A stretch of 64,000 nucleotides of DNA from Candidatus Magasanikiibacteriota bacterium. Its GTDB lineage: Bacteria; Patescibacteriota; Patescibacteriia; Magasanikbacterales; GWA2-37-8. Location of the stretch: positions 61,575 through 125,574 of the forward strand of contig JAPLWQ010000002.1 in assembly GCA_026396515.1 (NCBI GenBank), in the 5' to 3' direction. Of this stretch, positions 1 to 64,000 are shown in pieces. The number at the start of each line of letters is the position of its first letter. Positions within the stretch are counted from its first letter, which is position 1. The notes under the pieces were generated by a model that had not been told where the DNA came from, ran no database searches, and worked only from the letters and a program-made list of their open reading frames with translations. A program made the position numbers and the translations under genes.

Positions 1-256
1 GATGTGTTCAGAGCGAACGGGCTGTATAGAGTATTGCGCATTTGGATCAAGCCGAGCGTAACTGCGAGCAAAACAAAAGCTGACAGCAAAACCAAACCGA
101 TCTTCTGTTCTTTGGACAGTCGTAACTTTTCATCAGCCATATATACCACTGCGGTTTGAACCGCCGGGTGTTAAACCCAATTATATACAATATTATTATA
201 TCACAATAAAGCCGTTAGCCAAATACTTTGATAGTGGATAAGATTCGGGATAAAGC

Positions 257-1801
257 TCATTTACCATTCCGGGTCGAAGAGTACAGCCGCAGCTCGGCAA
301 GATAGACATTACCGTCGGTATTTTGAGGAAAATAATATGTGGCGAGCCGGCCGTACGTTGAATCGAGATATTTAAACAAATTTCCGCGCGGGTCTTCCAC
401 AGCTTCACCGCGGTATCCGGCAACCCAAAAACGGCCGGAACCCTCTATAAGGCTATCTATAAGTATTACATTTTTTTCTGTAATGATCGGGTAATCACTG
501 TATCTCCAGCGGATTTGCCAATCATCCGTAAGTGTATTTTTATACGGAAAAAAGAATTTTACTTCCGGGCCGCTTTTAAGATACTGCGTCCAAAGCACAT
601 GACTATAGTGGTCGGCAACGACTATGTCCCCCGGACGAGACTCATTTAATATTATTTGAGCAAAACTTGGAGCGAAATATTTAAAAGCCCGGCTATTGTC
701 CATTCGGCTATTATCCGTAATGTATGAAGGGATGATGAATAAGGAAAATATGACTGCCGCGCCTCCCACAACGCCTAACCACGACTTGCGTTTTAAGTTC
801 GCTAAGACTACAGCGAACATCAATATCATCGGAATGGTAAAAATGATATAGTAACGCTCGGTGTAAATAAACTTCAGCACCGCAAGCATAACCCAGCCGG
901 AAATAACCAATATCGCGAGTATTCTGTTTTTCGTTTCACCATAATTACGCCAGAAATAAATCATTAGGGCGATAATAAATATGGATAACATTGCCGGTAC
1001 CGCGTTAATACCGACAACCCCAAAAACAATTGTATATAGATACTGAAATAAAGCGAAAATGTCCCCATGGGAAAAAAATCGGCCGTAAAAAGATTCCGAA
1101 CCAACGCCGACGAAATCGCCCCAGCGCTCAAAAACCATTAATGCGGGAATATAGCCGACGGCAACCGCTGCCGCGCAGACAATAATTTTTTTGATTTCAG
1201 TTTTTTTGTAATAGTAAAGCAAAATATAGGCAGGCACAATCAGCGCGGCCGACGAATAGTGCGTATACAAAAGCAATAAGGTAAATATCGCCAGCCCGAT
1301 AAAATCGCTTTTCTGTCCTCTTTTAATCGCACGCAATAAAAATAGAATAAAAAATATAGCGATTAAAACCAACACGGAGTAGGCGCGGATTTCAGTAGCG
1401 TACTGAATGTTTAATGGAGACAAAGACATGAGCAAGGCGGCAAACAAGCCGACTTGTTCATCAAATATTTCTTTGCCCAAAAAATATATGGCGGCAATCG
1501 CTGCCAAACTAAAAATAAAGGGCAATATCGCAATAAGCGCAACGCTCCCCGTGCCGACAATTAGAAGCCAAAAATGCAACAGAACAAAAAACAAACACGG
1601 TGTTGTATCTAACCCGGATAAAGCGACCGTACGCGTTAAATTTTGAGATGAAAAATAAATGGAAACCGTTTCATCGTACCAGGCTATTTTAGGACCAAAA
1701 ACACCCGCTTCTGGAATAATTGTTAAAAATTTCGGCAGACGAACAATAAACCCGACGGCAATAATAAGAAAAAGCAGTATTAATGCCCGTTTTTTATTCA
1801 T
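257..1801 (-). CDS. Polytopic membrane glycosyltransferase, ArnT/PMT-like (GT39/GT83 family)
   Basis: 514 aa, about 12 predicted TM helices, N-terminal signature typical of 4-amino-arabinose / mannosyl transferases; the 75-aa ORF 196..423 inside it is spurious. Confidence 0.55.
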   Translation of the reverse strand: MNKKRALILLFLIIAVGFIVRLPKFLTIIPEAGVFGPKIAWYDETVSIYFSSQNLTRTVALSGLDTTPCLFFVLLHFWLLIVGTGSVALIAILPFIFSLAAIAAIYFLGKEIFDEQVGLFAALLMSLSPLNIQYATEIRAYSVLVLIAIFFILFLLRAIKRGQKSDFIGLAIFTLLLLYTHYSSAALIVPAYILLYYYKKTEIKKIIVCAAAVAVGYIPALMVFERWGDFVGVGSESFYGRFFSHGDIFALFQYLYTIVFGVVGINAVPAMLSIFIIALMIYFWRNYGETKNRILAILVISGWVMLAVLKFIYTERYYIIFTIPMILMFAVVLANLKRKSWLGVVGGAAVIFSLFIIPSYITDNSRMDNSRAFKYFAPSFAQIILNESRPGDIVVADHYSHVLWTQYLKSGPEVKFFFPYKNTLTDDWQIRWRYSDYPIITEKNVILIDSLIEGSGRFWVAGYRGEAVEDPRGNLFKYLDSTYGRLATYYFPQNTDGNVYLAELRLYSSTRNGK

Positions 1802-1934
1802 ACCCCGTAGAAGAATTTTGAATTAATCACCATATTATGAATTGCCATATTAAACATCTGATAAGTTACTATTTTCTTTGCTCCTGTTTATATTTATTTA
1901 TTTTGCCCTTCGGGCAAAATCGTTCAAAATTTCT

Positions 1935-2774
1935 CTACGGGGCATATTTATTTTTTGAGAAGAAATCGGCCAGATAACTCCATTGACTCACCGAAAATTC
2001 TTGCGCCCGGACGGTTTTTTCGAGACCGAGAGAGGCAAAAGTTTGCTCCAACGCTCCCCTATTTTGTTTACCGATGGCCGGCAGAAGATTTTTTACTAAC
2101 AATTTGCGACGGTTGGCGAAACCGGCTTTAACAAGGCGGAAAAATCCATCGGACTTTATGGGCTTCATAACTTTATGAACTTTGAGAACTATGATAGCTG
2201 AATCAACCTTCGGCATTGGCCAAAAATTATCACGCGGTACGAAATCAATGATTTCGGCGTCCGCATAATATTGAACGGCAACGGATAACAAAGACATCTC
2301 CCCTGGCTTGGCGCAAATTCTTTCCGCCACTTCTTTTTGCACCATCAGCGCCATTTTTTCCGGCGGATTATTCACCTCAAGAAAAGCGCGGATTACCGCC
2401 GATGTAATTTGATATGGCAGGTTGGCAATAACTTTGTATTTTCCCTTTGGCAAATCATTTGCCTGTCGCAAAACATTTCCCCAAATAGTATTTACATTTT
2501 CCGGCTTTCTATCCTGCCAATACGGCACTAGTTTTTTTTCAATTTCAAAGGCAACCACCTGTTTTGCCCGTTCAGCCAAGGCAAAAGTGAGCACGCCAAA
2601 ACCGGGACCGACTTCCACTACGGTGTCGGTTTTTTTCAAATCACCGGCTTCAATAATCTTTTCAATTATTTCCTGATTCACTAAAAAATTCTGGCCGTAT
2701 TTTTTGGACGGTTGTAGACCATAATTCTTACAGAGTGAATAGAGATAATCCGGGTTAAATAATTTTTGATTCAT
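1935..2774 (-). CDS. rsmA: 16S rRNA (adenine1518/1519-N6)-dimethyltransferase
   Basis: KYGQNFL motif plus SAM-binding VVEVGPGFGVLT. Confidence 0.9.
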   Translation of the reverse strand: MNQKLFNPDYLYSLCKNYGLQPSKKYGQNFLVNQEIIEKIIEAGDLKKTDTVVEVGPGFGVLTFALAERAKQVVAFEIEKKLVPYWQDRKPENVNTIWGNVLRQANDLPKGKYKVIANLPYQITSAVIRAFLEVNNPPEKMALMVQKEVAERICAKPGEMSLLSVAVQYYADAEIIDFVPRDNFWPMPKVDSAIIVLKVHKVMKPIKSDGFFRLVKAGFANRRKLLVKNLLPAIGKQNRGALEQTFASLGLEKTVRAQEFSVSQWSYLADFFSKNKYAP

Positions 2775-2782
2775 AAAATTTA

Positions 2783-4513
2783 CTATTTATTTAACCCTGC
2801 GTCAGTGTACCGGTTTGAAGCATTCCACAGGAGCCAACCGGCAGATGAATATTTTTCCGCTACAGCAATCTGCGCCCGAATTTTTTCCGCGTCATAAACC
2901 GCGCCCAAATTAAAGGCCTGGAGCCACGGCCTCACTTTTGCTCTGTGCCCCTCAACTTTCGGCATGCCTTTTTCAAAACCGTTTTCAAACACAAGTGCCG
3001 GATACTCAGCCGGATTAGCCAACCCTAAATGTCCGGCCGGATAGTGCGACGGATACATCATTGGGCAGACATAGTCGGCGTTCTCCACCGTGTCGGCCAG
3101 GCGCTGGCCGATATTCATGTCATCCTCGCCATTTTTTTCCATAACAAAGCCAAAAAGGTCGAGTGACAGCCAGACCGGTTCAGCCGATAAACGACGGCTC
3201 ATAAACCTGTAAAACTCACCCATTATTTCATATTTTTTGCTATCACCAACCGTATAAACCACCTCGCTCATATTGCCATCGGAAGGAAAACGGACATAGT
3301 CAAAATTTATTTCATCAAAACCGAATTTGATCGCTTCTTTCGCAACCGCCAGATTATATTCCCAAACTTCTTTGCGCGTCGGGTCCACCCAGGCCAGACC
3401 TTTTTTATCGCGCCACACGCCGCCGCTTTTTTTCTTTATCGCCCACTCCGGTTTTTTTTCCGCCAGTACCGGATCCTGAAAAATTGTCTGGCGGGCAATC
3501 ACATATATTCTGTTGTCATGCAATTTATTTATGAGCGCGCGCACATCACCCAGACGATCATCCTTTGTACCCAATTCATTCACCAGTGAAAGCTGGCTGT
3601 CATAAAGAATCAAACCGCTGTAATCTTTTATATCAATTACTACAGCATTAAGTTCCGTTCGCCTGATTAAATCTATTATCTCATTAATTTTAGCCACGCT
3701 GCCCGCGGAATAGGCGGTAAGATATAGGCCTTTCACTGTTTTTAGCGGATTTTTCGCGCCTCTTTCATAGCGCGGTTCAAAAAAAGAAATAACGAGACGG
3801 GTATTATTTTCTATATCAATAACGGCTGCGCGCCAAAAATATACGATTGCTATGGAGGCGGCTATGGCAACAGCGATGATAAAAAAATATTGCAGCCAAT
3901 TTTTTTTCTTTTTTATTTTTTCAACAACCAACGCACCCTGGCGCAAAATTTTTAATTCACCCTCAGTCGCGCTGACTATTGTGGTCGGCGGATTATATGG
4001 CAGAGTGCCGGCATCAACAATCGCGTCCGGAATATGTTCCCGGCCGGTAAATTGACCCTCCACTACCCGCGCATCGTATACATCTCCGGTACCGGAAATA
4101 TTAGCCGAAGTTGCGATAATCGGCCGGCCGACTTTTTGGCAAAGTTCTTTAAGCCAAGGGTCGGCAGGAACGCGTATGGCTATTGTATTATCTTTTGCCG
4201 CCACGCCTTGGGCTGAGTCGCTTCCTTTATACTGCCCGACAATCGTCAGCGGTCCGGGCCAATAATTGCGCGCCAATTCATTTATTAAATTATTCCACAC
4301 CAAATATTTTTTAGCGGTTGCCGTATCGGGCACGATGATAAGCAAGGGGTTATTGCTCGGCCGATTTTTTATGGCAAAAATTCTATCAACCGCTTGCTGG
4401 TTTGTCGCGTCACAGCCCAAACCGTATGATGTTTCCGTGGGTAAAATAACAATATTGCCGCCCAAAAGTAAGGCGGCAATTTCCGGCATATTTTCTTTTC
4501 TTAATCGGAACAT
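2783..4513 (-). CDS. Fusion protein: N-terminal TsaC/YrdC/Sua5 threonylcarbamoyl-AMP synthase domain, one TM helix, C-terminal TIM-barrel glycoside-hydrolase-like domain (DUF4015-like, motif FDYVRFP)
   Basis: Residues ~9-195 match the YrdC fold (ILPTETSYGLGCD ... PGPLTIV). KKKK then a hydrophobic helix (NWLQYFFIIAVAIAASIAIVYFW), then a ~340-aa domain containing GFDEINFDYVRFP. Confidence 0.7.
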   Translation of the reverse strand: MFRLRKENMPEIAALLLGGNIVILPTETSYGLGCDATNQQAVDRIFAIKNRPSNNPLLIIVPDTATAKKYLVWNNLINELARNYWPGPLTIVGQYKGSDSAQGVAAKDNTIAIRVPADPWLKELCQKVGRPIIATSANISGTGDVYDARVVEGQFTGREHIPDAIVDAGTLPYNPPTTIVSATEGELKILRQGALVVEKIKKKKNWLQYFFIIAVAIAASIAIVYFWRAAVIDIENNTRLVISFFEPRYERGAKNPLKTVKGLYLTAYSAGSVAKINEIIDLIRRTELNAVVIDIKDYSGLILYDSQLSLVNELGTKDDRLGDVRALINKLHDNRIYVIARQTIFQDPVLAEKKPEWAIKKKSGGVWRDKKGLAWVDPTRKEVWEYNLAVAKEAIKFGFDEINFDYVRFPSDGNMSEVVYTVGDSKKYEIMGEFYRFMSRRLSAEPVWLSLDLFGFVMEKNGEDDMNIGQRLADTVENADYVCPMMYPSHYPAGHLGLANPAEYPALVFENGFEKGMPKVEGHRAKVRPWLQAFNLGAVYDAEKIRAQIAVAEKYSSAGWLLWNASNRYTDAGLNK

Positions 4514-4514
4514 A

Positions 4515-5588
4515 TTATTTTTTAAGCCATTTCAGATATGCTTCACACAACGGCTTTAAATCCCCTTCCAACACGCCTTCCGGATCAGCCGATTCATAAT
4601 CGGTGCGATGGTCTTTGACCATATGATACGGGTGCAACACATAGGAACGGATCTGATTCCCCCACTCGGCTGATTTGTATTCACCGCGCAAATCCTGCCG
4701 TTCTTTGGCACGCTTTTCTTCTTCCAACCGGAACAGCTTAGCTTTTAAAACTTTCATCGCCGTTTCTTTGTTTTGTAATTGTGAACGTTCATTTTGGCAA
4801 GACACGCTAATGCCGGTCGGGATATGCACGATGCGCACCGCCGAATAAGTTGTATTGACGCTTTGCCCGCCGTGTCCGCCGGACATAAAAGTATCAATGC
4901 GCAAATCTTTCGGGTCGACGGCTATATCAACTTTTTCCGGCAACTCCGGCAGAACTTCCACCAACGCGAAAGATGTGTGGCGCATTTTTTCCGCGTCAAA
5001 CGGCGAAATGCGCACCAGCCGGTGCACGCCATGTTCGGATTTCAAATAACCAAAAGCGTAACGCCCCTTCACCTCAAACATTATAGATTTGTAGCCGGCT
5101 TCGGCGCCACGAGATTCATCTATCACCCGCGTTCGCCAGCCCATTTTTTCACAAAAACGCAAAACCATTCTGGTCAGCATCTCGGCCCAATCTTGTGCTT
5201 CCGTACCGCCCGAGCCGGCGTGAATCGCTACCACCGCGCCGCTTGCGTCATATGGGCCGTTGAGTAAAAGATAAAATTCATAATCAGCAAACTTTTTTTC
5301 CAACGCTTCGGTCTGTTTTTCAATTTCACCCGCCATATCGGCGTCATTTCCCCCGGACAGTTCAATAAGATCATTTACCTCCCGGCCAATCTCGCTCCAT
5401 TTTTCAATTTCTTTGCGGATATCATTATAGTCGGCAGACACGGCTTGCGCACTTTCAGGATTATTCCAAAAATCAGGCGCATTCATCTCGGCCGAAAGCT
5501 GATCCATTTTTATTTTGAGTTCATCAAGCTTAAGCAGCTCAGCGGTTGCTTCTATTTTTTCGCGCAAATTTTTCAGACGTTCATTCAT
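4515..5588 (-). CDS. prfB: Peptide chain release factor 2
   Basis: SPF motif (VRISPFDA) and GGQ motif (SGGHGGQSVN); single uninterrupted frame with no programmed +1 frameshift site. Confidence 0.9.
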   Translation of the reverse strand: MNERLKNLREKIEATAELLKLDELKIKMDQLSAEMNAPDFWNNPESAQAVSADYNDIRKEIEKWSEIGREVNDLIELSGGNDADMAGEIEKQTEALEKKFADYEFYLLLNGPYDASGAVVAIHAGSGGTEAQDWAEMLTRMVLRFCEKMGWRTRVIDESRGAEAGYKSIMFEVKGRYAFGYLKSEHGVHRLVRISPFDAEKMRHTSFALVEVLPELPEKVDIAVDPKDLRIDTFMSGGHGGQSVNTTYSAVRIVHIPTGISVSCQNERSQLQNKETAMKVLKAKLFRLEEEKRAKERQDLRGEYKSAEWGNQIRSYVLHPYHMVKDHRTDYESADPEGVLEGDLKPLCEAYLKWLKK

Positions 5589-5591
5589 ATA

Positions 5592-6965
5592 TTACCAGCC
5601 GAACATTTTGCCGATTTCTTCCGGCGTTTCACGCCGGCGTCCGACTTTCACTTCGCCGTTGGCGGCAAAAATTTTCGCCGGAGAAGAGAGCAGACAATGA
5701 TGCGATGCTAGGGAATCCTGATAAGCGCCGGTATCGCAGATAGCAATATATAACTCATCGCAATCTTCCAGCCGTGGAAGCAAAATATGATCGCCGGCGT
5801 TATAGCGGTCGTCGCTGTCGCAGGAAGAACCGGCCAGCCAGACTTTTTTCATTTTACCCAGCCGTAAATTATTGACCGGCACGATATGCCATTTCTGATG
5901 AATCGCCCACGTATCGGATAGGTCGTTGATAAAACTACCGTCAATTGAATACCAATATTTGTCGTCTTTATTTTCCAACAACTTCTCACTCAATATTTTA
6001 TAGATGGTAATCTGCGTCGGCGCCACCACATAGCGGCCCCACTCGGCGATAATATTCGGATGTTTGATACCGAGGCGTTCACTCTGACGCTTGGCGGTGC
6101 GAACCAAATGGCTGATAATGCTTTTGGCCGTATAATATTTCATTCTTTTTTCATATGGCACGCCGACGCCGCCGCCGATATCCAGAGTATCCAGGCCAGG
6201 ATTTTTTTCTTTCATCGCGGCATACAAATTCAGGGCGCGCTTCATCGGCCCGACCAGGCCGTCAATCCGGTTGATCTGGCTGGAAATATGATAATGCAAA
6301 ATAGAAAGATTGCGGATTTTACCGAACTTCAACAGTTCATCTTCAGTAAAACCGTAGCGGTTGTATTTCTTGTCCCAGTGACTCTGCACGCGAATATTCA
6401 GATTCACCCGGATTCCGACCGGGCCGTTAAATTTCTTCATCCGTTCCAATTCCACATGATCCTCAATAATCGGGATAACGATCAGGCCCTTGCCGCGCAA
6501 TTCTTCAATCAAACTCATGTACTTTTCCGTTTTCGGTCCGTTGCAGATAACCCGGATTTTAATGTTAAATTTATCCTGCTCAATCATTCTTTTCACCAGA
6601 AAAAGCTCGTTAGCGCTGCAAATTTCCAAATTCGCCCCTTCGGCCACCGCCGGCAAAACAAACTCGCGGTTCTGATTAACCTTCATGGCATAATGGTAAA
6701 AAAATTTTCCTTTATAACCTAAAACCTTTATATAGGCGTTAAAGGTATCGATCAAATCGCGCACCCGGTTTTCAATCAGCGTGGGAAAAGCAATTTCCAC
6801 CGGCGAGCCGTATTTTTTTACAATGTCATAAATGTTGTACTGGAAATTTCCTTCTTTGACCACCAGCTCGCCGTCCGGGCTGATGTCAAACTGGTCGGTG
6901 TTGAATTCTTCAATACCGAGTTTCCAAAATTTCTTATAGCGTGAATTGTTATTTTTCTTTTTCAT
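5592..6965 (-). CDS. speA: PLP-dependent fold-III decarboxylase, short arginine-decarboxylase (SpeA)-like
   Basis: YAMKVNQ PLP-lysine motif, DIGGGVGVPY, C-terminal SSCDSDD; N-terminal region has SpeA-like pattern (IYDIVKKYGSPVEIAFPTLIENRVRDLIDTF). Confidence 0.6.
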   Translation of the reverse strand: MKKKNNNSRYKKFWKLGIEEFNTDQFDISPDGELVVKEGNFQYNIYDIVKKYGSPVEIAFPTLIENRVRDLIDTFNAYIKVLGYKGKFFYHYAMKVNQNREFVLPAVAEGANLEICSANELFLVKRMIEQDKFNIKIRVICNGPKTEKYMSLIEELRGKGLIVIPIIEDHVELERMKKFNGPVGIRVNLNIRVQSHWDKKYNRYGFTEDELLKFGKIRNLSILHYHISSQINRIDGLVGPMKRALNLYAAMKEKNPGLDTLDIGGGVGVPYEKRMKYYTAKSIISHLVRTAKRQSERLGIKHPNIIAEWGRYVVAPTQITIYKILSEKLLENKDDKYWYSIDGSFINDLSDTWAIHQKWHIVPVNNLRLGKMKKVWLAGSSCDSDDRYNAGDHILLPRLEDCDELYIAICDTGAYQDSLASHHCLLSSPAKIFAANGEVKVGRRRETPEEIGKMFGW

Positions 6966-8062
6966 ATTAATTTTGTCCGCCTATTTAAACTTTCCACAAT
7001 GCCGATGAGCAGCATATTGGCGACCAGCGATGATCCGCCATAACTGACAAACGGCATAGTCACGCCGGTGACAGGCAGAAGACCGACGTTAGCTCCGATA
7101 TTAATAAAAAATTGGGAAAAAAACAAGATGGCGGTTCCGCTCGCGACAAGCGCGACAAAATCATCTTGAGCCCGGCGCGCGATAGTGAGCAACCGGTAAA
7201 AAAGCAAACCATAAAGCGCGAGTACAACCGTAACTCCGGCCAGACCAAGCTCTTCACCGATCACGGAAAAAACAAAGTCGGTCTGCGTCTCGGGCAAAAA
7301 ACGCAATTGGCTTTGTGAGCCAAACCCCAACCCCCGGCCGAAAGCGCCGCCCGAACCGACAGCAATTGTCGCCTGAATAGTGTTGTAGCCGGAACCAAGA
7401 GGGTCGCGTGCCGGATCAACGAACGTCAGTAAGCGTTCTTTTTGATAAGGCGCGAGCAGATAGGTCCAGGCGACGAAACTGAACAGCACCAGAGCGAGCA
7501 ATGACAAAATAAGAAATAATTTTCGTGTTCCAATTAGCCACATCAAACCAAACCAAACCAAGCCAAGCAAAATTGCAGAACCCAAATCCGGCTGAAGCAG
7601 AACCAGCACTATCATAAGTAAGGCAATCGCACCGGTGCCCAGAAAAAAAAGCGGTTTTTCAAAACGCCGGCCGAAATGCGCAGCCACATACGAAATCATA
7701 AGGATCAATCCAATTTTCGCAAATTCAACCGGCTGAAGAGAAAAACCAGAAAAAGCGAACCAGCCGGTAGTGCCGCGGATAGTGCTTCCAAAAATTAATA
7801 CCGCCAGTAAAAATAGCACGGTAAGCAAATATATCCACTTGGCATATGCTTTAAAAAAAGTATGAGCGACAAATGCCGCCCACATCATTGCTACCACGCC
7901 GATGCCAAAGGCAATCAGTTGTTTTTTGGTATAAATTAATGCCGCGCCCCGTGATAAGTCAACACTATAAATGGCGGCAAAACCGATGGCACACAAAAAT
8001 ACGACAGCCACAATCAGCGCCCAGTCAAAACCGCGCCAAGATAATCGGTCGAATATTATCAT
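6962..8062 (-). CDS. SEDS-family peptidoglycan glycosyltransferase (FtsW/RodA)
   Basis: 10 TM helices and SEDS signature GSGYNTIQATIAVGSGGAFGRGLG ... LPETQTDFVFSVIGEELG. Confidence 0.85.
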   Translation of the reverse strand: MIIFDRLSWRGFDWALIVAVVFLCAIGFAAIYSVDLSRGAALIYTKKQLIAFGIGVVAMMWAAFVAHTFFKAYAKWIYLLTVLFLLAVLIFGSTIRGTTGWFAFSGFSLQPVEFAKIGLILMISYVAAHFGRRFEKPLFFLGTGAIALLMIVLVLLQPDLGSAILLGLVWFGLMWLIGTRKLFLILSLLALVLFSFVAWTYLLAPYQKERLLTFVDPARDPLGSGYNTIQATIAVGSGGAFGRGLGFGSQSQLRFLPETQTDFVFSVIGEELGLAGVTVVLALYGLLFYRLLTIARRAQDDFVALVASGTAILFFSQFFINIGANVGLLPVTGVTMPFVSYGGSSLVANMLLIGIVESLNRRTKLI

Positions 8063-8065
8063 ATG

Positions 8066-9076
8066 CTATATCCCCTTCGGTGCAAGATACACTGCTTTAT
8101 CGTAGAGGTCAATAATCGGGAATACTTTGATTTCGGAGACGCTAAGATTTTGTACAAAATTCCTCAAATCAATCTGGCGCGACTCAAGCGACTGAAAATC
8201 CAGCAAATCAAACTTCATGATTCCGACCAGAGGCCCGCTTTGATATAGGCCGAGATAAAAAACCGGATTTTTATAGCCGTAAGCCGTATCGTTTTTCAAT
8301 GCGAATCGAAGCGAATTGGCGGCTGCCTCACCGGTACTGCCGGCAAAACCAAAAGTAAAGTTTTCAATAGTAAAATTCAAACGCTCTTCTTGCCAGGAGC
8401 GGGTGTCTGCCACCTGATGAGCGGAAACCCTGCGCCACCGAAGGTTGTCAATAACGAAATTCGCCGAGCCGGAATATTCGGCGGAATCCAAACCGAAGAT
8501 CGCCACCGGACGGCTCTCCATCGGCAGAAGCATTGTGGTATGCCGCGCCGTAGTGGTGCTGCCAAAATCAAAAAAATAATCAAAAATAGCAATGTACCGC
8601 TCGTTGGGGTTAGCCACTTCCGCCAGTGCGTCTACTTTTTCAGTACCCCCGGGCAGAACATATGAATTGAGAATTTCAAGCGACGAAGGTGAAAAACGAG
8701 GGTGCAAAGCGGTAAAATCAATTGAAGCGGCGAGCTGCTGCTCAACTATTGGCTTCACGGTAAGATCATATACCAGCAACTCCACCGCTTTCCAAATCGA
8801 AAAACCGATTGTAAGCGCGCAAAATGCAAAAAGAGACGCCACAGCCAACCTGTATAGCAGCACTTTATTTTTTACATACCACATCGCCCATTTGAACTGG
8901 CCGGAACCGAATTCATTAGTCGGGTCGGTATATTTGGATAAACTGGGTTTGACCGGCTTCCCATTTTTTATGGGCGCCGGCGCGCCGGCGCCGTGGCTAT
9001 CCACATAATTATCGCGATTTTGCTGGTTGTAGAAATTGATCATATCAATGTTATTATGAGCTATATTATACCACAT
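8066..9076 (-). CDS. Hypothetical membrane-anchored protein (single N-terminal TM, large extracytoplasmic domain). Immediately upstream of ftsW/rodA, so possibly divisome-associated
   Basis: ORF with a single TM (LLYRLAVASLFAFCALTIGFSIW); no recognisable catalytic motif. Confidence 0.45.
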   Translation of the reverse strand: MWYNIAHNNIDMINFYNQQNRDNYVDSHGAGAPAPIKNGKPVKPSLSKYTDPTNEFGSGQFKWAMWYVKNKVLLYRLAVASLFAFCALTIGFSIWKAVELLVYDLTVKPIVEQQLAASIDFTALHPRFSPSSLEILNSYVLPGGTEKVDALAEVANPNERYIAIFDYFFDFGSTTTARHTTMLLPMESRPVAIFGLDSAEYSGSANFVIDNLRWRRVSAHQVADTRSWQEERLNFTIENFTFGFAGSTGEAAANSLRFALKNDTAYGYKNPVFYLGLYQSGPLVGIMKFDLLDFQSLESRQIDLRNFVQNLSVSEIKVFPIIDLYDKAVYLAPKGI

Positions 9077-9109
9077 AAATCACTTGCCGTATAAGTTTAA
9101 ATGTGATAA

Positions 9110-11407
<2,298 letters not shown>

Positions 11408-11414
11408 AAGACGT

Positions 11415-11441
11415 AAAACCCCGGCCACAAGCCGGGGTTTT
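11415..11441 (+). terminator. Rho-independent terminator of gyrB
   Basis: AAAACCCCGGC-CACAA-GCCGGGGTTTT hairpin followed by a T run. Confidence 0.6.
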
Positions 11442-11467
11442 AAAAAATTTCAGCGGGTCGTAGGCGT

Positions 11468-11579
11468 TTCGCAAACAGTGTCGTCCGGCTCCGGCAGCCG
11501 GCCGCACTTCGCGCTCGCCGCACAATCCGCCACGGGCGGAACCGAGCTTGTACGGCTCCGCGATGTTGCTCAACGCGAA
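11468..11579. repeat. Intergenic structured repeat, copy 1 (paired with 15173..15303)
   Basis: ~112-nt GC-rich element with internal hairpins (CCGGCT-CCGGC-AGCCGG; CGGAACC...GGCTCCG); near-identical to the copy at 15173. Confidence 0.55.
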
Positions 11580-11631
11580 CGACCCGCTTTTCAATAGCCG
11601 ACGGCAGTTATTGTCAGCGCACATTAGTGAG

Positions 11632-11660
11632 CTTGACAAAAAACCGCGTATAGTATATAG
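11632..11660 (+). promoter_or_regulatory. Sigma70-like promoter for secE-nusG-rplK (TTGACA-N17-TATAGT), followed by a 5' leader hairpin at 11669..11688
   Basis: Consensus -35 and near-consensus -10; AACGGCC-ACA-GGCCGTT then TTTTT directly after the predicted TSS. Confidence 0.4.
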
Positions 11661-11716
11661 TATCGTCATAACGGCCACAGGCCGTTTTTAAGTCCAAAGA
11701 ATTCACCCTTGTAAAT

Positions 11717-11902
11717 ATGGATAAAATTATCAATTATTTCAAAAGCGCGTGGGCCGAAGCGAAAAAGGTTTCCTGGCCTACAAAGAAACAGACCTTCAAC
11801 TATTCAGTGTTGGTCATCGGCTTATCTGTTGGTTTTGCTTTCTTTTTTGTGGCGCTCGACTATGTTTTTAATTTGGGTATTGAAAAAATAATTACCCGCT
11901 AA
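11717..11902 (+). CDS. secE: Preprotein translocase subunit SecE
   Basis: 61 aa with a single C-terminal TM; directly precedes nusG. Confidence 0.75.
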   Translation: MDKIINYFKSAWAEAKKVSWPTKKQTFNYSVLVIGLSVGFAFFFVALDYVFNLGIEKIITR

Positions 11903-11913
11903 GATAGGAGGAT

Positions 11914-12459
11914 ATGGCTAAACAAACACTAAACTTAGGACGCCGCTGGTATGTTCTTCATACCTATAGCGGCTACGAAGAAAACGTAAAAAGTAACCTG
12001 GAACAGCGCATTGATTCGTTTGATATGAAGGACCGAATCTTTAACATTCTTGTTCCAAAAGAAAAGAAAATTAAAATTAAAAACGGCAAACGCACGACAG
12101 TTGAAGAAAAAATATTTCCCGGTTATGTTCTGGTTGAGATGGTCGTAAACGATGATTCCTGGTATGTTGTGCGCAATACACCGAATGTCACCGGCTTCGT
12201 CGGTTCCGGTACCACTCCGACTCCGATTGATAATAAGGAAGTTGAAGCGCTAATGAAGCGCGTCACCGCAGCCGAGCCGCAACATAAAATTGATGTTGAA
12301 GAAAATGATGTTGTCCGAATTATTGACGGGCCGTTTAAAAACTTTGAAGGCAAAATTAGCGCGGTTGACCATGAACGCGGAAAAATTAAAGTGATGGTAA
12401 CGATGTTCGGCCGCGAAACACCGGTTGAACTTGACGCTTTACAAGTTAAAAAGATTTAA
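11914..12459 (+). CDS. nusG: Transcription termination/antitermination factor NusG
   Basis: NGN domain (RWYVLHTYSGYE) and C-terminal KOW (GPFKNFEGKISAVD); strong AGGAGG SD. Confidence 0.9.
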   Translation: MAKQTLNLGRRWYVLHTYSGYEENVKSNLEQRIDSFDMKDRIFNILVPKEKKIKIKNGKRTTVEEKIFPGYVLVEMVVNDDSWYVVRNTPNVTGFVGSGTTPTPIDNKEVEALMKRVTAAEPQHKIDVEENDVVRIIDGPFKNFEGKISAVDHERGKIKVMVTMFGRETPVELDALQVKKI

Positions 12460-12694
12460 TTTCTAGAACCTGCCGCCCGTTATAGGGGCTTCTCGGCAGA
12501 TTCAGAAATAAAATAAGTAAATTATATCGATTTGCTTCGCAAACGATATAAACTAATTCGTTCGGAATTGTCTTTGAAAACAAAGTCTTTGCGCTCACTC
12601 AATCAACCACATCAATTGTGAATAATTGATGTGGCCTCATTCACTCGCGCATGCCTTTGCTATCGCAAAGCCACTTCCCTCACTCATTACGATT

Positions 12695-13117
12695 ATGGCA
12701 AAAAAAATACTTACACAAATAAAATTACAGATTATTGGCGGCGCCGCCAATCCGGCCCCGCCGGTCGGTCCGGCTCTCGGCCAGCACGGCGTGAACATAT
12801 CCGGATTCTGCAAAGAATTCAATGATAAAACGCAGGATAAAAAGGGTGATGTCGTACCGGTAATTATCACCGTTTATGACGACCGCAGTTTTACCTTTAT
12901 TATGAAGGAAGCGCCGGTGGCCGATATGATTAAAAAAACAATTAATCTGGCCAAAGGATCAGCTAAACCGTTGCAGGAAAAAGTCGGTAAGATTACCAAG
13001 GCGCAAATTCGCGCCATCGCCGAAAAGAAAATGCCTGACCTGAATGCGAAAAATATTGAAGGCGCCATGAAAATGGTAGAGGGAACGGCAAAAAATATGG
13101 GTCTGACAATTGAGTAA
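12695..13117 (+). CDS. rplK: 50S ribosomal protein L11
   Basis: [35 protein letters not shown]. The track ORF starts at 12626, but the conserved N-terminus places the true ATG at 12695. Confidence 0.9.
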
Positions 13118-13130
13118 AAACGATAATAAA

Positions 13131-13160
13131 ACACCCCGGCATTAAGTCGGGGTGTTTTTT
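13131..13160 (+). terminator. Rho-independent terminator after rplK
   Basis: ACACCCCG-GCATTAAGT-CGGGGTGT followed by TTTTTT. Confidence 0.6.
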
Positions 13161-13249
13161 ATTTTTATACGGGGCTTAACACCCATAATATTGACAAAAA
13201 TTCATATTTATGCTAGCATAATTTCAAAATCAGCAACAAGGAGGCTGGC

Positions 13250-13411
13250 ATGGAACCGCCCGTACCGCAAACCGATACCCGTTTAATCAAAGCTCTCGTC
13301 ATCATCGTCGGCGTCATCGTTATCCTTGTTCTCGGCTTTTCCGTTCATTCCTGCGTCTACAACCCAACCGGACCGCACGAATTCAACATCGGATACGCCC
13401 CGGTCCCCTAA
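13250..13411 (+). CDS. Small hydrophobic peptide (53 aa, single TM)
   Basis: ATG 8 nt after AAGGAGG; MEPPVPQTDTRLIKALVIIVGVIVILVLGFSV...; TTGACA-N17-TAGCAT upstream at 13191..13219; below the ORF-track length cutoff. Confidence 0.35.
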   Translation: MEPPVPQTDTRLIKALVIIVGVIVILVLGFSVHSCVYNPTGPHEFNIGYAPVP

Positions 13412-13438
13412 AACCTTCACGCCCCACGCTCCCACCCG

Positions 13439-13461
13439 CCTCCTGAAATAGGAGGTTTTTT
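13439..13461 (+). terminator. Terminator after small ORF 1
   Basis: CCTCCT-GAAAT-AGGAGG followed by TTTTTT. Confidence 0.5.
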
Positions 13462-13463
13462 CT

Positions 13464-13492
13464 TTGACAAACAAAATATTTAGTGGTAATTT
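13464..13492 (+). promoter_or_regulatory. Sigma70-like promoter (TTGACA-N17-TAATTT) for small ORF 2
   Basis: Consensus -35 with a 17-nt spacer. Confidence 0.45.
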
Positions 13493-13515
13493 ACCCCAAG
13501 TAAAGGAGGAAAATC

Positions 13516-13698
13516 ATGTCAAAATCGGAAGACTCCTATGAACGAGGCGCCGACGGATCCATAAGGAGAAAAAAAGCTGGTCTGAATGTGGTGGTCAAAA
13601 CCAGATCCAATCAGTCGGATAAGCAATGGTGGGGCATTTTCGTCACACTTGTCCTTGGGACGGCCGCCGCCATCATCTATATCGTTTTCTTCCGCTAA
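13516..13698 (+). CDS. Small membrane protein (60 aa, C-terminal TM)
   Basis: AAAGGAGG SD; ...WWGIFVTLVLGTAAAIIYIVFFR. Confidence 0.4.
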   Translation: MSKSEDSYERGADGSIRRKKAGLNVVVKTRSNQSDKQWWGIFVTLVLGTAAAIIYIVFFR

Positions 13699-13749
13699 TT
13701 AATGGAAGTCCGTGGCGGAAAAAAACACCGGCAAAGCACATCGGAAAGG

Positions 13750-13971
13750 ATGAAACAAATGACGACGCCGTTTGCAAAAGCCTTGGAGGGCTGGGATGGT
13801 ACAACGGAAAGTTTTCTGAAGATAGACTTCGGGCCCGTCGCGGCTGAAGAACAACGGCTTCGCGAAAAGGCCGAAGACGCAGTGGCCGAAAAAGTCGACG
13901 AAGCTATCGCAATACGGCCCCATGGCCATCCCCGCCGCTGCGGCCTACCCGGATGCCACGGCGATGACTGA
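13750..13971 (+). CDS. Hypothetical small hydrophilic protein (73 aa) in a GC-elevated segment
   Basis: ATG after AAAGGA; about 60% GC against a genome background near 42%; overlapped by an antisense ORF; weak. Confidence 0.25.
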   Translation: MKQMTTPFAKALEGWDGTTESFLKIDFGPVAAEEQRLREKAEDAVAEKVDEAIAIRPHGHPRRCGLPGCHGDD

Positions 13972-14040
13972 TAATCGCTACCCGCTCTTTTCCACCCCGT
14001 CCTTTTCCCGCCGCTCTCCTTCCCCGGAGGGCTTCTTTTT

Positions 14041-15141
14041 TTATGCGATTAACATCGCGTCGCCAAAAGAATAGAAGCGATAATTTTGTTTAATGGCTTC
14101 GGCATAACAATTCAAAACAAATTCGCGGTCGCCAATAAATGCCGAGACGAGCATAAGCAGTGTTGATTTTGGTAAATGAAAATTGGTAATCAGTGCGTCG
14201 ATAATTTTGTACTTATAACCCGGAAGGATAAAAATATTTACTTCTCCGTTAAAGGCGCGTAAACGGTCTTCACTTGTTTTTTCGGCAACCGCCTCTAAAG
14301 CGCGCACAGTTGTGGTGCCAACGGCAATCACCCTTCGCCCTTCCGCTTTGGCACGGTTAATCAAGTCGGCATTTTTGTCGGTCAGTTCCACCCATTCGGC
14401 GTGCATTTTGTGTTCTTCTATTTTTTTTGTTTTAACCGGCAAAAAAGTACCTAGCCCCACATGCAAAGTAATTTCGGCAAATTCCACTTTCATCTCTTTT
14501 AATTTTTCAATTAGTTCCGGCGTAAAATGGAAGCCAGCGGTCGGTGCGGCAACCGATCCTTCAACTTTCGCGTAAACAGTTTGGTACTGTTCCGATAAAT
14601 CCTTACCGGATGGCTGATCAATTTTTACATACGGCGGAGTCGGTACCTCACCGTAAAGATTGGCTTTGTTGCGCACGCTTAAATCATCTTCATTAAACTG
14701 AACTAAAACCGTACCGTCCGCATCTTTTATTAAAACTTCACAGGCAAAATCCTCGGCAAAGCGCACACGCATACCCAATCGCAATTTTCTGCCGGGTTTG
14801 GCAAGCGCTTTCCACACTCCCGGGTTTTCCATCGGGCGTAAGAGAAAAATTTCAACACGGGGAAAATTTAAAATAATATCGCCGGCATCATCAGACTTAA
14901 TTCCTGACACTTCTTCGTCAAGTTCAACCACACCCTTAAAACGCGCTTTGAATACTTTTGAATTGTTCCAGACCAGCAAATCTCCCGGTTTCAAAAAGCT
15001 TGGCAAGTCAAAAAAATTGCAGTGTTCCACCGCGTGATTTTTGCGATCTATCACCATTAAACGCGAATGATCGCGCGGTTCGGCCGGCTTTTGCGCGATT
15101 AATTCTTTGGGAAGATTGTAATCAAAATCGGAAGTTAACAT
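14041..15141 (-). CDS. queA: S-adenosylmethionine:tRNA ribosyltransferase-isomerase
   Basis: Starts MLTSDFDYNLPKELIAQ; contains PTPPYV and VGTTTVRALE. The track ORF runs on to 15297 (TTG start) through the intergenic repeat; the conserved N-terminus sets the start at 15141. Confidence 0.85.
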   Translation of the reverse strand: MLTSDFDYNLPKELIAQKPAEPRDHSRLMVIDRKNHAVEHCNFFDLPSFLKPGDLLVWNNSKVFKARFKGVVELDEEVSGIKSDDAGDIILNFPRVEIFLLRPMENPGVWKALAKPGRKLRLGMRVRFAEDFACEVLIKDADGTVLVQFNEDDLSVRNKANLYGEVPTPPYVKIDQPSGKDLSEQYQTVYAKVEGSVAAPTAGFHFTPELIEKLKEMKVEFAEITLHVGLGTFLPVKTKKIEEHKMHAEWVELTDKNADLINRAKAEGRRVIAVGTTTVRALEAVAEKTSEDRLRAFNGEVNIFILPGYKYKIIDALITNFHLPKSTLLMLVSAFIGDREFVLNCYAEAIKQNYRFYSFGDAMLIA

Positions 15142-15172
15142 ACATCTTAGATAGGGTTTCAGAAAATTACTT

Positions 15173-15303
15173 TTCGCAAACAGTGTCGGCCGGCTCCTGC
15201 GGCCGGCCGCACTTCGCGCTCGCCGCACAATCCGCCACGCCTGCCAGCCCCGGGCTGGGACGGAACCAAGCTTGTGCGGTTCCGCGATGTTGCTCAAAGC
15301 AAA
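15173..15303. repeat. Intergenic structured repeat, copy 2 (paired with 11468..11579)
   Basis: Same element as copy 1 plus a 20-nt hairpin insertion (CCAGCCCCGGGCTGG); the stem CGGAACC/GGTTCCG carries a compensatory change relative to copy 1. Confidence 0.55.
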
Positions 15304-15333
15304 TTTCTGAAACTAGTAGTCCGTCTATTATAA

Positions 15334-16215
15334 CTATTTCAAATAACGATACACATTGGCGTTGTGCTCATCTAATGTTTTCGCGTAATGAGTCACTCCC
15401 TCGCGGTCGCTCATAAAATACCAATAGTTATTCTTACTGGGGTTTATAACGGCCGAAATGGCGGAAAGACCGGGGTTGCTGATCGCGCCAAGCGGCAAAC
15501 CCGGATATTTATAAGTATTGAAAAGCGAATCAACGGATTTGTCTTCATTAGTGACTCCGGGGTCGTTTTTACCGGTAATATAGTTTACGGTGGCGCACGA
15601 CTGAAGCGCCCAATTTTGGCTGTAACGGCGCCAAAAAATATCAGCCACCATGGCCATATCATTTTTCGTCGGCGCTTCTTTTTCCACCACCGAAGCCATT
15701 ACCAATATCTCATAGATACTTTTTTTCTGCCGCTTAATTTCAGCGCGCATTTCCTGAGTTATTTTTTCATTAAAATTGGCAAATATTTTTTCCAAAATGT
15801 CTTCCAGTTTAGCGTCGGCATAAACGCGGTATGTATCGGGGAACAAATATCCCTCATAAGAAACATTAGCCGGTTTGTCGGCAAATAATTCCGACCACTC
15901 GGCGTTATCCTGGATCGCCAGGATCGGTGCTTTTTCTCCTGCCGCTTTATAATTTTTTGCCGGTTCCCCGAGCAAGGCATACAATTCTTTCTCATCCTTA
16001 ATTATCCCCTTCTTGGCCCAATCACCGGCAATCTGGCGCAGATTCCACCCGGGAATAATAGTAACATTTATCTCTTTTCTCGGTTCAATCACCGGGGGAA
16101 TATATGGCGGATGTGTTTTTTTGTAATACAAAACACCACCCACAGCCGAACCGGCAATAAGAAAAATAAATATCAAATTAAATTTAGCATGTACAGACAT
16201 ATTTTTTACTGCCAA
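15334..16215 (-). CDS. mltG: Endolytic murein transglycosylase MltG/YceG
   Basis: N-terminal TM; EGYLFPDTY, ASVVEKEA, LQSCATVNY, YNTYKYPGLPLGAISNPG. Confidence 0.85.
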   Translation of the reverse strand: MAVKNMSVHAKFNLIFIFLIAGSAVGGVLYYKKTHPPYIPPVIEPRKEINVTIIPGWNLRQIAGDWAKKGIIKDEKELYALLGEPAKNYKAAGEKAPILAIQDNAEWSELFADKPANVSYEGYLFPDTYRVYADAKLEDILEKIFANFNEKITQEMRAEIKRQKKSIYEILVMASVVEKEAPTKNDMAMVADIFWRRYSQNWALQSCATVNYITGKNDPGVTNEDKSVDSLFNTYKYPGLPLGAISNPGLSAISAVINPSKNNYWYFMSDREGVTHYAKTLDEHNANVYRYLK

Positions 16216-16901
16216 TTATCACGCGCCCATTTTAATCTTTCCGGAAGTCCAATATCCACCCACGGTTCATCGGATAGATACACATCCAGGTAGGCGCCCA
16301 GATCATTCAATTTTGCGAAAACATCATATTCAATGCTGAACTCTTCTGTTTGTGGAAAATACTCCTTTGCTTTCTTATTAAACAGATACATTCCACCGTT
16401 AATATAGCCCGGTTGTGCCAAGCCCTCTTTCTCTCTGAATTCGCTCAAACGATTATGTTCATCAAAAATCAAAGTGCCGTAGGTTGACGTGTCGGCAACG
16501 CGCGCTCCGAGAAGCAATCCTCCGCTCTCCGGCCGCAGCCGCTCAACCATATTGCGCAAATCGGCCGCCGCCAATATATCTCCGTTTAAAATTATCACCG
16601 GGGTATTCTCATCGGCAGTTTTTTCCCAAGCGAACTTTATCGCTCCGCCCGTGCCCAGTCTTTTTGGTTCAATCGAATAGACAATTTTTACGCCGTTTCT
16701 TTCCGGTCCGACTTGTTCCCTAATAATTTCAGCCAAATGACCGGCGGCAAGCACTACTTCACTAACGCCTAATTTTTTTAGTTTTTCCAGTTGCCAATCC
16801 AAAACAGTTTTACCGTTTATCTCCAAAAGAATTTTCGGAATTGTTTTAGTAATATCACCCAAACGCGTTGATAGTCCTCCACAAAGAATAATGGCGTTCA
16901 T
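16206..16901 (-). CDS. Sugar-phosphate nucleotidyltransferase (NTP_transferase fold)
   Basis: MNAIILCGGLSTRLG ... GTGGAIKFA; 10-nt overlap with mltG. Confidence 0.75.
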   Translation of the reverse strand: MNAIILCGGLSTRLGDITKTIPKILLEINGKTVLDWQLEKLKKLGVSEVVLAAGHLAEIIREQVGPERNGVKIVYSIEPKRLGTGGAIKFAWEKTADENTPVIILNGDILAAADLRNMVERLRPESGGLLLGARVADTSTYGTLIFDEHNRLSEFREKEGLAQPGYINGGMYLFNKKAKEYFPQTEEFSIEYDVFAKLNDLGAYLDVYLSDEPWVDIGLPERLKWARDNWQ

Positions 16902-16902
16902 A

Positions 16903-17430
16903 TTACAAAAAAAGCATAAGATATTTCACCCAGACAGCCACGGCGGCGGCGAGAAAAAAACCGCCGATAATGTCTATCGGATAATGCACGCCGGAGTATA
17001 GCCGGCCGAACACAACCCAAACGGCTAATACAAATAATGCCCAGGCGCCCGGCAAACCAAAAATCAGGGCGATAAAAAACAAAAGAAACGCAGACATGGA
17101 ATGGTCGGACGGAAACGATTTCCAACTCATCGATGGTTTAAACAGCTGTTTGCTTTCCGGCTCTGATACGTGAGGCCTTGGTTCATCAACAAAAAAACCA
17201 ATGCCCACACTTACGCACCAGGCAAAAGCCCAGGCGGCGGCAAAAGTGACAAGAGGGGCAAAAGCGGCTCGCCAATCAGGCCAACAAATTATTGCCGCTG
17301 CTGCGGCAAACCAGCCGCACATGGCCACAATCACCCACTCGGCTCCAGCACGCCCAATGGCGTCAAGCCAGCGGTTTTTACCCTGCCAAAAATTGATTTT
17401 ATCAAATATGATTCTACTATAATCTCGCAT
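16903..17430 (-). CDS. PAP2-family membrane phosphatase (undecaprenyl-pyrophosphate phosphatase-like)
   Basis: KxxxxxxRP ... PSDHS ... SGVHYPIDI motifs and TM helices. Confidence 0.7.
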   Translation of the reverse strand: MRDYSRIIFDKINFWQGKNRWLDAIGRAGAEWVIVAMCGWFAAAAAIICWPDWRAAFAPLVTFAAAWAFAWCVSVGIGFFVDEPRPHVSEPESKQLFKPSMSWKSFPSDHSMSAFLLFFIALIFGLPGAWALFVLAVWVVFGRLYSGVHYPIDIIGGFFLAAAVAVWVKYLMLFL

Positions 17431-17485
17431 ATTGTTTGCCTTATTTTATCAGTATTCGCGGAATTTGACAATCTGTCGTCCGACC

Positions 17486-17514
17486 TTGCAAAAATGCTTA
17501 AAAAATGCTATTAT
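17486..17514 (+). promoter_or_regulatory. Sigma70-like promoter (TTGCAA-N17-TATTAT) upstream of the structured element and tRNA-Ile
   Basis: Near-consensus boxes with a 17-nt spacer. Confidence 0.5.
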
Positions 17515-17526
17515 ACGGCCATTATC

Positions 17527-17650
17527 GGGCATGTAGCCCCAGTAGTAGAACCTGCGGTTCACTACGGGGTTAACTCAGTTGGTTACCCCAGTAGCAGAAT
17601 TCGCCTTTAACTCATTCGCTACGGGGCAAGGAGCGCTACCCTTAAAATTG
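17527..17650 (+). ncRNA. Candidate structured RNA / tRNA-Ile leader element (twin 8-bp hairpins, tRNA-like D-loop segment)
   Basis: Starts with 11 nt identical to the tRNA-Ile 5' end (GGGCATGTAGC); two copies of CCCCAGTAG...CTACGGGG stems; AACTCAGTTGGTTA between them; then a perfect 12-bp A/T hairpin (~17659-17686) and a CCGCC-GAA-GGCGG hairpin before the tRNA. Overlaps track ORF 17170..17610, which is probably non-coding. Confidence 0.25.
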
Positions 17651-17752
17651 CCAGCGAGAGAAAAATGAAAATACATTTTCATTTTTCGCGAGTGCCGTAA
17701 TTTATCCGCCGAAGGCGGTTAAGGTGGATGTAAAATATTTAAAATCTTTTCC

Positions 17753-17826
17753 GGGCATGTAGCTCAGCTGGTTAGAGCGCCACCCTTATAAGGTGGATGT
17801 CGATGGTTCAAGTCCATCCATGCCCA
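17753..17826 (+). tRNA. tRNA-Ile (anticodon UAU)
   Basis: Cloverleaf: GGGCATG/CATGCCC acceptor, GCTC-AGCTGGTTA-GAGC D-arm, CCACC-CTTATAA-GGTGG anticodon arm (TAT at 17787-17789), GATGG-TTCAAGT-CCATC T-arm, discriminator A; CCA not encoded. Confidence 0.85.
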
Positions 17827-17831
17827 CAAAT

Positions 17832-18797
17832 ATGCCAACTACAAAAAAAATTATTGTTGACCAGGAATCAGCCGGCACACGACTGGACGTTTTTTTATCT
17901 GATAAACTCGAAATCTCGCGCTCGCAAATACAAAAAATGATCGATAACAAACAAATAGGGGTTGACGGAAATACGCCAAAAAAGTACGGTGAAAAATTAA
18001 GAGACGAGGATATTATCTCTATTGCATCTGCCAACAAAAAGACGTCCGCGCAAAAAATGAAAAAACAAGCTGATGAAAAAGGCTTCCCTAAACCGGAAAT
18101 TATTGCCGAGACGCCGGACTACATTATCGTAAATAAACCGGCGGGCTTGCTCACCCATCCAACCGAAGCGAATGAAAAAAGTTCACTTGCCGGTTGGATT
18201 GTGAAAAAATTCCCTGCGATAAAAAAAGTCGGAGACGACCCAATGCGTCCGGGGATAGTTCACCGTTTAGACAAAGAGGCCTCGGGGCTTTTAGTAATCG
18301 CCCGCACACAAAAAATGTTCAACCACCTGAAAGAACAATTCAAAAATAGAACCATTGATAAAGAATATATTGTTTTGGTTCATGGAAGAGTAGACAAGGA
18401 TTGGGATGAGATAAACTTTCCTATCGGCCGTTCGGAAACAGCGGACAAAATGGCGGCAATGCCGCAGACAGTTCGAGGCCAGCCGACAGAATCCGGAAAA
18501 GAGGCAAAAACGGAATTTTTTGTGGAAAAACGCTTTGTTAATTTTACTCTTCTTCACGTAAAAATTCATACCGGACGAATGCACCAAATTCGCACGCATA
18601 TGCTCGCCTACAATCGCCCCGTAGTCGGCGATCCGCTTTACTTCCAAAAAAAGCAAAAGCGCGTTTGGGACGAAAAATGCGGAAGACTGTTTCTGCACAG
18701 CGCCAAGTTGGGTTTCAAAAATCTTGTCGGCGATGAGGTTGAATACAAATCGCCGATGCCTGACAAATTATCAAATTTTTTACTTTTATTAAGGTAA
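17832..18797 (+). CDS. RluA-family 23S rRNA pseudouridine synthase (RluD-like, N-terminal S4 domain)
   Basis: HRLDKEASGLLVIART catalytic motif. The track ORF starts at 17793 (GTG) inside the tRNA; the ATG at 17832 (MPTTKKIIVDQ) is the plausible start. Confidence 0.85.
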   Translation: MPTTKKIIVDQESAGTRLDVFLSDKLEISRSQIQKMIDNKQIGVDGNTPKKYGEKLRDEDIISIASANKKTSAQKMKKQADEKGFPKPEIIAETPDYIIVNKPAGLLTHPTEANEKSSLAGWIVKKFPAIKKVGDDPMRPGIVHRLDKEASGLLVIARTQKMFNHLKEQFKNRTIDKEYIVLVHGRVDKDWDEINFPIGRSETADKMAAMPQTVRGQPTESGKEAKTEFFVEKRFVNFTLLHVKIHTGRMHQIRTHMLAYNRPVVGDPLYFQKKQKRVWDEKCGRLFLHSAKLGFKNLVGDEVEYKSPMPDKLSNFLLLLR

Positions 18798-18798
18798 T

Positions 18799-19386
18799 AT
18801 GAAAGGACAGCTAATAATTATTTCTTCGCCTTCTGGCGGTGGCAAGGATTCTGTAATCCGCGGTTTACTGGACATATTGCCTGACTCGGCACGATATTTA
18901 ACCACCACCACCCGGCCAATGCGCCCGGGAGAAAAGAATGGCGTTGATTATCATTTTGTCACCCGGGATGAATTTGAAATAATGATAAAAAATGATGAGC
19001 TAATTGAATACAACATATATGCCGACAATTATTACGGCACTGAAAAAAATCGCTTAAACGAACTTCTTAATAATCACCTAATCGTTTTTTCAAATATAGA
19101 AATAAACGGCAAGAAAAATTTTGACAAAACCGGCTGGAAAAATGTTTCCATTTTTCTGCTTCCGGAAAGTTTAGATATTTTGAAACAGCGCATAATAGCG
19201 CGCGGCGGCCTCACTGACGAGGCAATTGCCAAACGGCTGGATACGGCGAAAAAAGAAATCGCGGAATCGGATATTTATGACTATAAACTGGTAAATTATC
19301 AGGGAAAATTGGACGAAACCGTGGCTAAAACCGCGGAAATTATTAAGACGCGCCTCGGCCTTGACATTAATGAAAAATTAAGCTAA
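18799..19386 (+). CDS. gmk: Guanylate kinase
   Basis: IIISSPSGGGKDS P-loop; TTTRPMRPGEKNGVDYHFV. Confidence 0.85.
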   Translation: MKGQLIIISSPSGGGKDSVIRGLLDILPDSARYLTTTTRPMRPGEKNGVDYHFVTRDEFEIMIKNDELIEYNIYADNYYGTEKNRLNELLNNHLIVFSNIEINGKKNFDKTGWKNVSIFLLPESLDILKQRIIARGGLTDEAIAKRLDTAKKEIAESDIYDYKLVNYQGKLDETVAKTAEIIKTRLGLDINEKLS

Positions 19387-19419
19387 TATAAGCACACTCA
19401 AAATTTAACATTCTATTAT

Positions 19420-19752
19420 ATGGCTGAAACACAAACTATTGTTTACAAACCAGGCATGGTGGTTCGGGTTCACCAAAAAATTAAAGAATTTAACACCAAG
19501 GGCGAAGAAAAAGAACGCATACAGATATACGAGGGCACAATAATAGCCGCTAAACACGGCGATGAAGCCGGGGCCACCATCACGGTGCGAAAAGTTTCCG
19601 ATGGAGTGGGCGTAGAAAAAATCTATCCGATTCACTCACCGGTAATCGCTCAAATCGAAATTGTGCGCGAATTGGAAACACACCGAGCAAAACTCCACTT
19701 CATGCGCGATCCGGATTTTAAAAGAAAGATGAAAGACAAGAAAAAGAAATAA
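19420..19752 (+). CDS. rplS: 50S ribosomal protein L19
   Basis: ERIQIYEGTIIAAKHGD...ITVRKVSDGVGVEKIYPIHSPVI. Confidence 0.9.
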   Translation: MAETQTIVYKPGMVVRVHQKIKEFNTKGEEKERIQIYEGTIIAAKHGDEAGATITVRKVSDGVGVEKIYPIHSPVIAQIEIVRELETHRAKLHFMRDPDFKRKMKDKKKK

Positions 19753-19754
19753 AT

Positions 19755-19789
19755 AAAAAAGCCCTTCGACGGATATCGAAGGGTTTTTT
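19755..19789. terminator. Bidirectional rho-independent terminator between rplS and uvrA
   Basis: CCCTTCGA-CGGATA-TCGAAGGG flanked by an A run and a T run. Confidence 0.6.
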
Positions 19790-19791
19790 AT

Positions 19792-22593
19792 TTATTTTAG
19801 ATATTTTGCCGTCCAGCTATTTTTCGTCTTCATAATCTTTTCAAGCGGACCGGCGGCCACCAGTTCACCGCCGCGCTTGCCGCCGTCGGGCCCAAGCTCA
19901 ATTATCCAATCACAATTTTTTATTACATCGATATTGTGTTCAATTATCAAAACCGTATTCCCCTTATCCACCAACTGTTCTAGCACCTGAAGCAACCGGC
20001 TGGTGTCTTCGAAATGAAGGCCAGTAGTAGGTTCATCCAATATATATAGCGTGGCGCCGGTTGAGGCACGCGACAATTCGGTGGCGAGCTTGATACGCTG
20101 GGCTTCGCCGCCGGAGAGGGTGGTGGCCGGCTGGCCCAAACGCAAATATCCCAAACCTACGTCGCGCAAGACATTCAATTTTTGCGCGATCTGTTTTTCA
20201 CTGACAAAAAATTTAAAAGCTTCTTCCACGGTCATATTCAAAACGTCGGCGATATTTTTTCCGCGACAATGAATTTCCATCGCCTCCTGATTATATCTGG
20301 AGCCATTGCACTCATTACAGGTGACAAACACATCGGCCAAAAATTGCATTGGAATACGCACATAACCCTCGCCGGCGCAGGCCTCACAACGGCCACCGCC
20401 TTTAACATTGAAACTGAATTTTCCGGCATCAAACCGGCGCATCTTTGCTTCCGGAAGCGCGGCAAACAAATCACGTATCAAAGTGAAGGCGCCGGTATAG
20501 GTGGCGGGATTGGATCGCGGAGTGCGGCCAATCGGGGTCTGGTCAATAGCGATTACTTTGTCAATATTGTTTAGCCCTTCAATCGCCTTATGAGCCCCCG
20601 GTTCCTCTTTGCTTCTGAAAAAATGCTTTGACAGCGCTTTGCTTAAAATCTCCACGATAAGAGTGGATTTTCCTGAACCGGAAACTCCGGTAACACACAG
20701 TAATTTCCCTAACGGAATATCAACCGTAATATTTTTCAAATTAAATGCACTGGCGCCGACAATCCGTATTTTTTTACCGATCTTGTCTGTTTTTTGACGC
20801 GCCAAATTGCGAGTAATTTTTATCCGGCCGGCCAAATAATCTCCGGTTAAAGAATTTTTCGCTTTTTTGATTTCAGCCAAAGTGCCCTTAGCCATTATTT
20901 CTCCGCCATAAACGCCGGCGCCGGGCCCCACATCAATTAAATAATCAGCCGCATTCATCACTGATGCGTCGTGCTCCACGACAATTACCGTGTTTCCAAG
21001 GTCACGCAAAAATTTTAATGTGTCTATCAATTTCTTAATGTCGCGCTGATGCAAACCAACTGACGGCTCGTCTAAAATATAAACAACGCCGGTGAGGCCT
21101 GAAGAAAGCTGGGTGGAAAGGCGCACACGGGTCACTTCTCCGCCCGAGAGTGTATTCATAGCCCGGTCAATGCTTAAATAATCCAGGCCGACCCGTGACA
21201 AATTTTCCAAACGGGAAACAATTTCTCTGACTACCGGGGTAACAACCGCCGAACGTGCGTCCTTTTTGCCGCTATTCCCATTCAGGCCTTTGAAAAAAAG
21301 AATGCTCTCTTCAATATTTAACGCGGCAGTTTCGGCGATATTAAATCCTTTAATTTTTACTGCCAATGATTCGGCCTTAAGACGCTTGCCATGGCAAAGC
21401 GAACAAATCTGCTCGCGCATATATTGTTCTATTTCTTTTCGGACATATTCCGAGTCAGTCGCCAAATGACGCGCCCTCAAATCTTCCATCACGCCGACAA
21501 ATGAAATCTTTTTACCCTCAACTTCATATATCTCGTTTCCGGTGCCTTTTAGAATGATATCAATTACTGATTTTGGCATTCCGGAAATGGGAGTGTCCAG
21601 TGAAAACCCACTTCTCCCCGCAACCGCTCCAAGCATCTTTTGATACCAAGATTGATTTCCCGTAATTCTTGTCCATGGTTGTATGGCGCCCTCGGCCAAA
21701 GTTAGGCGCGGATTGGGAATAACCAGATCCGGATCCACTTCCATAGTAATACCGAGTCCGGTACAGCGCGGGCAGGCGCCTAATGGGCTATTAAAAGAAA
21801 AATTGCGGATGTCCGGCGCCGGCATCATTTTTCCGCAGGACGGACACAGACCAAACGTGGAAAGAGTTTCCGGCTTACCGTTGTAGAGCAGATCAACCAG
21901 ACCATTGCTTAGATCAATCGCAGTTTCCACCGGCTTCATCGGGTCTTGTTTTTTGATATCATCAATTTTCGCCACCAGCAAACTGATATTGTATTTTGTT
22001 TTTGATTTGAAATCGTAATTGACCAGATCATTTATTTTTATAAACTCTCCGTCAATCCAAACCGTGTCCAAACCCGATTGTTCCACTTCTTCAATTATCA
22101 CTTTTGGGTCAACCGTTTGATTCCTGACCAAGGGTGACATAATAAAAACACCGCCTTTGCGGGCGTGTTGGCGCACCTTTTCGGAAATTTCTCCGGCTGT
22201 ATAAACGTCTACTTTTTCTCCGCAATCCGGGCAAAACTGTTCACCGGTGCGGGCAAACAGCAAGCGCAAATAATCATATATTTCCGTAATTGTACCTACT
22301 GTGGAGCGAGGGTTTTGTGTAGAAACGCGCTGGTCTATGGCAATTGTAGGAGATAAACCTTCAATGGAATCAACATCCGGCTTATCGCGCACTTCCATAA
22401 ACTGACGGGCGAATGAAGATAGCGATTCAGCATACCGGCGCTGGCCTTCGGCATAAATAGTATCAAAGGCGAGCGATGATTTCCCTGAACCGGAAAGACC
22501 GGTGACCACCACAAACTTATTCTTCGGAATATCAACATTAATGTTTTTTAAGTTGTGGACGCGGGCCCCTTTGATGATGATTTTGTCTGACAT
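19792..22593 (-). CDS. uvrA: Excinuclease ABC subunit A
   Basis: 933 aa; two ABC ATPase modules ([23 protein letters not shown]; [10 protein letters not shown]) and zinc-finger cysteines. Confidence 0.95.
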
Positions 22594-22712
22594 AGATTAA
22601 GAAAGATTGCCGTTTTCACGGATTATCCGCCCTGGGCGGATTTATTGACAACCAATCCTAACATTATTTTTGAATACGGTCAAGAGATAATGATCGACGT
22701 GTTCAATTTCAC

Positions 22713-24470
22713 TTATTCATCACAATAATACCAACCAGCTGGATACGAACCACCTCCGCTGTAATGCGCTAAAACTTTAAGTCCTTTTGCGGAAAGAGTT
22801 GGCCTCAACTCATTAGCGTTTTTTAGACAAATACCGCCTGTATGGACAAGAGCCCCTCCGGCATCCTTAATCATAGAAACTGTATTATTCCGATAATCAT
22901 TATCATCTGTTGAGGCATAAGGTCTTATCATACAAGCGTCCCCTGACCATGCCAAAGTGTAACAATATGCCCCGCTGGCACAGTCAGCATTTGTTGCACA
23001 ATAATTTCCTATACCGGCGCTCCCGGCACATGCCCCAACAGCAACATTATCAAATATATCTGTGTATTGCCGAACGTTACATTTTAGGCCTGGGCAATCC
23101 GTATCATATTTGCACGGCGCCCCGGCACTGCCATCAGAACACTTGGGGACGTTTTGTTCAATGCAATGCAAACCTGATTTGCAATCGCTGTTACCATTCT
23201 CAAAATCGCAAATCGAACCGCTTAATCCGTCGGAACAGAAACCAATTTCTGAATTTGTCCAACATTGAGCCATCTCAGACACACCGGGAACTTTTACGCA
23301 TTTCCCTCCGGCAGCACAGGTTGTCTTGCCGACCTCGCACATATCACCATTATACAATTCCGCTTTTTTCAGACAAACTCCATTATGATCCGCGAATGCA
23401 TCTCCAAATTCATCAATTGCATATTCCGCTCCGCCAATAAATGCCTTTCCACAAAGCAGATAGTCCCCGGTCGCATATCCGGCAACAGCAGAACATCCTA
23501 TTATGGCCTTTGCACCTGTTCTGGTAAGGTTAGCATAGATAACTTTCCCAACCGTTTTGGCCACAGCTTTTTTCGCCGCCCCTTCAGCCGCATATTTGGC
23601 AAATGTTTCTACCGGTATTTTAAGGCCATACTTTAAGGTGACTTTTACGCCGGTCTTCAGAACCTCTCTTGCAGCCACACCCATAACTTTTGCCACTTTC
23701 CCCGCTACACCCGCCGCCACACTGCTGCCACCGCCACCCATTAGTATCGTAGCGCCCTCAGCAGTATATTTTGCTATCGCAAAGCACGGACCCTCTTTAT
23801 CAGATGCAATCAACTCACAATACTTTGTATTATCTTTTTCACACATTGTCTTTGTCTCACTGCCTGCAACAGGGTCACACCACTCACCCTCCTGCACTTC
23901 ATAGCGTTCCGCATCTGTAGCAAGCAGCCAAACTTGCGGCAAACGCAAATTTACCGTTGCCGGATTAATTGTATTTAATATGGTATATGACATTAACGCG
24001 ATTATCATACCAATAACCGCTCCACCAATTCGCTTCTTTGCTTTGCCTATAGCTTCGGCGTTTCCACCTGACGTAATCCATTGGGCACCGGCAATAATAA
24101 TTACTATAACGGCAAGAATCTGAATGGCAACTAAAGAGTAGTTATAGATATTTTTTATAAAATCGCCGGCATTAAAAAAAGTATTCGTACCGCCAAAAGA
24201 AATCTGGGTTTTTGTAATTCCGATCGGCAAACATTTACCATACTCTCCGGTGCAGGGTTCTTCCTGAACCCAGCCGTCAGCGGCCGAACCTCCGCTTGAC
24301 CCCAGCATACTTTGTCTCTTCATGGTACAGGCATCTTTAGTCCAGCAAAGCGGGTTTGATTGTTCAATACCACTTTCTATGCCTTGTCCTTGAGCCAGGG
24401 CAAACCCGCCCGGTGCCAAAAAAGAAAAAAGCAAAGATAGCCACATTATGCACATTATTGCTTTTTTCAT
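22713..24470 (-). CDS. Secreted/membrane Cys-rich protein with a VirB2/TrbC-type T4SS pilin-like double-TM hairpin
   Basis: Signal peptide; two adjacent hydrophobic helices (SLVAIQILAVIVIIIAGAQW ... GGAVIGMIIALMSYTIL); more than 40 Cys in CxxC / C-x-G-x-C contexts in the N- and C-terminal extracellular parts. Confidence 0.5.
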   Translation of the reverse strand: MKKAIMCIMWLSLLFSFLAPGGFALAQGQGIESGIEQSNPLCWTKDACTMKRQSMLGSSGGSAADGWVQEEPCTGEYGKCLPIGITKTQISFGGTNTFFNAGDFIKNIYNYSLVAIQILAVIVIIIAGAQWITSGGNAEAIGKAKKRIGGAVIGMIIALMSYTILNTINPATVNLRLPQVWLLATDAERYEVQEGEWCDPVAGSETKTMCEKDNTKYCELIASDKEGPCFAIAKYTAEGATILMGGGGSSVAAGVAGKVAKVMGVAAREVLKTGVKVTLKYGLKIPVETFAKYAAEGAAKKAVAKTVGKVIYANLTRTGAKAIIGCSAVAGYATGDYLLCGKAFIGGAEYAIDEFGDAFADHNGVCLKKAELYNGDMCEVGKTTCAAGGKCVKVPGVSEMAQCWTNSEIGFCSDGLSGSICDFENGNSDCKSGLHCIEQNVPKCSDGSAGAPCKYDTDCPGLKCNVRQYTDIFDNVAVGACAGSAGIGNYCATNADCASGAYCYTLAWSGDACMIRPYASTDDNDYRNNTVSMIKDAGGALVHTGGICLKNANELRPTLSAKGLKVLAHYSGGGSYPAGWYYCDE

Positions 24471-24475
24471 ATTTT

Positions 24476-25228
24476 TTACAATTTTATAGCTTTAAATAAT
24501 TTTTCCCAACTTTCAAACGGTACGGCTCCTTCAAAAATTTGGCCATTGATAAAATATGTAGGCGTGCCGCGGGTTACACCGTTACGGTAGGCATCGGTAT
24601 AATCGGTATTCACTTCAGTCCGGCCCCTGCCCATTTCCAGACAATCTCCCATCTTTATTTTGTCCACGCCAAATTCATCGCAGAGTTGTTCGACTGTCGC
24701 AAGCGGCATTTCCGTGCCAAGAGCATCCTGATTGGCAAAGAAATAATCGGAAAAACTCCAGTACGCCCCCTGCTCATTGGCGCAAGAAGCAATTTCAGCC
24801 AATCGCGAAGTGCCGGGGTGCACTGATTCCATCGGGAAATCGCGAATAATCACTTTTATTTTATAGCCATATTTGCCGATCAACCGCATAATTTCCGGGG
24901 CTTGCGCTTTGCATATCGGACATTTAAAATCCATAAATTCCACAATAACCAAACCGGCGTTTTGGCTTCCTAAATAAGGGTCGTCGGTTGTTTCCAATAC
25001 TTTTCGCGCCTCCGTAATCTTCGGATCTTCTCCCTGTACTACGGCGCTCTGCTGAGCAAATTGATTCGCCAGCATCTCCCCTTGGCCGGATTTCAGCGCC
25101 TGCCAATAATTAAAGACCAGTACGGCCAGAGCAATGAACGCGGCAAAAAATATACAAAGAAAAACCAGAAGAGCGATGCCCCACCAGCTTGAATACCAGT
25201 GTTTTTTTACTGCCGAAAATCCGTTCAT
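24476..25228 (-). CDS. Membrane-anchored DsbA-like thiol:disulfide oxidoreductase
   Basis: N-terminal TM; thioredoxin-fold CPIC active site (FMDFKCPICKAQAPE). Confidence 0.7.
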   Translation of the reverse strand: MNGFSAVKKHWYSSWWGIALLVFLCIFFAAFIALAVLVFNYWQALKSGQGEMLANQFAQQSAVVQGEDPKITEARKVLETTDDPYLGSQNAGLVIVEFMDFKCPICKAQAPEIMRLIGKYGYKIKVIIRDFPMESVHPGTSRLAEIASCANEQGAYWSFSDYFFANQDALGTEMPLATVEQLCDEFGVDKIKMGDCLEMGRGRTEVNTDYTDAYRNGVTRGTPTYFINGQIFEGAVPFESWEKLFKAIKL

Positions 25229-25295
25229 ATGAAATATTCTCCCGCCAATTCGGCTTACATTATTTTACCACGAAACTGACGCGCCGCCAACGTCA

Positions 25296-25324
25296 TTGAC
25301 AAAAGGCCTTATTAATGATATACT
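25296..25324 (+). promoter_or_regulatory. Sigma70-like promoter for secG (TTGACA-N17-TATACT)
   Basis: Consensus -35 with a 17-nt spacer. Confidence 0.5.
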
Positions 25325-25354
25325 GTTTATACTTGATTTTATATTTTTCGAGCT

Positions 25355-25573
25355 ATGAACTCCAGTTGGTTCAATATTGTGCAAATTGTACTGTCTATTA
25401 CGCTTGTCCTGGTTATTTTGCTCCAGCAAAAAGGCGCCGGCGTCGGCGGCATTTTTGGCGGATCCTCAAACATTTACAGCACTAAACGCGGCGTTGACAA
25501 GGTATTGTTTTACGTCACAATTATCATTTCCTGCCTCTTCTTCGGCCTGTCTCTGGCCAGACTTTTTTTCTAA
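25355..25573 (+). CDS. secG: Preprotein translocase subunit SecG
   Basis: 72 aa, two TM helices, LLQQKGAGVGGIFGGSS motif. Confidence 0.7.
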   Translation: MNSSWFNIVQIVLSITLVLVILLQQKGAGVGGIFGGSSNIYSTKRGVDKVLFYVTIIISCLFFGLSLARLFF

Positions 25574-25617
25574 TCAGTTGCCGGACCACGAGGCGCTTCT
25601 TCTAATTTTTCCTAAAC

Positions 25618-27561
25618 ATGGATTGGCACAAAATCTTCAAGCCTTTCTTTAAGCGCGAACCAAAACCGTTGGTCCGTGATTTTGACAAAAAATTGGTAAA
25701 AAATCTTCGCCATCGCTTCTGGCCATCGCGAGCGCAACTGCGCTATCTTGGCCGTTTTCTTTCCAAGCGGGAAAAAACGATCATCGGTCTTTCATGTTTT
25801 TTTATTCTCGCAGTTTTCATCGCCTGGTTCATTATTATTCTCCCTAAGCACAGAGAAATACTGCCAAAAAGCGGCGGTGAATATATTGAAGCGCTGGTGG
25901 GACAGCCAAAACTGATTAACCCGGTATTCGCGTCAGCCAATGATGTCGACGCCGACATTTCCCCTCTGCTTTACGCGCGTCTTTTTAAAATTGGCGAGGG
26001 GCAAAAGCTGATTTCCGAGCTGGCTTCAAGCTTAAGCATCAGCGACGATCAAAAAATTTATAGCATTAAGTTGCGCGAAGATGCCTTTTGGACAGACGAT
26101 GAAAAAATAACAGCCGATGATGTGCTGTTCACCTTTGAGACAATTCAAAATCCGGAGACAAATAGTCCGCTGTATCCGGCTTTCAACGGAGTAACCGTTG
26201 AAAAAATTAATGAATACGAAGTTAGATTAACGCTAAAAGAAGCATACACGCCGTTTGCCGGCAGTTTGGCAGTTGGAATCATTCCGGAACATATCTTCGG
26301 CCAAATCCCCCCGGCATCGCTTCGCCTGGCAAATGAGAACCTTCAGCCGCAGGCCGTGTCCGGTCCGTGGAAATTTTCAAAAATGATAAAAAATGAAACC
26401 AATATTGAAACCCTGACGCTTGAACGCAACGACCGCTTCTTTGGCGAATTGCCATACCTTAAGAAATTATCATTCAAATTTTATCAGGATGTAGCGGAGG
26501 CGGCTGACGATTTGCACGCTAAAGCAATTATGGGCCTGGCATTTTTGCCGAGAAATTTGAGCGAAAAATTGGCCGGCAAAAACTTTTCCAGTTATGACCT
26601 ACACCTGCCGCAATATACCGCGCTGTTTTTCAACCAAAGCAGCCAGCCGTTTTTGAAAAATGCCGACCTAAAGCAGGCGCTGGCCAAGGCAATTGATAAA
26701 AAAACCGTTCTTCAGTCGGCGCTCGGCGACCAAGGCGAAACTATAGAAGCGCCGATTCTTCCCGGTTTTGTCGGATTTAATGCTGACATAAAAAAAATTG
26801 AATATAATGTTGACGAGGCCAATGCTTTGCTGGACAAAGAATGGCCGCGGCTGACGCCGGAAGAATATTTTGCTCTGAAACGCGACGAAATGATTAAGGA
26901 GCGCATTGACGCCGTAAAAAATAATGATGATTTCAAAGCGAATTCTTCCACCATAACCGCCGACGTCACCAAAGAAGCTGAGGAGACAATTCGTTCAAGC
27001 ATGCGACCTGATCAGGCTTTTTATAGAAAAAATAAGCAGAACGCAGTGCTGTCGCTCACTATTACAACTGCGGACACTCCGGAATACCAAAACGCTGCGG
27101 AGACGCTTGCGCTGATGTGGAGGGCCATAGGAGTGCAGACGGGAGTATTGGTGGTTCAAGGACGACAAATCGGACGGGATGTTTTGAAAGGGCGTGAATA
27201 CGAGATACTGTTATACGGAGAAATTGTCGGTGATGATCCGGATCCATATCCATTCTGGCATTCTTCGCAAACCGAATACCCCGGCTTAAATTTAGCCATG
27301 TATTCCGACAGACAGGCGGATAAATTGCTTGAGGACGCCAGATTCGCCACCAGTACCGAAACTCGCGAAAAAATTTATCGTGAATTTCAAGACACTTTGC
27401 TTAAAGCCATGCCGGCGATATTTCTCTACACCCCCAGTTACGAATATCTGATAGATAATGAAGTGCGCGGTGTGGACATTGGCCGCATTTACTCCCCTGC
27501 CGACCGTTTCAACAACCTGAACAAGTGGTACATCAAGACCCGCTGGGGCTGGAAAAAATAA
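25618..27561 (+). CDS. Membrane-anchored ABC-transporter substrate-binding protein, family 5 (peptide/nickel type)
   Basis: N-terminal TM then an SBP_bac_5-like domain (about 600 aa); no cognate permease or ATPase in the window. Confidence 0.65.
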   Translation: MDWHKIFKPFFKREPKPLVRDFDKKLVKNLRHRFWPSRAQLRYLGRFLSKREKTIIGLSCFFILAVFIAWFIIILPKHREILPKSGGEYIEALVGQPKLINPVFASANDVDADISPLLYARLFKIGEGQKLISELASSLSISDDQKIYSIKLREDAFWTDDEKITADDVLFTFETIQNPETNSPLYPAFNGVTVEKINEYEVRLTLKEAYTPFAGSLAVGIIPEHIFGQIPPASLRLANENLQPQAVSGPWKFSKMIKNETNIETLTLERNDRFFGELPYLKKLSFKFYQDVAEAADDLHAKAIMGLAFLPRNLSEKLAGKNFSSYDLHLPQYTALFFNQSSQPFLKNADLKQALAKAIDKKTVLQSALGDQGETIEAPILPGFVGFNADIKKIEYNVDEANALLDKEWPRLTPEEYFALKRDEMIKERIDAVKNNDDFKANSSTITADVTKEAEETIRSSMRPDQAFYRKNKQNAVLSLTITTADTPEYQNAAETLALMWRAIGVQTGVLVVQGRQIGRDVLKGREYEILLYGEIVGDDPDPYPFWHSSQTEYPGLNLAMYSDRQADKLLEDARFATSTETREKIYREFQDTLLKAMPAIFLYTPSYEYLIDNEVRGVDIGRIYSPADRFNNLNKWYIKTRWGWKK

Positions 27562-27578
27562 TAAAAAATTTATCATTC

Positions 27579-27660
27579 GCGGACGTGGCGGAACTGGTAT
27601 ACGCGTACGTCTCAGAAGCGTATGGAGCAATCCATGAGGGTTCGAGTCCCTCCGTCCGCA
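27579..27660 (+). tRNA. tRNA-Leu (anticodon CAG)
   Basis: GCGGACG/CGTCCGC acceptor, anticodon arm TACGT-CTCAGAA-GCGTA, 13-nt variable arm (TGGAGCAATCCAT), T-arm GAGGG-TTCGAGT-CCCTC, discriminator A. Confidence 0.85.
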
Positions 27661-27799
27661 CTAGTTATATAGCGAGCAAATAGTTTTGCTCGCGCTCTGG
27701 GACGAGAACACCGGAGCGATGCAGAGCGACGCAAAGAGCGAGCGAGGCCGCGAGGCGGTGGCTATCCCGAGTTGGCGGAAGCCAACGAGGGGCAAAGCC

Positions 27800-27819
27800 G
27801 AGTCCCTCCGTCCGCACCA
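27800..27819 (+). repeat. Duplicate of the tRNA-Leu 3' end (17 nt plus CCA); a second shorter duplicate at 27885..27897
   Basis: GAGTCCCTCCGTCCGCACCA repeats the T-arm 3' half and acceptor 3' strand exactly; CTCCGTCCGCACA repeats again 85 nt further on; intervening DNA is rich in GAGCGA motifs with hairpins. Confidence 0.5.
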
Positions 27820-28027
27820 AGAAACTCTGTGCAAGAGTCTTTTACCCCGTAGTGAATGAGAGCGAAGCGAGTTCTACTTCAGGGCTCCGTCCGCACAATT
27901 TGAAGAATACGGGATAGTATTTTTTCTCTAAAATATTTTTAATTCCGCTTGTCGAAACGGAATTAACCTTCTTCTAATTTTATTAATTAATTTCATATAG
28001 CGAAAATAATTCGCAAAAAATCTATTT

Positions 28028-29821
28028 ATGATATCACGTTTAACTCAACACAAAACCGGCGACAGCCGGCATCGCCGCGCGTTTGAAACGCGCCGGCGCG
28101 ACAAAACGCCCACCAGCGGCCAGGAAAGCCGCCAATCCTTTTCGCGTTTCCGCAGTACGGAAACAAAGCTCCGCGTAGCTGTGCTCGGAGGTCTCGAGGA
28201 AGTGGGGCGAAACTGCACCATGATCGAATATAATGGCGACATTATTATTATTGACATGGGCCTTCAGTTCCCAGAGGAAGATATGCCCGGGATTGATTAC
28301 ATTATCCCCAACATCGGCTACCTAAAGGGAAAAGAAAAAAATATTCGCGGAGTAATTATTACGCACGCGCACTATGACCACATCGGAGGCATCCCTCATT
28401 TGATTCCGGCACTCGGCTATCCGCCAATCTACGGCCTGCCTTTAACCACGGCGATAATTAAAAAACGCCAGGATGATTTCCGTGATCTGCGTCCGCTTAA
28501 TATTCACAATATTACGCTCAACGACAAGCTGCGTTTGGGATCTTTTGAATTGGAATTTTTTCATTTAAACCACAATATCCCCGACTCAATGGGCGTGGTC
28601 GTGCATACTCCTGAAGGCACAATTATTCATTCGGGCGACTGGAAATTTGACTATCAGCCGGTTGGGGAAGCGCCAGCCGACCTTCAGCGTATTGCACAGA
28701 TCGGCGCGAGCGGTGTGCTGGCTCTGCTCTCGGATTCCACAAATGCATCACACCCGGGACATCAAATGTCTGAATCGGAAATCAGCTCAAACTTGGAGGA
28801 AATCGTCTCTAAAGCGCCCGGCCGTTTGATCGTCGGCACTTTTTCTTCTTTACTTTCCCGTATCCGCCAGATTATTGAAATCAGCGAAAAACAGGGAAAA
28901 ATTGTGGCACTCGATGGTTATTCAATGAAAAGCAATATTGAAATCGCCAAAGAGCTGGGCTACATGAAATTTAATCCGAAAACATTGATTGACTTAAAAC
29001 GCATTGATGATTACCCGAACAACAAAGTGGTAATCATGTGCACCGGCGCACAGGGCGAAAAGAACGCATCGCTAATGCGTATTGCCAACGGCGAACATCG
29101 TACTGTTAGAATCATCCCGGGCGACACGGTAGTGTTTTCTTCTTCGGTTATCCCGGGCAACGAACGCACGGTTCAACGCCTTAAAGATACGCTCTTTAGA
29201 AAAGGCGCTGAAGTGATTCATTACCAAATGATGGACGTGCATGCCGGCGGACACGCCAAGGCGGATGATGTTAAGTTGATGGTACGCCTGATCAATCCAA
29301 AATATTTTGTGCCGATTGAAGGCAACCACCACCTTTTGCACTACAATGCCAAAACCGTGGAGTCGCTTGGATTTCCCAAGGAAAATATTTTCATCGCCGA
29401 CAACGGACAAATAATGGAATTTTTCCGCGGTACCGGAAAGCTGACTAAAGAAAAAGTGCCGGCCGATTATGTGTTCGTGGACGGTCTGGGCGTGTCCGAT
29501 GAAACCAATGTGGTGCTTCGCGACCGCCAGATGCTGGCCGAAGACGGAATGATTGTAGTGATTGCCACAGTGAATTCCAAAACCGGACAGTTGATTCAGA
29601 ATCCGGATATTATTTCGCGCGGTTTTGTTTTCCTCAAAGAAAATAAAGAATTGATTGAGGACTTGCGCCACCGCGTGAAAAAACTGATTCACGATTCCGA
29701 TCCGCTCTCTTGGGCCGATACAAACAATATCAAAAACAAGATACGCGATTATGTCGGACAGTTTCTGTTTACCAAAACAGAAAAACGCCCAATGGTACTT
29801 CCAGTGGTGATTGAAGTGTAA
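28028..29821 (+). CDS. rnj: Ribonuclease J (metallo-beta-lactamase / beta-CASP)
   Basis: VIITHAHYDHIGG (HxHxDH) and beta-CASP motifs; N-terminal ~45-aa Arg-rich extension. Confidence 0.85.
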   Translation: MISRLTQHKTGDSRHRRAFETRRRDKTPTSGQESRQSFSRFRSTETKLRVAVLGGLEEVGRNCTMIEYNGDIIIIDMGLQFPEEDMPGIDYIIPNIGYLKGKEKNIRGVIITHAHYDHIGGIPHLIPALGYPPIYGLPLTTAIIKKRQDDFRDLRPLNIHNITLNDKLRLGSFELEFFHLNHNIPDSMGVVVHTPEGTIIHSGDWKFDYQPVGEAPADLQRIAQIGASGVLALLSDSTNASHPGHQMSESEISSNLEEIVSKAPGRLIVGTFSSLLSRIRQIIEISEKQGKIVALDGYSMKSNIEIAKELGYMKFNPKTLIDLKRIDDYPNNKVVIMCTGAQGEKNASLMRIANGEHRTVRIIPGDTVVFSSSVIPGNERTVQRLKDTLFRKGAEVIHYQMMDVHAGGHAKADDVKLMVRLINPKYFVPIEGNHHLLHYNAKTVESLGFPKENIFIADNGQIMEFFRGTGKLTKEKVPADYVFVDGLGVSDETNVVLRDRQMLAEDGMIVVIATVNSKTGQLIQNPDIISRGFVFLKENKELIEDLRHRVKKLIHDSDPLSWADTNNIKNKIRDYVGQFLFTKTEKRPMVLPVVIEV

Positions 29822-29832
29822 AAATTACTATT

Positions 29833-29866
29833 AAAAAACTCTCCGCCTAAAGGCGGAGAGTTTTTT
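29833..29866. terminator. Bidirectional terminator after rnj
   Basis: CTCTCCGCC-TAAA-GGCGGAGAG flanked by A and T runs. Confidence 0.6.
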
Positions 29867-29889
29867 GTATACAGATATCTACATCTGAC

Positions 29890-30267
29890 CTATCTACGAT
29901 TGCGATACTGAGGCGAAGAAGATAATTCTTTTATTTCGTCTAATTCATCAGCCATCATCATTAATGTCTTATAGGCCTCACTATCTTTACCAAATTTTTC
30001 CATTACCGTTCTTACCTTTTGGGCGTCTTCTTTGGATACATTACCCCAATAACCTGAATCCGGATCAAACGCGGAAAGCGCCATTATCGCATTATCAATT
30101 ATTCTTATCTTCTTTTGGATAGCAACTCGATGAGATGATATTATGTCGCTAGTCTCTTTCTTCCAATTTTCATTTATTTTCCGGGACTCTCTTCTTGTTT
30201 TCAGTGGCACCTCCCCCTCTATTTCTTTATATGTTTCTGGCGGTACAAATTTTGACGTTTCTGGCAT
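29890..30267 (-). CDS. Hypothetical protein (125 aa, charged)
   Basis: ORF only. Confidence 0.4.
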   Translation of the reverse strand: MPETSKFVPPETYKEIEGEVPLKTRRESRKINENWKKETSDIISSHRVAIQKKIRIIDNAIMALSAFDPDSGYWGNVSKEDAQKVRTVMEKFGKDSEAYKTLMMMADELDEIKELSSSPQYRNRR

Positions 30268-30344
30268 ATTGGTAAATAATTACATAAATTATCTTATTAT
30301 TCATAATACCCCATCCACTGACTTTTTGGCAAATGTTTGTTCCC

Positions 30345-30374
30345 AAAAAACCACCGCGCGAGCGGTGGTTTTTT
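30345..30374. terminator. Hairpin terminator/insulator immediately before the TTGACA promoter (30377..) of the 30432 gene
   Basis: AAAAAACCACCGC-GCGA-GCGGTGGTTTTTT. Confidence 0.45.
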
Positions 30375-30431
30375 GTTTGACATTGTTGTGGTAGATGATA
30401 AGATTAATGCATATAAAAAGCCAAAACACTT

Positions 30432-31976
30432 ATGAAATCCGTTGAAATTGGACAATTTGAAGCAAAAAAATCGCCCCAGCCGGAAAAAGCTTCCGCTAAA
30501 GAGGCTGTTGAAAGAGAAAATACTCAAGAACGTGAAACGGTCTCTAAATTTAAAGACCATATTGAACTAAAATATTTAGAGAGCGGGGCGGCAAACTTTT
30601 TTTCAACGATGGAAAAAATAATGGCCTTAGGATCGCCGGAGAAATCCGGTTCGGTGGAAATATCTCCGGAAGTCTTGCAGGAACTATCCTCTGCCGGAAA
30701 CCGCATTCACAAACGATACCGTGAAAATTACAATCAGTGGCTAAAAGAGCAACTTGCAGATGCCGGATCAGATATTGGAGTAATGGCGAAAGAATTGACG
30801 ATGATCGGCGAAGCGAGAAAAATCATGGGAGATAAAAATGTCAGTAATAATTTAATGCAGTTCGTCCGCGAAGGAAAAAAAATTAATTCGAAAAATTTTA
30901 TCGGGCTGACCGAAAGGATTGAAAATATTTATAAAGCTCTGGGTGATTTGGCGAAGAAAACCACTATGGATGATGTTGTACTCGCTTTTTATATTTATCT
31001 GATCGAGCGGACAATCGATGAATACAAAAATAAGCCGAAGAGCTTGAAAGAAAAAATCTTCGGACGAAAACTCCCTGACGCAGCGGCTCAGGCCAGAGGT
31101 TTTTATGATGAGGCCTACGCCTATAGCGACAGGCCCGGCACAGACATAGACAATCTTACTTACTTTGAATCCAATATCCTTGCTAAAATCGGACGAAAAG
31201 AGCCGGGCGGAAAAATAGTTTCACCTCATGCCACTCTGGCTGCGGATGTCCGTAAATGTCTAGGAACCATTGAAAAAAATTTCAACGGAAATCCGATAAA
31301 GCCCAAAGAAACGGATATGGAATCGGCGCCGGTTTATAACATTGATAAATTTGCCGAAGCAAGCGGGTACGGCCCCGGATACAAAAAAGCGATTGAGGCC
31401 ATGTTGCCGATCATCAGTGACAGCCAGCATGTTTCCAGTTTGAATTTCAAAAATGAAAGTAAGGGCGGCACTTTAGGCGAATATGGTCTGATAGACCGGT
31501 CAATCAGTATATTCCGGCCTGAAAAACCGATATCCGCCAGAGAAAGCGCGAAGGTGGTTGGACATGAATTGGGACATGCGCTAAGGCCTGAGACAATCCT
31601 TTCTTTGCCGGACGCATACAGATGGCAACTTGGCATTTCGGCCACATGTAGCGATGAGTTTTCCGGCTACCTGACAAATTACAGCGAAAACGCCGTAGGC
31701 ATTTACGCGGGGAACGCTCTGCCCGGAATATTGCACGCAATGACAAGACCAACAAAAGAAGGAGAAAAATTTATGAGGCAGATCGTTATATCAGATTACG
31801 AGGAGGAATGGGCGGAAATAACGGGTTTTGCCGTTGCCACGCCGGACATTCTTAAAAAAACATGCCCTGAAAAAGATTGGTTTGTTAAAGATACGGCAAA
31901 GAAGTTGGGCCTGGATATTGAAGCCATGGCAAAAAAGGCGGACTTGGCGCTCTCTGAAGACGAACAAAACGCCTGA
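30432..31976 (+). CDS. Hypothetical cytoplasmic protein with an HExxH zinc-metallopeptidase-like motif
   Basis: VVGHELGHAL at residues ~375-384; no signal peptide; otherwise unrecognised. Confidence 0.5.
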   Translation: MKSVEIGQFEAKKSPQPEKASAKEAVERENTQERETVSKFKDHIELKYLESGAANFFSTMEKIMALGSPEKSGSVEISPEVLQELSSAGNRIHKRYRENYNQWLKEQLADAGSDIGVMAKELTMIGEARKIMGDKNVSNNLMQFVREGKKINSKNFIGLTERIENIYKALGDLAKKTTMDDVVLAFYIYLIERTIDEYKNKPKSLKEKIFGRKLPDAAAQARGFYDEAYAYSDRPGTDIDNLTYFESNILAKIGRKEPGGKIVSPHATLAADVRKCLGTIEKNFNGNPIKPKETDMESAPVYNIDKFAEASGYGPGYKKAIEAMLPIISDSQHVSSLNFKNESKGGTLGEYGLIDRSISIFRPEKPISARESAKVVGHELGHALRPETILSLPDAYRWQLGISATCSDEFSGYLTNYSENAVGIYAGNALPGILHAMTRPTKEGEKFMRQIVISDYEEEWAEITGFAVATPDILKKTCPEKDWFVKDTAKKLGLDIEAMAKKADLALSEDEQNA

Positions 31977-32005
31977 CTTATAAACAGATATTTCTTTCAT
32001 CTCAT

Positions 32006-32269
32006 ATGAATTTCACAATCTCAATAAAAGGCAAGGATGCGGGCATTATTAAATTGACTTCAGAAAGCTACGATGTTTCATCAATAAAACCGCCAAAAGA
32101 ACAAAAAAAAATGGCCGGATTATTGGATGATTATTATAAAAATGGCATTACAGGTGTTGCCTTTACACATGATGCAAAAAAAACCAGTATTACGATTTCA
32201 GAAAATGAAAAATTATTTTTTCTTGAACTTGGGTTGAAACTTCAGGAGATGGGATATTCAGTAAAATAA
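32006..32269 (+). CDS. Hypothetical protein (87 aa)
   Basis: ORF 30 nt downstream of the HExxH protein; probably co-transcribed. Confidence 0.4.
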   Translation: MNFTISIKGKDAGIIKLTSESYDVSSIKPPKEQKKMAGLLDDYYKNGITGVAFTHDAKKTSITISENEKLFFLELGLKLQEMGYSVK

Positions 32270-32291
32270 AATCACACCTGTTGGAAAACAC

Positions 32292-32315
32292 AAAAACTCC
32301 CTTTCGGGAGTTTTT
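32292..32315. terminator. Bidirectional terminator serving both the 32006 gene (+) and rnpB (-)
   Basis: AAAACTCCC-TTTC-GGGAGTTTTT. Confidence 0.55.
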
Positions 32316-32320
32316 GCTTT

Positions 32321-32737
32321 GTTCATTATAATAAGCCGAATTTTGTAACCCCGACTAAGTCGGGACAGCAATCATTTCTCTAGGCCGTTTGTTGCCAAAC
32401 GACTCAAGCGAGCGAACTTTTTATCCCGACTTTACGCCGGGACTCTGCTCTTGCACGCAGGTAAGGATTTTGCCGTTTCACCTTCAATCTTTTATCCCCT
32501 TGATTGAAGCTAAGCTCATTTATGATTTAACACAAATTTGGGGTTGGCTCTCTTTGGTTTTTCAACCAAAGACGTCTCTGCTCGCACCTCTGGGATCACT
32601 CCCGACGGGCGTTACCCGCTACCCTTTTCGTTTTTTGCGCCGCGTGGCGCTGAGCGCCACTTGAGCGACGCTAAGCGTCGCGTGTTCGGACTTTCCTCCA
32701 TGTATAAAATACACAGCGATTGCTTGTAATGAACCCA
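32321..32737 (-). ncRNA. rnpB: RNase P RNA, bacterial type A
   Basis: Minus-strand RNA has the P4 5' strand GGAGGAAAGUCCGAAC with bulged U, the P4 3' strand ACAAAAUUCGGCUUAU, P1 pairing GUUCAUUA/UAAUGAAC, a P3 hairpin UGUGUAU-UUU-AUACACA, GGUAACGCC (P9/P10 region), GCUUGAGUC and GGCCUAGAGAAAUGAUUGCUGUCC (P15-P18 region); ~415 nt; own TTGACA-N17-TATATT promoter. Track ORFs 32389..32664 and 32538..32729 inside it are spurious. Confidence 0.75.
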
Positions 32738-32740
32738 AGT

Positions 32741-32810
32741 AATATAGCACATTTTGGCTGTTTTGTCAATACGCTTAGCGTTTGACGCACGCCAACAAAT
32801 AGCGTAAAAT
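32741..32810. promoter_or_regulatory. Divergent promoter pair: minus-strand TTGACA-N17-TATATT for rnpB and plus-strand TTGACG-N17-TAAAAT for the glycan-locus sugar transferase
   Basis: TTTTGTCAA at 32761-32769 and TTTGACG at 32781-32787 with matching -10 elements. Confidence 0.5.
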
Positions 32811-32837
32811 ACAGGGCATTAAAGCTAAAATACTACC

Positions 32838-34256
32838 ATGAAAAAATTTGAATTAACTTTCGCCGTCCTGCAGGTGCCGATCGATTTCTGTGCCATCGCG
32901 CTCGCCGGCTTTACCGCTTACACTTTGCGCTTCACTGAATACATGCGCGCTATCAGGCCAATTCTTTTTAATATTTCTTGGAATAAATACTGGCCGGTCG
33001 TATTTCTGGTTGCCATTATCTGGGTGATTATTATTGCACTGGCCGGACTCTACAGCACGGCGCAAACGAGAAAAATGGCCCGCGACCTGCCCCGCATAAT
33101 TTTTGCCTGCTCCACCGGATTTGCCGGCATTACCATTTACGTTTTTTTCACTTTGCAAAAATTTGATTCCCGCTTCCTGGTTTTGGTCGGCTGGCTTTTG
33201 GCCATTATTTATGTTTTTGTCGGACGTATACTCGTTTTGGGAATTAAACGTTTGCTCTTCCGCGCCGGTATTGGCCTGCGCCGTACAGTTATTATAGGCA
33301 CACAAACTGTGGCCGAAGCCATAAAACAAGCGCTGACAAAAAGCACCAATGCCGGGTTTAAACTTGTCGGCAGTTTTGCGCATTTTGATAATGGCATAAT
33401 TTCGCAGATTGTTGCTCTAAGACCGGATGAAATAATCTTTACCGATCCGAAAGCCAATGAAGATGAAGCTTTTAGAGCGATTGATTTCGCCAACGACAAC
33501 AATATCGCTTTCAAATATTCGGCCGACTTGTTCGCCACCATCTCTTCAAACATGACGGTGACTACCATCGCCGGCGTACCGATTGTTGAACTTCGCAGAA
33601 CTCGCCTGACCGGCTGGGGCCGAATTTTTAAACGATTGTTTGATATTGTTGGCAGCTTATTTTTACTCATTCTCTCCTCCCCTATTTATCTGGTTATTTC
33701 AATAATTATTTTATTAGAAACCGGACGGCCGATATTTTACAAAAATGAGCGTGTCGGCGCTTATGGTAAAAAATTCTTTACCTTAAAATTCCGTTCAATG
33801 TTTCAAAAAGACTGCACCGGTGCTCAATTTGGAAAATCCGGCGACGACGCGCTGAAACATGAAGCTGAATTAATTGAAAAAAATAGCGTAAAGGAGGGGC
33901 CCGTGTACAAAATTGCCAATGACCCGCGCGTTACAAAATTCGGACGTTTCATTCGTAAATGGAGTATCGATGAGCTGCCGCAATTTTGGAATGTATTTAT
34001 CGGACAAATGAGTTTGGTTGGCCCGCGCCCGCATCAGCCGCGTGAGGTGGAAAAATACGAGAAGCACCATAAAATTGTTTTAGCAATTAAGCCCGGAATA
34101 ACCGGCATGGCGCAAATATCAGGCCGAAGCGATTTGAGCTTCGAGGACGAGATAAAACTGGACGCCTTCTATATTGAAAATTGGAACTTGCTAATTGATT
34201 TGATTATATTGATAAAAACTCCTTTTGTTGTCTTTCGGCGCAAAGGAGCCTGGTAA
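32838..34256 (+). CDS. Polyprenyl-phosphate glycosyl-1-phosphate transferase (WbaP/PglC-like initiating sugar transferase)
   Basis: 4-5 N-terminal TM helices; C-terminal bacterial sugar-transferase domain (PIFYKNERVGAYGKKFFTLKFRSM ... PGITGMAQISGRSDLSFEDEIKLD). Confidence 0.85.
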   Translation: MKKFELTFAVLQVPIDFCAIALAGFTAYTLRFTEYMRAIRPILFNISWNKYWPVVFLVAIIWVIIIALAGLYSTAQTRKMARDLPRIIFACSTGFAGITIYVFFTLQKFDSRFLVLVGWLLAIIYVFVGRILVLGIKRLLFRAGIGLRRTVIIGTQTVAEAIKQALTKSTNAGFKLVGSFAHFDNGIISQIVALRPDEIIFTDPKANEDEAFRAIDFANDNNIAFKYSADLFATISSNMTVTTIAGVPIVELRRTRLTGWGRIFKRLFDIVGSLFLLILSSPIYLVISIIILLETGRPIFYKNERVGAYGKKFFTLKFRSMFQKDCTGAQFGKSGDDALKHEAELIEKNSVKEGPVYKIANDPRVTKFGRFIRKWSIDELPQFWNVFIGQMSLVGPRPHQPREVEKYEKHHKIVLAIKPGITGMAQISGRSDLSFEDEIKLDAFYIENWNLLIDLIILIKTPFVVFRRKGAW

Positions 34257-34259
34257 AAT

Positions 34260-35378
34260 ATGCGAATCGCCCTAGTACACGATTATCTCTCGCAAGACGG
34301 AGGGGCGGAGCGAGTTTTGAAATCCCTCCAAGAAATTTGGCCCGAGGCGCCAATTTTTGTTTTGTTTCATGACAGAAAAAAAATTAATTATTTTGACCGG
34401 GAAAAAATTCAGGAGTCTTTTCTTTCTAAAATGCCATTTGTCCGGTCCGCTTTTCAATGGTATCTGCCATGGATGCCTTCGGCAACCGAGCATCATGACT
34501 TGCGCGACTTCGACGTTGTACTGTCTTCAACCAGCGCTTTTGCCAAAGGCGTTATAACCCCGCCGGGAACCTTGCATATATCCTATTGCCATACTCCGCC
34601 GCGCTACCTCTGGGCTGATTCAAACGAGTATATCGCCGAGTTAAACCATTCATCAATTATTAAAGCTTTTTTACCTAATATTCTTCATAAATTGCGTCTT
34701 TGGGATAAAATGAGCGCTGATCGTGTTGATCATTTTATCGCAAATTCGCACACTGTCGAACAAAGAATACGCAAATATTACAGGCGCGAGTCGGAAATTA
34801 TCCATCCGCCAATTGAAACGGATAAATTCAAGGTATCGAATGACATCGGCGACTATTTTGTTTCGGGCGGCCGGCTGGTGCCATATAAACGATTCGACCT
34901 CCTGGTAGCCGCATTCAATCGTCTGCGCCAGCCGTTAAAAATTTTCGGCATCGGACCGGAACTTGCGCGCCTTAAAAAGCACGCCAGATCAAATATTGAA
35001 TTTTTAGGAGCGGTGAGCGAAGAACAAAAATATGACATATTAAGCCATGCCCGTGCTTTTATTAATCCACAAACGGAGGATTTCGGCATTACGGCTGTGG
35101 AAGCGATGGCCAGCGGACGGCCGGTAATAGCCTATCAGGATGGTGGCTCTACAGAAACAATCAGGGAAAACCAAACCGGCGTTTTTTTCAAAAAACAAAA
35201 TTGGGAGTCATTATTTGACACTGTTACAAAATTTAATTATGAGAACTGGGACGGCGGACTTATCCGCGATCATGCCAAACAATTTGATTCGGCAAAATTT
35301 AAAGACCGCATTGAAAAATTCGTGACCGGTAAACTCGAAGAATTTAAAAATAAATCGTATCAACCGGCTATTTTATAA
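34260..35378 (+). CDS. Glycosyltransferase family 4
   Basis: GT4 E-x7-E region EDFGITAVEAMASGRPVIAYQDGG. Confidence 0.8.
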   Translation: MRIALVHDYLSQDGGAERVLKSLQEIWPEAPIFVLFHDRKKINYFDREKIQESFLSKMPFVRSAFQWYLPWMPSATEHHDLRDFDVVLSSTSAFAKGVITPPGTLHISYCHTPPRYLWADSNEYIAELNHSSIIKAFLPNILHKLRLWDKMSADRVDHFIANSHTVEQRIRKYYRRESEIIHPPIETDKFKVSNDIGDYFVSGGRLVPYKRFDLLVAAFNRLRQPLKIFGIGPELARLKKHARSNIEFLGAVSEEQKYDILSHARAFINPQTEDFGITAVEAMASGRPVIAYQDGGSTETIRENQTGVFFKKQNWESLFDTVTKFNYENWDGGLIRDHAKQFDSAKFKDRIEKFVTGKLEEFKNKSYQPAIL

Positions 35379-35384
35379 CCTGCT

Positions 35385-36503
35385 ATGAATATCGGCATTG
35401 ATATCCGCACACTCATGACTGCGCCAAGAACCGGCGTAGGCGAATATACTTTTGAACTTCTAAATGCCATTTTAACTATTGACCGAACGAACCAGTATTT
35501 TTTATTTTATAATTCCAGCCGCGACGTGTCGGATAATATTCCACACTGGCAATATGACAACGTAAAAATTATCGGATCGCACACGCCAAACAAATTTTTT
35601 AACGCTTCGCTCGCGCTTTTTGGCCGGCCGAGATTGGACAGGCTCGTCGACAAAAAATCAATTGACTATTGGTTCGCGCCAAATCTGAATTTCACCGCCT
35701 TGTCAGCCAAAACAAAATATATTCTGACTGTACACGACTTGTCATTTCAATTTTTTCCTGAATTTTCTACCGGAAAACAATACTGGTGGCACAAAGCGGT
35801 CCATCCGCGTAAACAATGCGAACGCGCCAACCTGATTATTACCCCGTCGGAAAATACGAAGTATGACATCATGGATTACTATCACATTGCGCCTGAAAAA
35901 ATTCGAGTAATTTATCCGGGAATAAAACAAGGAGAAGGGGCCTCGATTACAAAGGAAATTTTGCAGAAATACAATCTTCCTGAAAAATTTATCTTATTCC
36001 TCGGAACGATAGAACCAAGAAAAAATATTACCGGTTTGATCGATGCTTTTGAAAAATATTCAGGCGATTGTACACTGGTTATTGCCGGCGCTTCAGGATG
36101 GAAGAATGAAAGCATATTTATTCGGATGCGGACATCAAAGTGCCGGAGCCGCGTCAAATTTATTGGCTTTATTGCCCCAGAGGATAAATTTGCGCTCTAC
36201 AGTGCGGCTCAAATCTTTGTTTACCCCAGTTTATACGAAGGTTTCGGCTTCCCCGTTCTTGAGGCTATGGCTGCCGGCACGCCAGTTATCACTTCAAATC
36301 GGTCATCTTTACCGGAAATCGCCGGTTCGGCAGCCTATTTGGTCGACCCAGCCCGTCCGGATCAAATCACGTCCGCTTTGAACGAATTATTTACCAAACC
36401 GGCTCTTCGCGACCGATATATTCAAAAAGGATATGAGCAATCGGCTAAATTTTCATGGGAAAAAGCGGCAAGGGAATGGCTAAATTGTATACCAAGCATA
36501 TGA
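35385..36503 (+). CDS. Glycosyltransferase family 4
   Basis: YEGFGFPVLEAMAAGTPVITSNRSSLPEIAG. Confidence 0.8.
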   Translation: MNIGIDIRTLMTAPRTGVGEYTFELLNAILTIDRTNQYFLFYNSSRDVSDNIPHWQYDNVKIIGSHTPNKFFNASLALFGRPRLDRLVDKKSIDYWFAPNLNFTALSAKTKYILTVHDLSFQFFPEFSTGKQYWWHKAVHPRKQCERANLIITPSENTKYDIMDYYHIAPEKIRVIYPGIKQGEGASITKEILQKYNLPEKFILFLGTIEPRKNITGLIDAFEKYSGDCTLVIAGASGWKNESIFIRMRTSKCRSRVKFIGFIAPEDKFALYSAAQIFVYPSLYEGFGFPVLEAMAAGTPVITSNRSSLPEIAGSAAYLVDPARPDQITSALNELFTKPALRDRYIQKGYEQSAKFSWEKAAREWLNCIPSI

Positions 36504-37609
36504 AAATCGGCATTGACGCCCGCATGCTCGGACCAAAGCAAGGTGGAATCGGGCGGTATGTGGAACAATTGGTAAAGCATTTAACTGCGGCCGACCAGTC
36601 TCATGATTTTTTTATTTTTTTACGTAAAGAAAATTGGGATTTAGTTAAAGAAACGCCGAATGTCAAAAAAGTTTTGGCTGATATCCACTGGTATGGCTGG
36701 CGCGAACAATTGCTTTTGCCCGGTATTATTAAACGGGAAAAAATCGATTTAATGCATTTTCCACACTGGAACATTCCGCTTCTTTATCGCGGTAAATTTC
36801 TCGTAACAATTCACGACCTGCTGTTACTGCACTACCCTACCCGCGCCGCAAGTACACTCGGTCCAGCCGCGTATTTTTTTAAAAACATCGCCTACCGTAT
36901 AATATTGCGACACGCCATAAAAAATTCCAAACACATTATTGCGCCGAGTGAATTTACAAAAAATGATATTATTAAATTCTTCAAAGTTGGGCCGGAAAAA
37001 ATTACAGTGACTCATTTGGCGCCGATGCCGCTGGATTCCCGTCTGCGCGGGAATGACAATAAAAACATCTTTCCAAAAATTACGAAGCCCTACGTTCTTT
37101 ACGTCGGAGTTGCCTATCCACATAAAAATTTGGAAGGACTGATTGAGGCGTGGAAAATGTTTTGCGCCGAGCATGGGAATGATTATCAACTAGTCCTCGC
37201 CGGACGAAAGAACTTTTTTTACGAAAAACTCGAACAATCGACCACCGCACCAGGCATAATATTTACTGACTATTTACCGGACGAGGACCTGCCGGCTCTT
37301 TACCAGGGCGCTTCGCTCTATGTATTCCCGTCTTTTTATGAAGGCTTTGGCCTCCCTCCGCTTGAAGCCATGCAATATGGCGTGCCGGTTGCTTCATCAA
37401 ACGCCACTTGCCTGCCGGAGATTTTAAACGAAGCCGCCGCGTATTTTGACCCACGCGATCCCACTGATATAGCGGCCACGATTTGGCGCGTCCTGACGGA
37501 CCTAGAAATGCGCGAAACATTGACTAAAAATGGTGTTCAACTTATCCACAATTACTCTTGGGAAAAAGCCGCCAAAACGACTTTAGAGGTCTTCAATAGT
37601 GTGCTATAA
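36500..37609 (+). CDS. Glycosyltransferase family 4
   Basis: YEGFGLPPLEAMQYGVPVASSNATCLPEI. Start set at the ATG of an ATGA overlap with the upstream stop (MKIGIDARM, parallel to the 35385 N-terminus); the track start 36455 is probably too far upstream. Confidence 0.8.
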   Translation: MKIGIDARMLGPKQGGIGRYVEQLVKHLTAADQSHDFFIFLRKENWDLVKETPNVKKVLADIHWYGWREQLLLPGIIKREKIDLMHFPHWNIPLLYRGKFLVTIHDLLLLHYPTRAASTLGPAAYFFKNIAYRIILRHAIKNSKHIIAPSEFTKNDIIKFFKVGPEKITVTHLAPMPLDSRLRGNDNKNIFPKITKPYVLYVGVAYPHKNLEGLIEAWKMFCAEHGNDYQLVLAGRKNFFYEKLEQSTTAPGIIFTDYLPDEDLPALYQGASLYVFPSFYEGFGLPPLEAMQYGVPVASSNATCLPEILNEAAAYFDPRDPTDIAATIWRVLTDLEMRETLTKNGVQLIHNYSWEKAAKTTLEVFNSVL

Positions 37610-37637
37610 TAAGGTAAATTATTACTAATTTACCCTG

Positions 37638-40184
37638 ATGCTTCGAAGAGGAAAAAAACCTCAACTGCGCGCCTGTTCAGTGTGCAATAAACCGGGACAC
37701 AACAAATCACGCTGTCCGGAGTTTTTAAGGTCGGCGGAAACTAAAAGTGGCCGGGAAGAAACGCCGATAAAAATGTATCTTCATGAAAAGTATCAGGCAA
37801 TCCGCTCGCCTCATATAATTGAACTTAGGCATAAAGAAAATCTTTGGGAGAAGATTAATTCTTTTTCTCCGTCTATTACCCCATCCCCTTTTCAATTAGA
37901 CGAACCGTCGTCTGGCGCAACGCCGGCAATAAATCCAAAACGTGTTCAAATAATGCCTCGTTTGGCAAAGCCAAAAAGACAACGTCAGAAAATTTCTTTT
38001 GCTTTACTAACTCGTAAGATGTCCTATTGGCGTGAAAAACGCAGAGCGTCCATGGCGATGACAAAACTTCACGAAGCAATAATAAAATACTACGCCCACG
38101 AAAATTTTGCACCAACCAAAAACATTGTCGCAGACCAGCCCCGGCAGGCCAACTCACCAACAGCGCATTCGGAAGCTGGCGTATGGCCCCTTGCAAAATA
38201 TCTTTTCTGGCGCACGGCCATTGTGGTAATTTTGCTTGTTATTCCTTTTAAAGCGAGCACATTTTATCAATCAATTAAGCAGACAACCGGTACTATCGCT
38301 GCCAGTGGCACAGAAGGTTTCATGGCTCTTCAAGAATCCACTGCGGCGATCATGCAATCGGATTTACAAACAGCTGAAGATTCAGTGGTAAATGCCCTGG
38401 ATAAGTTTAATAATGCCGTTGAAGTGATGGAGGGCAACCATCGTCTTTTGCAAAAAATTGTTTCCGCTGTTCCGATCGTTTACAACGAAGTTCAAAGCCG
38501 GCAAAAACTGATTACGGCCGGCCAAAAGATCGCTCTTGGCAACACCTACCTTATTAAGGGTTTGTATGAAAGCCAGCAAGCTGTTTCTTCAACACTGACT
38601 GTCAGGGTAAAAACGGTCACCGAACATCTAAATGCGGCCATTCCGAGTTACAAAGCGGCACTAAGCGACTTAACTGCCGCCGATCCGGATGTACTGCCTC
38701 TTGAATACCAAAATGCCTTTAAAGATTTCCGCCTTTTATTTACTACATTTCTTGATGATTTGGAAAATATTGTCGAAATTGGCAAAGCAGTCGAGGATAT
38801 ATTCGGCGGCCAGGGCTTACGCCGTTATTTAATAGTATTCCAAAATCCGCACGAGATCAGGCCAACCGGCGGTTTCATCGGCAGTTTTGCTTTATTAGAT
38901 ATCAAAGACGGCCAAGTTGTAAAACTGGATATTCCAGCCGGTGGTTCATATGATTTGCAGGGTCAACTGGACACTTATGTTGAGCCACCGACTCCGCTTC
39001 TGCTTTCAAATAAACGCTGGGAATTTCAGGACTCAAACTGGTTTGCCGACTTTCCCGCCAGCGCGGAAAAGATGCTTTGGTTCTACCGACATTCAAGAAA
39101 AGTGACGGCCGACGGGGTTATCGCCATTAATGCCACTGTCTTAGAACGGCTTCTTTCTGTGCTTGGCCCGGTCAATGATACAGGCCGGGACCTAACCCTT
39201 ACTGCCGCCAACGCCATACCGACGATTCAACAGATTGTCGAGGAGGGACCGGAAAAGAAATTAGCTCGGCCAAAACAAGTTCTCTCCGATCTGGCGCCAC
39301 AATTTATCAGCTTGATATATTCATCCAAACCGGAACAAATATTAACTCTGATGGCAAATTTGTCTGAAGCACTAACGCAAAAAGAGATACAGACATATTT
39401 TACTGACGCGGCTATTGAAAAAACGGCCAAAAATTTTGGCTGGGCCGGCCACATTTGGCCGACGCAAATCGGACAAGACTATTTACTGGCGGTCAATACG
39501 AATATTCAGGGTCAAAAAACAGACGCCGAAATAAAACAAACCATCAGCCACCAGGCAATCGTATCGGATGACGGTACCATCACCGATACAGTGATGATTA
39601 CGCGCGAGCACACCGGAAAACCCGGGGAAAAACTCTACGGCCAGACAAATATTGATTATTTACGAGTATACGTACCGCTCGGCTCCAAACTCATTTCTGC
39701 CGGCGGCTTTATATGGCCGGATGAAAAGAAATTCAGAGTGCCTGATCCCTGGACAAAAAAAGATGAGTTTTTGCTGAAACAAGAAAAAGAAATCGGTTTT
39801 GATGATAACACCGGCACACGCATTACCGAAGAGTTCGGGAAAACCGTCTTCGGCAACTGGTTGATACTTGAACCGGGAGAAAAAAAGCAAATTCACTTCA
39901 GCTATACGCTTCCATTTAAAGCAATTTTCTCCAAAGCAAATGAGCGTGCACTTATCGGAAAAATTGTTAATGAGGAATATCTGACTTCCCGTTTTCAGCT
40001 TGTGGTACAAAAACAATCCGGACAAGATACTAATTTTGAAAGTCAGGTTATCTTTCCGACCTCATGGCACCCCAGCTGGAAAGAGGGCGAGGATTGCACT
40101 CTGGCAATGAACGGCTTGGGTATTAATAACATTGAATTAAAAAATGACAGCGTTTGGAGTTTGCTCATGCGCCAAGATCAATAA
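37638..40184 (+). CDS. Large membrane protein: N-terminal CCHC zinc knuckle, one TM, ~650-aa extracytoplasmic DUF4012-like domain
   Basis: CSVCNKPGHNKSRCPE (C-x2-C-x4-H-x4-C); TM WPLAKYLFWRTAIVVILLVIPF; conserved LRRYLIVFQNPHEIRPTGGFIGSFALLD. Confidence 0.55.
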   Translation: MLRRGKKPQLRACSVCNKPGHNKSRCPEFLRSAETKSGREETPIKMYLHEKYQAIRSPHIIELRHKENLWEKINSFSPSITPSPFQLDEPSSGATPAINPKRVQIMPRLAKPKRQRQKISFALLTRKMSYWREKRRASMAMTKLHEAIIKYYAHENFAPTKNIVADQPRQANSPTAHSEAGVWPLAKYLFWRTAIVVILLVIPFKASTFYQSIKQTTGTIAASGTEGFMALQESTAAIMQSDLQTAEDSVVNALDKFNNAVEVMEGNHRLLQKIVSAVPIVYNEVQSRQKLITAGQKIALGNTYLIKGLYESQQAVSSTLTVRVKTVTEHLNAAIPSYKAALSDLTAADPDVLPLEYQNAFKDFRLLFTTFLDDLENIVEIGKAVEDIFGGQGLRRYLIVFQNPHEIRPTGGFIGSFALLDIKDGQVVKLDIPAGGSYDLQGQLDTYVEPPTPLLLSNKRWEFQDSNWFADFPASAEKMLWFYRHSRKVTADGVIAINATVLERLLSVLGPVNDTGRDLTLTAANAIPTIQQIVEEGPEKKLARPKQVLSDLAPQFISLIYSSKPEQILTLMANLSEALTQKEIQTYFTDAAIEKTAKNFGWAGHIWPTQIGQDYLLAVNTNIQGQKTDAEIKQTISHQAIVSDDGTITDTVMITREHTGKPGEKLYGQTNIDYLRVYVPLGSKLISAGGFIWPDEKKFRVPDPWTKKDEFLLKQEKEIGFDDNTGTRITEEFGKTVFGNWLILEPGEKKQIHFSYTLPFKAIFSKANERALIGKIVNEEYLTSRFQLVVQKQSGQDTNFESQVIFPTSWHPSWKEGEDCTLAMNGLGINNIELKNDSVWSLLMRQDQ

Positions 40185-40216
40185 ATTTATCAGTTATTAT
40201 TTAGTATTTATATTTT

Positions 40217-42121
40217 ATGCCGGAAAATGATGAGAATTTCTCCGCCCATACCATTGGGACTGAAAAACCAAAAAGGAAAGTCGCGCCCCGCAAAAAAATC
40301 GCCATCACAGAAAAGCGCCTGGAAAAAGATAAAAAAATAAAAATTGAAAAAGAATTAGTATCAATCTACGAAGACAGCAGCGGAAAAATTCCCAATATGC
40401 ACGAAATAAAAAAACGCAAACACCATCCGATAGTTAAAGGAGTTTTTTATTTACTTTTTATCGGAGCGATAATGGCGGCTGCGGCCTGGGCTGGCTTTTT
40501 TTATTTACCGGGAAAAAATACCGGCAGCGAACAACAGCTGTCACTTGATATAAAAGGACCGGTAGAAATTACCGTAGGAGCAACAACCACCTATGTTATT
40601 AGTTTTGAAAACAAAGAAAACATTCAATTAAACGGGGCTGTCCTGACGGTTAACTACCCCGACGGATTTGCGTATCTTGAAAGCAATATTAAGCCGGATA
40701 ACGGCGGTGCGACCGAATGGCGCCTAGGAGACCTTAAGCCTCACGAAACAGGAGAAATAAAAATTACCGGACAAAATTACGGCGCTTTGAACCAGGAAAA
40801 ATCCTGGCGGGCTCTTGTTAATTATATGCCGGAAAACTTTCAGTCCGAATTACAGGTAATTGCCACCCTCTCCACGAAAATAACGGATTCGCCATTTGAC
40901 ATATCAATTTCCGGGCCGGACAAAGCAATCATAGGAGATGAAGCGAAATATAGTTTTAAAGTCATTAAAAAAACCTCTTGGCTGCCCGCCAAATTCTACC
41001 TTCGCCCAAGCCTACCGGCTAATTTTTACGTCACCTCTTCTACTCCACCAATTGATAAAGACGGAACCTGGCGCATTAAGTCGGAATCCCCCACTTCAAC
41101 CACCTCAACCAATGAATTGATTTTTAGTATTATTGGAAAATATACTGACCAAAATGTTAACCTTGAAGAAAACACTTCAACAATAATAACAGCCGAACTT
41201 CAATTACCATACGGACTGGATAATAGAATATTTGAAATTGGAAGAGCGGAGCTTGCCACCGAGCTTATTAAAAGCAGCCAGACATTTTCTTTGGCAATCA
41301 ACGGGGCAATGATTGATACGGCCAGCAGACCGGGCGATACATTAAACGTAACGCTCTATGTCAAAAACACCGGCAAAGACAGCCTAAAAAACGCTTCGTT
41401 AAAACTCTCTTTTGATGCACCAGCGCTAAAACGGCAAAGCGCCTTAAATTGGGCAGCCGTTGAAGATAAATTGGAAGGAAATATTGTTGGAGAACAAGTC
41501 AGTGACACAATTCGGCGAGGAACAATCACTTGGACATCACAAAATTTGCCTTCTCTTAACGAGCTCAAGCCAGGACAAGAAGCAACAGTAGATATCCGTC
41601 TTCCGATCCGGAGTACTGACAATTTTGATATGAGCAACTTGGCTGAATTCACGATTAAAGCAATCGCTGAAATTGTATACAAAGATAAATTAGGCGCCGA
41701 AAAAAGTTTAAGCAGCAACCCAATTGCCATCATTTTAAATTCTGATCTTTCTTTGGAGGTGCGTGATTCAACATCAGCCGAGAACGAACGCGACATCCAG
41801 TGGATATTGTCCAATTCTTTTCATCCCTTAAAAAATATTGAACTGACAGCCACTCTATTCGGCGATGCTAATTTTATTCCACCGTCTGTAGCACCGGCAG
41901 GTAGTGTTTCGTTTGACGCTGATTTAAAACAAATAAGCTGGAAAATCAGCGAGATGCCGGAAAGCGTGGACATACTGGCTTTGCCATTCTCTGTAAATAT
42001 AAATAAAATTAACCCGACCCAGAACACTCTAATATCAAAAGTGAAAGTTCGCGCTGAAGACGCTGTCTCCGGCAAAACGATTGAATTTATGGGAGATGAG
42101 ATACCGATGAAAGCGGAATAA
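40217..42121 (+). CDS. Membrane protein with a Lys-rich cytoplasmic N-terminus, one TM and an extracellular repeat / Ig-like domain region
   Basis: ORF; TM VFYLLFIGAIMAAAAWAGFFYL; beta-rich repeat segments. Confidence 0.5.
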   Translation: MPENDENFSAHTIGTEKPKRKVAPRKKIAITEKRLEKDKKIKIEKELVSIYEDSSGKIPNMHEIKKRKHHPIVKGVFYLLFIGAIMAAAAWAGFFYLPGKNTGSEQQLSLDIKGPVEITVGATTTYVISFENKENIQLNGAVLTVNYPDGFAYLESNIKPDNGGATEWRLGDLKPHETGEIKITGQNYGALNQEKSWRALVNYMPENFQSELQVIATLSTKITDSPFDISISGPDKAIIGDEAKYSFKVIKKTSWLPAKFYLRPSLPANFYVTSSTPPIDKDGTWRIKSESPTSTTSTNELIFSIIGKYTDQNVNLEENTSTIITAELQLPYGLDNRIFEIGRAELATELIKSSQTFSLAINGAMIDTASRPGDTLNVTLYVKNTGKDSLKNASLKLSFDAPALKRQSALNWAAVEDKLEGNIVGEQVSDTIRRGTITWTSQNLPSLNELKPGQEATVDIRLPIRSTDNFDMSNLAEFTIKAIAEIVYKDKLGAEKSLSSNPIAIILNSDLSLEVRDSTSAENERDIQWILSNSFHPLKNIELTATLFGDANFIPPSVAPAGSVSFDADLKQISWKISEMPESVDILALPFSVNINKINPTQNTLISKVKVRAEDAVSGKTIEFMGDEIPMKAE

Positions 42122-42270
42122 GTACACAGGTTTTACGAATGGGCTGGCCAGACATTTGTTTCTGACACGGGTCTCCTCGTCTGCGGACTCGTCGCCCTAA
42201 CGCTCACTCCGGCTATGACGCCGTCGCTCCGCGATTGTCCTCAACAAAAATCTAGCCAGCCTGAAAAATT

Positions 42271-42300
42271 AAAATAGCGCCCTTCACAGGGCGCTATTTT
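42271..42300. terminator. Bidirectional terminator overlapping the miaA stop codon
   Basis: TAGCGCCC-TTCACA-GGGCGCTA followed by TTTT. Confidence 0.55.
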
Positions 42301-43213
42301 AATTATCTAGAAATTCTTTGGCCCAACCATCAGCTTCTGATGTTGACTCAAACCATTTTATTCGCTTATCGCGCCTAAACCATGTCATCTGACGCTTGGC
42401 GTAGCGGCGCGTGTCTCTCTTAATCATTTCAATCGCGTCGGCTAAAGAAATTTCTCCGCGCAAATAATATCCCACTTGTTTATACCCGATTCCGCTCATA
42501 GCGGGTAATGTCCAAAGATATTTTGTTGACAATTTTCTCACCTCTTCAACCAAACCGGCTTTTATCTGTTCCTCCGTCCGCTCGTTTATCCTCTGTACCA
42601 ATTCTTCTCGCGGTATATCCAAGCCAATTTGCAATGCCTCATAGCGCGGTGGCAATTTTTTTTGTTTTATCGTAAACGATTCGCCTGAAGATAACGCCAC
42701 TTCAATGGCGCGCATCACCCGGCGCGGATTTTTGAGATCAATTTTTTTCGCTGAAATAGGATCAGATGCTTTTAGCATTTCCATCAACTCGGATAAAGTT
42801 TTTTTCTCCAGTGCACTCCGCAATTTAATGTTGGGCGGCACAATCGGAATATCCAAATTATCCACTATCGCCCAGATATAGAGGCCGGTGCCGCCCACGA
42901 CAATCGGCAGCTTATTGCGCCGTAACACATCATCAATTGCCTCAAATGCCAATTTCTTATAATGTGCCAAAGTAAATTCTTCGTCAGGATTAACCACGTC
43001 GATCAGGTGGTGCCTAATACCTTGAACCAAATAATCGATATTTTTTTCTTCATTCTGCGCTTTAGCCGTTCCAATATCCATCCCTTTATATATCTGCCGC
43101 GAATCCGCATTTATTACCTCCCCGTTGTATTTTTTTGCCAACTCTAAACCCAGGGCCGTTTTTCCGGACGCAGTCGGACCAACAATAACGATAATTTTAG
43201 GCAATACCAACAT
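42299..43213 (-). CDS. miaA: tRNA dimethylallyltransferase
   Basis: IVIVGPTASGKTALGLELAKK P-loop; DSRQIYKGMDIGTAK. Confidence 0.9.
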   Translation of the reverse strand: MLVLPKIIVIVGPTASGKTALGLELAKKYNGEVINADSRQIYKGMDIGTAKAQNEEKNIDYLVQGIRHHLIDVVNPDEEFTLAHYKKLAFEAIDDVLRRNKLPIVVGGTGLYIWAIVDNLDIPIVPPNIKLRSALEKKTLSELMEMLKASDPISAKKIDLKNPRRVMRAIEVALSSGESFTIKQKKLPPRYEALQIGLDIPREELVQRINERTEEQIKAGLVEEVRKLSTKYLWTLPAMSGIGYKQVGYYLRGEISLADAIEMIKRDTRRYAKRQMTWFRRDKRIKWFESTSEADGWAKEFLDN

Positions 43214-43216
43214 ATT

Positions 43217-44524
43217 TTATATAATTTTTCCTTTCAGCACCCATTCTTTTGCTTCGAATATTTTTACCCTAACAATCGTATCGACCAAATTTGGCTCGCC
43301 CAGAAAGTTAACCAGCTTCATTTCTCTTGAATTCCCGGAGCATATTCCCTGCTCGCAATTTTCCACCAATACTTCCACAATACTGCCAACATATATCTGA
43401 TTTTTTCGCAGAGCCTGCGCTTCCATGATCTCCTGCAACTCTTCCCAGCGGCGTTTTTTTATTTCACGAGATACATCATCTTTAAATGCCTTGGCAGCGG
43501 GCGTACCGGAACGCTCTGAATACTTGGCGTTATAGGAAATATCTAAATCGCACTCTTTATATAGATCAAGCGTATTGTTAAATTGTTCATCCGTTTCTCC
43601 ACAAAACCCGACCATCAGATCCGCACCCACGGCCATATTCGGCCGGGCGACGCGAATTTTTTTAACGATTTCCACATATTGTTCACGCGTATATCGACGA
43701 TTCATCTTCCGTAATATTTCATTGTCTCCGCTCTGTGCCGGCAAATGAATATAATTCATTTGTTTGGGCAATTTCAGCGCTTCAGCCTGTACCGCATTAA
43801 AATACTGAGGATCCGGCGCGGTAAAATGCAGTCGCTCTAATCCTGCAATTTGATTCAATTCCCAAAGCAGCGCGGCAAAATGGTCGGACAAAAACGGATT
43901 TTCTTTAGAAAAACTTTCCGGATCCGGCGCAATATAATGATTTACGACCTGACCAAGCAAAGTGACTTCCAAGCCGCCTTTAACAACAAAATTGCGTACC
44001 TCATTCAGGATGTCAATTAACGACCGGTTGCGTTCACGCCCGCGGGCATTGGGCACCACGCAATAGGTACAAAAATTATTACAACCGGTTTGGATAGTAA
44101 TAAAGGCCCGGCTATGCGATTCACGCATTGGCTTTATGTTTAAATAGTCAAAATTTTTCTCCTGCTCAACATTTAATTCCTTAAGCCAAACTGGCAGGCG
44201 CGGCAATTCATCAATGCCAAACCATAAATCAACACCGGGAATTCTACGGCGCAATTTTCCACTCTCATCCCTGCCCGGCATACAACCGGTTATGGCAATT
44301 ATCATGTTTGTCTTTTGCCGGCGCAATGCTTGCCAATTACGGACAATACCACACACCCTGTCTTCTGCCGCCTGACGAACGCTACAAGTGTTAATTATGA
44401 GCAAATTTCCATCCTCCGGCCGTTCTACCGCTACATACCCCAAGGACGATAAAAAACCGGCGATCCTTTCGGAATCGTTCTTATTCATTTGGCAGCCCAT
44501 TGTTAAAATATAGTAACGGCGCAT
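43217..44524 (-). CDS. miaB: tRNA-i6A37 methylthiotransferase (radical SAM / MTTase)
   Basis: YYILTMGCQMN N-terminal MTTase domain; CNNFCTYCVVP radical-SAM motif; TRAM domain. Start taken at MRRYYIL (44524), not the track start 44599. Confidence 0.9.
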   Translation of the reverse strand: MRRYYILTMGCQMNKNDSERIAGFLSSLGYVAVERPEDGNLLIINTCSVRQAAEDRVCGIVRNWQALRRQKTNMIIAITGCMPGRDESGKLRRRIPGVDLWFGIDELPRLPVWLKELNVEQEKNFDYLNIKPMRESHSRAFITIQTGCNNFCTYCVVPNARGRERNRSLIDILNEVRNFVVKGGLEVTLLGQVVNHYIAPDPESFSKENPFLSDHFAALLWELNQIAGLERLHFTAPDPQYFNAVQAEALKLPKQMNYIHLPAQSGDNEILRKMNRRYTREQYVEIVKKIRVARPNMAVGADLMVGFCGETDEQFNNTLDLYKECDLDISYNAKYSERSGTPAAKAFKDDVSREIKKRRWEELQEIMEAQALRKNQIYVGSIVEVLVENCEQGICSGNSREMKLVNFLGEPNLVDTIVRVKIFEAKEWVLKGKII

Positions 44525-44561
44525 GAACGATATTCTAATCTTTTTATTAATATTATTCAAG

Positions 44562-44603
44562 AAAAGAAAAAGGCGCTTGAACGAAGATTTCTTGTTCAAG
44601 CGC
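44562..44603 (-). terminator. Strong rho-independent terminator ending the GC-rich two-gene cassette
   Basis: Minus strand: GCGCUUGAAC-loop-GUUCAAGCGC (10-bp perfect stem) followed by CUUUUUCUUUUC. Confidence 0.55.
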
Positions 44604-44638
44604 CATTCTCAAAAAACGACTCCCTCCTTTTGGGAAAA

Positions 44639-45061
44639 TCATGCGAATACGTAGCTGGCTGGAAAATCTCTCAGCTCTTTTTTCCCCACGATGAATCTTT
44701 GTGAGGCACGGTCTCTGGTCCTAAACACGACCACGAGAATGTTCCGCGTTAGCCCTCCGGAGAAGGGCCGCTGCAGAAACTTGAAGCTAAGCACGGTGGT
44801 GAGGTCCGCGCGAATTCCCCGGTTTTGGCCAAGGAATTTGACGGCTCCGAAGAGAGCAAGGCCGCGGGCGGGATTCTTACGAATCCGCTCAGCGACTTCC
44901 GGCTGGCTATCAGCGTCGAGGTGTAACTCGAGCTCGCGGCCATGCCAGAAGATCCTTAACTGTCGGAAGCCGTCGATTATCTCGCCGAACCCCTCTTTCT
45001 CAAAGCGCAAACGATCAGCCGATCGTTCACGATAATTCGCCAGGTTTGTCACCTCTGTCAT
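44639..45061 (-). CDS. Hypothetical protein (140 aa) in a GC-rich (~55%) cassette; function unknown
   Basis: ORF with GC-rich third codon positions; GGAGGAG SD 9 nt before the ATG at 45061 (the track start 45118 is less likely). Confidence 0.5.
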   Translation of the reverse strand: MTEVTNLANYRERSADRLRFEKEGFGEIIDGFRQLRIFWHGRELELHLDADSQPEVAERIRKNPARGLALFGAVKFLGQNRGIRADLTTVLSFKFLQRPFSGGLTRNILVVVFRTRDRASQRFIVGKKELRDFPASYVFA

Positions 45062-45164
45062 TTTCACGGTTCTCCTCCGCCGAAGTCGCCTGTCGCGACA
45101 AAGAATTACGGTAAACATGCTCGCGCAGTTTTACCATCCTTTCTTTTATCGGCGGAAAGCCGTA

Positions 45165-45788
45165 CTAATTGCAGGCGAAGGCGTATGTGCAGACGAAGTC
45201 CGCATCATTTACGCCCAGTTCGAGTTCTGTGGAGGCTCCATCTGATTCAGGATCACTTTTGACACCGGGCTTCTTTCTTAGCCCGGCCCATTGTCCGGTT
45301 TTGAACCGAACCACGATATGGCCCGGCTCATCGGGAATGATCACACCGGATACTTCCCGAATGTCGAGAGGGCTCTCCATCCTCAACACATCCTTCTCGG
45401 TGAGGAAAAAATCGCTCTCACGGCATCGGCGGATCAGTTCTTTGCCGATTGCCGGCACGTAGATGGTTTTCACCCGCCCGAAGACGAGCTTGATGTGCGC
45501 ACGGCTTCCTTCACCGCGGTAATGCAGGTAGGACGGCGGCAGCTTGTAGACGAAGGTAATATCGTCACCTAACCAATGCCAGCAAACGAGCGCCAAGCCC
45601 GCCTGTACCAGGTCCATGGCCTCGGTGACAACCTTCTGAAGGTGACCGGAATACGACTCCACCGAGCCGCTGCCCTCCCCTTCATCGTCACTGACGATGC
45701 CGAAGAAGTTGTGGAAGCTCCTCTTCAAAGAAACCACTACTCTATCGCCGTTCATAGTCACTATCCTCCATTCTGCATGCGTTCGCAT
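45165..45788 (-). CDS. Hypothetical protein (207 aa; an alternative SD-supported start at 45755 gives 196 aa) in the GC-rich cassette; function unknown
   Basis: ORF at about 54% GC with high GC3, against ~40-43% in flanking genes; no recognisable motif. Confidence 0.55.
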   Translation of the reverse strand: MRTHAEWRIVTMNGDRVVVSLKRSFHNFFGIVSDDEGEGSGSVESYSGHLQKVVTEAMDLVQAGLALVCWHWLGDDITFVYKLPPSYLHYRGEGSRAHIKLVFGRVKTIYVPAIGKELIRRCRESDFFLTEKDVLRMESPLDIREVSGVIIPDEPGHIVVRFKTGQWAGLRKKPGVKSDPESDGASTELELGVNDADFVCTYAFACN

Positions 45789-45839
45789 GTGTTTTCAAGG
45801 TGCATATTTGCAACTTTGTAATCTAACAGATATATGCGA

Positions 45840-45883
45840 TTTTGTCAATAGATATTGACAAAACAGCCAAAATATGCTATTAT
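45840..45883. promoter_or_regulatory. Perfect 11-bp inverted repeat operator (TTTTGTCAATA-GA-TATTGACAAAA) carrying TTGACA -35 boxes on both strands; plus-strand promoter TTGACA-N17-TATTAT; minus-strand TTGACA-N17-TAGATT
   Basis: Palindrome at 45840-45863; -10 TATTAT at 45878-45883; minus -10 at 45820-45825. Confidence 0.55.
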
Positions 45884-45912
45884 ATTAGTGTTATTTAATC
45901 ATATATTAATAT

Positions 45913-46488
45913 ATGCCAAATCTCAATGAATCAAGAAAGTTTAGTCCGATTGCCGACACCGGCGGAATACAGGAAGAATTTGACGTAGATAAATTTGTAG
46001 AAGGCGGTATTAAGGAAATGTCTCCTGAGCAGGTAAAAGAACAGCAATACAAAGAATGGCAGAATACTGGCCATAATTATCTGTTAACCAGGTCATTATC
46101 CGAACGCCATGCTCAAAACATTTTAAGGCTTGACGGTGAAATCGCGGCAGCCGGCCGATTCGGAGAAAACATTGACCAGGCTTACCTTGAAGACCCCACG
46201 CAAATGCCGGGATGGGGTGAGCTCGGCAAAGATAAACAGGAGAGCGCTCTAAATTTTGCTAAGTTAGTCCAAGAACGTGATAAACTATTAAACGAGCAGG
46301 GACATCTCCTGCAGCATGAAAAAAAGATTTTAGGTCAATTAAATGAAAAATATCAGTTAAGTGCGGAAGATATAAATTATGAACTTAATAAGCACGGCGA
46401 CTCTGAAATTTCCGATGAAGAATTGGACTTAATAGCAAAAGAACTGGAAAAGGTGTTATCCGTAAAGACAGAGCAAAAAACAGCTTAA
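45913..46488 (+). CDS. Hypothetical acidic protein (191 aa) with a coiled-coil C-terminus
   Basis: ORF; first gene of the three-gene operon under the palindromic promoter. Confidence 0.5.
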   Translation: MPNLNESRKFSPIADTGGIQEEFDVDKFVEGGIKEMSPEQVKEQQYKEWQNTGHNYLLTRSLSERHAQNILRLDGEIAAAGRFGENIDQAYLEDPTQMPGWGELGKDKQESALNFAKLVQERDKLLNEQGHLLQHEKKILGQLNEKYQLSAEDINYELNKHGDSEISDEELDLIAKELEKVLSVKTEQKTA

Positions 46489-46498
46489 TCTCTATTTT

Positions 46499-47083
46499 AT
46501 GGGGGAGAGTTTTAAACCGGAAAATCCTTTTTATAAGGGTAATACTCCACAAACCAATAAACGCGCTGAATCACCGCGCGTTTTTGGCGTGAAAAAAAAT
46601 CCGGAAAATCCTCACGATCTCAAAAACAAAAGCATTCTTAACGTGGACACATGGGAAGAACGGCCGCATAGTTTAGGAGTTGGCAAGGACGCTGATACAA
46701 AAACTCTTAGTGAATCCACAATCCGTGCCGAGCGACAAAAAGAGTTGGCCATGCAAGATAGGGCGGAAGCCGATAAAAAAATCAAAGAAATAAATCAAAA
46801 AATCGCGGCAATGGATATTACGTCCTCCACAAATCAGGACGGGCAAATAGCCGATGTTTTGAAAGACACAGATATTGATGACGCGGTTGAATTCGGTATC
46901 CAGGAGTTGACAGATGCTGAACTTGAAATTGAAAAAGTTGCTGCAGAAGAGGGAAAAAAATTGGCAAGAGGCGCGCAAGAAAGGGCTGCACTTGAGCAAT
47001 TCAATCGATCAAAGCAGGCGGAAACGAAATTTTTTAAAGACTACGGCAATACTAACCAAAAAAAAACCGGTTCAAACAAATAA
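46499..47083 (+). CDS. Hypothetical charged protein (194 aa), predicted disordered / coiled coil
   Basis: ORF. Confidence 0.5.
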   Translation: MGESFKPENPFYKGNTPQTNKRAESPRVFGVKKNPENPHDLKNKSILNVDTWEERPHSLGVGKDADTKTLSESTIRAERQKELAMQDRAEADKKIKEINQKIAAMDITSSTNQDGQIADVLKDTDIDDAVEFGIQELTDAELEIEKVAAEEGKKLARGAQERAALEQFNRSKQAETKFFKDYGNTNQKKTGSNK

Positions 47084-47121
47084 GCCCGCCATAATGCGGG
47101 TTATTTGTATATATATATCGT

Positions 47122-47682
47122 ATGACGGAAAAAACGCCAAAACAATTTAATTTTCGCCAACACGGCTTTCGAAAAATTAAGGAGGAGTCATCCGGTAGCG
47201 GCAGCATAGGCGAAGTTCTTGCAGTATTGACGGGAGAGAAACCGGAATCAAAAACGGTTATCTCATCTGAAGCTGATGAAAATGAATTTTCGGCGCCTTT
47301 CAGTGACCTCGATAAAGACGTGCCAAAATTTGACTCCCAGCCGCCTGAACCAAAAGATAAAACGGAACCACCGGAATCAGACGACGATCCTTTTGTAATG
47401 CGCCCCTCTTTGATGCCGATTCAAGAGAAACCTAGAAATATATCAACGGTTGAAATTAAAGCTCCGCCTGATGATAGTATTACTGCCGCCGTTCTCAGAG
47501 AAATAGAGCGCCGATCCGCGGAAAATGAATCAGGTGATGATGCGCGTAAGGATGAGGTCGGTAAATTTGCTTCAGGAGGAACGATGACCCCGGAGAGACA
47601 AGAAAATCTGATGCGGATTGCCAACGCCCTAATAGAAGCCGAACAGAAAAAAAGTGGTCTCAAGAACAATAATGATAAATAA
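47122..47682 (+). CDS. Hypothetical acidic Pro/Glu/Ser-rich protein (186 aa)
   Basis: ORF. Confidence 0.5.
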   Translation: MTEKTPKQFNFRQHGFRKIKEESSGSGSIGEVLAVLTGEKPESKTVISSEADENEFSAPFSDLDKDVPKFDSQPPEPKDKTEPPESDDDPFVMRPSLMPIQEKPRNISTVEIKAPPDDSITAAVLREIERRSAENESGDDARKDEVGKFASGGTMTPERQENLMRIANALIEAEQKKSGLKNNNDK

Positions 47683-47714
47683 AAAATCCTCAGCTATGGG
47701 CCGAGGATTTTTTA
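47683..47714. terminator. Bidirectional terminator between the acidic-protein operon and thrS
   Basis: AATCCTC-AGCTATGGGCC-GAGGATT followed by TTTTTT. Confidence 0.55.
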
Positions 47715-47720
47715 ATATTT

Positions 47721-49505
47721 TTACTGTTGTCTCGCGCTAACCTCATTATTAAGCCGTTCTAAAAATTCTTGTTTGCTCATTTTTTCCTGTTTTTCCTGAC
47801 CGCGAATGCGTATCATCCAATCCCCTCCCTCAAGCTCTTTATCACCTACCACCACGATATATGGTATTTTTTCCGCTACCGCTTTACGCACGCGATTACC
47901 AAGCGTTTCATTGGCGCTATCAAGGTCGGCGCGCACACCTAAGTCGAAGAATTCCTTTTGCAAGCTCTCCGCTCCAGCAGTGTGTTTTTCCGAAACAGAA
48001 ATAAACCGCACTTGTACCGGAGAGAGCCATACAGGCCAAATACCGGCATAATGCTCTATCAAAAATGCGATAAATCTCTCATGAGTGGAAAGGGGGGCGC
48101 GATGAATAACAAACACTTCATTATTCTCTTTGCCGGTTTCATCGGTATATGTGAGGCTAAATCGCTTTTTCGCCGCGAAATCAAGTTGAATAGTGGACAT
48201 GGACTCTTCTCTGCCAATAACTGAGCGAAACTGCGTGTCCACCTTAGGCCCGTAAAATGCGGCCTCATCTTCAGCTTCAATAAATTTTACATCACTCTCC
48301 TCCAATACCTCACGGATCACTTGTTGGCTGTATTCCCAATTTTCCGGCTCATTTACATATTTGTCCAAATGCTTCGGACTCCACTTAGACAGCCGGAACC
48401 AATAATCTTTTAAGCCAAATATCTTATAGAAATTAATCGTCAAATCGAGTACGCCCTTAAACTCCTGTTTGATCTGATCTTTACGGCAATAGATATGAGC
48501 GTCATTCATCGCTAGGCCGCGTACGCGCAACAGGCCCGCCAAAGTTCCTGACAATTCATTGCGATAACACATCCCATATTCCGCTATGCGCAAAGGTAAA
48601 TCACGGTATGAGTGCATATCGTGATTATAGATAATGTGATGGTGCGGGCAATTCATCGCCTTCATATAATATGTGCCGTCATCCATAACCATTGGCGGAT
48701 ACATACTGTCTTTGTAATATGGCAGATGACCGGAGGTTAAAAATAGTTCCTCCTTTGCCATATGGGGCGTGGAGACGCGCACATAACCCGCTTCACGCTC
48801 TTTTTCAACAGCTAATTTTTCCACTTCATTTCTGATGATTGTGCCATTGGGTTGCCACATTATCAAGCCTTTACCCACAATATCATCAATAAAAAATAGT
48901 TTTTGTTCAGCGCCAATTTTCCGGTGGTCGCGCTTTTCCGCTTCTGCGAGCATGTTTAAATATTCATCCAATTGATTTTGCTTTTCAAAACAGACTCCAT
49001 AAACGCGCTGAAGCTGAGGATTCTCGTTTTTCCCCCGCCAATAAGCGCCGGCTAATTTTGTTAATTTAAAAGCGCCAATTTCTTTGCTTGAATCAAGATG
49101 CGGTCCTCGGCACAAATCAATAAAATCTCCTGTTTTATAGATTGACACCCCGTCGCCTGATAATTCCACTTCCTCTATGTCGCCAACTCTTGTTGTGCCC
49201 TTATTTTTTATATCGCTGAGCAGCTCCACTTTGTAATCCTGGCCTAATTTCTTGAATAGTTTGACAGCCTCGTCAATTGTCATTTCCTCCCTTTCAAATT
49301 TCACGCCATTTTTGATCAGTTCCCGGGCCCTGATCTCGATATTCAATAGCTCTGCCTCGCCGATCGGCTCGGGAAAATCAATATCATAATAAAAGCCATT
49401 TTCTACGGTCGGACCAACACCAAATTTTGCCTCAGGGTACAACGATTGAACTGCCGCTGCAATGAGATGGGCGCAAGAATGGCGCATTGTTCCAATATTT
49501 GCCAT
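47721..49505 (-). CDS. thrS: Threonine--tRNA ligase (lacks the N-terminal TGS domain)
   Basis: Starts at the editing domain (RHSCAHLIA); class II aaRS motifs; C-terminal anticodon-binding domain. Confidence 0.9.
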   Translation of the reverse strand: MANIGTMRHSCAHLIAAAVQSLYPEAKFGVGPTVENGFYYDIDFPEPIGEAELLNIEIRARELIKNGVKFEREEMTIDEAVKLFKKLGQDYKVELLSDIKNKGTTRVGDIEEVELSGDGVSIYKTGDFIDLCRGPHLDSSKEIGAFKLTKLAGAYWRGKNENPQLQRVYGVCFEKQNQLDEYLNMLAEAEKRDHRKIGAEQKLFFIDDIVGKGLIMWQPNGTIIRNEVEKLAVEKEREAGYVRVSTPHMAKEELFLTSGHLPYYKDSMYPPMVMDDGTYYMKAMNCPHHHIIYNHDMHSYRDLPLRIAEYGMCYRNELSGTLAGLLRVRGLAMNDAHIYCRKDQIKQEFKGVLDLTINFYKIFGLKDYWFRLSKWSPKHLDKYVNEPENWEYSQQVIREVLEESDVKFIEAEDEAAFYGPKVDTQFRSVIGREESMSTIQLDFAAKKRFSLTYTDETGKENNEVFVIHRAPLSTHERFIAFLIEHYAGIWPVWLSPVQVRFISVSEKHTAGAESLQKEFFDLGVRADLDSANETLGNRVRKAVAEKIPYIVVVGDKELEGGDWMIRIRGQEKQEKMSKQEFLERLNNEVSARQQ

Positions 49506-49555
49506 ATAACAATTTGTAAATTATTAATAAAGTGAATTATAAATTTCAGCATTTG

Positions 49556-49751
49556 TCAAAAAACCCCGATACCTAAATATATAGATATCGGGGTCCTATT
49601 TTTTGATAAGACGGTTCCACCCGAATGTTTAACTTTTTATCAAGCTGTCTTGCTGCTCTGAGGGTGGTACCATATCCTGCTTAACAGGATTGGGCTGGTC
49701 CTCATTCAAACGCAACAATTATACTCTAAGACTATTCAATTTTCCTGTCAA
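49556..49751 (-). promoter_or_regulatory. T-box riboswitch leader of thrS (Thr ACC specifier) with promoter, Stem I, T-box/antiterminator and intrinsic terminator
   Basis: Minus strand: promoter TTGACA (49751-49746); Stem I base UGAGG/CCUCA with specifier AUAUGGU-ACC-A (ACC = 49668-49666); T-box AACAUUCGGGUGGAACCGUCU (core 49624-49613); antiterminator UCGGG-[UGGAACC]-GUCU...GGAC-CCCGA; terminator ACCCCGAUAUC...GGUAUCGGGGU plus U6 (49593-49558) sharing CCCGA with the antiterminator. Confidence 0.6.
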
Positions 49752-49784
49752 CCCACAGGCGCTCACAAATCATTCACGCCTTTT

Positions 49785-50270
49785 CTACTCAGTTGTTGTG
49801 GTGGGCGTACTAGTTTCATTCATAAAAATCGGTCCGACGTTTACCAATATATCATTTTCTTCATTATAAATTATCGCTTTCTTTGCCTGCATAAAAATAA
49901 TAACTTTATCGCCATTTTTTGCATCTTTATAGAATGCCTGCTCGGTCTTTAAAGCGTCAGCGTCGGTTATAGAAGCAACAGTCGGCTCTTCATCAGTTGG
50001 AAGAACAATATGCTTGCTAACTTTATCAAGCAAGGCTTTCACCTCCATTTTTGCCAAATCCTGCTGTCCTTGTGGAGTCGTTAACGAATTTATCCGCTTT
50101 TTCGCGACAGAGTACTTCACAAACATAACTAGACAGCCGGTTAGTGCCATAACAGCAATAATTAGCAAAATAATCATAAAGACCTTCTTTGGATTACCGC
50201 TTATAACAGATGGGGAGGCATCGCGACTATCTTCTTTGACCGGGTTAACTCTACGAATTGAAATCGGCAT
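49785..50270 (-). CDS. Hypothetical membrane-anchored protein (161 aa)
   Basis: ORF; TM VFMIILLIIAVMALTGCLVMFV. Confidence 0.5.
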   Translation of the reverse strand: MPISIRRVNPVKEDSRDASPSVISGNPKKVFMIILLIIAVMALTGCLVMFVKYSVAKKRINSLTTPQGQQDLAKMEVKALLDKVSKHIVLPTDEEPTVASITDADALKTEQAFYKDAKNGDKVIIFMQAKKAIIYNEENDILVNVGPIFMNETSTPTTTTE

Positions 50271-50364
50271 ACAAATAATGCTTAAAAAATTACATCAAGT
50301 ATTATAACAAAAAATCAATATTTGCGAAATTCTCCAACAAATTGTCTGTTGGAGTAATTGGCTA

Positions 50365-53300
50365 TTAACCGACTATCGGTTCGGTTGGTGGTTCTTCGGC
50401 AGGCGGTGTTTCAACAACAGGTTCTTCAACTACCGGTTCAGTTGGCGGTGTTTCAACAACAGGTTCTTCAACTACTGGAGTCTCTTCAGGTACAACCGGC
50501 GGAATATACAAAATCGATAAACCAATCGTGGTAGTAGTACCATCTGAGACAAATACTTTTGATTCCGGCAATGCTCCGAATACTTGCCAGTTGAATACGA
50601 CATCACTCATTTGTATGTCTGGTATTTCTATCCTGAAACCGGAAATGCCCGTGCCGGTTAATTTCCAGCGTCCATCGTAATCAAGCGGTGTCACGGTAAT
50701 AATTGGCATTGTCTCATACGGCTCCGCAAAAGTAATTGTCGTAGAAGAATGACCGGATAATATTTTTGCCTGGCCGACCGTATCTTCACCAAATGTCGTG
50801 TGTTTCTTCACGGCAAGCGTTCCATTAAACACAGCCGCGTTCTCAATTACTAGCATATTGGCCGCCAAACCATCATATACGCCGCTGAGTATGGATTCGC
50901 TGGATGTTGACATACTGGCGAGACGCGCTTCCAGATCAGATAAAGCGGTTTGTAAACTTGTTAACTGTGAATCAGTTGAGGAAGCACTGGTTTCTAACAC
51001 GATCATGCGACTATTTATCTCGGCGAGCATGGACTGTGTTTCAGTGAGAGAGAGATTCAACACATTTAACGATTCAGCCAAAGCAACGCTGGTTGAAGCT
51101 GTTTCGTCCAAAACAATACCATATGCATTAAGTACTGTTTTGATATCAACGATGTCCTTTGTGGTTGATACCGTTAATCCTTCCAGAGCAACCATGCGCT
51201 CATCTAAGGTCAATTCCACAGTAGAAGTCGGCTCCTCTTCAAGCACCAGCACCGTGTTACCCGGATCCTCTGCATCGTCTTGCCAGACACGATAATAATC
51301 GACATTTAAATAAACGCCGTTACTGGTTGAATAGTTCATAAGCATCGCAGCCAGATTGACCGTCGGAATGTTCGTGGTTGATTCACCGCAATATGTCCAA
51401 TTTATACCATCAGAGGAGTTGTTATCAACATAAAATTTAACTGACCCGCCACCTGCTCCGTTTGATGAAACAACTTCATATTTAAGCAGAGCGAAGACAG
51501 TATTATTAATTGTTTGCGCGGCGCATTCAATATTTGTTGAGACACCAGCCCGTCGCGTTACACCACGCCAATTTCCGGTAGCGGTATTATTGGTAAAATA
51601 TATACCATTGGTCGGATCACCGTTTTGCGCAGTGGCCCTGTCGCCGATACCAACCCACAACTTGTCATTTGCGCTGTCCGCTGATGGGAAAAGTTTCATC
51701 ATTGAAACCGGCAAGTTGTTGGCCGAAAATATGGTATGCGCGTTGCCCGTCGTTACACTACCGCTGTAAGCGAGACAACTGCCGCCCAGAAGCAATGCGC
51801 CCATTGTCTGTCGGCCAATTCCATTAATCGCATCATCAACCGTATCCCAGGTACAAGTACCATTTTCATCAACATTGAATATGGCATCATCACCCCAGGC
51901 GATGGCTGTGTCGGCGGATATTTGCGCCCGCTCTCGCATGAACTCTTCTCCGAAATATGAATTCCTACTCATCATTGCGCCTGCTTCAATTGACATACCA
52001 AAATTCGTTGATAAATTCTTTGCCTCACCTACTATATTACCGGCATTATTCTGCCACTGTTGAAGTGCCGCGGTCTGGCCGGAAGCACCCTGTACCACTA
52101 AACCAATGGTTGAACTGGCACGCGACAAAATGTGAACCTGGCCGGCAAATGAGTTCGTATCGTTGGCATGCCCGCCCAAACCGATATCTCCAACAGAGGA
52201 AATTTGTAAATCAGAATATTCGGTAGTAGTGCCAACGGGCTGGCGTTTAATACTCCAGTACGGCGAAGTGGCCCTTGTATCCAGACGAATAATTGCGCCA
52301 AGAGAGGAGGTGTTTCTATTTCCGATCTGAGTGACATTTACGCCGTAAGAAAGTAATTGACTGCCAACCTCAGTGAATAAACCCATCTTCCATGTGCTGC
52401 TATTGGTAAAATTCAAGCCAATCGAATCGGTGTTAACCGTACGATTCGGGAATGCTCCCGGGCCGATAGTCCAAGCCGCCGTGCCGGAAGTAATTCTAAC
52501 GTCTCCCTCGGCAACATGCAGTTTTGATAGCGGTGTGGAAGTACCGATGCCAAGGTACCCGACGTCGGAAAGAGTCATTCCTTCAACTGTTGAGATTGAT
52601 CCTTTTGGCGTTGTCGCCCATCTTAAAGACGTTCCATTATTTGTAATGGAGAAGTTTTCCTCCGCATAAGCCCGCATATAGGCATTAGCACTGGTAGAAA
52701 AAGCTGTTCCAAAATAACCTGAGAAACTATTGTTACCAATCACATCACCGGAAAGAAGCGCTGTTGGTGTTGCCTTGGTCCCATTGGCTCTGCGTTGTCT
52801 GATATTTGCGCCTGCAGTTCCATAAACATCAAGATACATTTGCGGACCCGATGATTGCTCAGTTGACAGGTGAAGTATGCCGGAAGGATCAGATGTGCCA
52901 ATACCGACATTGCCTGTATTTCTGATGGTCATACGCTCAAGAGGAGCTGTTCCTGTGGCAATATCCGGCGCCGTAAAAAATGTAAGTTTTCCCGGCACAG
53001 CCCAGGTGGAAGGATTGCCATCGACGGTTGCCCTGATCGAAGCCGCCTTTTGGAAATTGGTGCCGAAATATCCTTGGAAAATATTCTCGCCGAGAATATC
53101 ATTATTCTGAGATATTTCCGGAGACGCAAGTGTTCCGCGCGAACGGGTAAAATATAAAGCCGGGTACGCGCCTGTTCCGGTCGTGGAAAGCCTAATGTTT
53201 ATGTCCCCGACGTTACCATCTTCGGAATCAAGCTCAAACATTGAAGACACAGCCGACACACTCGGGATACTGGAGCCGAGGTTAATCTGCAAGCGATTGT

Positions 53301-55830
53301 TTCCAGTTGCATGTGAATTGCCGATACTCAGACTGTTATTTGTGCTATTCCAATATAATGTATTTGAGCTGGTGATGGTACTGGTTGAACTCCAAAAAGT
53401 AACTTGCCCGGCAGAACCTGAACCGGAAACGCTACTACTACCAACGCCAAAATCCTGCCACGTACCTGTTACGTTCTTAAACTGCATCACGCCGCTATTG
53501 TCACGGAAGCCATATCCGGACGAGCCGGCGGTAGTGCCAAAATTTAAGTATCTATTGCTGCCTGATAAAATCATACTGCCGTTAACATCCAATTTGGCGA
53601 GAGGCGAAGGTGTGCCAATACCGACGAGACCTTCACCATTAATTCTCAACCGCTCGGTAGCACCGCTGTAACCGTTGCTGGTGAAAAATCTGAAATCTCC
53701 ATAGGCGTATGAACCACTGGTGGTATTGACGCTACCCGTAATCCAGGAATCCATGAAGGCCGATGTAACTTGTGCGCCACTACTATCTACAGCATTGAAA
53801 CTGATAACGCCCATCCGAGAATTATCCGGTGTCTGACCGCCTGAAGATGATTTGCGATAGAATCGGAAACTCGGCCTATCAGCCGGCGTGTCACTGTCAA
53901 CTTCACTTCTAATATCATTATTTTTATTTTGTGATACTACACTAAGTTCATCAGTTAAAGTAGTTGTACCGATGCCAAGCCGACCATTCGCATTGTCCCA
54001 ATAAAAACTGCTTGTGCCTGCAATTGAACTGGTACCATTCCAGAAAGTTACTTGTCCGGAAGAACCCGATCCCACAATATTGCCGGTTCCAGTGGCGGTT
54101 CCTGTCGCGGTCAACGAGAGCCACTGCGAACCGGTGTAACCGAGAAAATCAGTACCGTTCCAAGCGATTGTGCCGGCAGTGGATGTGGGAGTAGTAGTAG
54201 CACCGATATTTATGGCGCCATTAACTGTTAATTTTTCGTATGTGGAAGTTGTACCGATCGCGACATTGCCATTTGATTCAATGCGCATACGTTCGGTAGA
54301 AGCGTCCGGAGGGCCATAACCACCAGCGTATAAAATTATATTTCCAGTCGGACCGGTCGCCGCAAGGGCCAAGCCATTTGCCTGAACATTCGGTCCGCCT
54401 GACATGAGAACGAGATAACCGGCTAAATTGGGCAAGCCATAATCATTGTAATTGGGAGAAGCCGCCATTAAATATCCTCCGTAATCACCTGTCTGGGCAA
54501 GAAAGCTGGCGGTAGAGCTCGGTCCAATATTGGGGTTAGACACACCGGCTATAGCCCAATAATCTGTATTTTGTTCAATATGCAATGGATAGCTCGGTGT
54601 GCTTGTACCAATGCCAAAAAACCCGTTCGTCTGATCCCAATAGAGCGAACTCGTGCCGGTGATTGAGTTTGTGCCATTCCAATAGGTTAATTGTCCGGCC
54701 GAACCTGAACCGTTAATGGTGCTACTTGCACCACCGGATGTGAAAGACAGCCACTGTGAACCGTTATATCCGAGGAAGTCGGAGCCATTATAGATAATGT
54801 CGCCGGCAGTGGAAGTCGGGGTGGTAGACGCGCCAATGTGAATACCGCCGTTTACGGTTAGCATTTCATAGGTGTTGGGGGTACCGATCGCGACGCGGCC
54901 GGTTTCTTCAATGCGCATCTTCTCGGAGGAAGTAGACGGCGGGCCATTTCCGTTGATATAAAAAACAATGTTACTGCCAGGATCACCGTTGGCGGCCAGG
55001 GCCAAACCTTTGGTCTGATCCATTGAAACCAAAGCCATATAACCGGCCAAATTTGTCAGACCATCTTGTGTAAAATTAGTTGAAGCTAAAAGTAAACCGC
55101 CCGAACTGCTGGCTGTTCGCATCATCAATCCCGAAATAGATGAGGTCCCGTTATTCTGATTTTCCAAAGCCATTGTCGGAGAAAAAGTATCGGTATTCTG
55201 AACAACATGCAACTGTGACATGGGCACGTTGGTTCCGATGCCAACAAAACCATTTGACTCAATACGCATGCGTTCAGAGGTTGTGGTCGGTCCCTCATTA
55301 CCGCCAACATAAAAAATAATATTATTATTATCTCCAACTGCTGCAAGGGCGATACCTCTCGCCATTTGGAAAGTAGCCAAGGTTAAATAACCAGCCATAT
55401 TGGTGTAACCATCCTGGCTGAAATTACTTGATGGCAGCATAAGAGCGCCACCAACATCATCAACGGTTAATCCTATCATCACTGCCGAACTGGCATTGTT
55501 CATGGTATTTTCAAACATGGCACCCGTCCAATCATTTACACTTTGTACAAGATGCAAAGGAGCCTGCGGGGTGCTTGTACCAATACCTAATCGTCCGTTG
55601 GCTTGATCCCAAAACAGAGAACTGGTTCCGGTGATTGAGTTTGTGCCATTCCAATAGGTTAACTGTCCGGCCGAACCTGAACCGTTGATGGTGCTACTTG
55701 CACCACCGGATGTGAAAGACAGCCACTGTGAACCGGTGTAGCCGTAAAAGTCCGTGCCAACGCTCACTTGATGTTGAAGGCCCTGAATTGCCGCCAGCAT
55801 AAAAAAGAATGTTATTGGTACTGTCACCAA
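50365..55830 (-). CDS. Giant repetitive cell-surface fibre protein (1821 aa): tail-fibre-like GYTGSQWLS... repeats, ConA/lectin-like region, coiled-coil stalk, Pro/Glu-rich C-terminal tandem repeats
   Basis: More than 12 copies of a ~50-aa module (...DFLGYTGSQWLSFTSGGASSTINGSGSAGQLTYWNGTNSITGTSSLYWD..NGRLGIGTSTP...LHV...); C-terminal PVVEEPVVETPPTEP x2 encoded by a 48-nt tandem repeat; the many antisense ORFs inside are spurious. Confidence 0.7.
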   Translation of the reverse strand: MVTVPITFFFMLAAIQGLQHQVSVGTDFYGYTGSQWLSFTSGGASSTINGSGSAGQLTYWNGTNSITGTSSLFWDQANGRLGIGTSTPQAPLHLVQSVNDWTGAMFENTMNNASSAVMIGLTVDDVGGALMLPSSNFSQDGYTNMAGYLTLATFQMARGIALAAVGDNNNIIFYVGGNEGPTTTSERMRIESNGFVGIGTNVPMSQLHVVQNTDTFSPTMALENQNNGTSSISGLMMRTASSSGGLLLASTNFTQDGLTNLAGYMALVSMDQTKGLALAANGDPGSNIVFYINGNGPPSTSSEKMRIEETGRVAIGTPNTYEMLTVNGGIHIGASTTPTSTAGDIIYNGSDFLGYNGSQWLSFTSGGASSTINGSGSAGQLTYWNGTNSITGTSSLYWDQTNGFFGIGTSTPSYPLHIEQNTDYWAIAGVSNPNIGPSSTASFLAQTGDYGGYLMAASPNYNDYGLPNLAGYLVLMSGGPNVQANGLALAATGPTGNIILYAGGYGPPDASTERMRIESNGNVAIGTTSTYEKLTVNGAINIGATTTPTSTAGTIAWNGTDFLGYTGSQWLSLTATGTATGTGNIVGSGSSGQVTFWNGTSSIAGTSSFYWDNANGRLGIGTTTLTDELSVVSQNKNNDIRSEVDSDTPADRPSFRFYRKSSSGGQTPDNSRMGVISFNAVDSSGAQVTSAFMDSWITGSVNTTSGSYAYGDFRFFTSNGYSGATERLRINGEGLVGIGTPSPLAKLDVNGSMILSGSNRYLNFGTTAGSSGYGFRDNSGVMQFKNVTGTWQDFGVGSSSVSGSGSAGQVTFWSSTSTITSSNTLYWNSTNNSLSIGNSHATGNNRLQINLGSSIPSVSAVSSMFELDSEDGNVGDINIRLSTTGTGAYPALYFTRSRGTLASPEISQNNDILGENIFQGYFGTNFQKAASIRATVDGNPSTWAVPGKLTFFTAPDIATGTAPLERMTIRNTGNVGIGTSDPSGILHLSTEQSSGPQMYLDVYGTAGANIRQRRANGTKATPTALLSGDVIGNNSFSGYFGTAFSTSANAYMRAYAEENFSITNNGTSLRWATTPKGSISTVEGMTLSDVGYLGIGTSTPLSKLHVAEGDVRITSGTAAWTIGPGAFPNRTVNTDSIGLNFTNSSTWKMGLFTEVGSQLLSYGVNVTQIGNRNTSSLGAIIRLDTRATSPYWSIKRQPVGTTTEYSDLQISSVGDIGLGGHANDTNSFAGQVHILSRASSTIGLVVQGASGQTAALQQWQNNAGNIVGEAKNLSTNFGMSIEAGAMMSRNSYFGEEFMRERAQISADTAIAWGDDAIFNVDENGTCTWDTVDDAINGIGRQTMGALLLGGSCLAYSGSVTTGNAHTIFSANNLPVSMMKLFPSADSANDKLWVGIGDRATAQNGDPTNGIYFTNNTATGNWRGVTRRAGVSTNIECAAQTINNTVFALLKYEVVSSNGAGGGSVKFYVDNNSSDGINWTYCGESTTNIPTVNLAAMLMNYSTSNGVYLNVDYYRVWQDDAEDPGNTVLVLEEEPTSTVELTLDERMVALEGLTVSTTKDIVDIKTVLNAYGIVLDETASTSVALAESLNVLNLSLTETQSMLAEINSRMIVLETSASSTDSQLTSLQTALSDLEARLASMSTSSESILSGVYDGLAANMLVIENAAVFNGTLAVKKHTTFGEDTVGQAKILSGHSSTTITFAEPYETMPIITVTPLDYDGRWKLTGTGISGFRIEIPDIQMSDVVFNWQVFGALPESKVFVSDGTTTTIGLSILYIPPVVPEETPVVEEPVVETPPTEPVVEEPVVETPPAEEPPTEPIVG
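55619..55759. repeat. 141-nt junction block, 100% identical to 57240..57380
   Basis: Exact identity over 141 nt, whereas in-frame paralogous copies elsewhere (e.g. ~54640-54770) differ at several positions. On the coding strand each block begins with TGGCACGGACTTTTACGGCTACACCGG. Confidence 0.7.
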
Positions 55831-57442
55831 CTGCAGCTATAGCGATACCATTAGCATTCTGGAAAGTAGCCAACGCCAGATATCCGGCCAAATGCGAATA
55901 TCCGCTTTCGTTAAAATTCTCCGATGCTACCATTAATCCGCCTTCGGCATTCCCGACTTTAAGTAATAGGGCGGCGGTCGAAGAAGCACCATTGACGGTA
56001 TTTTCGAGCGCCATATTTGCCGTAAAATCATTGCTATTATTCACCACATGAAGCGCATACTCCGGAGTCGTGGTGCCAATGCCTATATAACCATTATTAT
56101 CAACTGTCAATATATCAGCGGTACCCGTTGAGATTTTGAACAAGCCCGCGGCCGACGATGTAGTGTAGAGATCCAACAAATAATTCGGAGATGCGGTACC
56201 AATACCGACGAAACCATTGGCCTCAATACGCATTCGCTCAGTATTGGAGGTTGGGGGGCCATCATCAGTACCGGTGAAGAAAATGATGTTGCCGGTCTCA
56301 CCAGTTGCCGCCAAAGCCAAACCATTTGCCCCTACTCCATAACCTTCAGGGTCACTCTGTAATGCGGTCGGTCCACCAGACATTAACAACATATAACCGG
56401 CCAAATCTGAAAGGCCAAAGTCAGAGAAATTTTCTGATGCCATCAATAAATAACCACCGGCATTTCCAACCGACAATTTCAAAGCTGCGGTGGAGCTGGC
56501 GCTGGTGTTGGTATTGTGAATGGATTCTACCGCCCAATAATTTATGTCCTGAACGATATTTACAGCATAACTTGGTGTGGTAGTGCCAACGGCGAGACGG
56601 CCGTTATTTTTATCCCAAAACAAGGTATTTGTTCCAGTGATAGCGCTTGAGTTGTCCCAGAAAGCGACCTGGCCGGAAGAGCCGGAACCGGAGACTCCCC
56701 CACCACCGGCTGTGAATGACAGCCATTGTGAACCGGTATAACCGAGAAAGTCTGACCCGTCAAAGATAATATCGCCGGCAGTTGAAGTGGGAGTGGTAGA
56801 GGGGCCAATATTGATACCGCCATTAACGGTAAGTAATTCATAAGTTGAGCTGGTACCGATGGCGACTCGGCCATTGTTTGCAAGCCGCATCCATTCACTT
56901 GATTGATCCCCATTGCCGTAAAAAACGGTATTGCCTGTTGGGCCGGCAATTAAAGCCAAGCCATTGCCCTGATCACCCTGCGACATGGTGGAAAAAAGAG
57001 CTGTATATCCCGCTAAATTTGTCATTCCAGCATCGCTAAAATTAACACCAGCCACTCCAACGCCGCCTGTATAATTACCGACTTTAAACACTGCCAGAGC
57101 GGTTGAGCTAGGGCCGCTATTTAAATTTTCAAATAAGGCGCTTGGTCCATCAAGATTAATATCATTTACTAAATGCAATCCCCATTGCGGAGTAGAGGTG
57201 CCGATACCTAACCTTCCATTAGTATTATCCCAATAGAGCGAACTGGTTCCGGTGATTGAGTTTGTGCCATTCCAATAGGTTAACTGTCCGGCCGAACCTG
57301 AACCGTTGATGGTGCTACTTGCACCACCGGATGTGAAAGACAGCCACTGTGAACCGGTGTAGCCGTAAAAGTCCGTGCCAGTTACTTTCAACGCGCATTC
57401 TCTCTGTATTAGCAGTCGGCGGTCCATATCCGGTGCCGGCAT
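55694..57442 (-). CDS. 582-aa ORF of the same repeat family, bounded on both sides by the 141-nt junction blocks; probably an internal segment of a larger gene
   Basis: The N-terminus after RECALK-VTG runs into GTDFYGYTGSQWLSFTSGG...; the C-terminus ends with the out-of-frame tail WHGLLRLHRFTVAVFHIRWCK, identical to the tail of the upstream ORF. Confidence 0.5.
   Translation of the reverse strand: MPAPDMDRRLLIQRECALKVTGTDFYGYTGSQWLSFTSGGASSTINGSGSAGQLTYWNGTNSITGTSSLYWDNTNGRLGIGTSTPQWGLHLVNDINLDGPSALFENLNSGPSSTALAVFKVGNYTGGVGVAGVNFSDAGMTNLAGYTALFSTMSQGDQGNGLALIAGPTGNTVFYGNGDQSSEWMRLANNGRVAIGTSSTYELLTVNGGINIGPSTTPTSTAGDIIFDGSDFLGYTGSQWLSFTAGGGGVSGSGSSGQVAFWDNSSAITGTNTLFWDKNNGRLAVGTTTPSYAVNIVQDINYWAVESIHNTNTSASSTAALKLSVGNAGGYLLMASENFSDFGLSDLAGYMLLMSGGPTALQSDPEGYGVGANGLALAATGETGNIIFFTGTDDGPPTSNTERMRIEANGFVGIGTASPNYLLDLYTTSSAAGLFKISTGTADILTVDNNGYIGIGTTTPEYALHVVNNSNDFTANMALENTVNGASSTAALLLKVGNAEGGLMVASENFNESGYSHLAGYLALATFQNANGIAIAAVGDSTNNILFYAGGNSGPSTSSERWHGLLRLHRFTVAVFHIRWCK
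57240..57380. repeat. 141-nt junction block, 100% identical to 55619..55759
   Basis: See the paired block. Confidence 0.7.
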
Positions 57443-60400
57443 AAAAAATAATATTACCGGTCGGACCTGTCGCCGCTATAGCCAAACCATCGGCCTGTAC
57501 GTCCGGCCCACCGGACATCAAAATCATGTAACCGGCTAAATTTGATAATCCGTAATCGGCAAAATTTTGCGAACCGGCGACCAAATATCCTCCATAATCC
57601 CCAACTTGCATACGCATGCCCGCCGTGGAACTGGGACCGGTATTGGAATTTTGTATGACATTAAGCGCCCACAAATCGTTATTTTGAACGATGTGTAATG
57701 GAAAAGACGGCGTACTCGTGCCGATTCCAAGATTTCCATTTGTTTCATCCCAGTACAATGAACTGGAACCGGTGATGGAACTTCCAGTATCCCAGTAAGC
57801 AAGCTGACCGGCAGACCCGGAGCCGTAAACGTTGCCGGTGCCAGTGGCTGTACCGGTCGCAGTCAATGAAAGCCATTGCGAGCCATTATAACCGATAAAG
57901 TCAGTGCCATTAAATGCGATAGTTCCGGCAGTGGAGGTTGGTGTAGTTGTTGCTCCGATGTTGATTCCACCGGCAACGGTTAACCTTTCATATGTGGAGC
58001 TGGTACCAATAGCTACATCGCCATTATTTTCAATGCGCATTCTTTCCGTATCCATGGTCGCCGGGCCATAACCACCGGTGTAGAACATAATATTCCCCGA
58101 AGAGCCGGCGAGCAAAGCAATACCATTACCTTGTGTACCCGGAGAAACAGTAGAAACTAAAACAGTATAACCGGCTAAATTGGTCAGGCCGTAATCACTA
58201 AAATTCTCACCAGCTATCCCAATGCCGCCAGTATAATTTCCAATCTTAAACTGTAATAATTCGGTTGAACTTGCACCATTATTTAAGTTTTCAAAAGTGG
58301 TAAGCGGACCATTATAATCTTCGTTGTGAACGACATGTAAGTTATACCCTGGGGTGGTCGTGCCGATACCAAGCCGGTTGTTTAGGTCATCCCAGAAAAA
58401 ATTGCTGTTATCCTGCGCCAGTTTGCCGGAAGAACTGACAAAAATTATTGAGCCCGGAGTAAAGCCGCCGATATCAGAACCGATCAGGCCGAGCGAAGAC
58501 GTGGAAATCCAGCTCGGCGCGCCCGAACCGTTTGAAACAAGAAGCTGACCAGCAGTCCCAGTCGCGGTTAATTCTAATGAATCGGCGTCAGAATAAGCAA
58601 TGGCACCGGCCAAAGCAGTCATATTCCTATTAGTGCCGCCGTTTGCCATAGCAAGCACTCCAGTAATATCGAGCCCCGACGCCAAATTAACCGTTCCTGT
58701 TGATATCACTCCGGCAGTAGCTCGTAATAGCCCGCTTAAGTTATCCACGGTTAAATGAGAAATTGTTGTGGTAGATAATGTAGAAAGACCAGTGAAGTAT
58801 GAATAACCGGAAAAAGTATTGGTCGCAGAAAACAAATTGTCTACTCCAGTGCCTGCAAAGCCGGTATGGCCGGACAAATCATAACTTAAACCGCTCAAAG
58901 AGCTGTGCGCGGTAGCAAGATAACTGCCATTGGGGATATTAGCCGAGTTTCTCAAGTCCTGAGTTTCTTGAAATGACACCGTTCCACCGATGTTCCTCAA
59001 GATGACCCTGTATAGCACTTTCATTTCCGCATATGGCAAATTCCCAAGCGCCAATGTATCAAACGTGTTATTTGTCCGCGCATTGCCGATTGAGGTGTCC
59101 TGACGCTGGCCCATTAAAGAGACAATCGGCGTCAAGGGATCGTTTGTCGCAAAAATCCAATAGGCAACATAATTACCAGAGCTGACGGTTGACGTGCCGG
59201 TCCCATTATCATAAAAGAGTGTTCCACCTCCGCTTGTTAAATAGTAAGCGCTTTGCGAACCGGTAAAACGATAGTTGGTGGCACCGTCATGAAAAAAGAC
59301 CTGAAACTGCGTGGCTGTAGATATGTCATGGCGGACATCTTCATCCCATATAGCGCCGGAGGAAACAGAGCCGGTAGCATTTGAGAATGTGCCTGCCAGA
59401 CCGGATTCGTAACGTGTGCCGATGGTAAAATGCAAATACTGATGGGTCAAACCGTCCATTGTCAGGCCGTGCCGCTCATCACCCAATTCGCCTGTTAGCG
59501 TATTTTGATTCCAATATACAGTAGCGATGGGAATGTTGGGCGAAGCGATAGTCCAGGCGACAGTTGATGATGTAAGAACGCCGGTGCTTGTGTAATAGAA
59601 ATAATACGAACCAGTGATGTTCGGAATTGAAACAGATCCCGTGCTTTTAGTTATTGCACTACCGCCGGAATAAACTCGGAAATTTGTACCTGTGATCGTA
59701 AAAGTGCGCGTCGATGTCGCAAATGAAAGCGAGGTGTCAGTGCGGTTGGGAAAACCGGTGGCTTCGCTTCTGAGCGATGCAAGATTTGTAAGAGACCGCC
59801 AAGCGCCGCCGTCATATCCTTCAAAATCGCCGGTGGTAGTGCTGAATCTCATTGATCCGTTAATACCGGTGCCCGTGTTGCCTATCCTGATAGCGCCGCT
59901 ACCGGAACCATCAACAAGATCCAATCTTTGCGAAGGAGTTGTTGTCCCTATCCCCAAACGACTGTTCACACTGTCCCAATATAATGATGTTGTACCTGCA
60001 ATTGAACTGGTACTATTCCAATATGCGAGCTGGCCCGACGCGCCTGAACCGGAAATACTACTCGTGCCTGTGGCTGTAAGCGATAACCACTGCGAACCGG
60101 TGTAGCCAATAAAGTCTGTGCCGTTAAAAGCAATTGTGCCGGCTGTTGATGTTGGAGTCGTGGTGGCGCCGATATTGATGCCACCGGCCACCGTAAGTTT
60201 TTCATGAGTTGAAGTCGTGCCAACAGATAAGTAGGATGTAAGCACTCCCGTGCCGGCGGTCAAGCCGCCGGTGGTGGTTATATTGCCCGCGCCGAAAGAG
60301 GCGTTTCCAACGTTGAAAGTGATTGATTGCCCGGCGGCAGTAGCGCTGAAAATTCCATATATCAATGCATTTGCTTTATCCCCCGAAGAACTGCCTCTAT

Positions 60401-63400
60401 CTTGGTTATCTATATATAAACTGTTTGACCCGTTCTCATAAAATCCGGCGTAATTCCCAATACCAACATTGCCCGAGCCAAGAGCACTATATAAAGAATA
60501 GAAACCGAATGCCGCGTTGCTATTGCCGGTGCTGTTGGAGCGGAGCGCGTTTGTGCCTACGGCAGTGTTATAAGAACCCGAAGTATTGGAAGTCAAAGCG
60601 CTATTGCCTTGGGCATTGTTGTTCGTTCCGGTGGTGTTGCCCGACAAGGCTGCATTTCCGATGGCATTATTTCCAAAACCGGTAGTGTTATTGGTCAAAG
60701 CGCTGTTACCAAAAGCTGAGTTGGAAAAACCGGTAGTATTATTCTTAAAAGTGTCACTGCCGGCGGCCACGTTTGACGAGCCGGACATACCGGTATTTCC
60801 GGCGTTACCGAAGAAATAGTTGGCAAGTGCAGTATCACCATAAGCAAGGTTTACATTGTTGAGTTTCAGAATTGAACCGGTCGTAATATTTATATCTCCT
60901 TTCACGTCCAGAGCGTGAGATGGGGCGCTGACACCTACACCCAAATAGCCATTTGTATTATTCCAATACAAAGAACTCGAGCCGGTTATAGAAGTTGCTC
61001 CGTTCCAGAAAGCCAGCTGACCGGCAGAGCCGGAACCCATAATTGTACTGCTTGCCCCGCCAGCGGTGAACGAAAGCCATTGCGAACCGGTGTAGCCCAC
61101 AAAATCAGAGCCGTCCCAAGTAATGGTGCCGGCTGTTGAAATCGCTGTGGTGGTAGCACCAATATTTACAGCGCCGCCTACTGTCAGCATTTCATAAATT
61201 GAACTTGTTCCAACACCCACTGAACCGCCAAAATAAGACGGCGAACTCGTTGAGGAAACGATTAGCGCTCCGGTAGTATATAACCCACCATCACCAACTG
61301 AAATACTGTCTAACACCCGTAATCTCTTATCTGCCACTATTTCATCTTTAATATAAAGTTTGCCTGCGGTCAGAGAACCAAAATTCCCCGTCAGCAAATT
61401 AACACCCGGCAGAGAATATGTTTTAAGAGTGGTGCTTGTATAAGGAATATCGGCAAAACCAACATAGAGATAATTATGTACGGCGGCAAACGTCAATGGC
61501 AAATGGCCGGATCCGGTCCAAAAAGAAGATATTAAAATCGGATTAGTGGATGAAGCCACATTAGCTTGATAGATGCTTCCATCCCAACTGCTTAAAATTG
61601 CCGTAGTTCCATAAACCTTAATAAAATTAGCCGCTGAATCTGTTAGATGCATACCGCCTTCTTTGTATGCATTAGTTGGATCGGAAATATTTATAATAAC
61701 CAATTTGTCGGTACTCGTTGATGTGGTGAAAGAACCGCCGGAAGCCATATACAAATGATCTCCTGAAATATCCATAGACCAACCGCCCTCGCCTGTATCA
61801 ATAGAACTTCCTCCCACAATAAATGGATTAGTAGGATCTGAAACATCATAAATTCTAAAATGGTCGTAATTGCTGGTTTCATTGCGAGACAAGATATAAA
61901 GATAACCATTATAATATTTGACAGACCAACCAGCGTTAGCCGACCAAGTTAAACTGGTACTGTTAACAACACGAGGATTATAAGGATCGGCAATGTCAAC
62001 AATAATTAAGCCTCCTCCTCCTAGGGTTAGGATATAGGCGTATCTTCCGGAAACATCAATCGCATTACACTGACTATAAGGAGAGATGTCCAAATTTTGT
62101 CCTCCTGTAACATACGGAGTCTTTGGATTTTTAATATCCACTATTCTTAGACAATTGGCCGTAGTCGTGCTATGGAGAGTGACATAAGCATAATTTCCTT
62201 GTAGATCAATACCCTTGCCTCCGCCACCCACGGCTCCATTCGGAAAATTAGCAATGGGCCCGCTGTTTATTACCTCCGGCACGGTAGGATTTGTGATGTC
62301 TACAATTCGTAAAACAGGATCAGTCAGGGATTCATAAGTAATGGTATATAGAAAATTTCCTGAAACATCCATTGAACGCAAGGAGGAATTAAAGTCGGAA
62401 GACGAGTCAAAAAGTTCCGTTCCATTATCATTGGTTGACATACAGTTAATTCCGTCGACCGAAAAACATGGCGCAGTAATCATCCCACTACTATTTAGAG
62501 TACCCGATACAGCAACGTTTCCGGCGATCTGCAAAGCAGAAGTGGTGTCATCTGTCGCTCCGCCAATTAAAACTCGAACGGACGAGGAAGCGGTCGGATA
62601 AAGTTTTCCGCTTGCTTCTGTCCACGCTCCTCCGCCCGCTGTAAGGGATAACCAATTCGAACCATTAAAACCGATAAAGTCAGAACCGTTCCAAGCAATC
62701 GTTCCCGTTACGGAGGTCGCCGTCGTAGTAGCGCCGAGAGTGATAGCGCCGGACACGGTCAATGTGCCTGAAGGACTAAAATATCCAAGAGTGTTCAGAC
62801 TGCCCAAATCACCATTCATGAACATTATATTGCCGGTCGCCGAAGCCAGAACCAAATTTCCCTGCGCGCCGCGCTGCTGAACAAACATTGAATTCGGCAT
62901 ACCTGAATCACCGCCTGAGACTGCGAATATCCGATGTTGAGTAATATCGTTTTCAAGTGTAATAACCGGACCGGCGCCAAAATCCGAAGTGGTAGAATTT
63001 TTTACCGTCAAAACCGTATTATGTTCAGAATTATTTTCCTGAGTGAAATCATTACCTTCCATCCGATAATTACCCCTAGTGTAAATATTTCCGGTGGAAC
63101 CTTCCACACTAAATCTGGTACCGGTCGGCGATACAACAGATATGTAAAGACCGGCGGCAGTATCCTGAATATTATTTGAACCCAACTTGATTCCTTCAAA
63201 CGTGCTAAAAATCACGACATCTTCAGATGAAGTATTGGCTAGAAAAAATGCCGCGCCGATGTCACTATTGCCTTGCCGCATACCCACTACACTCACTGTA
63301 CCCATCATCGGTACTGCGACGCGCTCCAACGCAATCGTCGGATTGCCCGCCTGATCATATATAAAGAGACCTGCGCCGCTAAACCCGAATGGATCGGATG

Positions 63401-64000
63401 ACGAGGCACTGGTACGAAGGTAATTATACCCGTTATTTGAAACACTAATTTCATTTCCTGTACCAATATTATTTATTGTAAGAACGTCAGAAACGCTTGA
63501 AGCGTCTTCAATATTTAATGCAAGCGCCGATACATTCTGCCCGCTGGCGACATAGATATCCATTTTGGCAGCCGGCGTTGTCGTATTCACTCCAATATTT
63601 CCATTGGTTAATACGCGCAGCATTTCGCTTCCGCCAACTTGGCTAAGAGTAAATGATCCATTACCAGCTTGTGATAACCCCCAAGTGGAGCTTCCGATAT
63701 ATACATTATTTGCCCAGAAGTCCAACCACCTGCTGGATGATGAACCCAGAGAATACGCGCTAGTCGATCCCGGTAAAAAATCATAGGTTGATGTTCCGCC
63801 GGCAAACTGAATGGAATTAGTTGTAATATTTCCATTGTCAGTTACCTGCTGTAAATTCAAGAAACCGGAACCCGTTCCGGTCGCGGTAAGGGAAAGCCAT
63901 TCTGACCCGGTGTAACCGATAAAGTCGTTACCGTTCCAAGAGATTGTTCCAGCGGCCGAACTCGCTGTGGTGGTGGCGCCGATATTAATAGCGCCAACTA
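57315..64000 (-). CDS. Giant repetitive surface protein, 5'-partial (the frame stays open upstream of the track start 63860 to the window edge; at least 2228 aa in the window): fibre repeats plus an LVIVD-repeat beta-propeller region
   Basis: The track start is an internal TTG; upstream in frame it reads ...IGATTTASSAAGTISWNGNDFIGYTGSEWLSLTATGTGSGF-LNLQQ with no stop. LVIVD-type repeats (LRIVDITNP, LRIVDIKNP, LIIVDIADPYNP, FRIYDVSDPTNP, LVIINISDPTNA). Confidence 0.7.
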   Translation of the reverse strand, partial: VGAINIGATTTASSAAGTISWNGNDFIGYTGSEWLSLTATGTGSGFLNLQQVTDNGNITTNSIQFAGGTSTYDFLPGSTSAYSLGSSSSRWLDFWANNVYIGSSTWGLSQAGNGSFTLSQVGGSEMLRVLTNGNIGVNTTTPAAKMDIYVASGQNVSALALNIEDASSVSDVLTINNIGTGNEISVSNNGYNYLRTSASSSDPFGFSGAGLFIYDQAGNPTIALERVAVPMMGTVSVVGMRQGNSDIGAAFFLANTSSEDVVIFSTFEGIKLGSNNIQDTAAGLYISVVSPTGTRFSVEGSTGNIYTRGNYRMEGNDFTQENNSEHNTVLTVKNSTTSDFGAGPVITLENDITQHRIFAVSGGDSGMPNSMFVQQRGAQGNLVLASATGNIMFMNGDLGSLNTLGYFSPSGTLTVSGAITLGATTTATSVTGTIAWNGSDFIGFNGSNWLSLTAGGGAWTEASGKLYPTASSSVRVLIGGATDDTTSALQIAGNVAVSGTLNSSGMITAPCFSVDGINCMSTNDNGTELFDSSSDFNSSLRSMDVSGNFLYTITYESLTDPVLRIVDITNPTVPEVINSGPIANFPNGAVGGGGKGIDLQGNYAYVTLHSTTTANCLRIVDIKNPKTPYVTGGQNLDISPYSQCNAIDVSGRYAYILTLGGGGLIIVDIADPYNPRVVNSTSLTWSANAGWSVKYYNGYLYILSRNETSNYDHFRIYDVSDPTNPFIVGGSSIDTGEGGWSMDISGDHLYMASGGSFTTSTSTDKLVIINISDPTNAYKEGGMHLTDSAANFIKVYGTTAILSSWDGSIYQANVASSTNPILISSFWTGSGHLPLTFAAVHNYLYVGFADIPYTSTTLKTYSLPGVNLLTGNFGSLTAGKLYIKDEIVADKRLRVLDSISVGDGGLYTTGALIVSSTSSPSYFGGSVGVGTSSIYEMLTVGGAVNIGATTTAISTAGTITWDGSDFVGYTGSQWLSFTAGGASSTIMGSGSAGQLAFWNGATSITGSSSLYWNNTNGYLGVGVSAPSHALDVKGDINITTGSILKLNNVNLAYGDTALANYFFGNAGNTGMSGSSNVAAGSDTFKNNTTGFSNSAFGNSALTNNTTGFGNNAIGNAALSGNTTGTNNNAQGNSALTSNTSGSYNTAVGTNALRSNSTGNSNAAFGFYSLYSALGSGNVGIGNYAGFYENGSNSLYIDNQDRGSSSGDKANALIYGIFSATAAGQSITFNVGNASFGAGNITTTGGLTAGTGVLTSYLSVGTTSTHEKLTVAGGINIGATTTPTSTAGTIAFNGTDFIGYTGSQWLSLTATGTSSISGSGASGQLAYWNSTSSIAGTTSLYWDSVNSRLGIGTTTPSQRLDLVDGSGSGAIRIGNTGTGINGSMRFSTTTGDFEGYDGGAWRSLTNLASLRSEATGFPNRTDTSLSFATSTRTFTITGTNFRVYSGGSAITKSTGSVSIPNITGSYYFYYTSTGVLTSSTVAWTIASPNIPIATVYWNQNTLTGELGDERHGLTMDGLTHQYLHFTIGTRYESGLAGTFSNATGSVSSGAIWDEDVRHDISTATQFQVFFHDGATNYRFTGSQSAYYLTSGGGTLFYDNGTGTSTVSSGNYVAYWIFATNDPLTPIVSLMGQRQDTSIGNARTNNTFDTLALGNLPYAEMKVLYRVILRNIGGTVSFQETQDLRNSANIPNGSYLATAHSSLSGLSYDLSGHTGFAGTGVDNLFSATNTFSGYSYFTGLSTLSTTTISHLTVDNLSGLLRATAGVISTGTVNLASGLDITGVLAMANGGTNRNMTALAGAIAYSDADSLELTATGTAGQLLVSNGSGAPSWISTSSLGLIGSDIGGFTPGSIIFVSSSGKLAQDNSNFFWDDLNNRLGIGTTTPGYNLHVVHNEDYNGPLTTFENLNNGASSTELLQFKIGNYTGGIGIAGENFSDYGLTNLAGYTVLVSTVSPGTQGNGIALLAGSSGNIMFYTGGYGPATMDTERMRIENNGDVAIGTSSTYERLTVAGGINIGATTTPTSTAGTIAFNGTDFIGYNGSQWLSLTATGTATGTGNVYGSGSAGQLAYWDTGSSITGSSSLYWDETNGNLGIGTSTPSFPLHIVQNNDLWALNVIQNSNTGPSSTAGMRMQVGDYGGYLVAGSQNFADYGLSNLAGYMILMSGGPDVQADGLAIAATGPTGNIIFYAGTGYGPPTANTERMRVESNWHGLLRLHRFTVAVFHIRWCK

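What the first reader, a model, noticed from the sequence alone, without database searches (positions are those of the whole stretch)
49556..49751. T-box riboswitch controlling thrS
Between the thrS start (49505) and the upstream gene the minus strand encodes the full set of T-box elements in canonical order: promoter; Stem I whose 3' side carries AUAUGGU-ACC-A (Thr codon ACC followed by a purine) just above a UGAGG/CCUCA base; a T-box sequence AACAUUCGGGUGGAACCGUCU (consensus AAUUAGGGUGGNACCGCG) able to form the antiterminator UCGGG-[UGGAACC bulge]-GUCU/GGAC-CCCGA; and a competing terminator (11-bp stem plus U6) that shares the CCCGA segment. The complement of the specifier region happens to resemble a T-box core on the plus strand, but only the minus-strand reading has a terminator and a downstream gene. 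T-box regulation is best known from Firmicutes, so finding it in a genome with CPR-like gene content is worth recording.
Basis: partly seen in the sequence, partly recalled or inferred. Interest (0 to 1): 0.6.

Follow-up and report, generated by a model that had tools for sequence, protein, structure and literature searches.

The report
Stripped-down T-box riboswitch before thrS
The leader of the threonyl-tRNA synthetase gene in this Candidate Phyla Radiation (Magasanikbacteria-like) genome is a real tRNA-sensing T-box, but an unusually small one: it pairs a transcription terminator with a Stem I that lacks the tRNA-elbow platform, and it has no Stem II and no conserved Stem III.

Summary
The described sequence is present on the minus strand at 49558..49751, directly upstream of thrS (47721..49505). 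It contains a promoter, a Stem I with ACC followed by A on its 3' side, the core AAACAUUCGGGUGGAACCGUC, an antiterminator with a UGGAACC bulge, and a competing 16-bp terminator followed by U6.

Rfam's T-box model gives only 20.5 bits against a gathering score of 93, and only the 3' half aligns well. Comparative evidence is strong. The leader recurs upstream of thrS, or of a thrS operon, in four of six Magasanikbacteria-like genome loci and in about 55 metagenome contigs. The Stem I helices covary. The specifier changes only between ACC and ACU, both Thr codons. Sibling leaders carrying GGC or GGA sit before glycyl-tRNA synthetase.

"Full canonical set" is wrong. Stem I has no distal double-T-loop platform and no AGUA/GAA S-turn. 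There is no Stem II or IIA/B pseudoknot, and Stem III is absent or vestigial.

Most likely mechanism: uncharged tRNA-Thr(GGU) stabilises the antiterminator and allows read-through into thrS.

I rate it a new variant of a known kind. I found no paper linking T-boxes to CPR bacteria. A 2020 T-box review calls the platform essential in transcriptional T-boxes.

The parts
49746..49751 (-). -35 hexamer TTGACA of the leader promoter
   Evidence: Consensus scan. A TTGACA at the equivalent position is seen in L001, L002 and L133.
49723..49728 (-). -10 hexamer TAGAGT, 17-nt spacer. It is preferred over the TATAAT at 49717..49722, which would be 22 nt from the -35.
   Evidence: The distance from the -10 to the conserved GCG of the Stem I base is 9 nt, matching the 9-11 nt seen in L001, L002 and L133. 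Inference; the transcription start was not mapped.
49653..49715 (-). Whole Stem I (truncated). It comprises a basal helix UUGC/GCAG (49712..49715 with 49653..49656) and a GA-motif region (5' GUUUGAA 49705..49711; 3' GA 49657..49658). Next come the lower helix UGAGG/CCUCA (49700..49704 with 49659..49663), a 6x6 internal loop, and an upper hairpin.
   Evidence: Covariation. The lower helix is paired in 100% of sequences, with changes on both sides at 3 of 5 pairs. The basal helix covaries in 9 of 14 sequences.
49694..49699 (-). 5' strand of the specifier loop, ACCAGC. It is invariant in window-type leaders.
   Evidence: In long-Stem-I relatives it reads UCCAGC (L123, L139, L152) or AUAAGC (L167), so its ACC is not the conserved codon.
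49664..49669 (-). 3' strand of the specifier loop, U-ACC-A-C. The specifier codon ACC is at 49666..49668, followed by purine A49665.
   Evidence: ACC is conserved in all thrS leaders except ACU in L152 and in the hairpin-loop leaders L081 and L116. GGC/GGA occupies the same place before GlyRS genes.
49670..49693 (-). Upper Stem I: CCA/UGG (49691..49693 with 49670..49672), bulged A49673, then a variable hairpin AUCCUG-UUAAG-CAGGAU. It has no AGAGA bulge and no UGxRA distal loop.
   Evidence: The hairpin sequence and length vary with pairing kept. L167 keeps CCA/UGG as UCU/AGA (read). Fold.
49625..49652 (-). A-rich linker with no conserved structure. In the window alone, a marginal 5-bp hairpin (49631..49646) sits at the position where Stem III would be.
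   Evidence: RNAalifold predicts no pairs here. The window linker folds at -2.5 kcal/mol, with 14 of 200 shuffles folding as well; linkers of L137, L170 and L160 fold at 0 kcal/mol.
49610..49630 (-). T-box sequence AAACAUUCGGGUGGAACCGUC. The UGGA that would pair with the tRNA 3' end UCCA is at 49616..49619.
   Evidence: This part of the RF00230 alignment has high posterior probability. The motif is found upstream of thrS in many CPR loci.
49588..49624 (-). Antiterminator: helix A1 UCGGG/CCCGA, a 7-nt bulge UGGAACC, helix A2 GUCUUAU/AUAGGAC.
   Evidence: Minimum-energy fold of the segment, -11.6 kcal/mol. Pair 153-180 varies between C-G and U-G. Most positions were fixed by the search pattern, so they carry no covariation information.
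49558..49597 (-). Intrinsic terminator: a 16-bp hairpin (49560..49597) overlapping the 3' strand of the antiterminator, with U6 at 49558..49563.
   Evidence: -23.8 kcal/mol, z = -6.6. Distal stem pairs covary among relatives. It is also present in the full-leader minimum-energy fold.
47721..49505 (-). thrS, threonyl-tRNA synthetase, 594 aa. The start codon lies about 50 nt after the U tract.
   Evidence: Pfam tRNA_SAD, tRNA-synt_2b and HGTP_anticodon domains. It is 86% identical to a Candidatus Magasanikbacteria MAG protein.

Best explanation
This is a T-box-family leader that senses the charging state of tRNA-Thr and controls thrS by transcription attenuation.

Transcription starts a few bases after the -10 at 49723..49728. 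Stem I folds first and presents ACC-A on the 3' side of an internal loop to the GGU anticodon of tRNA-Thr. If the bound tRNA is uncharged, its 3' end (U73-CCA) pairs with the UGGA bulge. That stabilises the weak antiterminator (49588..49624), and RNA polymerase reads through into thrS. If the tRNA is charged or absent, the much more stable terminator (49560..49597 plus U6) forms and transcription stops about 50 nt before the start codon.

Shown here:
- the sequence elements themselves;
- their conservation and covariation;
- the correspondence between codon and downstream gene;
- the relative predicted stabilities of the two folds.

Inferred:
- tRNA binding;
- the switch itself;
- the transcription start.

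The architecture is reduced compared with canonical T-boxes. It has a K-turn-like base, a 5-bp helix, a 6x6 specifier loop, a short hairpin, a 28-nt unstructured linker and the discriminator. It lacks the elbow-binding platform and Stem II, and has no conserved Stem III.
For: - Gene identity and organism: thrS by Pfam. The nearest relatives are Candidatus Magasanikbacteria MAGs.
- RF00230 aligns the T-box sequence and antiterminator with high posterior probability. It gives significant hits to sibling CPR thrS leaders: L054 56.6 bits (E = 1e-9), L166 43.4 bits, L031 36.1 bits.
- The GGUGGAACC motif lies upstream of thrS in Magasanik-, Falkow-, Uhr- and Saccharibacteria loci.
- A pattern scan of metagenomes returned 91 loci, about 55 of them with thrS downstream.
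- Covariation on 14 sequences: 91.5% of cells paired against 80.9% when shuffled; covariation score 0.347 against 0.162 (0 of 500 shuffles reached it); 27-51% paired when partners are slid by 1-3 columns. The lower helix is paired in 23 of 23 sequences at all five pairs, with CG/UA/AU-type exchanges.
- The specifier varies only ACC to ACU (L152, L081, L116). GGC/GGA occupies the same position in front of glycine--tRNA ligase genes.
- Energetics: terminator -23.8 kcal/mol against antiterminator -11.6 kcal/mol.
- tRNA-Thr genes on L061, L155 and L169 carry U73, complementary to the A of UGGA. L061 is a Saccharibacteria locus that has its own thrS T-box.
- Model R1 finds a single strong hit in the window and also recovers leaders in L001, L002, L003 and L005.
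Against: - RF00230 scores only 20.5 bits against a gathering score of 93, and its Stem I alignment is wrong.
- The tRNA-binding modules regarded as necessary are missing. [quoted passage not shown] Neither is present here.
- The A1/A2 helices and the T-box core could not be tested for covariation, because the search pattern fixed them.
- The cognate tRNA-Thr(GGU) of this genome was not available.
- Two relatives, L004 (72% identical thrS) and L006, show no T-box, so the element is dispensable in some lineages.
- There is no experimental evidence of any kind.
Confidence: 0.85

Rival explanations
1. It is a decayed T-box that no longer binds tRNA. The promoter-proximal terminator would then act as a constitutive, or otherwise regulated, attenuator of thrS, and the T-box-like sequences would be evolutionary remnants.
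For: - The elbow platform and Stem II are lost, and no Stem III is conserved.
- Published work reports barely detectable tRNA binding by truncated Stem I without Stem II (PMC7583486).
- L004 keeps only a hairpin plus U run in front of thrS, and L006 has nothing.
Against: - The specifier loop, UGGA bulge and antiterminator strands are invariant across leaders whose ThrRS proteins are only 44-86% identical to the window's.
- Helices are maintained by compensatory changes.
- The specifier changes only synonymously.
- A relic would not be kept this way across so many lineages.
Confidence: 0.08
2. It is an operator bound by ThrRS itself, as in E. coli thrS autoregulation, with the UGGUA in AUGGUACC mimicking the tRNA-Thr anticodon loop.
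For: The 3' strand of the loop contains U-GGU-A, identical to the core of a tRNA-Thr(GGU) anticodon loop. The regulated gene is thrS.
Against: - The GGU is explained as the 3' strand of the CCA/UGG helix.
- Sibling thrS leaders with a 7-nt hairpin loop CUACCAA have no GGU.
- A ThrRS operator would not need a T-box core, a UGGA bulge or a terminator/antiterminator pair.
- The start codon is 50 nt beyond the terminator and has no overlapping structure.
Confidence: 0.03
3. The functional element is on the plus strand, where GAGGGUGGUACCAU resembles a T-box core.
For: GGTGGTACC at 49663..49671 on the plus strand.
Against: - No plus-strand RF00230 hit even at E = 10.
- With R1 the only plus-strand hit is 17.9 bits, on the palindromic terminator.
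- No terminator or downstream gene exists on that strand; it runs antisense into ORF 49785..50270.
- The resemblance follows from the palindrome GGUACC and from ACC-A pairing rules.
Confidence: 0.01

Closest known systems
Canonical transcriptional T-box leaders of Bacillota (Rfam RF00230), e.g. Bacillus subtilis thrS/thrZ
   Same: - Same regulated gene and same ACC specifier followed by a purine on the 3' side of a Stem I internal loop.
- Same GGGUGGAACC core with a UGGA bulge.
- Same mutually exclusive antiterminator and terminator.
- GA motif at the Stem I base.
- Bacillaceae ThrRS proteins are the closest non-CPR relatives of this protein (45-47% identity), and their genes carry GGGTGGAACC upstream.
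   Different: - No distal AGAGA/UGxRA platform.
- No AGUA/GAA S-turn.
- No Stem II or IIA/B pseudoknot.
- No conserved Stem III.
- The leader is about 160 nt from Stem I base to U tract.
- RF00230 gives 20.5 bits here against 90.8 for a Bacillaceae thrS leader.
glyQS-type T-boxes (glycine; no Stem II or IIA/B)
   Same: Stem I is joined to the discriminator by a simple linker with no Stem II domain, and control is by transcription termination (described in PMC11297988).
   Different: glyQS leaders keep the long Stem I with the elbow-binding platform, and they keep Stem III. [quoted passage not shown] Here both are missing.
Actinobacterial ileS translational T-boxes with intermediate or ultrashort Stem I (Sherwood et al. 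2015, as described in PMC7583486 and PMC11297988)
   Same: Stem I is truncated and lacks the double-T-loop platform. Sibling CPR thrS leaders even place the specifier in a 7-nt hairpin loop, as in the ultrashort type.
   Different: - Those elements sequester a ribosome-binding site and depend on Stem II plus the IIA/B pseudoknot for tRNA binding.
- The window element has an intrinsic terminator with U6 well upstream of the start codon, and it has no Stem II.
- Its specifier sits in an internal loop, not a terminal loop.

Membership tests
T-box leader (RF00230 / T-box riboswitch family) | A specifier codon in Stem I that matches the amino acid of the downstream gene, followed by a purine | tested here: met
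   ACC-A at 49665..49668 before thrS. Relatives have only ACC or ACU. GGC/GGA occupies the same place before glycine--tRNA ligase genes.
T-box leader (RF00230 / T-box riboswitch family) | The conserved T-box sequence (AGGGUGGNACCGCG) | tested here: met
   UCGGGUGGAACCGUC at 49610..49624. It matches the invariant GGGUGGNACCG core and differs at the flanks. It aligns to the model with high posterior probability.
T-box leader (RF00230 / T-box riboswitch family) | An antiterminator with a 7-nt bulge UGGN, where N is complementary to the tRNA discriminator base | tested here: inconclusive
   The UGGAACC bulge is predicted. tRNA-Thr(CGU/UGU) genes on L061, L155 and L169 have U73. The tRNA-Thr(GGU) of this genome was not available.
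T-box leader (RF00230 / T-box riboswitch family) | A mutually exclusive intrinsic terminator that shares the 3' strand of the antiterminator | tested here: met
   CCCGA (49588..49592) is used by both folds. Terminator -23.8 kcal/mol against antiterminator -11.6 kcal/mol, followed by U6. The terminator stem covaries.
T-box leader (RF00230 / T-box riboswitch family) | A Stem I distal platform (AGAGA bulge plus UGxRA loop, interdigitated T-loops) that stacks on the tRNA elbow | tested here: not met
   The upper Stem I is a 9-bp hairpin with loop UUAAG and neither motif. Long-Stem-I relatives such as L123, L167 and L166 do carry them.
T-box leader (RF00230 / T-box riboswitch family) | A K-turn (GA motif) at the base of Stem I | tested here: inconclusive
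   5' GC-GUUU-GA-A-UGAGG and 3' CCUCA-GA-GC resemble the consensus gC-gaU-GA / GA-Gc, but with one extra nucleotide. Relatives have GUA in place of GAA, and one subgroup (L083 type) carries the bulge on the other strand.
T-box leader (RF00230 / T-box riboswitch family) | An S-turn (AGUA / GAA) in the specifier loop | tested here: not met
   The loop strands are ACCAGC and UACCAC, with no AGUA or GAA.
T-box leader (RF00230 / T-box riboswitch family) | Stem III immediately 5' of the T-box sequence | tested here: not met
   No consensus pairs in the linker. The window has only a marginal 5-bp hairpin at -2.5 kcal/mol, and three relatives fold at 0 kcal/mol.
T-box leader (RF00230 / T-box riboswitch family) | A score at or above Rfam's gathering threshold | tested here: not met
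   20.5 bits against 93. The threshold also excludes a canonical Bacillaceae thrS T-box at 90.8 bits, so this row is a weak criterion.
Class II (translational, Actinobacteria-type) T-box | A sequestrator helix that covers the Shine-Dalgarno sequence or start codon instead of a terminator | tested here: not met
   The hairpin is followed by U6 and ends 52 nt before the ATG at 49505. No pairing with the start region was seen.
Class II (translational, Actinobacteria-type) T-box | A Stem II with S-turn plus the IIA/B pseudoknot, compensating for a truncated Stem I | tested here: not met
   Only 28 nt separate Stem I from the T-box sequence, and no conserved helix is predicted there.
E. coli-type thrS translational operator (ThrRS autoregulation) | Anticodon-arm mimics next to the ribosome-binding site that are bound by ThrRS | tested here: not met
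   Hairpin-loop relatives show the codon, not the anticodon. The element is separated from the start codon by a terminator. ThrRS binding is not testable with these tools.

The most novel reading that the evidence does not exclude
CPR bacteria (Magasanikbacteria and others) carry a functional minimal class of transcriptional T-box. It would capture tRNA quickly enough to beat RNA polymerase without the elbow-binding platform and without Stem II or Stem III. It would use instead either the invariant 6x6 specifier loop (5' ACCAGC / 3' UACCAC) and the A-rich linker as new contacts, or an unknown protein helper. If so, the current rule that the platform is essential for transcriptional T-boxes is not general, and this roughly 160-nt RNA would be the smallest natural scaffold for tRNA charge sensing.
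Probability: 0.45. Interest if true: 0.75.

Novelty: new variant of a known kind. Interest (0 to 1): 0.55.

Why it matters
T-boxes are textbook regulators of Bacillota, with smaller sets in Actinobacteria, Chloroflexi, Deinococcus-Thermus and a few Proteobacteria (PMC2494555; TBDB preprint). My searches found no paper linking them to CPR/Patescibacteria.

This element and its many relatives suggest three things.

- tRNA-sensing leaders appear common before thrS, and probably before glyS, in several CPR lineages.
- Standard Rfam scanning at the gathering threshold misses them.
- Within one lineage there is a graded series, from a long platform-bearing Stem I, through the window's truncated internal-loop form, to a bare 7-nt hairpin loop. 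All three are coupled to intrinsic terminators.

That series would be a natural experiment on which tRNA contacts are really needed for kinetic, co-transcriptional control. It would also offer a compact scaffold for engineering tRNA sensors. It further hints that organisms with minimal biosynthetic capacity still monitor tRNA charging directly.

Tried and rejected
- **Rfam at gathering threshold.** On the window and on 20 related loci it found no T-box at all, not even the Bacillaceae control. Permissive thresholds were needed.
- **The 5' loop strand ACCA as the specifier.** Rejected, because long-Stem-I relatives read UCCA or AUAA there while the 3' ACC/ACU is kept.
- **Alternative upper-helix register GCC/GGU, as chosen by RNAfold and RNAalifold.** L088 (U to C) fits it. 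L167 fits CCA/UGG better, with two compensatory pairs. This is left as probable, not settled.
- **TATAAT at 49717..49722 as the -10.** Rejected on spacing: it lies 22 nt from the -35, and transcription would start inside Stem I.
- **The simple terminator scan.** It reported no terminator in the region although a 16-bp hairpin plus U6 is there. I treated this as a limitation of the tool.
- **Other aminoacyl-tRNA synthetase genes or T-boxes in the window.** None were found among 23 ORFs tested with Pfam. The other GGTGGNACC matches lie inside ORFs and get no hit from model R1.
- **A tRNA-Thr(GGU) gene in the window and in 171 loci.** None was found.
- **The Sherwood 2015 paper** could not be read.
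- **The repeat element seen in relatives' leaders** is absent from the window.

Full report
**Observation**

- A TTGACA-17-TAGAGT promoter lies at 49751..49723.
- A stem-loop follows, whose base is UGAGG/CCUCA and whose 3' side carries AUAUGGU-ACC-A.
- Next comes the sequence AAACAUUCGGGUGGAACCGUC.
- Then a helix-bulge-helix with the bulge UGGAACC.
- Last is a long hairpin followed by U6 that reuses the CCCGA strand.

Folded on their own, the antiterminator segment gives the expected bulged structure at -11.6 kcal/mol. The terminator gives a 16-bp hairpin at -23.8 kcal/mol (z = -6.6; 0 of 200 shuffles fold as well). The downstream ORF 47721..49505 is a threonyl-tRNA synthetase by Pfam (tRNA_SAD, class II core, HGTP anticodon domain).

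**Organism**

The best matches to this ThrRS in one-genome-per-species contigs are Candidatus Magasanikbacteria MAGs (86, 80, 75, 72 and 59% identity). Other CPR groups (Uhr-, Falkow-, Saccharibacteria) follow, and then Bacillaceae at 45-47%. The "CPR-like" impression is therefore correct.

**Rfam**

At gathering thresholds the window yields only two tRNAs. With permissive settings on 501 nt, RF00230 matches 49586..49832 on the minus strand at 20.5 bits (gathering score 93, E = 0.018). Only the T-box sequence and antiterminator align with high posterior probability. The model's Stem I is forced upstream into the neighbouring ORF, and there is no plus-strand hit.

The gathering score is a poor yardstick here. 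A canonical Bacillaceae thrS T-box (L015) scores 90.8 and is also excluded. Falkowbacteria thrS leaders score 56.6 (E = 1e-9) and 36.1, and another metagenomic thrS leader with a long Stem I scores 43.4 with a sensible full-length alignment. The family signal is therefore present in CPR thrS leaders and fades as Stem I shrinks.

**Conservation in relatives**

GGUGGAACC occurs within 700 nt upstream of thrS in 3 of 6 Magasanikbacteria-like genome loci. It also occurs in Falkow-, Uhr- and Saccharibacteria loci.

L001 and L002 share long conserved blocks with the window:
- ATGAGGACCAGCCCA, then a variable hairpin;
- ATGGTACCACCCTCAGAGC, then a variable linker;
- AAACATTCGGGTGGAACCGTCTT, followed by AGGACCCCGATATCT..AGGTATCGGGGTTTTTT.

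A metagenome scan with GGGTGGAACCGTC-N(5-35)-GGACCCCG returned 91 loci. About 55 of them have thrS 70-1300 nt downstream. Most of the rest are high-GC coding-sequence chance matches, truncated contigs, or glycine leaders.

A covariance model built from 14 window-type leaders (R1) finds one strong hit in the window (49560..49722, 153.9 bits). It recovers leaders in L001, L002 and L005. It also recovers one in L003, where the T-box lies 1.3 kb upstream, in front of a HAM1-like ORF, a GNAT acetyltransferase and then thrS. L004 and L006 have none.

**Structure**

In 14 aligned window-type leaders (alignment A1), the structure I wrote down (basal helix, lower helix, upper helix, A1, A2) gave the following:

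| Measure | Observed | Control |
|---|---|---|
| Cells forming a standard pair | 91.5% | 80.9% in column shuffles |
| Covariation score | 0.347 | 0.162 (0 of 500 shuffles reach it) |
| Cells paired when partners are slid 1-3 columns | - | 27-51% |

- The lower helix is paired in every sequence, with exchanges such as U-A/C-G/A-U and G-C/A-U. This still holds for all 23 best matches in the wider alignment.
- The basal helix covaries in nine sequences (GAUGC/GCAUC, GAUAC/GUAUC, GUCGC/GCGGC and others). A subgroup (L083 type) has a different junction.
- The upper hairpin differs in sequence and length in almost every leader while staying paired.
- RNAalifold independently predicts the lower helix, the upper helix, A2 and the terminator, with compensatory changes in the terminator. 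It predicts nothing in the linker.
- The A1/A2 helices and the T-box core are invariant. That is partly a consequence of the search pattern, so it says nothing either way.

**Which ACC is the specifier?**

The internal loop has ACCA on both strands. In relatives that keep a long Stem I, the 5' strand reads UCCAGC (L123, L139, L152) or AUAAGC (L167), while the 3' strand keeps ACC-A. L152 has ACU there. In leaders where Stem I is a simple hairpin, the 7-9-nt loop is CUACCAA, CCACCAA or similar. In L081 and L116 it is GAUACUAA. The only variation seen in 50 or more thrS leaders is therefore ACC to ACU, both Thr codons readable by anticodon GGU.

In the same scan, leaders with GGC or GGA in the hairpin loop precede ORFs that NCBIfam calls glycine--tRNA ligase (E = 1e-156 to 1e-160). 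This correspondence between codon and gene is the strongest functional evidence available without experiments.

**Discriminator base**

The bulge UGGA predicts U73. No tRNA-Thr gene is in the window, and no tRNA-Thr(GGU) is in any fetched locus. However, tRNA-Thr(CGU) on L061 and L155 and tRNA-Thr(UGU) on L169 all end ...GGC-U-CC(A). L061 is a Saccharibacteria contig whose own thrS has a GGUGGAACC leader. This is consistent but indirect.

**What is missing**

Compared with the family description in PMC11297988 and PMC7583486, the window element lacks four things.
- **The distal platform.** The distal Stem I platform is absent: the upper stem is a 9-bp hairpin with loop UUAAG and a bulged A. 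That is too short to reach a tRNA elbow.
- **The S-turn.** There is no AGUA/GAA S-turn.
- **Stem II.** There is no Stem II or IIA/B domain.
- **Stem III.** No Stem III is conserved. The 28-nt A-rich linker folds at -2.5 kcal/mol in the window and 0 kcal/mol in three relatives.

The linker also tolerates large insertions in L001, L100 and L161, and the antiterminator loop tolerates one in L002.

Among thrS leaders I see three grades of Stem I:
- long, with AGAGA-like and UGxRA-like motifs (for example L123, L167, L166, L122);
- the window's truncated internal-loop form (about 18 distinct sequences);
- the bare hairpin-loop form (about 25 sequences).

All three are followed by a hairpin plus U-run. 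The truncated and hairpin forms are intermixed among leaders whose ThrRS is 60-86% identical to the window's. This suggests repeated reduction.

**Mechanism**

The best-supported reading is classical T-box antitermination by uncharged tRNA-Thr(GGU). The terminator is the default state, being 12 kcal/mol more stable than the antiterminator. Control is transcriptional rather than translational, because the hairpin is followed by U6 and ends about 50 nt before the ATG.

How tRNA is captured without the platform or Stem II is not explained. The review cited above says the platform is essential in transcriptional T-boxes and that truncated Stem I barely binds tRNA without Stem II. Candidate substitutes are the invariant loop strand ACCAGC and the A-rich linker. 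These are guesses.

**Rival explanations**
- **A non-functional relic.** This is unlikely, given purifying selection on the specifier, the bulge and the helices.
- **An E. coli-style ThrRS operator.** The loop contains U-GGU-A, but hairpin-loop relatives lack it, and the T-box discriminator would be unexplained.
- **A plus-strand reading.** It has no model hit, no terminator and no gene.

**An unexplained feature**

The strand AUGGUACCAC(CCUC) is complementary to the T-box strand (GGG)GUGGAACCGU at 9 of 10 positions (13 of 14 in the window). The minimum-energy fold of the whole leader pairs them. Part of this follows from the rules: ACC-A resembles an NCCA end, and GGU is the 3' strand of the CCA/UGG helix. 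I found no covariation bearing on it.

**Novelty**

T-boxes are well known, so this is not a new kind of system.

Searches of the paper library for T-box together with CPR, Patescibacteria, Saccharibacteria or Parcubacteria found nothing. Published phylum surveys list Firmicutes, Actinobacteria, Chloroflexi, Deinococcus-Thermus and a few Proteobacteria. I cannot exclude that database entries exist, for example in TBDB or Rfam full alignments.

The combination of an intrinsic terminator with a platform-less Stem I, no Stem II and no conserved Stem III departs from both described classes. I rate it a new variant of a known kind. It is of moderate interest overall and of higher interest to T-box specialists if it proves functional.

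Noticed in passing
window 17753..17827 (+): A tRNA-Ile gene with anticodon UAU (ARAGORN; Rfam tRNA 75.9 bits). From my own knowledge, most bacteria decode AUA with a lysidine-modified CAU tRNA, so a genomic UAU isoacceptor is uncommon.
   Followed up: no
window 49660..49673 versus 49611..49624 (-): The specifier-side strand AUGGUACCACCCUC is complementary at 13 of 14 positions to the T-box strand GGGUGGAACCGU. The minimum-energy fold of the whole leader pairs them. In other window-type leaders 9 of 10 positions are complementary. The function, if any, is unknown.
   Followed up: partly
L001 2800..2875; L002 about 2715..2805; L161 about 1000..1050 and 1145..1205; L100 leader: A roughly 55-90-nt palindromic repeat (CACCCCGTTAAAT ... 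ATTTAACTGGGT, enclosing two GC-rich hairpins). It is inserted in the linker, or in L002 in the antiterminator loop, of thrS leaders. In L161 it occurs twice. It looks like a small mobile repeat. No copy is in the window.
   Followed up: partly
L003 1561..4776; L005 2245..4770; also L097, L099, L126, L130, L156: In these relatives the Thr T-box does not sit directly before thrS. It precedes a GNAT-family acetyltransferase gene, and in L003 also a HAM1-like ORF, followed by thrS. This suggests a T-box-controlled operon.
   Followed up: partly
L096/L138, L136, L159, L101, L110/L169, L147: Leaders with the same T-box core, a terminator and a hairpin-loop Stem I carrying GGC (or GGA in L110/L169) lie upstream of dimeric glycine--tRNA ligase genes. 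Platform-less transcriptional T-boxes are therefore not limited to thrS. The source organisms were not determined.
   Followed up: partly
L004 2880..2960; L006: Two relatives (ThrRS 72% and 55% identical) have no T-box by motif or by model R1. L004 keeps a promoter-like site and a hairpin CGATATCT..AGATATCG plus a U run before thrS. The hairpin resembles the window's terminator.
   Followed up: partly
L015 2474..2701 (Psychrobacillus thrS): The Rfam 15 gathering score for RF00230 is 93 bits. This canonical Bacillaceae thrS T-box scores 90.8 and is dropped in a gathering-threshold scan. Threshold-based surveys therefore undercount T-boxes.
   Followed up: yes
window 42299..44599 (-), 14041..15297 (-), 28028..29821 (+): The window holds tRNA-modification genes: miaA (IPP transferase), a miaB-like radical SAM/TRAM enzyme and queA. 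It also holds RNase J. No other aminoacyl-tRNA synthetase gene was found among the 23 window ORFs tested with Pfam (as well).
   Followed up: partly
window 50365..55830 (-) and 57315..63860 (-): Two very large ORFs (1821 and 2181 aa) lie upstream of the small ORF next to the leader. They were not analysed.
   Followed up: no

What the first reader, a model, noticed from the sequence alone, without database searches (positions are those of the whole stretch)
50365..64000. More than 14 kb of giant repeat-protein coding sequence split into three ORFs by two identical 141-nt blocks that shift the frame by +1
Three consecutive minus-strand ORFs (>2228 aa partial, 582 aa, 1821 aa) belong to one repeat family and overlap by 128 nt and 137 nt. 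Each overlap sits inside a 141-nt block (57240-57380 and 55619-55759) that is 100% identical between the two junctions, while other paralogous copies of the same module differ at several positions. In both cases the upstream ORF reads the block as ...W-H-G-L-L-R-L-H-R-F-T-V-A-V-F-H-I-R-W-C-K-stop, and the downstream ORF reads the same nucleotides one position over as G-T-D-F-Y-G-Y-T-G-S-Q-W-L-S-F-T-S-G-G..., which is the family consensus. Relative to the in-frame modules, each junction also lacks about 35 codons (the NVAIGT...IAWN part). The options are: (a) one gene of more than 4600 aa disrupted twice by the same repeat-mediated deletion plus a 1-nt offset, i.e. a recent pseudogenisation, or cassette-style gene conversion or phase variation of a surface fibre; (b) two genuine +1 frameshifts at a conserved site; (c) a repeat-collapse assembly artefact. 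The perfect identity of the two blocks argues for very recent copying or an artefact.
Basis: seen in the sequence. Interest (0 to 1): 0.75.

Follow-up and report, generated by a model that had tools for sequence, protein, structure and literature searches.

The report
Giant fibre gene split at repeats
One roughly 6,100-residue surface-fibre gene of an uncultured Magasanikbacteria genome appears as three overlapping reading frames because two repeat junctions are out of frame; this is more likely an assembly collapse than biology, and only the raw reads can settle it.

Summary
Three minus-strand ORFs overlap by 128 and 137 nt. Each overlap lies in an exact 141-nt block (57380-57240 and 55759-55619). 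No other pair of modules in the window shares an exact run longer than 48 nt.

The three ORFs are one gene. ORF A is the C-terminal part of a 3800-aa protein that carries the only signal peptide. ORF C carries the conserved C-terminal region. Orthologues in four related genomes, one fully syntenic, are single ORFs of 3036 to at least 3960 aa.

The two junctions are not the same deletion. Their left breakpoints differ by 6 codons, and their right breakpoint is identical to the base. Both skip the motif that precedes every other copy of the block. One missing piece of length 2 mod 3 would restore both frames.

The block length equals MEGAHIT's default largest k-mer (141), which is the end overlap that contigs carry where a de Bruijn assembly breaks at a repeat.

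- Best reading: a collapsed exact repeat or bad contig join (about 0.55).
- Rival: a real, very recent rearrangement that truncates the protein (about 0.35).
- Programmed +1 frameshifting has no support (about 0.04).

No reads or independent assembly could be reached, and the assembler is unknown.

The parts
57318..64000 (-). ORF A. This is the C-terminal 2227 aa of a 3800-aa protein (NCBI NTW66_01080 / MCX6781704). The part outside the window carries the signal peptide and the conserved IPNAVNYQGRLRDN N-terminus.
   Evidence: The N-terminal 942 aa align colinearly with orthologue L008 residues 11-946 at 61%.
57381..57404 (-). Left side of junction J1: a truncated E motif (ERMRVESN). It ends on a full codon (AAC) immediately before the block.
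57240..57380 (-). Exact 141-nt block, copy 1. It begins with T, the third base of the Asn codon of the canonical 'N GTDF'. It contains the TAG stop of ORF A at 57317-57315.
55694..57442 (-). ORF B, 582 aa (NCBI aa, NTW66_01075). About 2.5 repeat units, no signal peptide. Its first roughly 21 residues are out-of-frame read-through of the preceding unit.
55760..55768 (-). Left side of junction J2: the E motif cut after S-E-R (AGT GAG CGT). It stops 6 codons earlier in the motif than J1.
55619..55759 (-). Exact 141-nt block, copy 2. It contains the TAG stop of ORF B at 55696-55694.
50365..55830 (-). ORF C, 1821 aa (NCBI calls 1811 aa, NTW66_01070). Repeat units followed by the unique C-terminal region that orthologues conserve.
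   Evidence: C residues 1271-1778 match L008 residues 3251-3753 at 57%, and C 1083-1522 match L002 at 62%.
54647..54787 (-). Third, in-frame paralogue of the block (module C356), preceded by a normal T motif. It is 91.5% identical overall and 97% over block positions 26-141.
49785..50270 (-). Conserved 161-aa neighbour downstream of the giant gene; used as a synteny anchor.
   Evidence: 60% to L008 and 53% to L002, in the same position
47721..49505 (-). Threonyl-tRNA synthetase; used as a synteny anchor and as the link to an independent Logan contig.

Best explanation
There is one gene here. It encodes a secreted, tail-fibre-like repeat protein of about 6,100 aa in a Candidatus Magasanikbacteria (CPR) genome. 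The two frame breaks are most likely not in the organism's DNA. They look like the footprint of an exact repeat longer than 141 nt that sits at two module boundaries and was collapsed when contigs were joined.

In this reading, each true copy is: unique left flank, then a missing piece X (about 113 nt, encoding the G-x-V-x-IGT...TTTPTSTAGTIAxN motif), then the 141-nt block. A de Bruijn assembler with largest k = 141 (the MEGAHIT default) breaks at such a repeat. It leaves right-hand contigs that both start with the last 141-mer of the repeat. A later joining or scaffolding step then abutted the unique left flanks to those contigs and lost X twice.

Shown:
- The three ORFs are fragments of one ancestral gene.
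- The anatomy of both joints.
- The 141-nt length.
- One insert of length 2 mod 3 repairs both frames.

Inferred:
- That X exists.
- Which assembler and joining step were used.
For: 1. One gene. The signal peptide is only in A and the conserved C-terminus only in C. Orthologues L008, L002, L003 and L006 are single ORFs of 3849, at least 3960, 3036 and 3052 aa. L008 is syntenic through orf161, ThrRS, MiaB and MiaA.

2. Apart from the two joints, about 18 kb of coding sequence has no defect. ORFs B and C are open for 582 and 1821 codons. That fits an artefact or a very recent event.

3. The right breakpoint is the same base at both joints, while the left breakpoints are unrelated and 18 nt out of register. 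A graph node boundary produces this naturally. Two independent illegitimate recombinations would not.

4. The exact identity is 141 nt, no more and no less. PMC10914622 states that de Bruijn assemblers break at repeats and leave contig end sequences of length maxK, and gives the MEGAHIT k-list as 21...,119,141.

5. Both left flanks end on a complete codon and the block starts on codon position 3. One common missing piece of 113 nt (2 mod 3) therefore restores both frames at once.

6. The skipped T motif precedes all 8 other Q motifs in the window. No homologue has a short in-frame E-to-Q joint.

7. Precedent: West-Roberts et al. (bioRxiv 10.1101/2023.11.21.568195) report two adjacent giant genes on one Illumina contig that became a single gene after a local assembly error was corrected.
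Against: - The assembler and pipeline of this MAG are unknown to me. The 141 = maxK argument counts only if MEGAHIT defaults were used.
- A pure de Bruijn contig cannot contain a join that lacks (k+1)-mer support, and a MEGAHIT unitig cannot contain the same 141-mer twice. An extra scaffolding or joining step with faulty overlap handling has to be assumed, and I could not identify one.
- The model needs one of the two true copies to carry a 6-codon indel exactly at the left edge of the repeat.
- The assembly is otherwise base-perfect. It is 100% identical to an independent k=31 Logan contig over 8.2 kb, and the window has no Ns.
- Natural gene conversion clearly operates in this patch. The third, in-frame copy is 97% identical against a 60-70% background, so recent real copying is plausible.
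Confidence: 0.55

Rival explanations
1. The sequence is correct. A recombination-prone tandem array of modules suffered very recent out-of-register rearrangements. These may have been illegitimate joins followed by gene conversion that homogenised the 141-nt patch. Translation then stops 21 codons after J1, and the cell makes a 3800-aa truncated fibre that lacks the conserved C-terminal region. B and C would be fresh pseudogene fragments, or the state would be one variant in a heterogeneous, possibly phase-varying population.
For: - The record is base-perfect against an independent Logan contig nearby.
- De Bruijn contigs normally contain only read-supported k-mers.
- A third, in-frame copy at 97% identity shows real gene conversion in exactly this patch.
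- The genome has amplified the module many-fold relative to orthologues: L008 and L002 have one Q motif each, against 9 in protein A plus more in B and C. The array is therefore dynamic.
- A conversion tract would naturally stop at the joint, because homology ends there.
Against: - It needs two independent illegitimate joins with the same right breakpoint to the base but different left breakpoints.
- Homologous recombination or conversion from J1 would give ...ERMRxESN|block, not ...SER|block.
- The identity length equalling 141 would be a coincidence. My rough estimate is about 1 in 100-200.
- Both events would have to be recent enough to leave 2,400 downstream codons without a single stop.
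- B and C have no signal peptide, so they could not function as surface proteins.
Confidence: 0.35
2. Two programmed recoding events: +1 ribosomal frameshifting, or a 1-nt hop, inside the conserved block. Together they would produce one roughly 6,100-aa protein, and the block would be kept identical because it carries the signal.
For: - It would explain in one stroke the same phase at both sites, the perfect conservation of the block and the intact downstream ORFs.
- The block contains sequences that could re-pair in +1: GGA-CUU-UUA and GUC-UUU-CAC.
- A small hairpin holds the UAG stop in its loop.
Against: - The codons at the joints (AAC, CGU) cannot re-pair in +1.
- The candidate slip sites are followed by ordinary sense codons, not a stop or an evidently rare codon.
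- There is no upstream Shine-Dalgarno-like stimulator, and this genome shows little SD use.
- The block's fold is not better than shuffled sequence (z = -0.87).
- No lysine landing codon in the right frame exists for a bypass from AAG-UAG (read from the block sequence).
- All four full-length orthologues encode the protein in a single frame, and no other protein in the database ends with the frameshifted tail.
- The product would still lack the T motif that is otherwise invariant before Q.
Confidence: 0.04
3. Three genuine separate genes. B and C would be translated from internal AUGs: 57442 or 57427 for B, and 55800 for C.
For: - NCBI annotates three hypothetical proteins.
- Each downstream frame has an AUG preceded by an A/U-rich stretch, which resembles real starts in this SD-poor genome.
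Against: - Those AUGs are a by-product of the conserved NIIFYAGG motif (TTT TAT GCN) read in +1. The first roughly 20 residues are out-of-frame junk.
- B and C have no signal peptide.
- The starts lie 110-137 nt inside the upstream ORF.
- Orthologues are single genes.
Confidence: 0.03

Closest known systems
Local assembly errors that split giant repeat genes in short-read metagenome assemblies (West-Roberts et al. 2023, bioRxiv 10.1101/2023.11.21.568195)
   Same: Adjacent large ORFs of one family sit on one contig in an uncultured bacterium. The paper reports that correcting a local assembly error fused two neighbouring giant genes into one.
   Different: That case was verified with reads; this one could not be. 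The organism (Omnitrophota there) and the protein family are different.
De Bruijn-graph breakpoints at repeats, with contig end overlaps of length maxK (COBRA paper, PMC10914622)
   Same: An exact repeat whose length (141 nt) equals MEGAHIT's largest default k-mer sits at both anomalous joints.
   Different: A legitimate maxK join leaves a read-supported sequence. Here the left side of each joint is out of frame and lacks a conserved motif, so an additional faulty step must be assumed. The assembler is not known.
prfB (RF2)-type programmed +1 ribosomal frameshifting (from my own knowledge: CUU UGA C slip site with an upstream SD-like element)
   Same: A +1 change of frame is needed to make the full protein. 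A CUU-U sequence exists 9 nt into the block.
   Different: There is no in-frame stop at the slip site and no SD-like stimulator. The arrangement is not conserved in orthologues. There are two sites in one gene, each combined with a missing protein motif.
Tail-fibre-like repeat proteins ('tail fiber domain-containing protein', PHROG 9942 and 18345, GIGT-motif repeats)
   Same: ORFs B and C hit tail-fibre PHROGs (E = 7e-11 to 4e-33). Distant homologues carry PF13884 and are named tail fiber domain-containing proteins.
   Different: This is a chromosomal gene of a CPR bacterium next to housekeeping genes (ThrRS, MiaA, MiaB, UvrA), with a signal peptide. No Pfam or NCBIfam family hits B or C directly; A has only an LVIVD repeat.
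Recombination-based variation of repeat surface proteins: silent-cassette gene conversion and invertible tail-fibre segments (from my own knowledge)
   Same: A surface-fibre gene shows mosaic, recently converted patches among paralogous modules.
   Different: There are no inverted repeats in the 13.7-kb region. No recombinase was found among the neighbours examined. No donor cassette was identified. The observed joints are out of frame rather than alternative in-frame ends.

Membership tests
Single orthologous giant surface-fibre gene of Magasanikbacteria | N-terminal signal peptide plus the IPNxxNYQGRLRDN region at the start of the gene | tested here: met
   It is present only in ORF A's full protein P0118. 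That protein aligns 61% over 942 aa with L008 residues 11-946.
Single orthologous giant surface-fibre gene of Magasanikbacteria | Conserved C-terminal region at the end of the same gene | tested here: met
   It is present only in ORF C, at 57-62% identity to the C-termini of L008, L002 and L003.
Single orthologous giant surface-fibre gene of Magasanikbacteria | Same genomic neighbourhood in relatives, encoded as one uninterrupted ORF | tested here: met
   In L008 a single 3849-aa ORF is followed by orf161, ThrRS (86%), MiaB and MiaA. L002, L003 and L006 are also single ORFs.
Programmed +1 ribosomal frameshift (prfB type) | A P-site codon that can re-pair in the +1 frame at the point where the frames must switch | tested here: inconclusive
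   This is not possible at the joint codons AAC and CGU. It is possible at CUU-U and UUU-C inside the block, but such sites are expected by chance in 63 nt.
Programmed +1 ribosomal frameshift (prfB type) | A slow A-site codon (stop or rare) next to the slip site, and an upstream stimulator | tested here: not met
   The A-site codons are UUA and CAC. The stop lies 17 codons after CUU. There is no SD-like element, and the block's fold has z = -0.87.
Programmed +1 ribosomal frameshift (prfB type) | Conservation of the frameshift arrangement in orthologues | tested here: not met
   All orthologues are read in a single frame. No other database protein carries the frameshifted tail.
De Bruijn assembly breakpoint or collapsed repeat | Exact repeat whose length equals the assembler's largest k-mer | tested here: met
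   The repeat is exactly 141 nt. The MEGAHIT k-list ends at 141, and contig end overlaps equal maxK (PMC10914622). This is only a numerical match, because the assembler of this MAG is unknown.
De Bruijn assembly breakpoint or collapsed repeat | Lack of read support across the joint, doubled depth on the repeat, clipped or discordant reads | not testable with these tools
   There is no read access. JGI metagenome scans for the block and for the J1 flank found nothing. Logan fragments of the locus could not be retrieved.
Invertible or cassette-type tail-fibre variation (shufflon, Gin/Cin type) | Inverted crossover sites flanking alternative segments, with an adjacent recombinase gene | tested here: not met
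   No inverted repeats of 30 nt or more occur in 50300-64000. The downstream neighbours are ThrRS, small ORFs, MiaB and MiaA. The upstream side lies outside the window.

The most novel reading that the evidence does not exclude
The joints are real and functional. A CPR bacterium would make a roughly 6,100-aa surface fibre by two +1 recoding events at an identical 141-nt cassette. Alternatively, it would use out-of-register module joints, homogenised by gene conversion, as an on/off or length switch for the fibre (phase variation of a giant adhesin in an episymbiont).
Probability: 0.06. Interest if true: 0.75.

Novelty: already known. Interest (0 to 1): 0.25.

Why it matters
If the breaks are an artefact, the public annotation (three hypothetical proteins, MCX6781702-704) misrepresents one giant secreted fibre of about 6,100 aa. 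The case then gives a simple screening rule: an exact repeat of length maxK at an out-of-frame joint inside a repeat gene flags a collapsed repeat. That rule could be applied across MAG collections, where giant genes are systematically under-counted.

If the breaks are real, the locus shows how fast modular surface fibres of CPR episymbionts are remodelled and inactivated. The protein is the likely host-contact structure, so its truncation would matter for the organism's lifestyle.

Neither outcome changes general knowledge. Only the low-probability recoding or phase-variation reading would.

Tried and rejected
1. Independent assemblies. Two JGI metagenome scans, for the block and for the J1 flank, found no contig. 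All three protein-database searches returned only the MAG's own proteins at high identity, with no Logan fragments. Read-level support therefore could not be assessed.

2. Finding the source study or assembler. Searches for SRR20698649, for the SRR20698 prefix, and for Magasanikbacteria with assembly terms gave nothing relevant.

3. Frameshift signals. There is no re-pairing at the joint codons, no stop-adjacent slip site, and no significant RNA structure. For a T4 gene 60-style bypass from AAG-UAG, the only downstream AAA is in the wrong frame.

4. Ribosome-binding-site test for independent starts of B and C. This is uninformative, because real genes in this window mostly lack SD motifs.

5. 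A single ancestral joint later duplicated. Rejected, because the left flanks are ordinary diverged paralogues and identity drops to 59% and then about 30% right after the block.

6. Conversion from J1 into a canonical module. This predicts ...ERMRxESN|block, not ...SER|block.

7. Chimeric de Bruijn join at a shared k-mer. Rejected, because the joints contain no sequence that two canonical parents would share.

8. Structure prediction of ORF B with 40 homologues. The model was poor (mean pLDDT 57, pTM 0.29), so no fold search was run.

9. Pfam and NCBIfam gave no family for B or C.

Full report
**Observation.** The window's last 14 kb carries three consecutive minus-strand ORFs:
- ORF A ends at 57315 and is open at the window edge.
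- ORF B is 57442..55694 (582 aa).
- ORF C is 55830..50365 (1821 aa).
- The overlaps are 128 nt (A/B) and 137 nt (B/C).

The segments 57240-57380 and 55619-55759 are identical over exactly 141 nt, and identity ends abruptly on both sides. A three-frame read-out confirms how the block is read. At each site the upstream frame reads it as WHGLLRLHRFTVAVFHIRWCK-stop. The downstream frame reads it as GTDFYGYTGSQWLSFTSGG..., which is the family consensus.

The repeat is not chance. Module paralogues in this gene are 60-77% identical. Apart from this block, the only repeated 31-mers in the gene are 35- and 48-nt stretches shared with a third copy, plus a short Pro-rich repeat at the C-terminus.

**Source and context.** The sequence is a chromosomal contig (328,883 bp) of an NCBI MAG named Candidatus Magasanikbacteria bacterium.
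- ORFs C, B and A are annotated as three hypothetical proteins, NTW66_01070, NTW66_01075 and NTW66_01080.
- Neighbouring genes are housekeeping: ThrRS, MiaA, MiaB and UvrA.
- The full ORF A protein is 3800 aa. It starts with a signal peptide and the motif IPNAVNYQGRLRDN.
- An independent k=31 Logan contig from run SRR20698649 is 100% identical to the window over 8.2 kb. It ends within a few bases of where the window's own 31-mer repeats predict a break. The organism is therefore in that run, and the record is accurate at base level in the flanking region.

**One gene, not three.** A scan of one genome per species with the unique C-terminal part of ORF C found seven related loci. In four of them the complete gene is a single ORF:
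- L008: 3849 aa
- L002: at least 3960 aa
- L003: 3036 aa
- L006: 3052 aa

L008 is fully syntenic. Its giant ORF is followed by the 161-aa gene, ThrRS (86% identity), three small ORFs, MiaB and MiaA. The first 942 aa of protein A align colinearly with L008 residues 11-946 (61%). ORF C residues 1271-1778 align with L008 residues 3251-3753 (57%).

The N-terminal secretion signal is thus only in A, and the conserved C-terminus only in C. Fused, the gene would encode about 6,116 aa. The extra length relative to orthologues comes from amplification of a roughly 210-aa unit. L008 and L002 each have one copy of the DF-x-GY-x-GS-x-W (Q) motif, whereas this gene has more than ten.

PHROG tail-fibre families match B and C. 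Distant homologues are named tail fiber domain-containing proteins. Pfam and NCBIfam give nothing beyond an LVIVD repeat in A. An AlphaFold model of B was too poor to use (pLDDT 57).

**Anatomy of the joints.** The repeat unit has the following motif order:

| Label | Motif |
|---|---|
| G | LYWD..N.LGIGT |
| N | variable domain with NLAGY |
| F | NIIFYAGG |
| E | ERMRIE.NG.V.IGT |
| T | STYE.LTV.G.INIGATTTPTSTAGTIA.N |
| Q | GTDF.GY.GSQWLS |
| S | GSGSAGQ |

All eight other Q motifs in the window are preceded by T. At the two joints a truncated E motif is joined directly to Q:
- J1 is ...GAA AGT AAC | T GGC ACG GAC (ERMRVESN, then the block).
- J2 is ...AGT GAG CGT | T GGC ACG GAC (STSSER, then the block).

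The right breakpoint is therefore identical to the base. The T is the third base of the Asn codon of the canonical 'N GTDF'. The left breakpoints lie 18 nt apart in the motif, and the left flanks are ordinary diverged paralogues. Both left flanks end on a complete codon, which is why both joints have the same +1 offset. No homologue has a short in-frame E-to-Q joint.

A third, in-frame copy (54787-54647) is 97% identical to block positions 26-141 but only 68% to positions 1-25. Past position 141, identity among the three copies drops to 59-71% and then to about 30-40%. A patch of about 116 nt has therefore been homogenised among three modules. J1 and J2 additionally share the first 25 nt.

**Programmed frameshifting.** The evidence is negative:
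- The joint codons AAC and CGU cannot re-pair in +1.
- Slip-capable sequences inside the block (CUU-U, UUU-C) are followed by ordinary sense codons.
- The stop lies 21 codons after the joint.
- There is no SD-like element, and this genome barely uses SD.
- The block does not fold better than shuffled sequence (z = -0.87).
- A bypass from AAG-UAG has no in-frame landing codon.
- No orthologue or any other database protein has the arrangement.

I give this reading about 4%.

**Real rearrangement versus artefact.** A real origin has three difficulties.
- Ordinary homologous recombination or conversion cannot produce joints with the same right end but different left ends. Conversion from J1 would give ...ERMRxESN|block.
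- Two illegitimate joins at the same base are therefore needed.
- Both would have to be so recent that 2,400 downstream codons remain open.

In favour of a real origin:
- Real conversion does act on this patch, as the third copy shows.
- De Bruijn contigs normally contain only read-supported k-mers.
- The flanking sequence is perfect against the Logan contig.

The artefact reading explains several features together.
- The length of exact identity, 141 nt, equals the last value of MEGAHIT's default k-list. De Bruijn assemblers break at repeats and leave contig ends that overlap by maxK (PMC10914622).
- Suppose the true exact repeat is longer: X plus the block, with X about 113 nt encoding the missing T motif. 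The right-hand contigs of both copies would then start with the same last 141-mer. The unique left flanks would end where exact identity begins.
- A join that drops the overlap from the left contig yields exactly 'left flank | 141-nt block', twice.
- The same missing piece (length 2 mod 3) would restore both frames.
- The two landmarks of the deletion are the start of exact identity and 141 nt before its end. These have meaning only for a k=141 graph.
- West-Roberts et al. report the same symptom in an Illumina assembly: two adjacent giant genes on one contig that became one gene after a local assembly error was fixed.

Weaknesses of the artefact reading:
- I do not know the assembler.
- I cannot name the step that would make such a join.
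- One true copy would need a 6-codon indel at the edge of the repeat.

**Verdict.** The 'one gene' reading is well supported.

| Cause of the two frame breaks | Weight |
|---|---|
| Assembly collapse or bad contig join | about 0.55 |
| Real, very recent disruption or population variant | about 0.35 |
| Programmed recoding | about 0.04 |
| Three separate genes | about 0.03 |

All attempts to reach reads or an independent assembly of the joints failed. The decisive test is read mapping or a k-mer count of the two joint sequences in SRR20698649, together with a check of the recorded assembly method.

Noticed in passing
window 11470-11580 and 15170-15300: Two copies of a G+C-rich element of about 100 nt, including an exact 38-nt stretch (11497-11534 = 15202-15239). 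One copy sits downstream of a terminator-like hairpin after the 9143-11407 gene. The other overlaps the start region of the 14041-15297 ORF. It could be a small repeated intergenic element or an RNA. Rfam at gathering threshold reported nothing there.
   Followed up: partly
window 17753-17827: tRNA-Ile with anticodon TAT (UAU). As far as I know this is uncommon in bacteria, which usually read AUA with a lysidine-modified CAU tRNA.
   Followed up: no
window 50380-50478: The C-terminus of the giant protein ends in a short tandem Pro/Glu/Val-rich repeat (PVVEEPVVETPP...). The independent Logan contig breaks exactly at this 31-mer repeat.
   Followed up: partly
window 37638-42121: A DUF4012 protein (848 aa) is followed by a 634-aa protein with weak DUF11 and NEW3 hits. 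These are further candidate cell-surface genes about 10 kb from the giant gene.
   Followed up: no
L002 positions about 140-250: The orthologous giant ORF in MAG DAIOHD010000001 contains a masked run of N near its 5' end, so its true length exceeds 3960 aa.
   Followed up: no
window 57240-57380 to 55619-55759: ORF B's segment is bounded by the same 141-mer at both ends (a 1762-nt unit). In an assembly graph that is a loop at one node. The true copy number of this segment (0, 1 or more) is therefore also uncertain.
   Followed up: no
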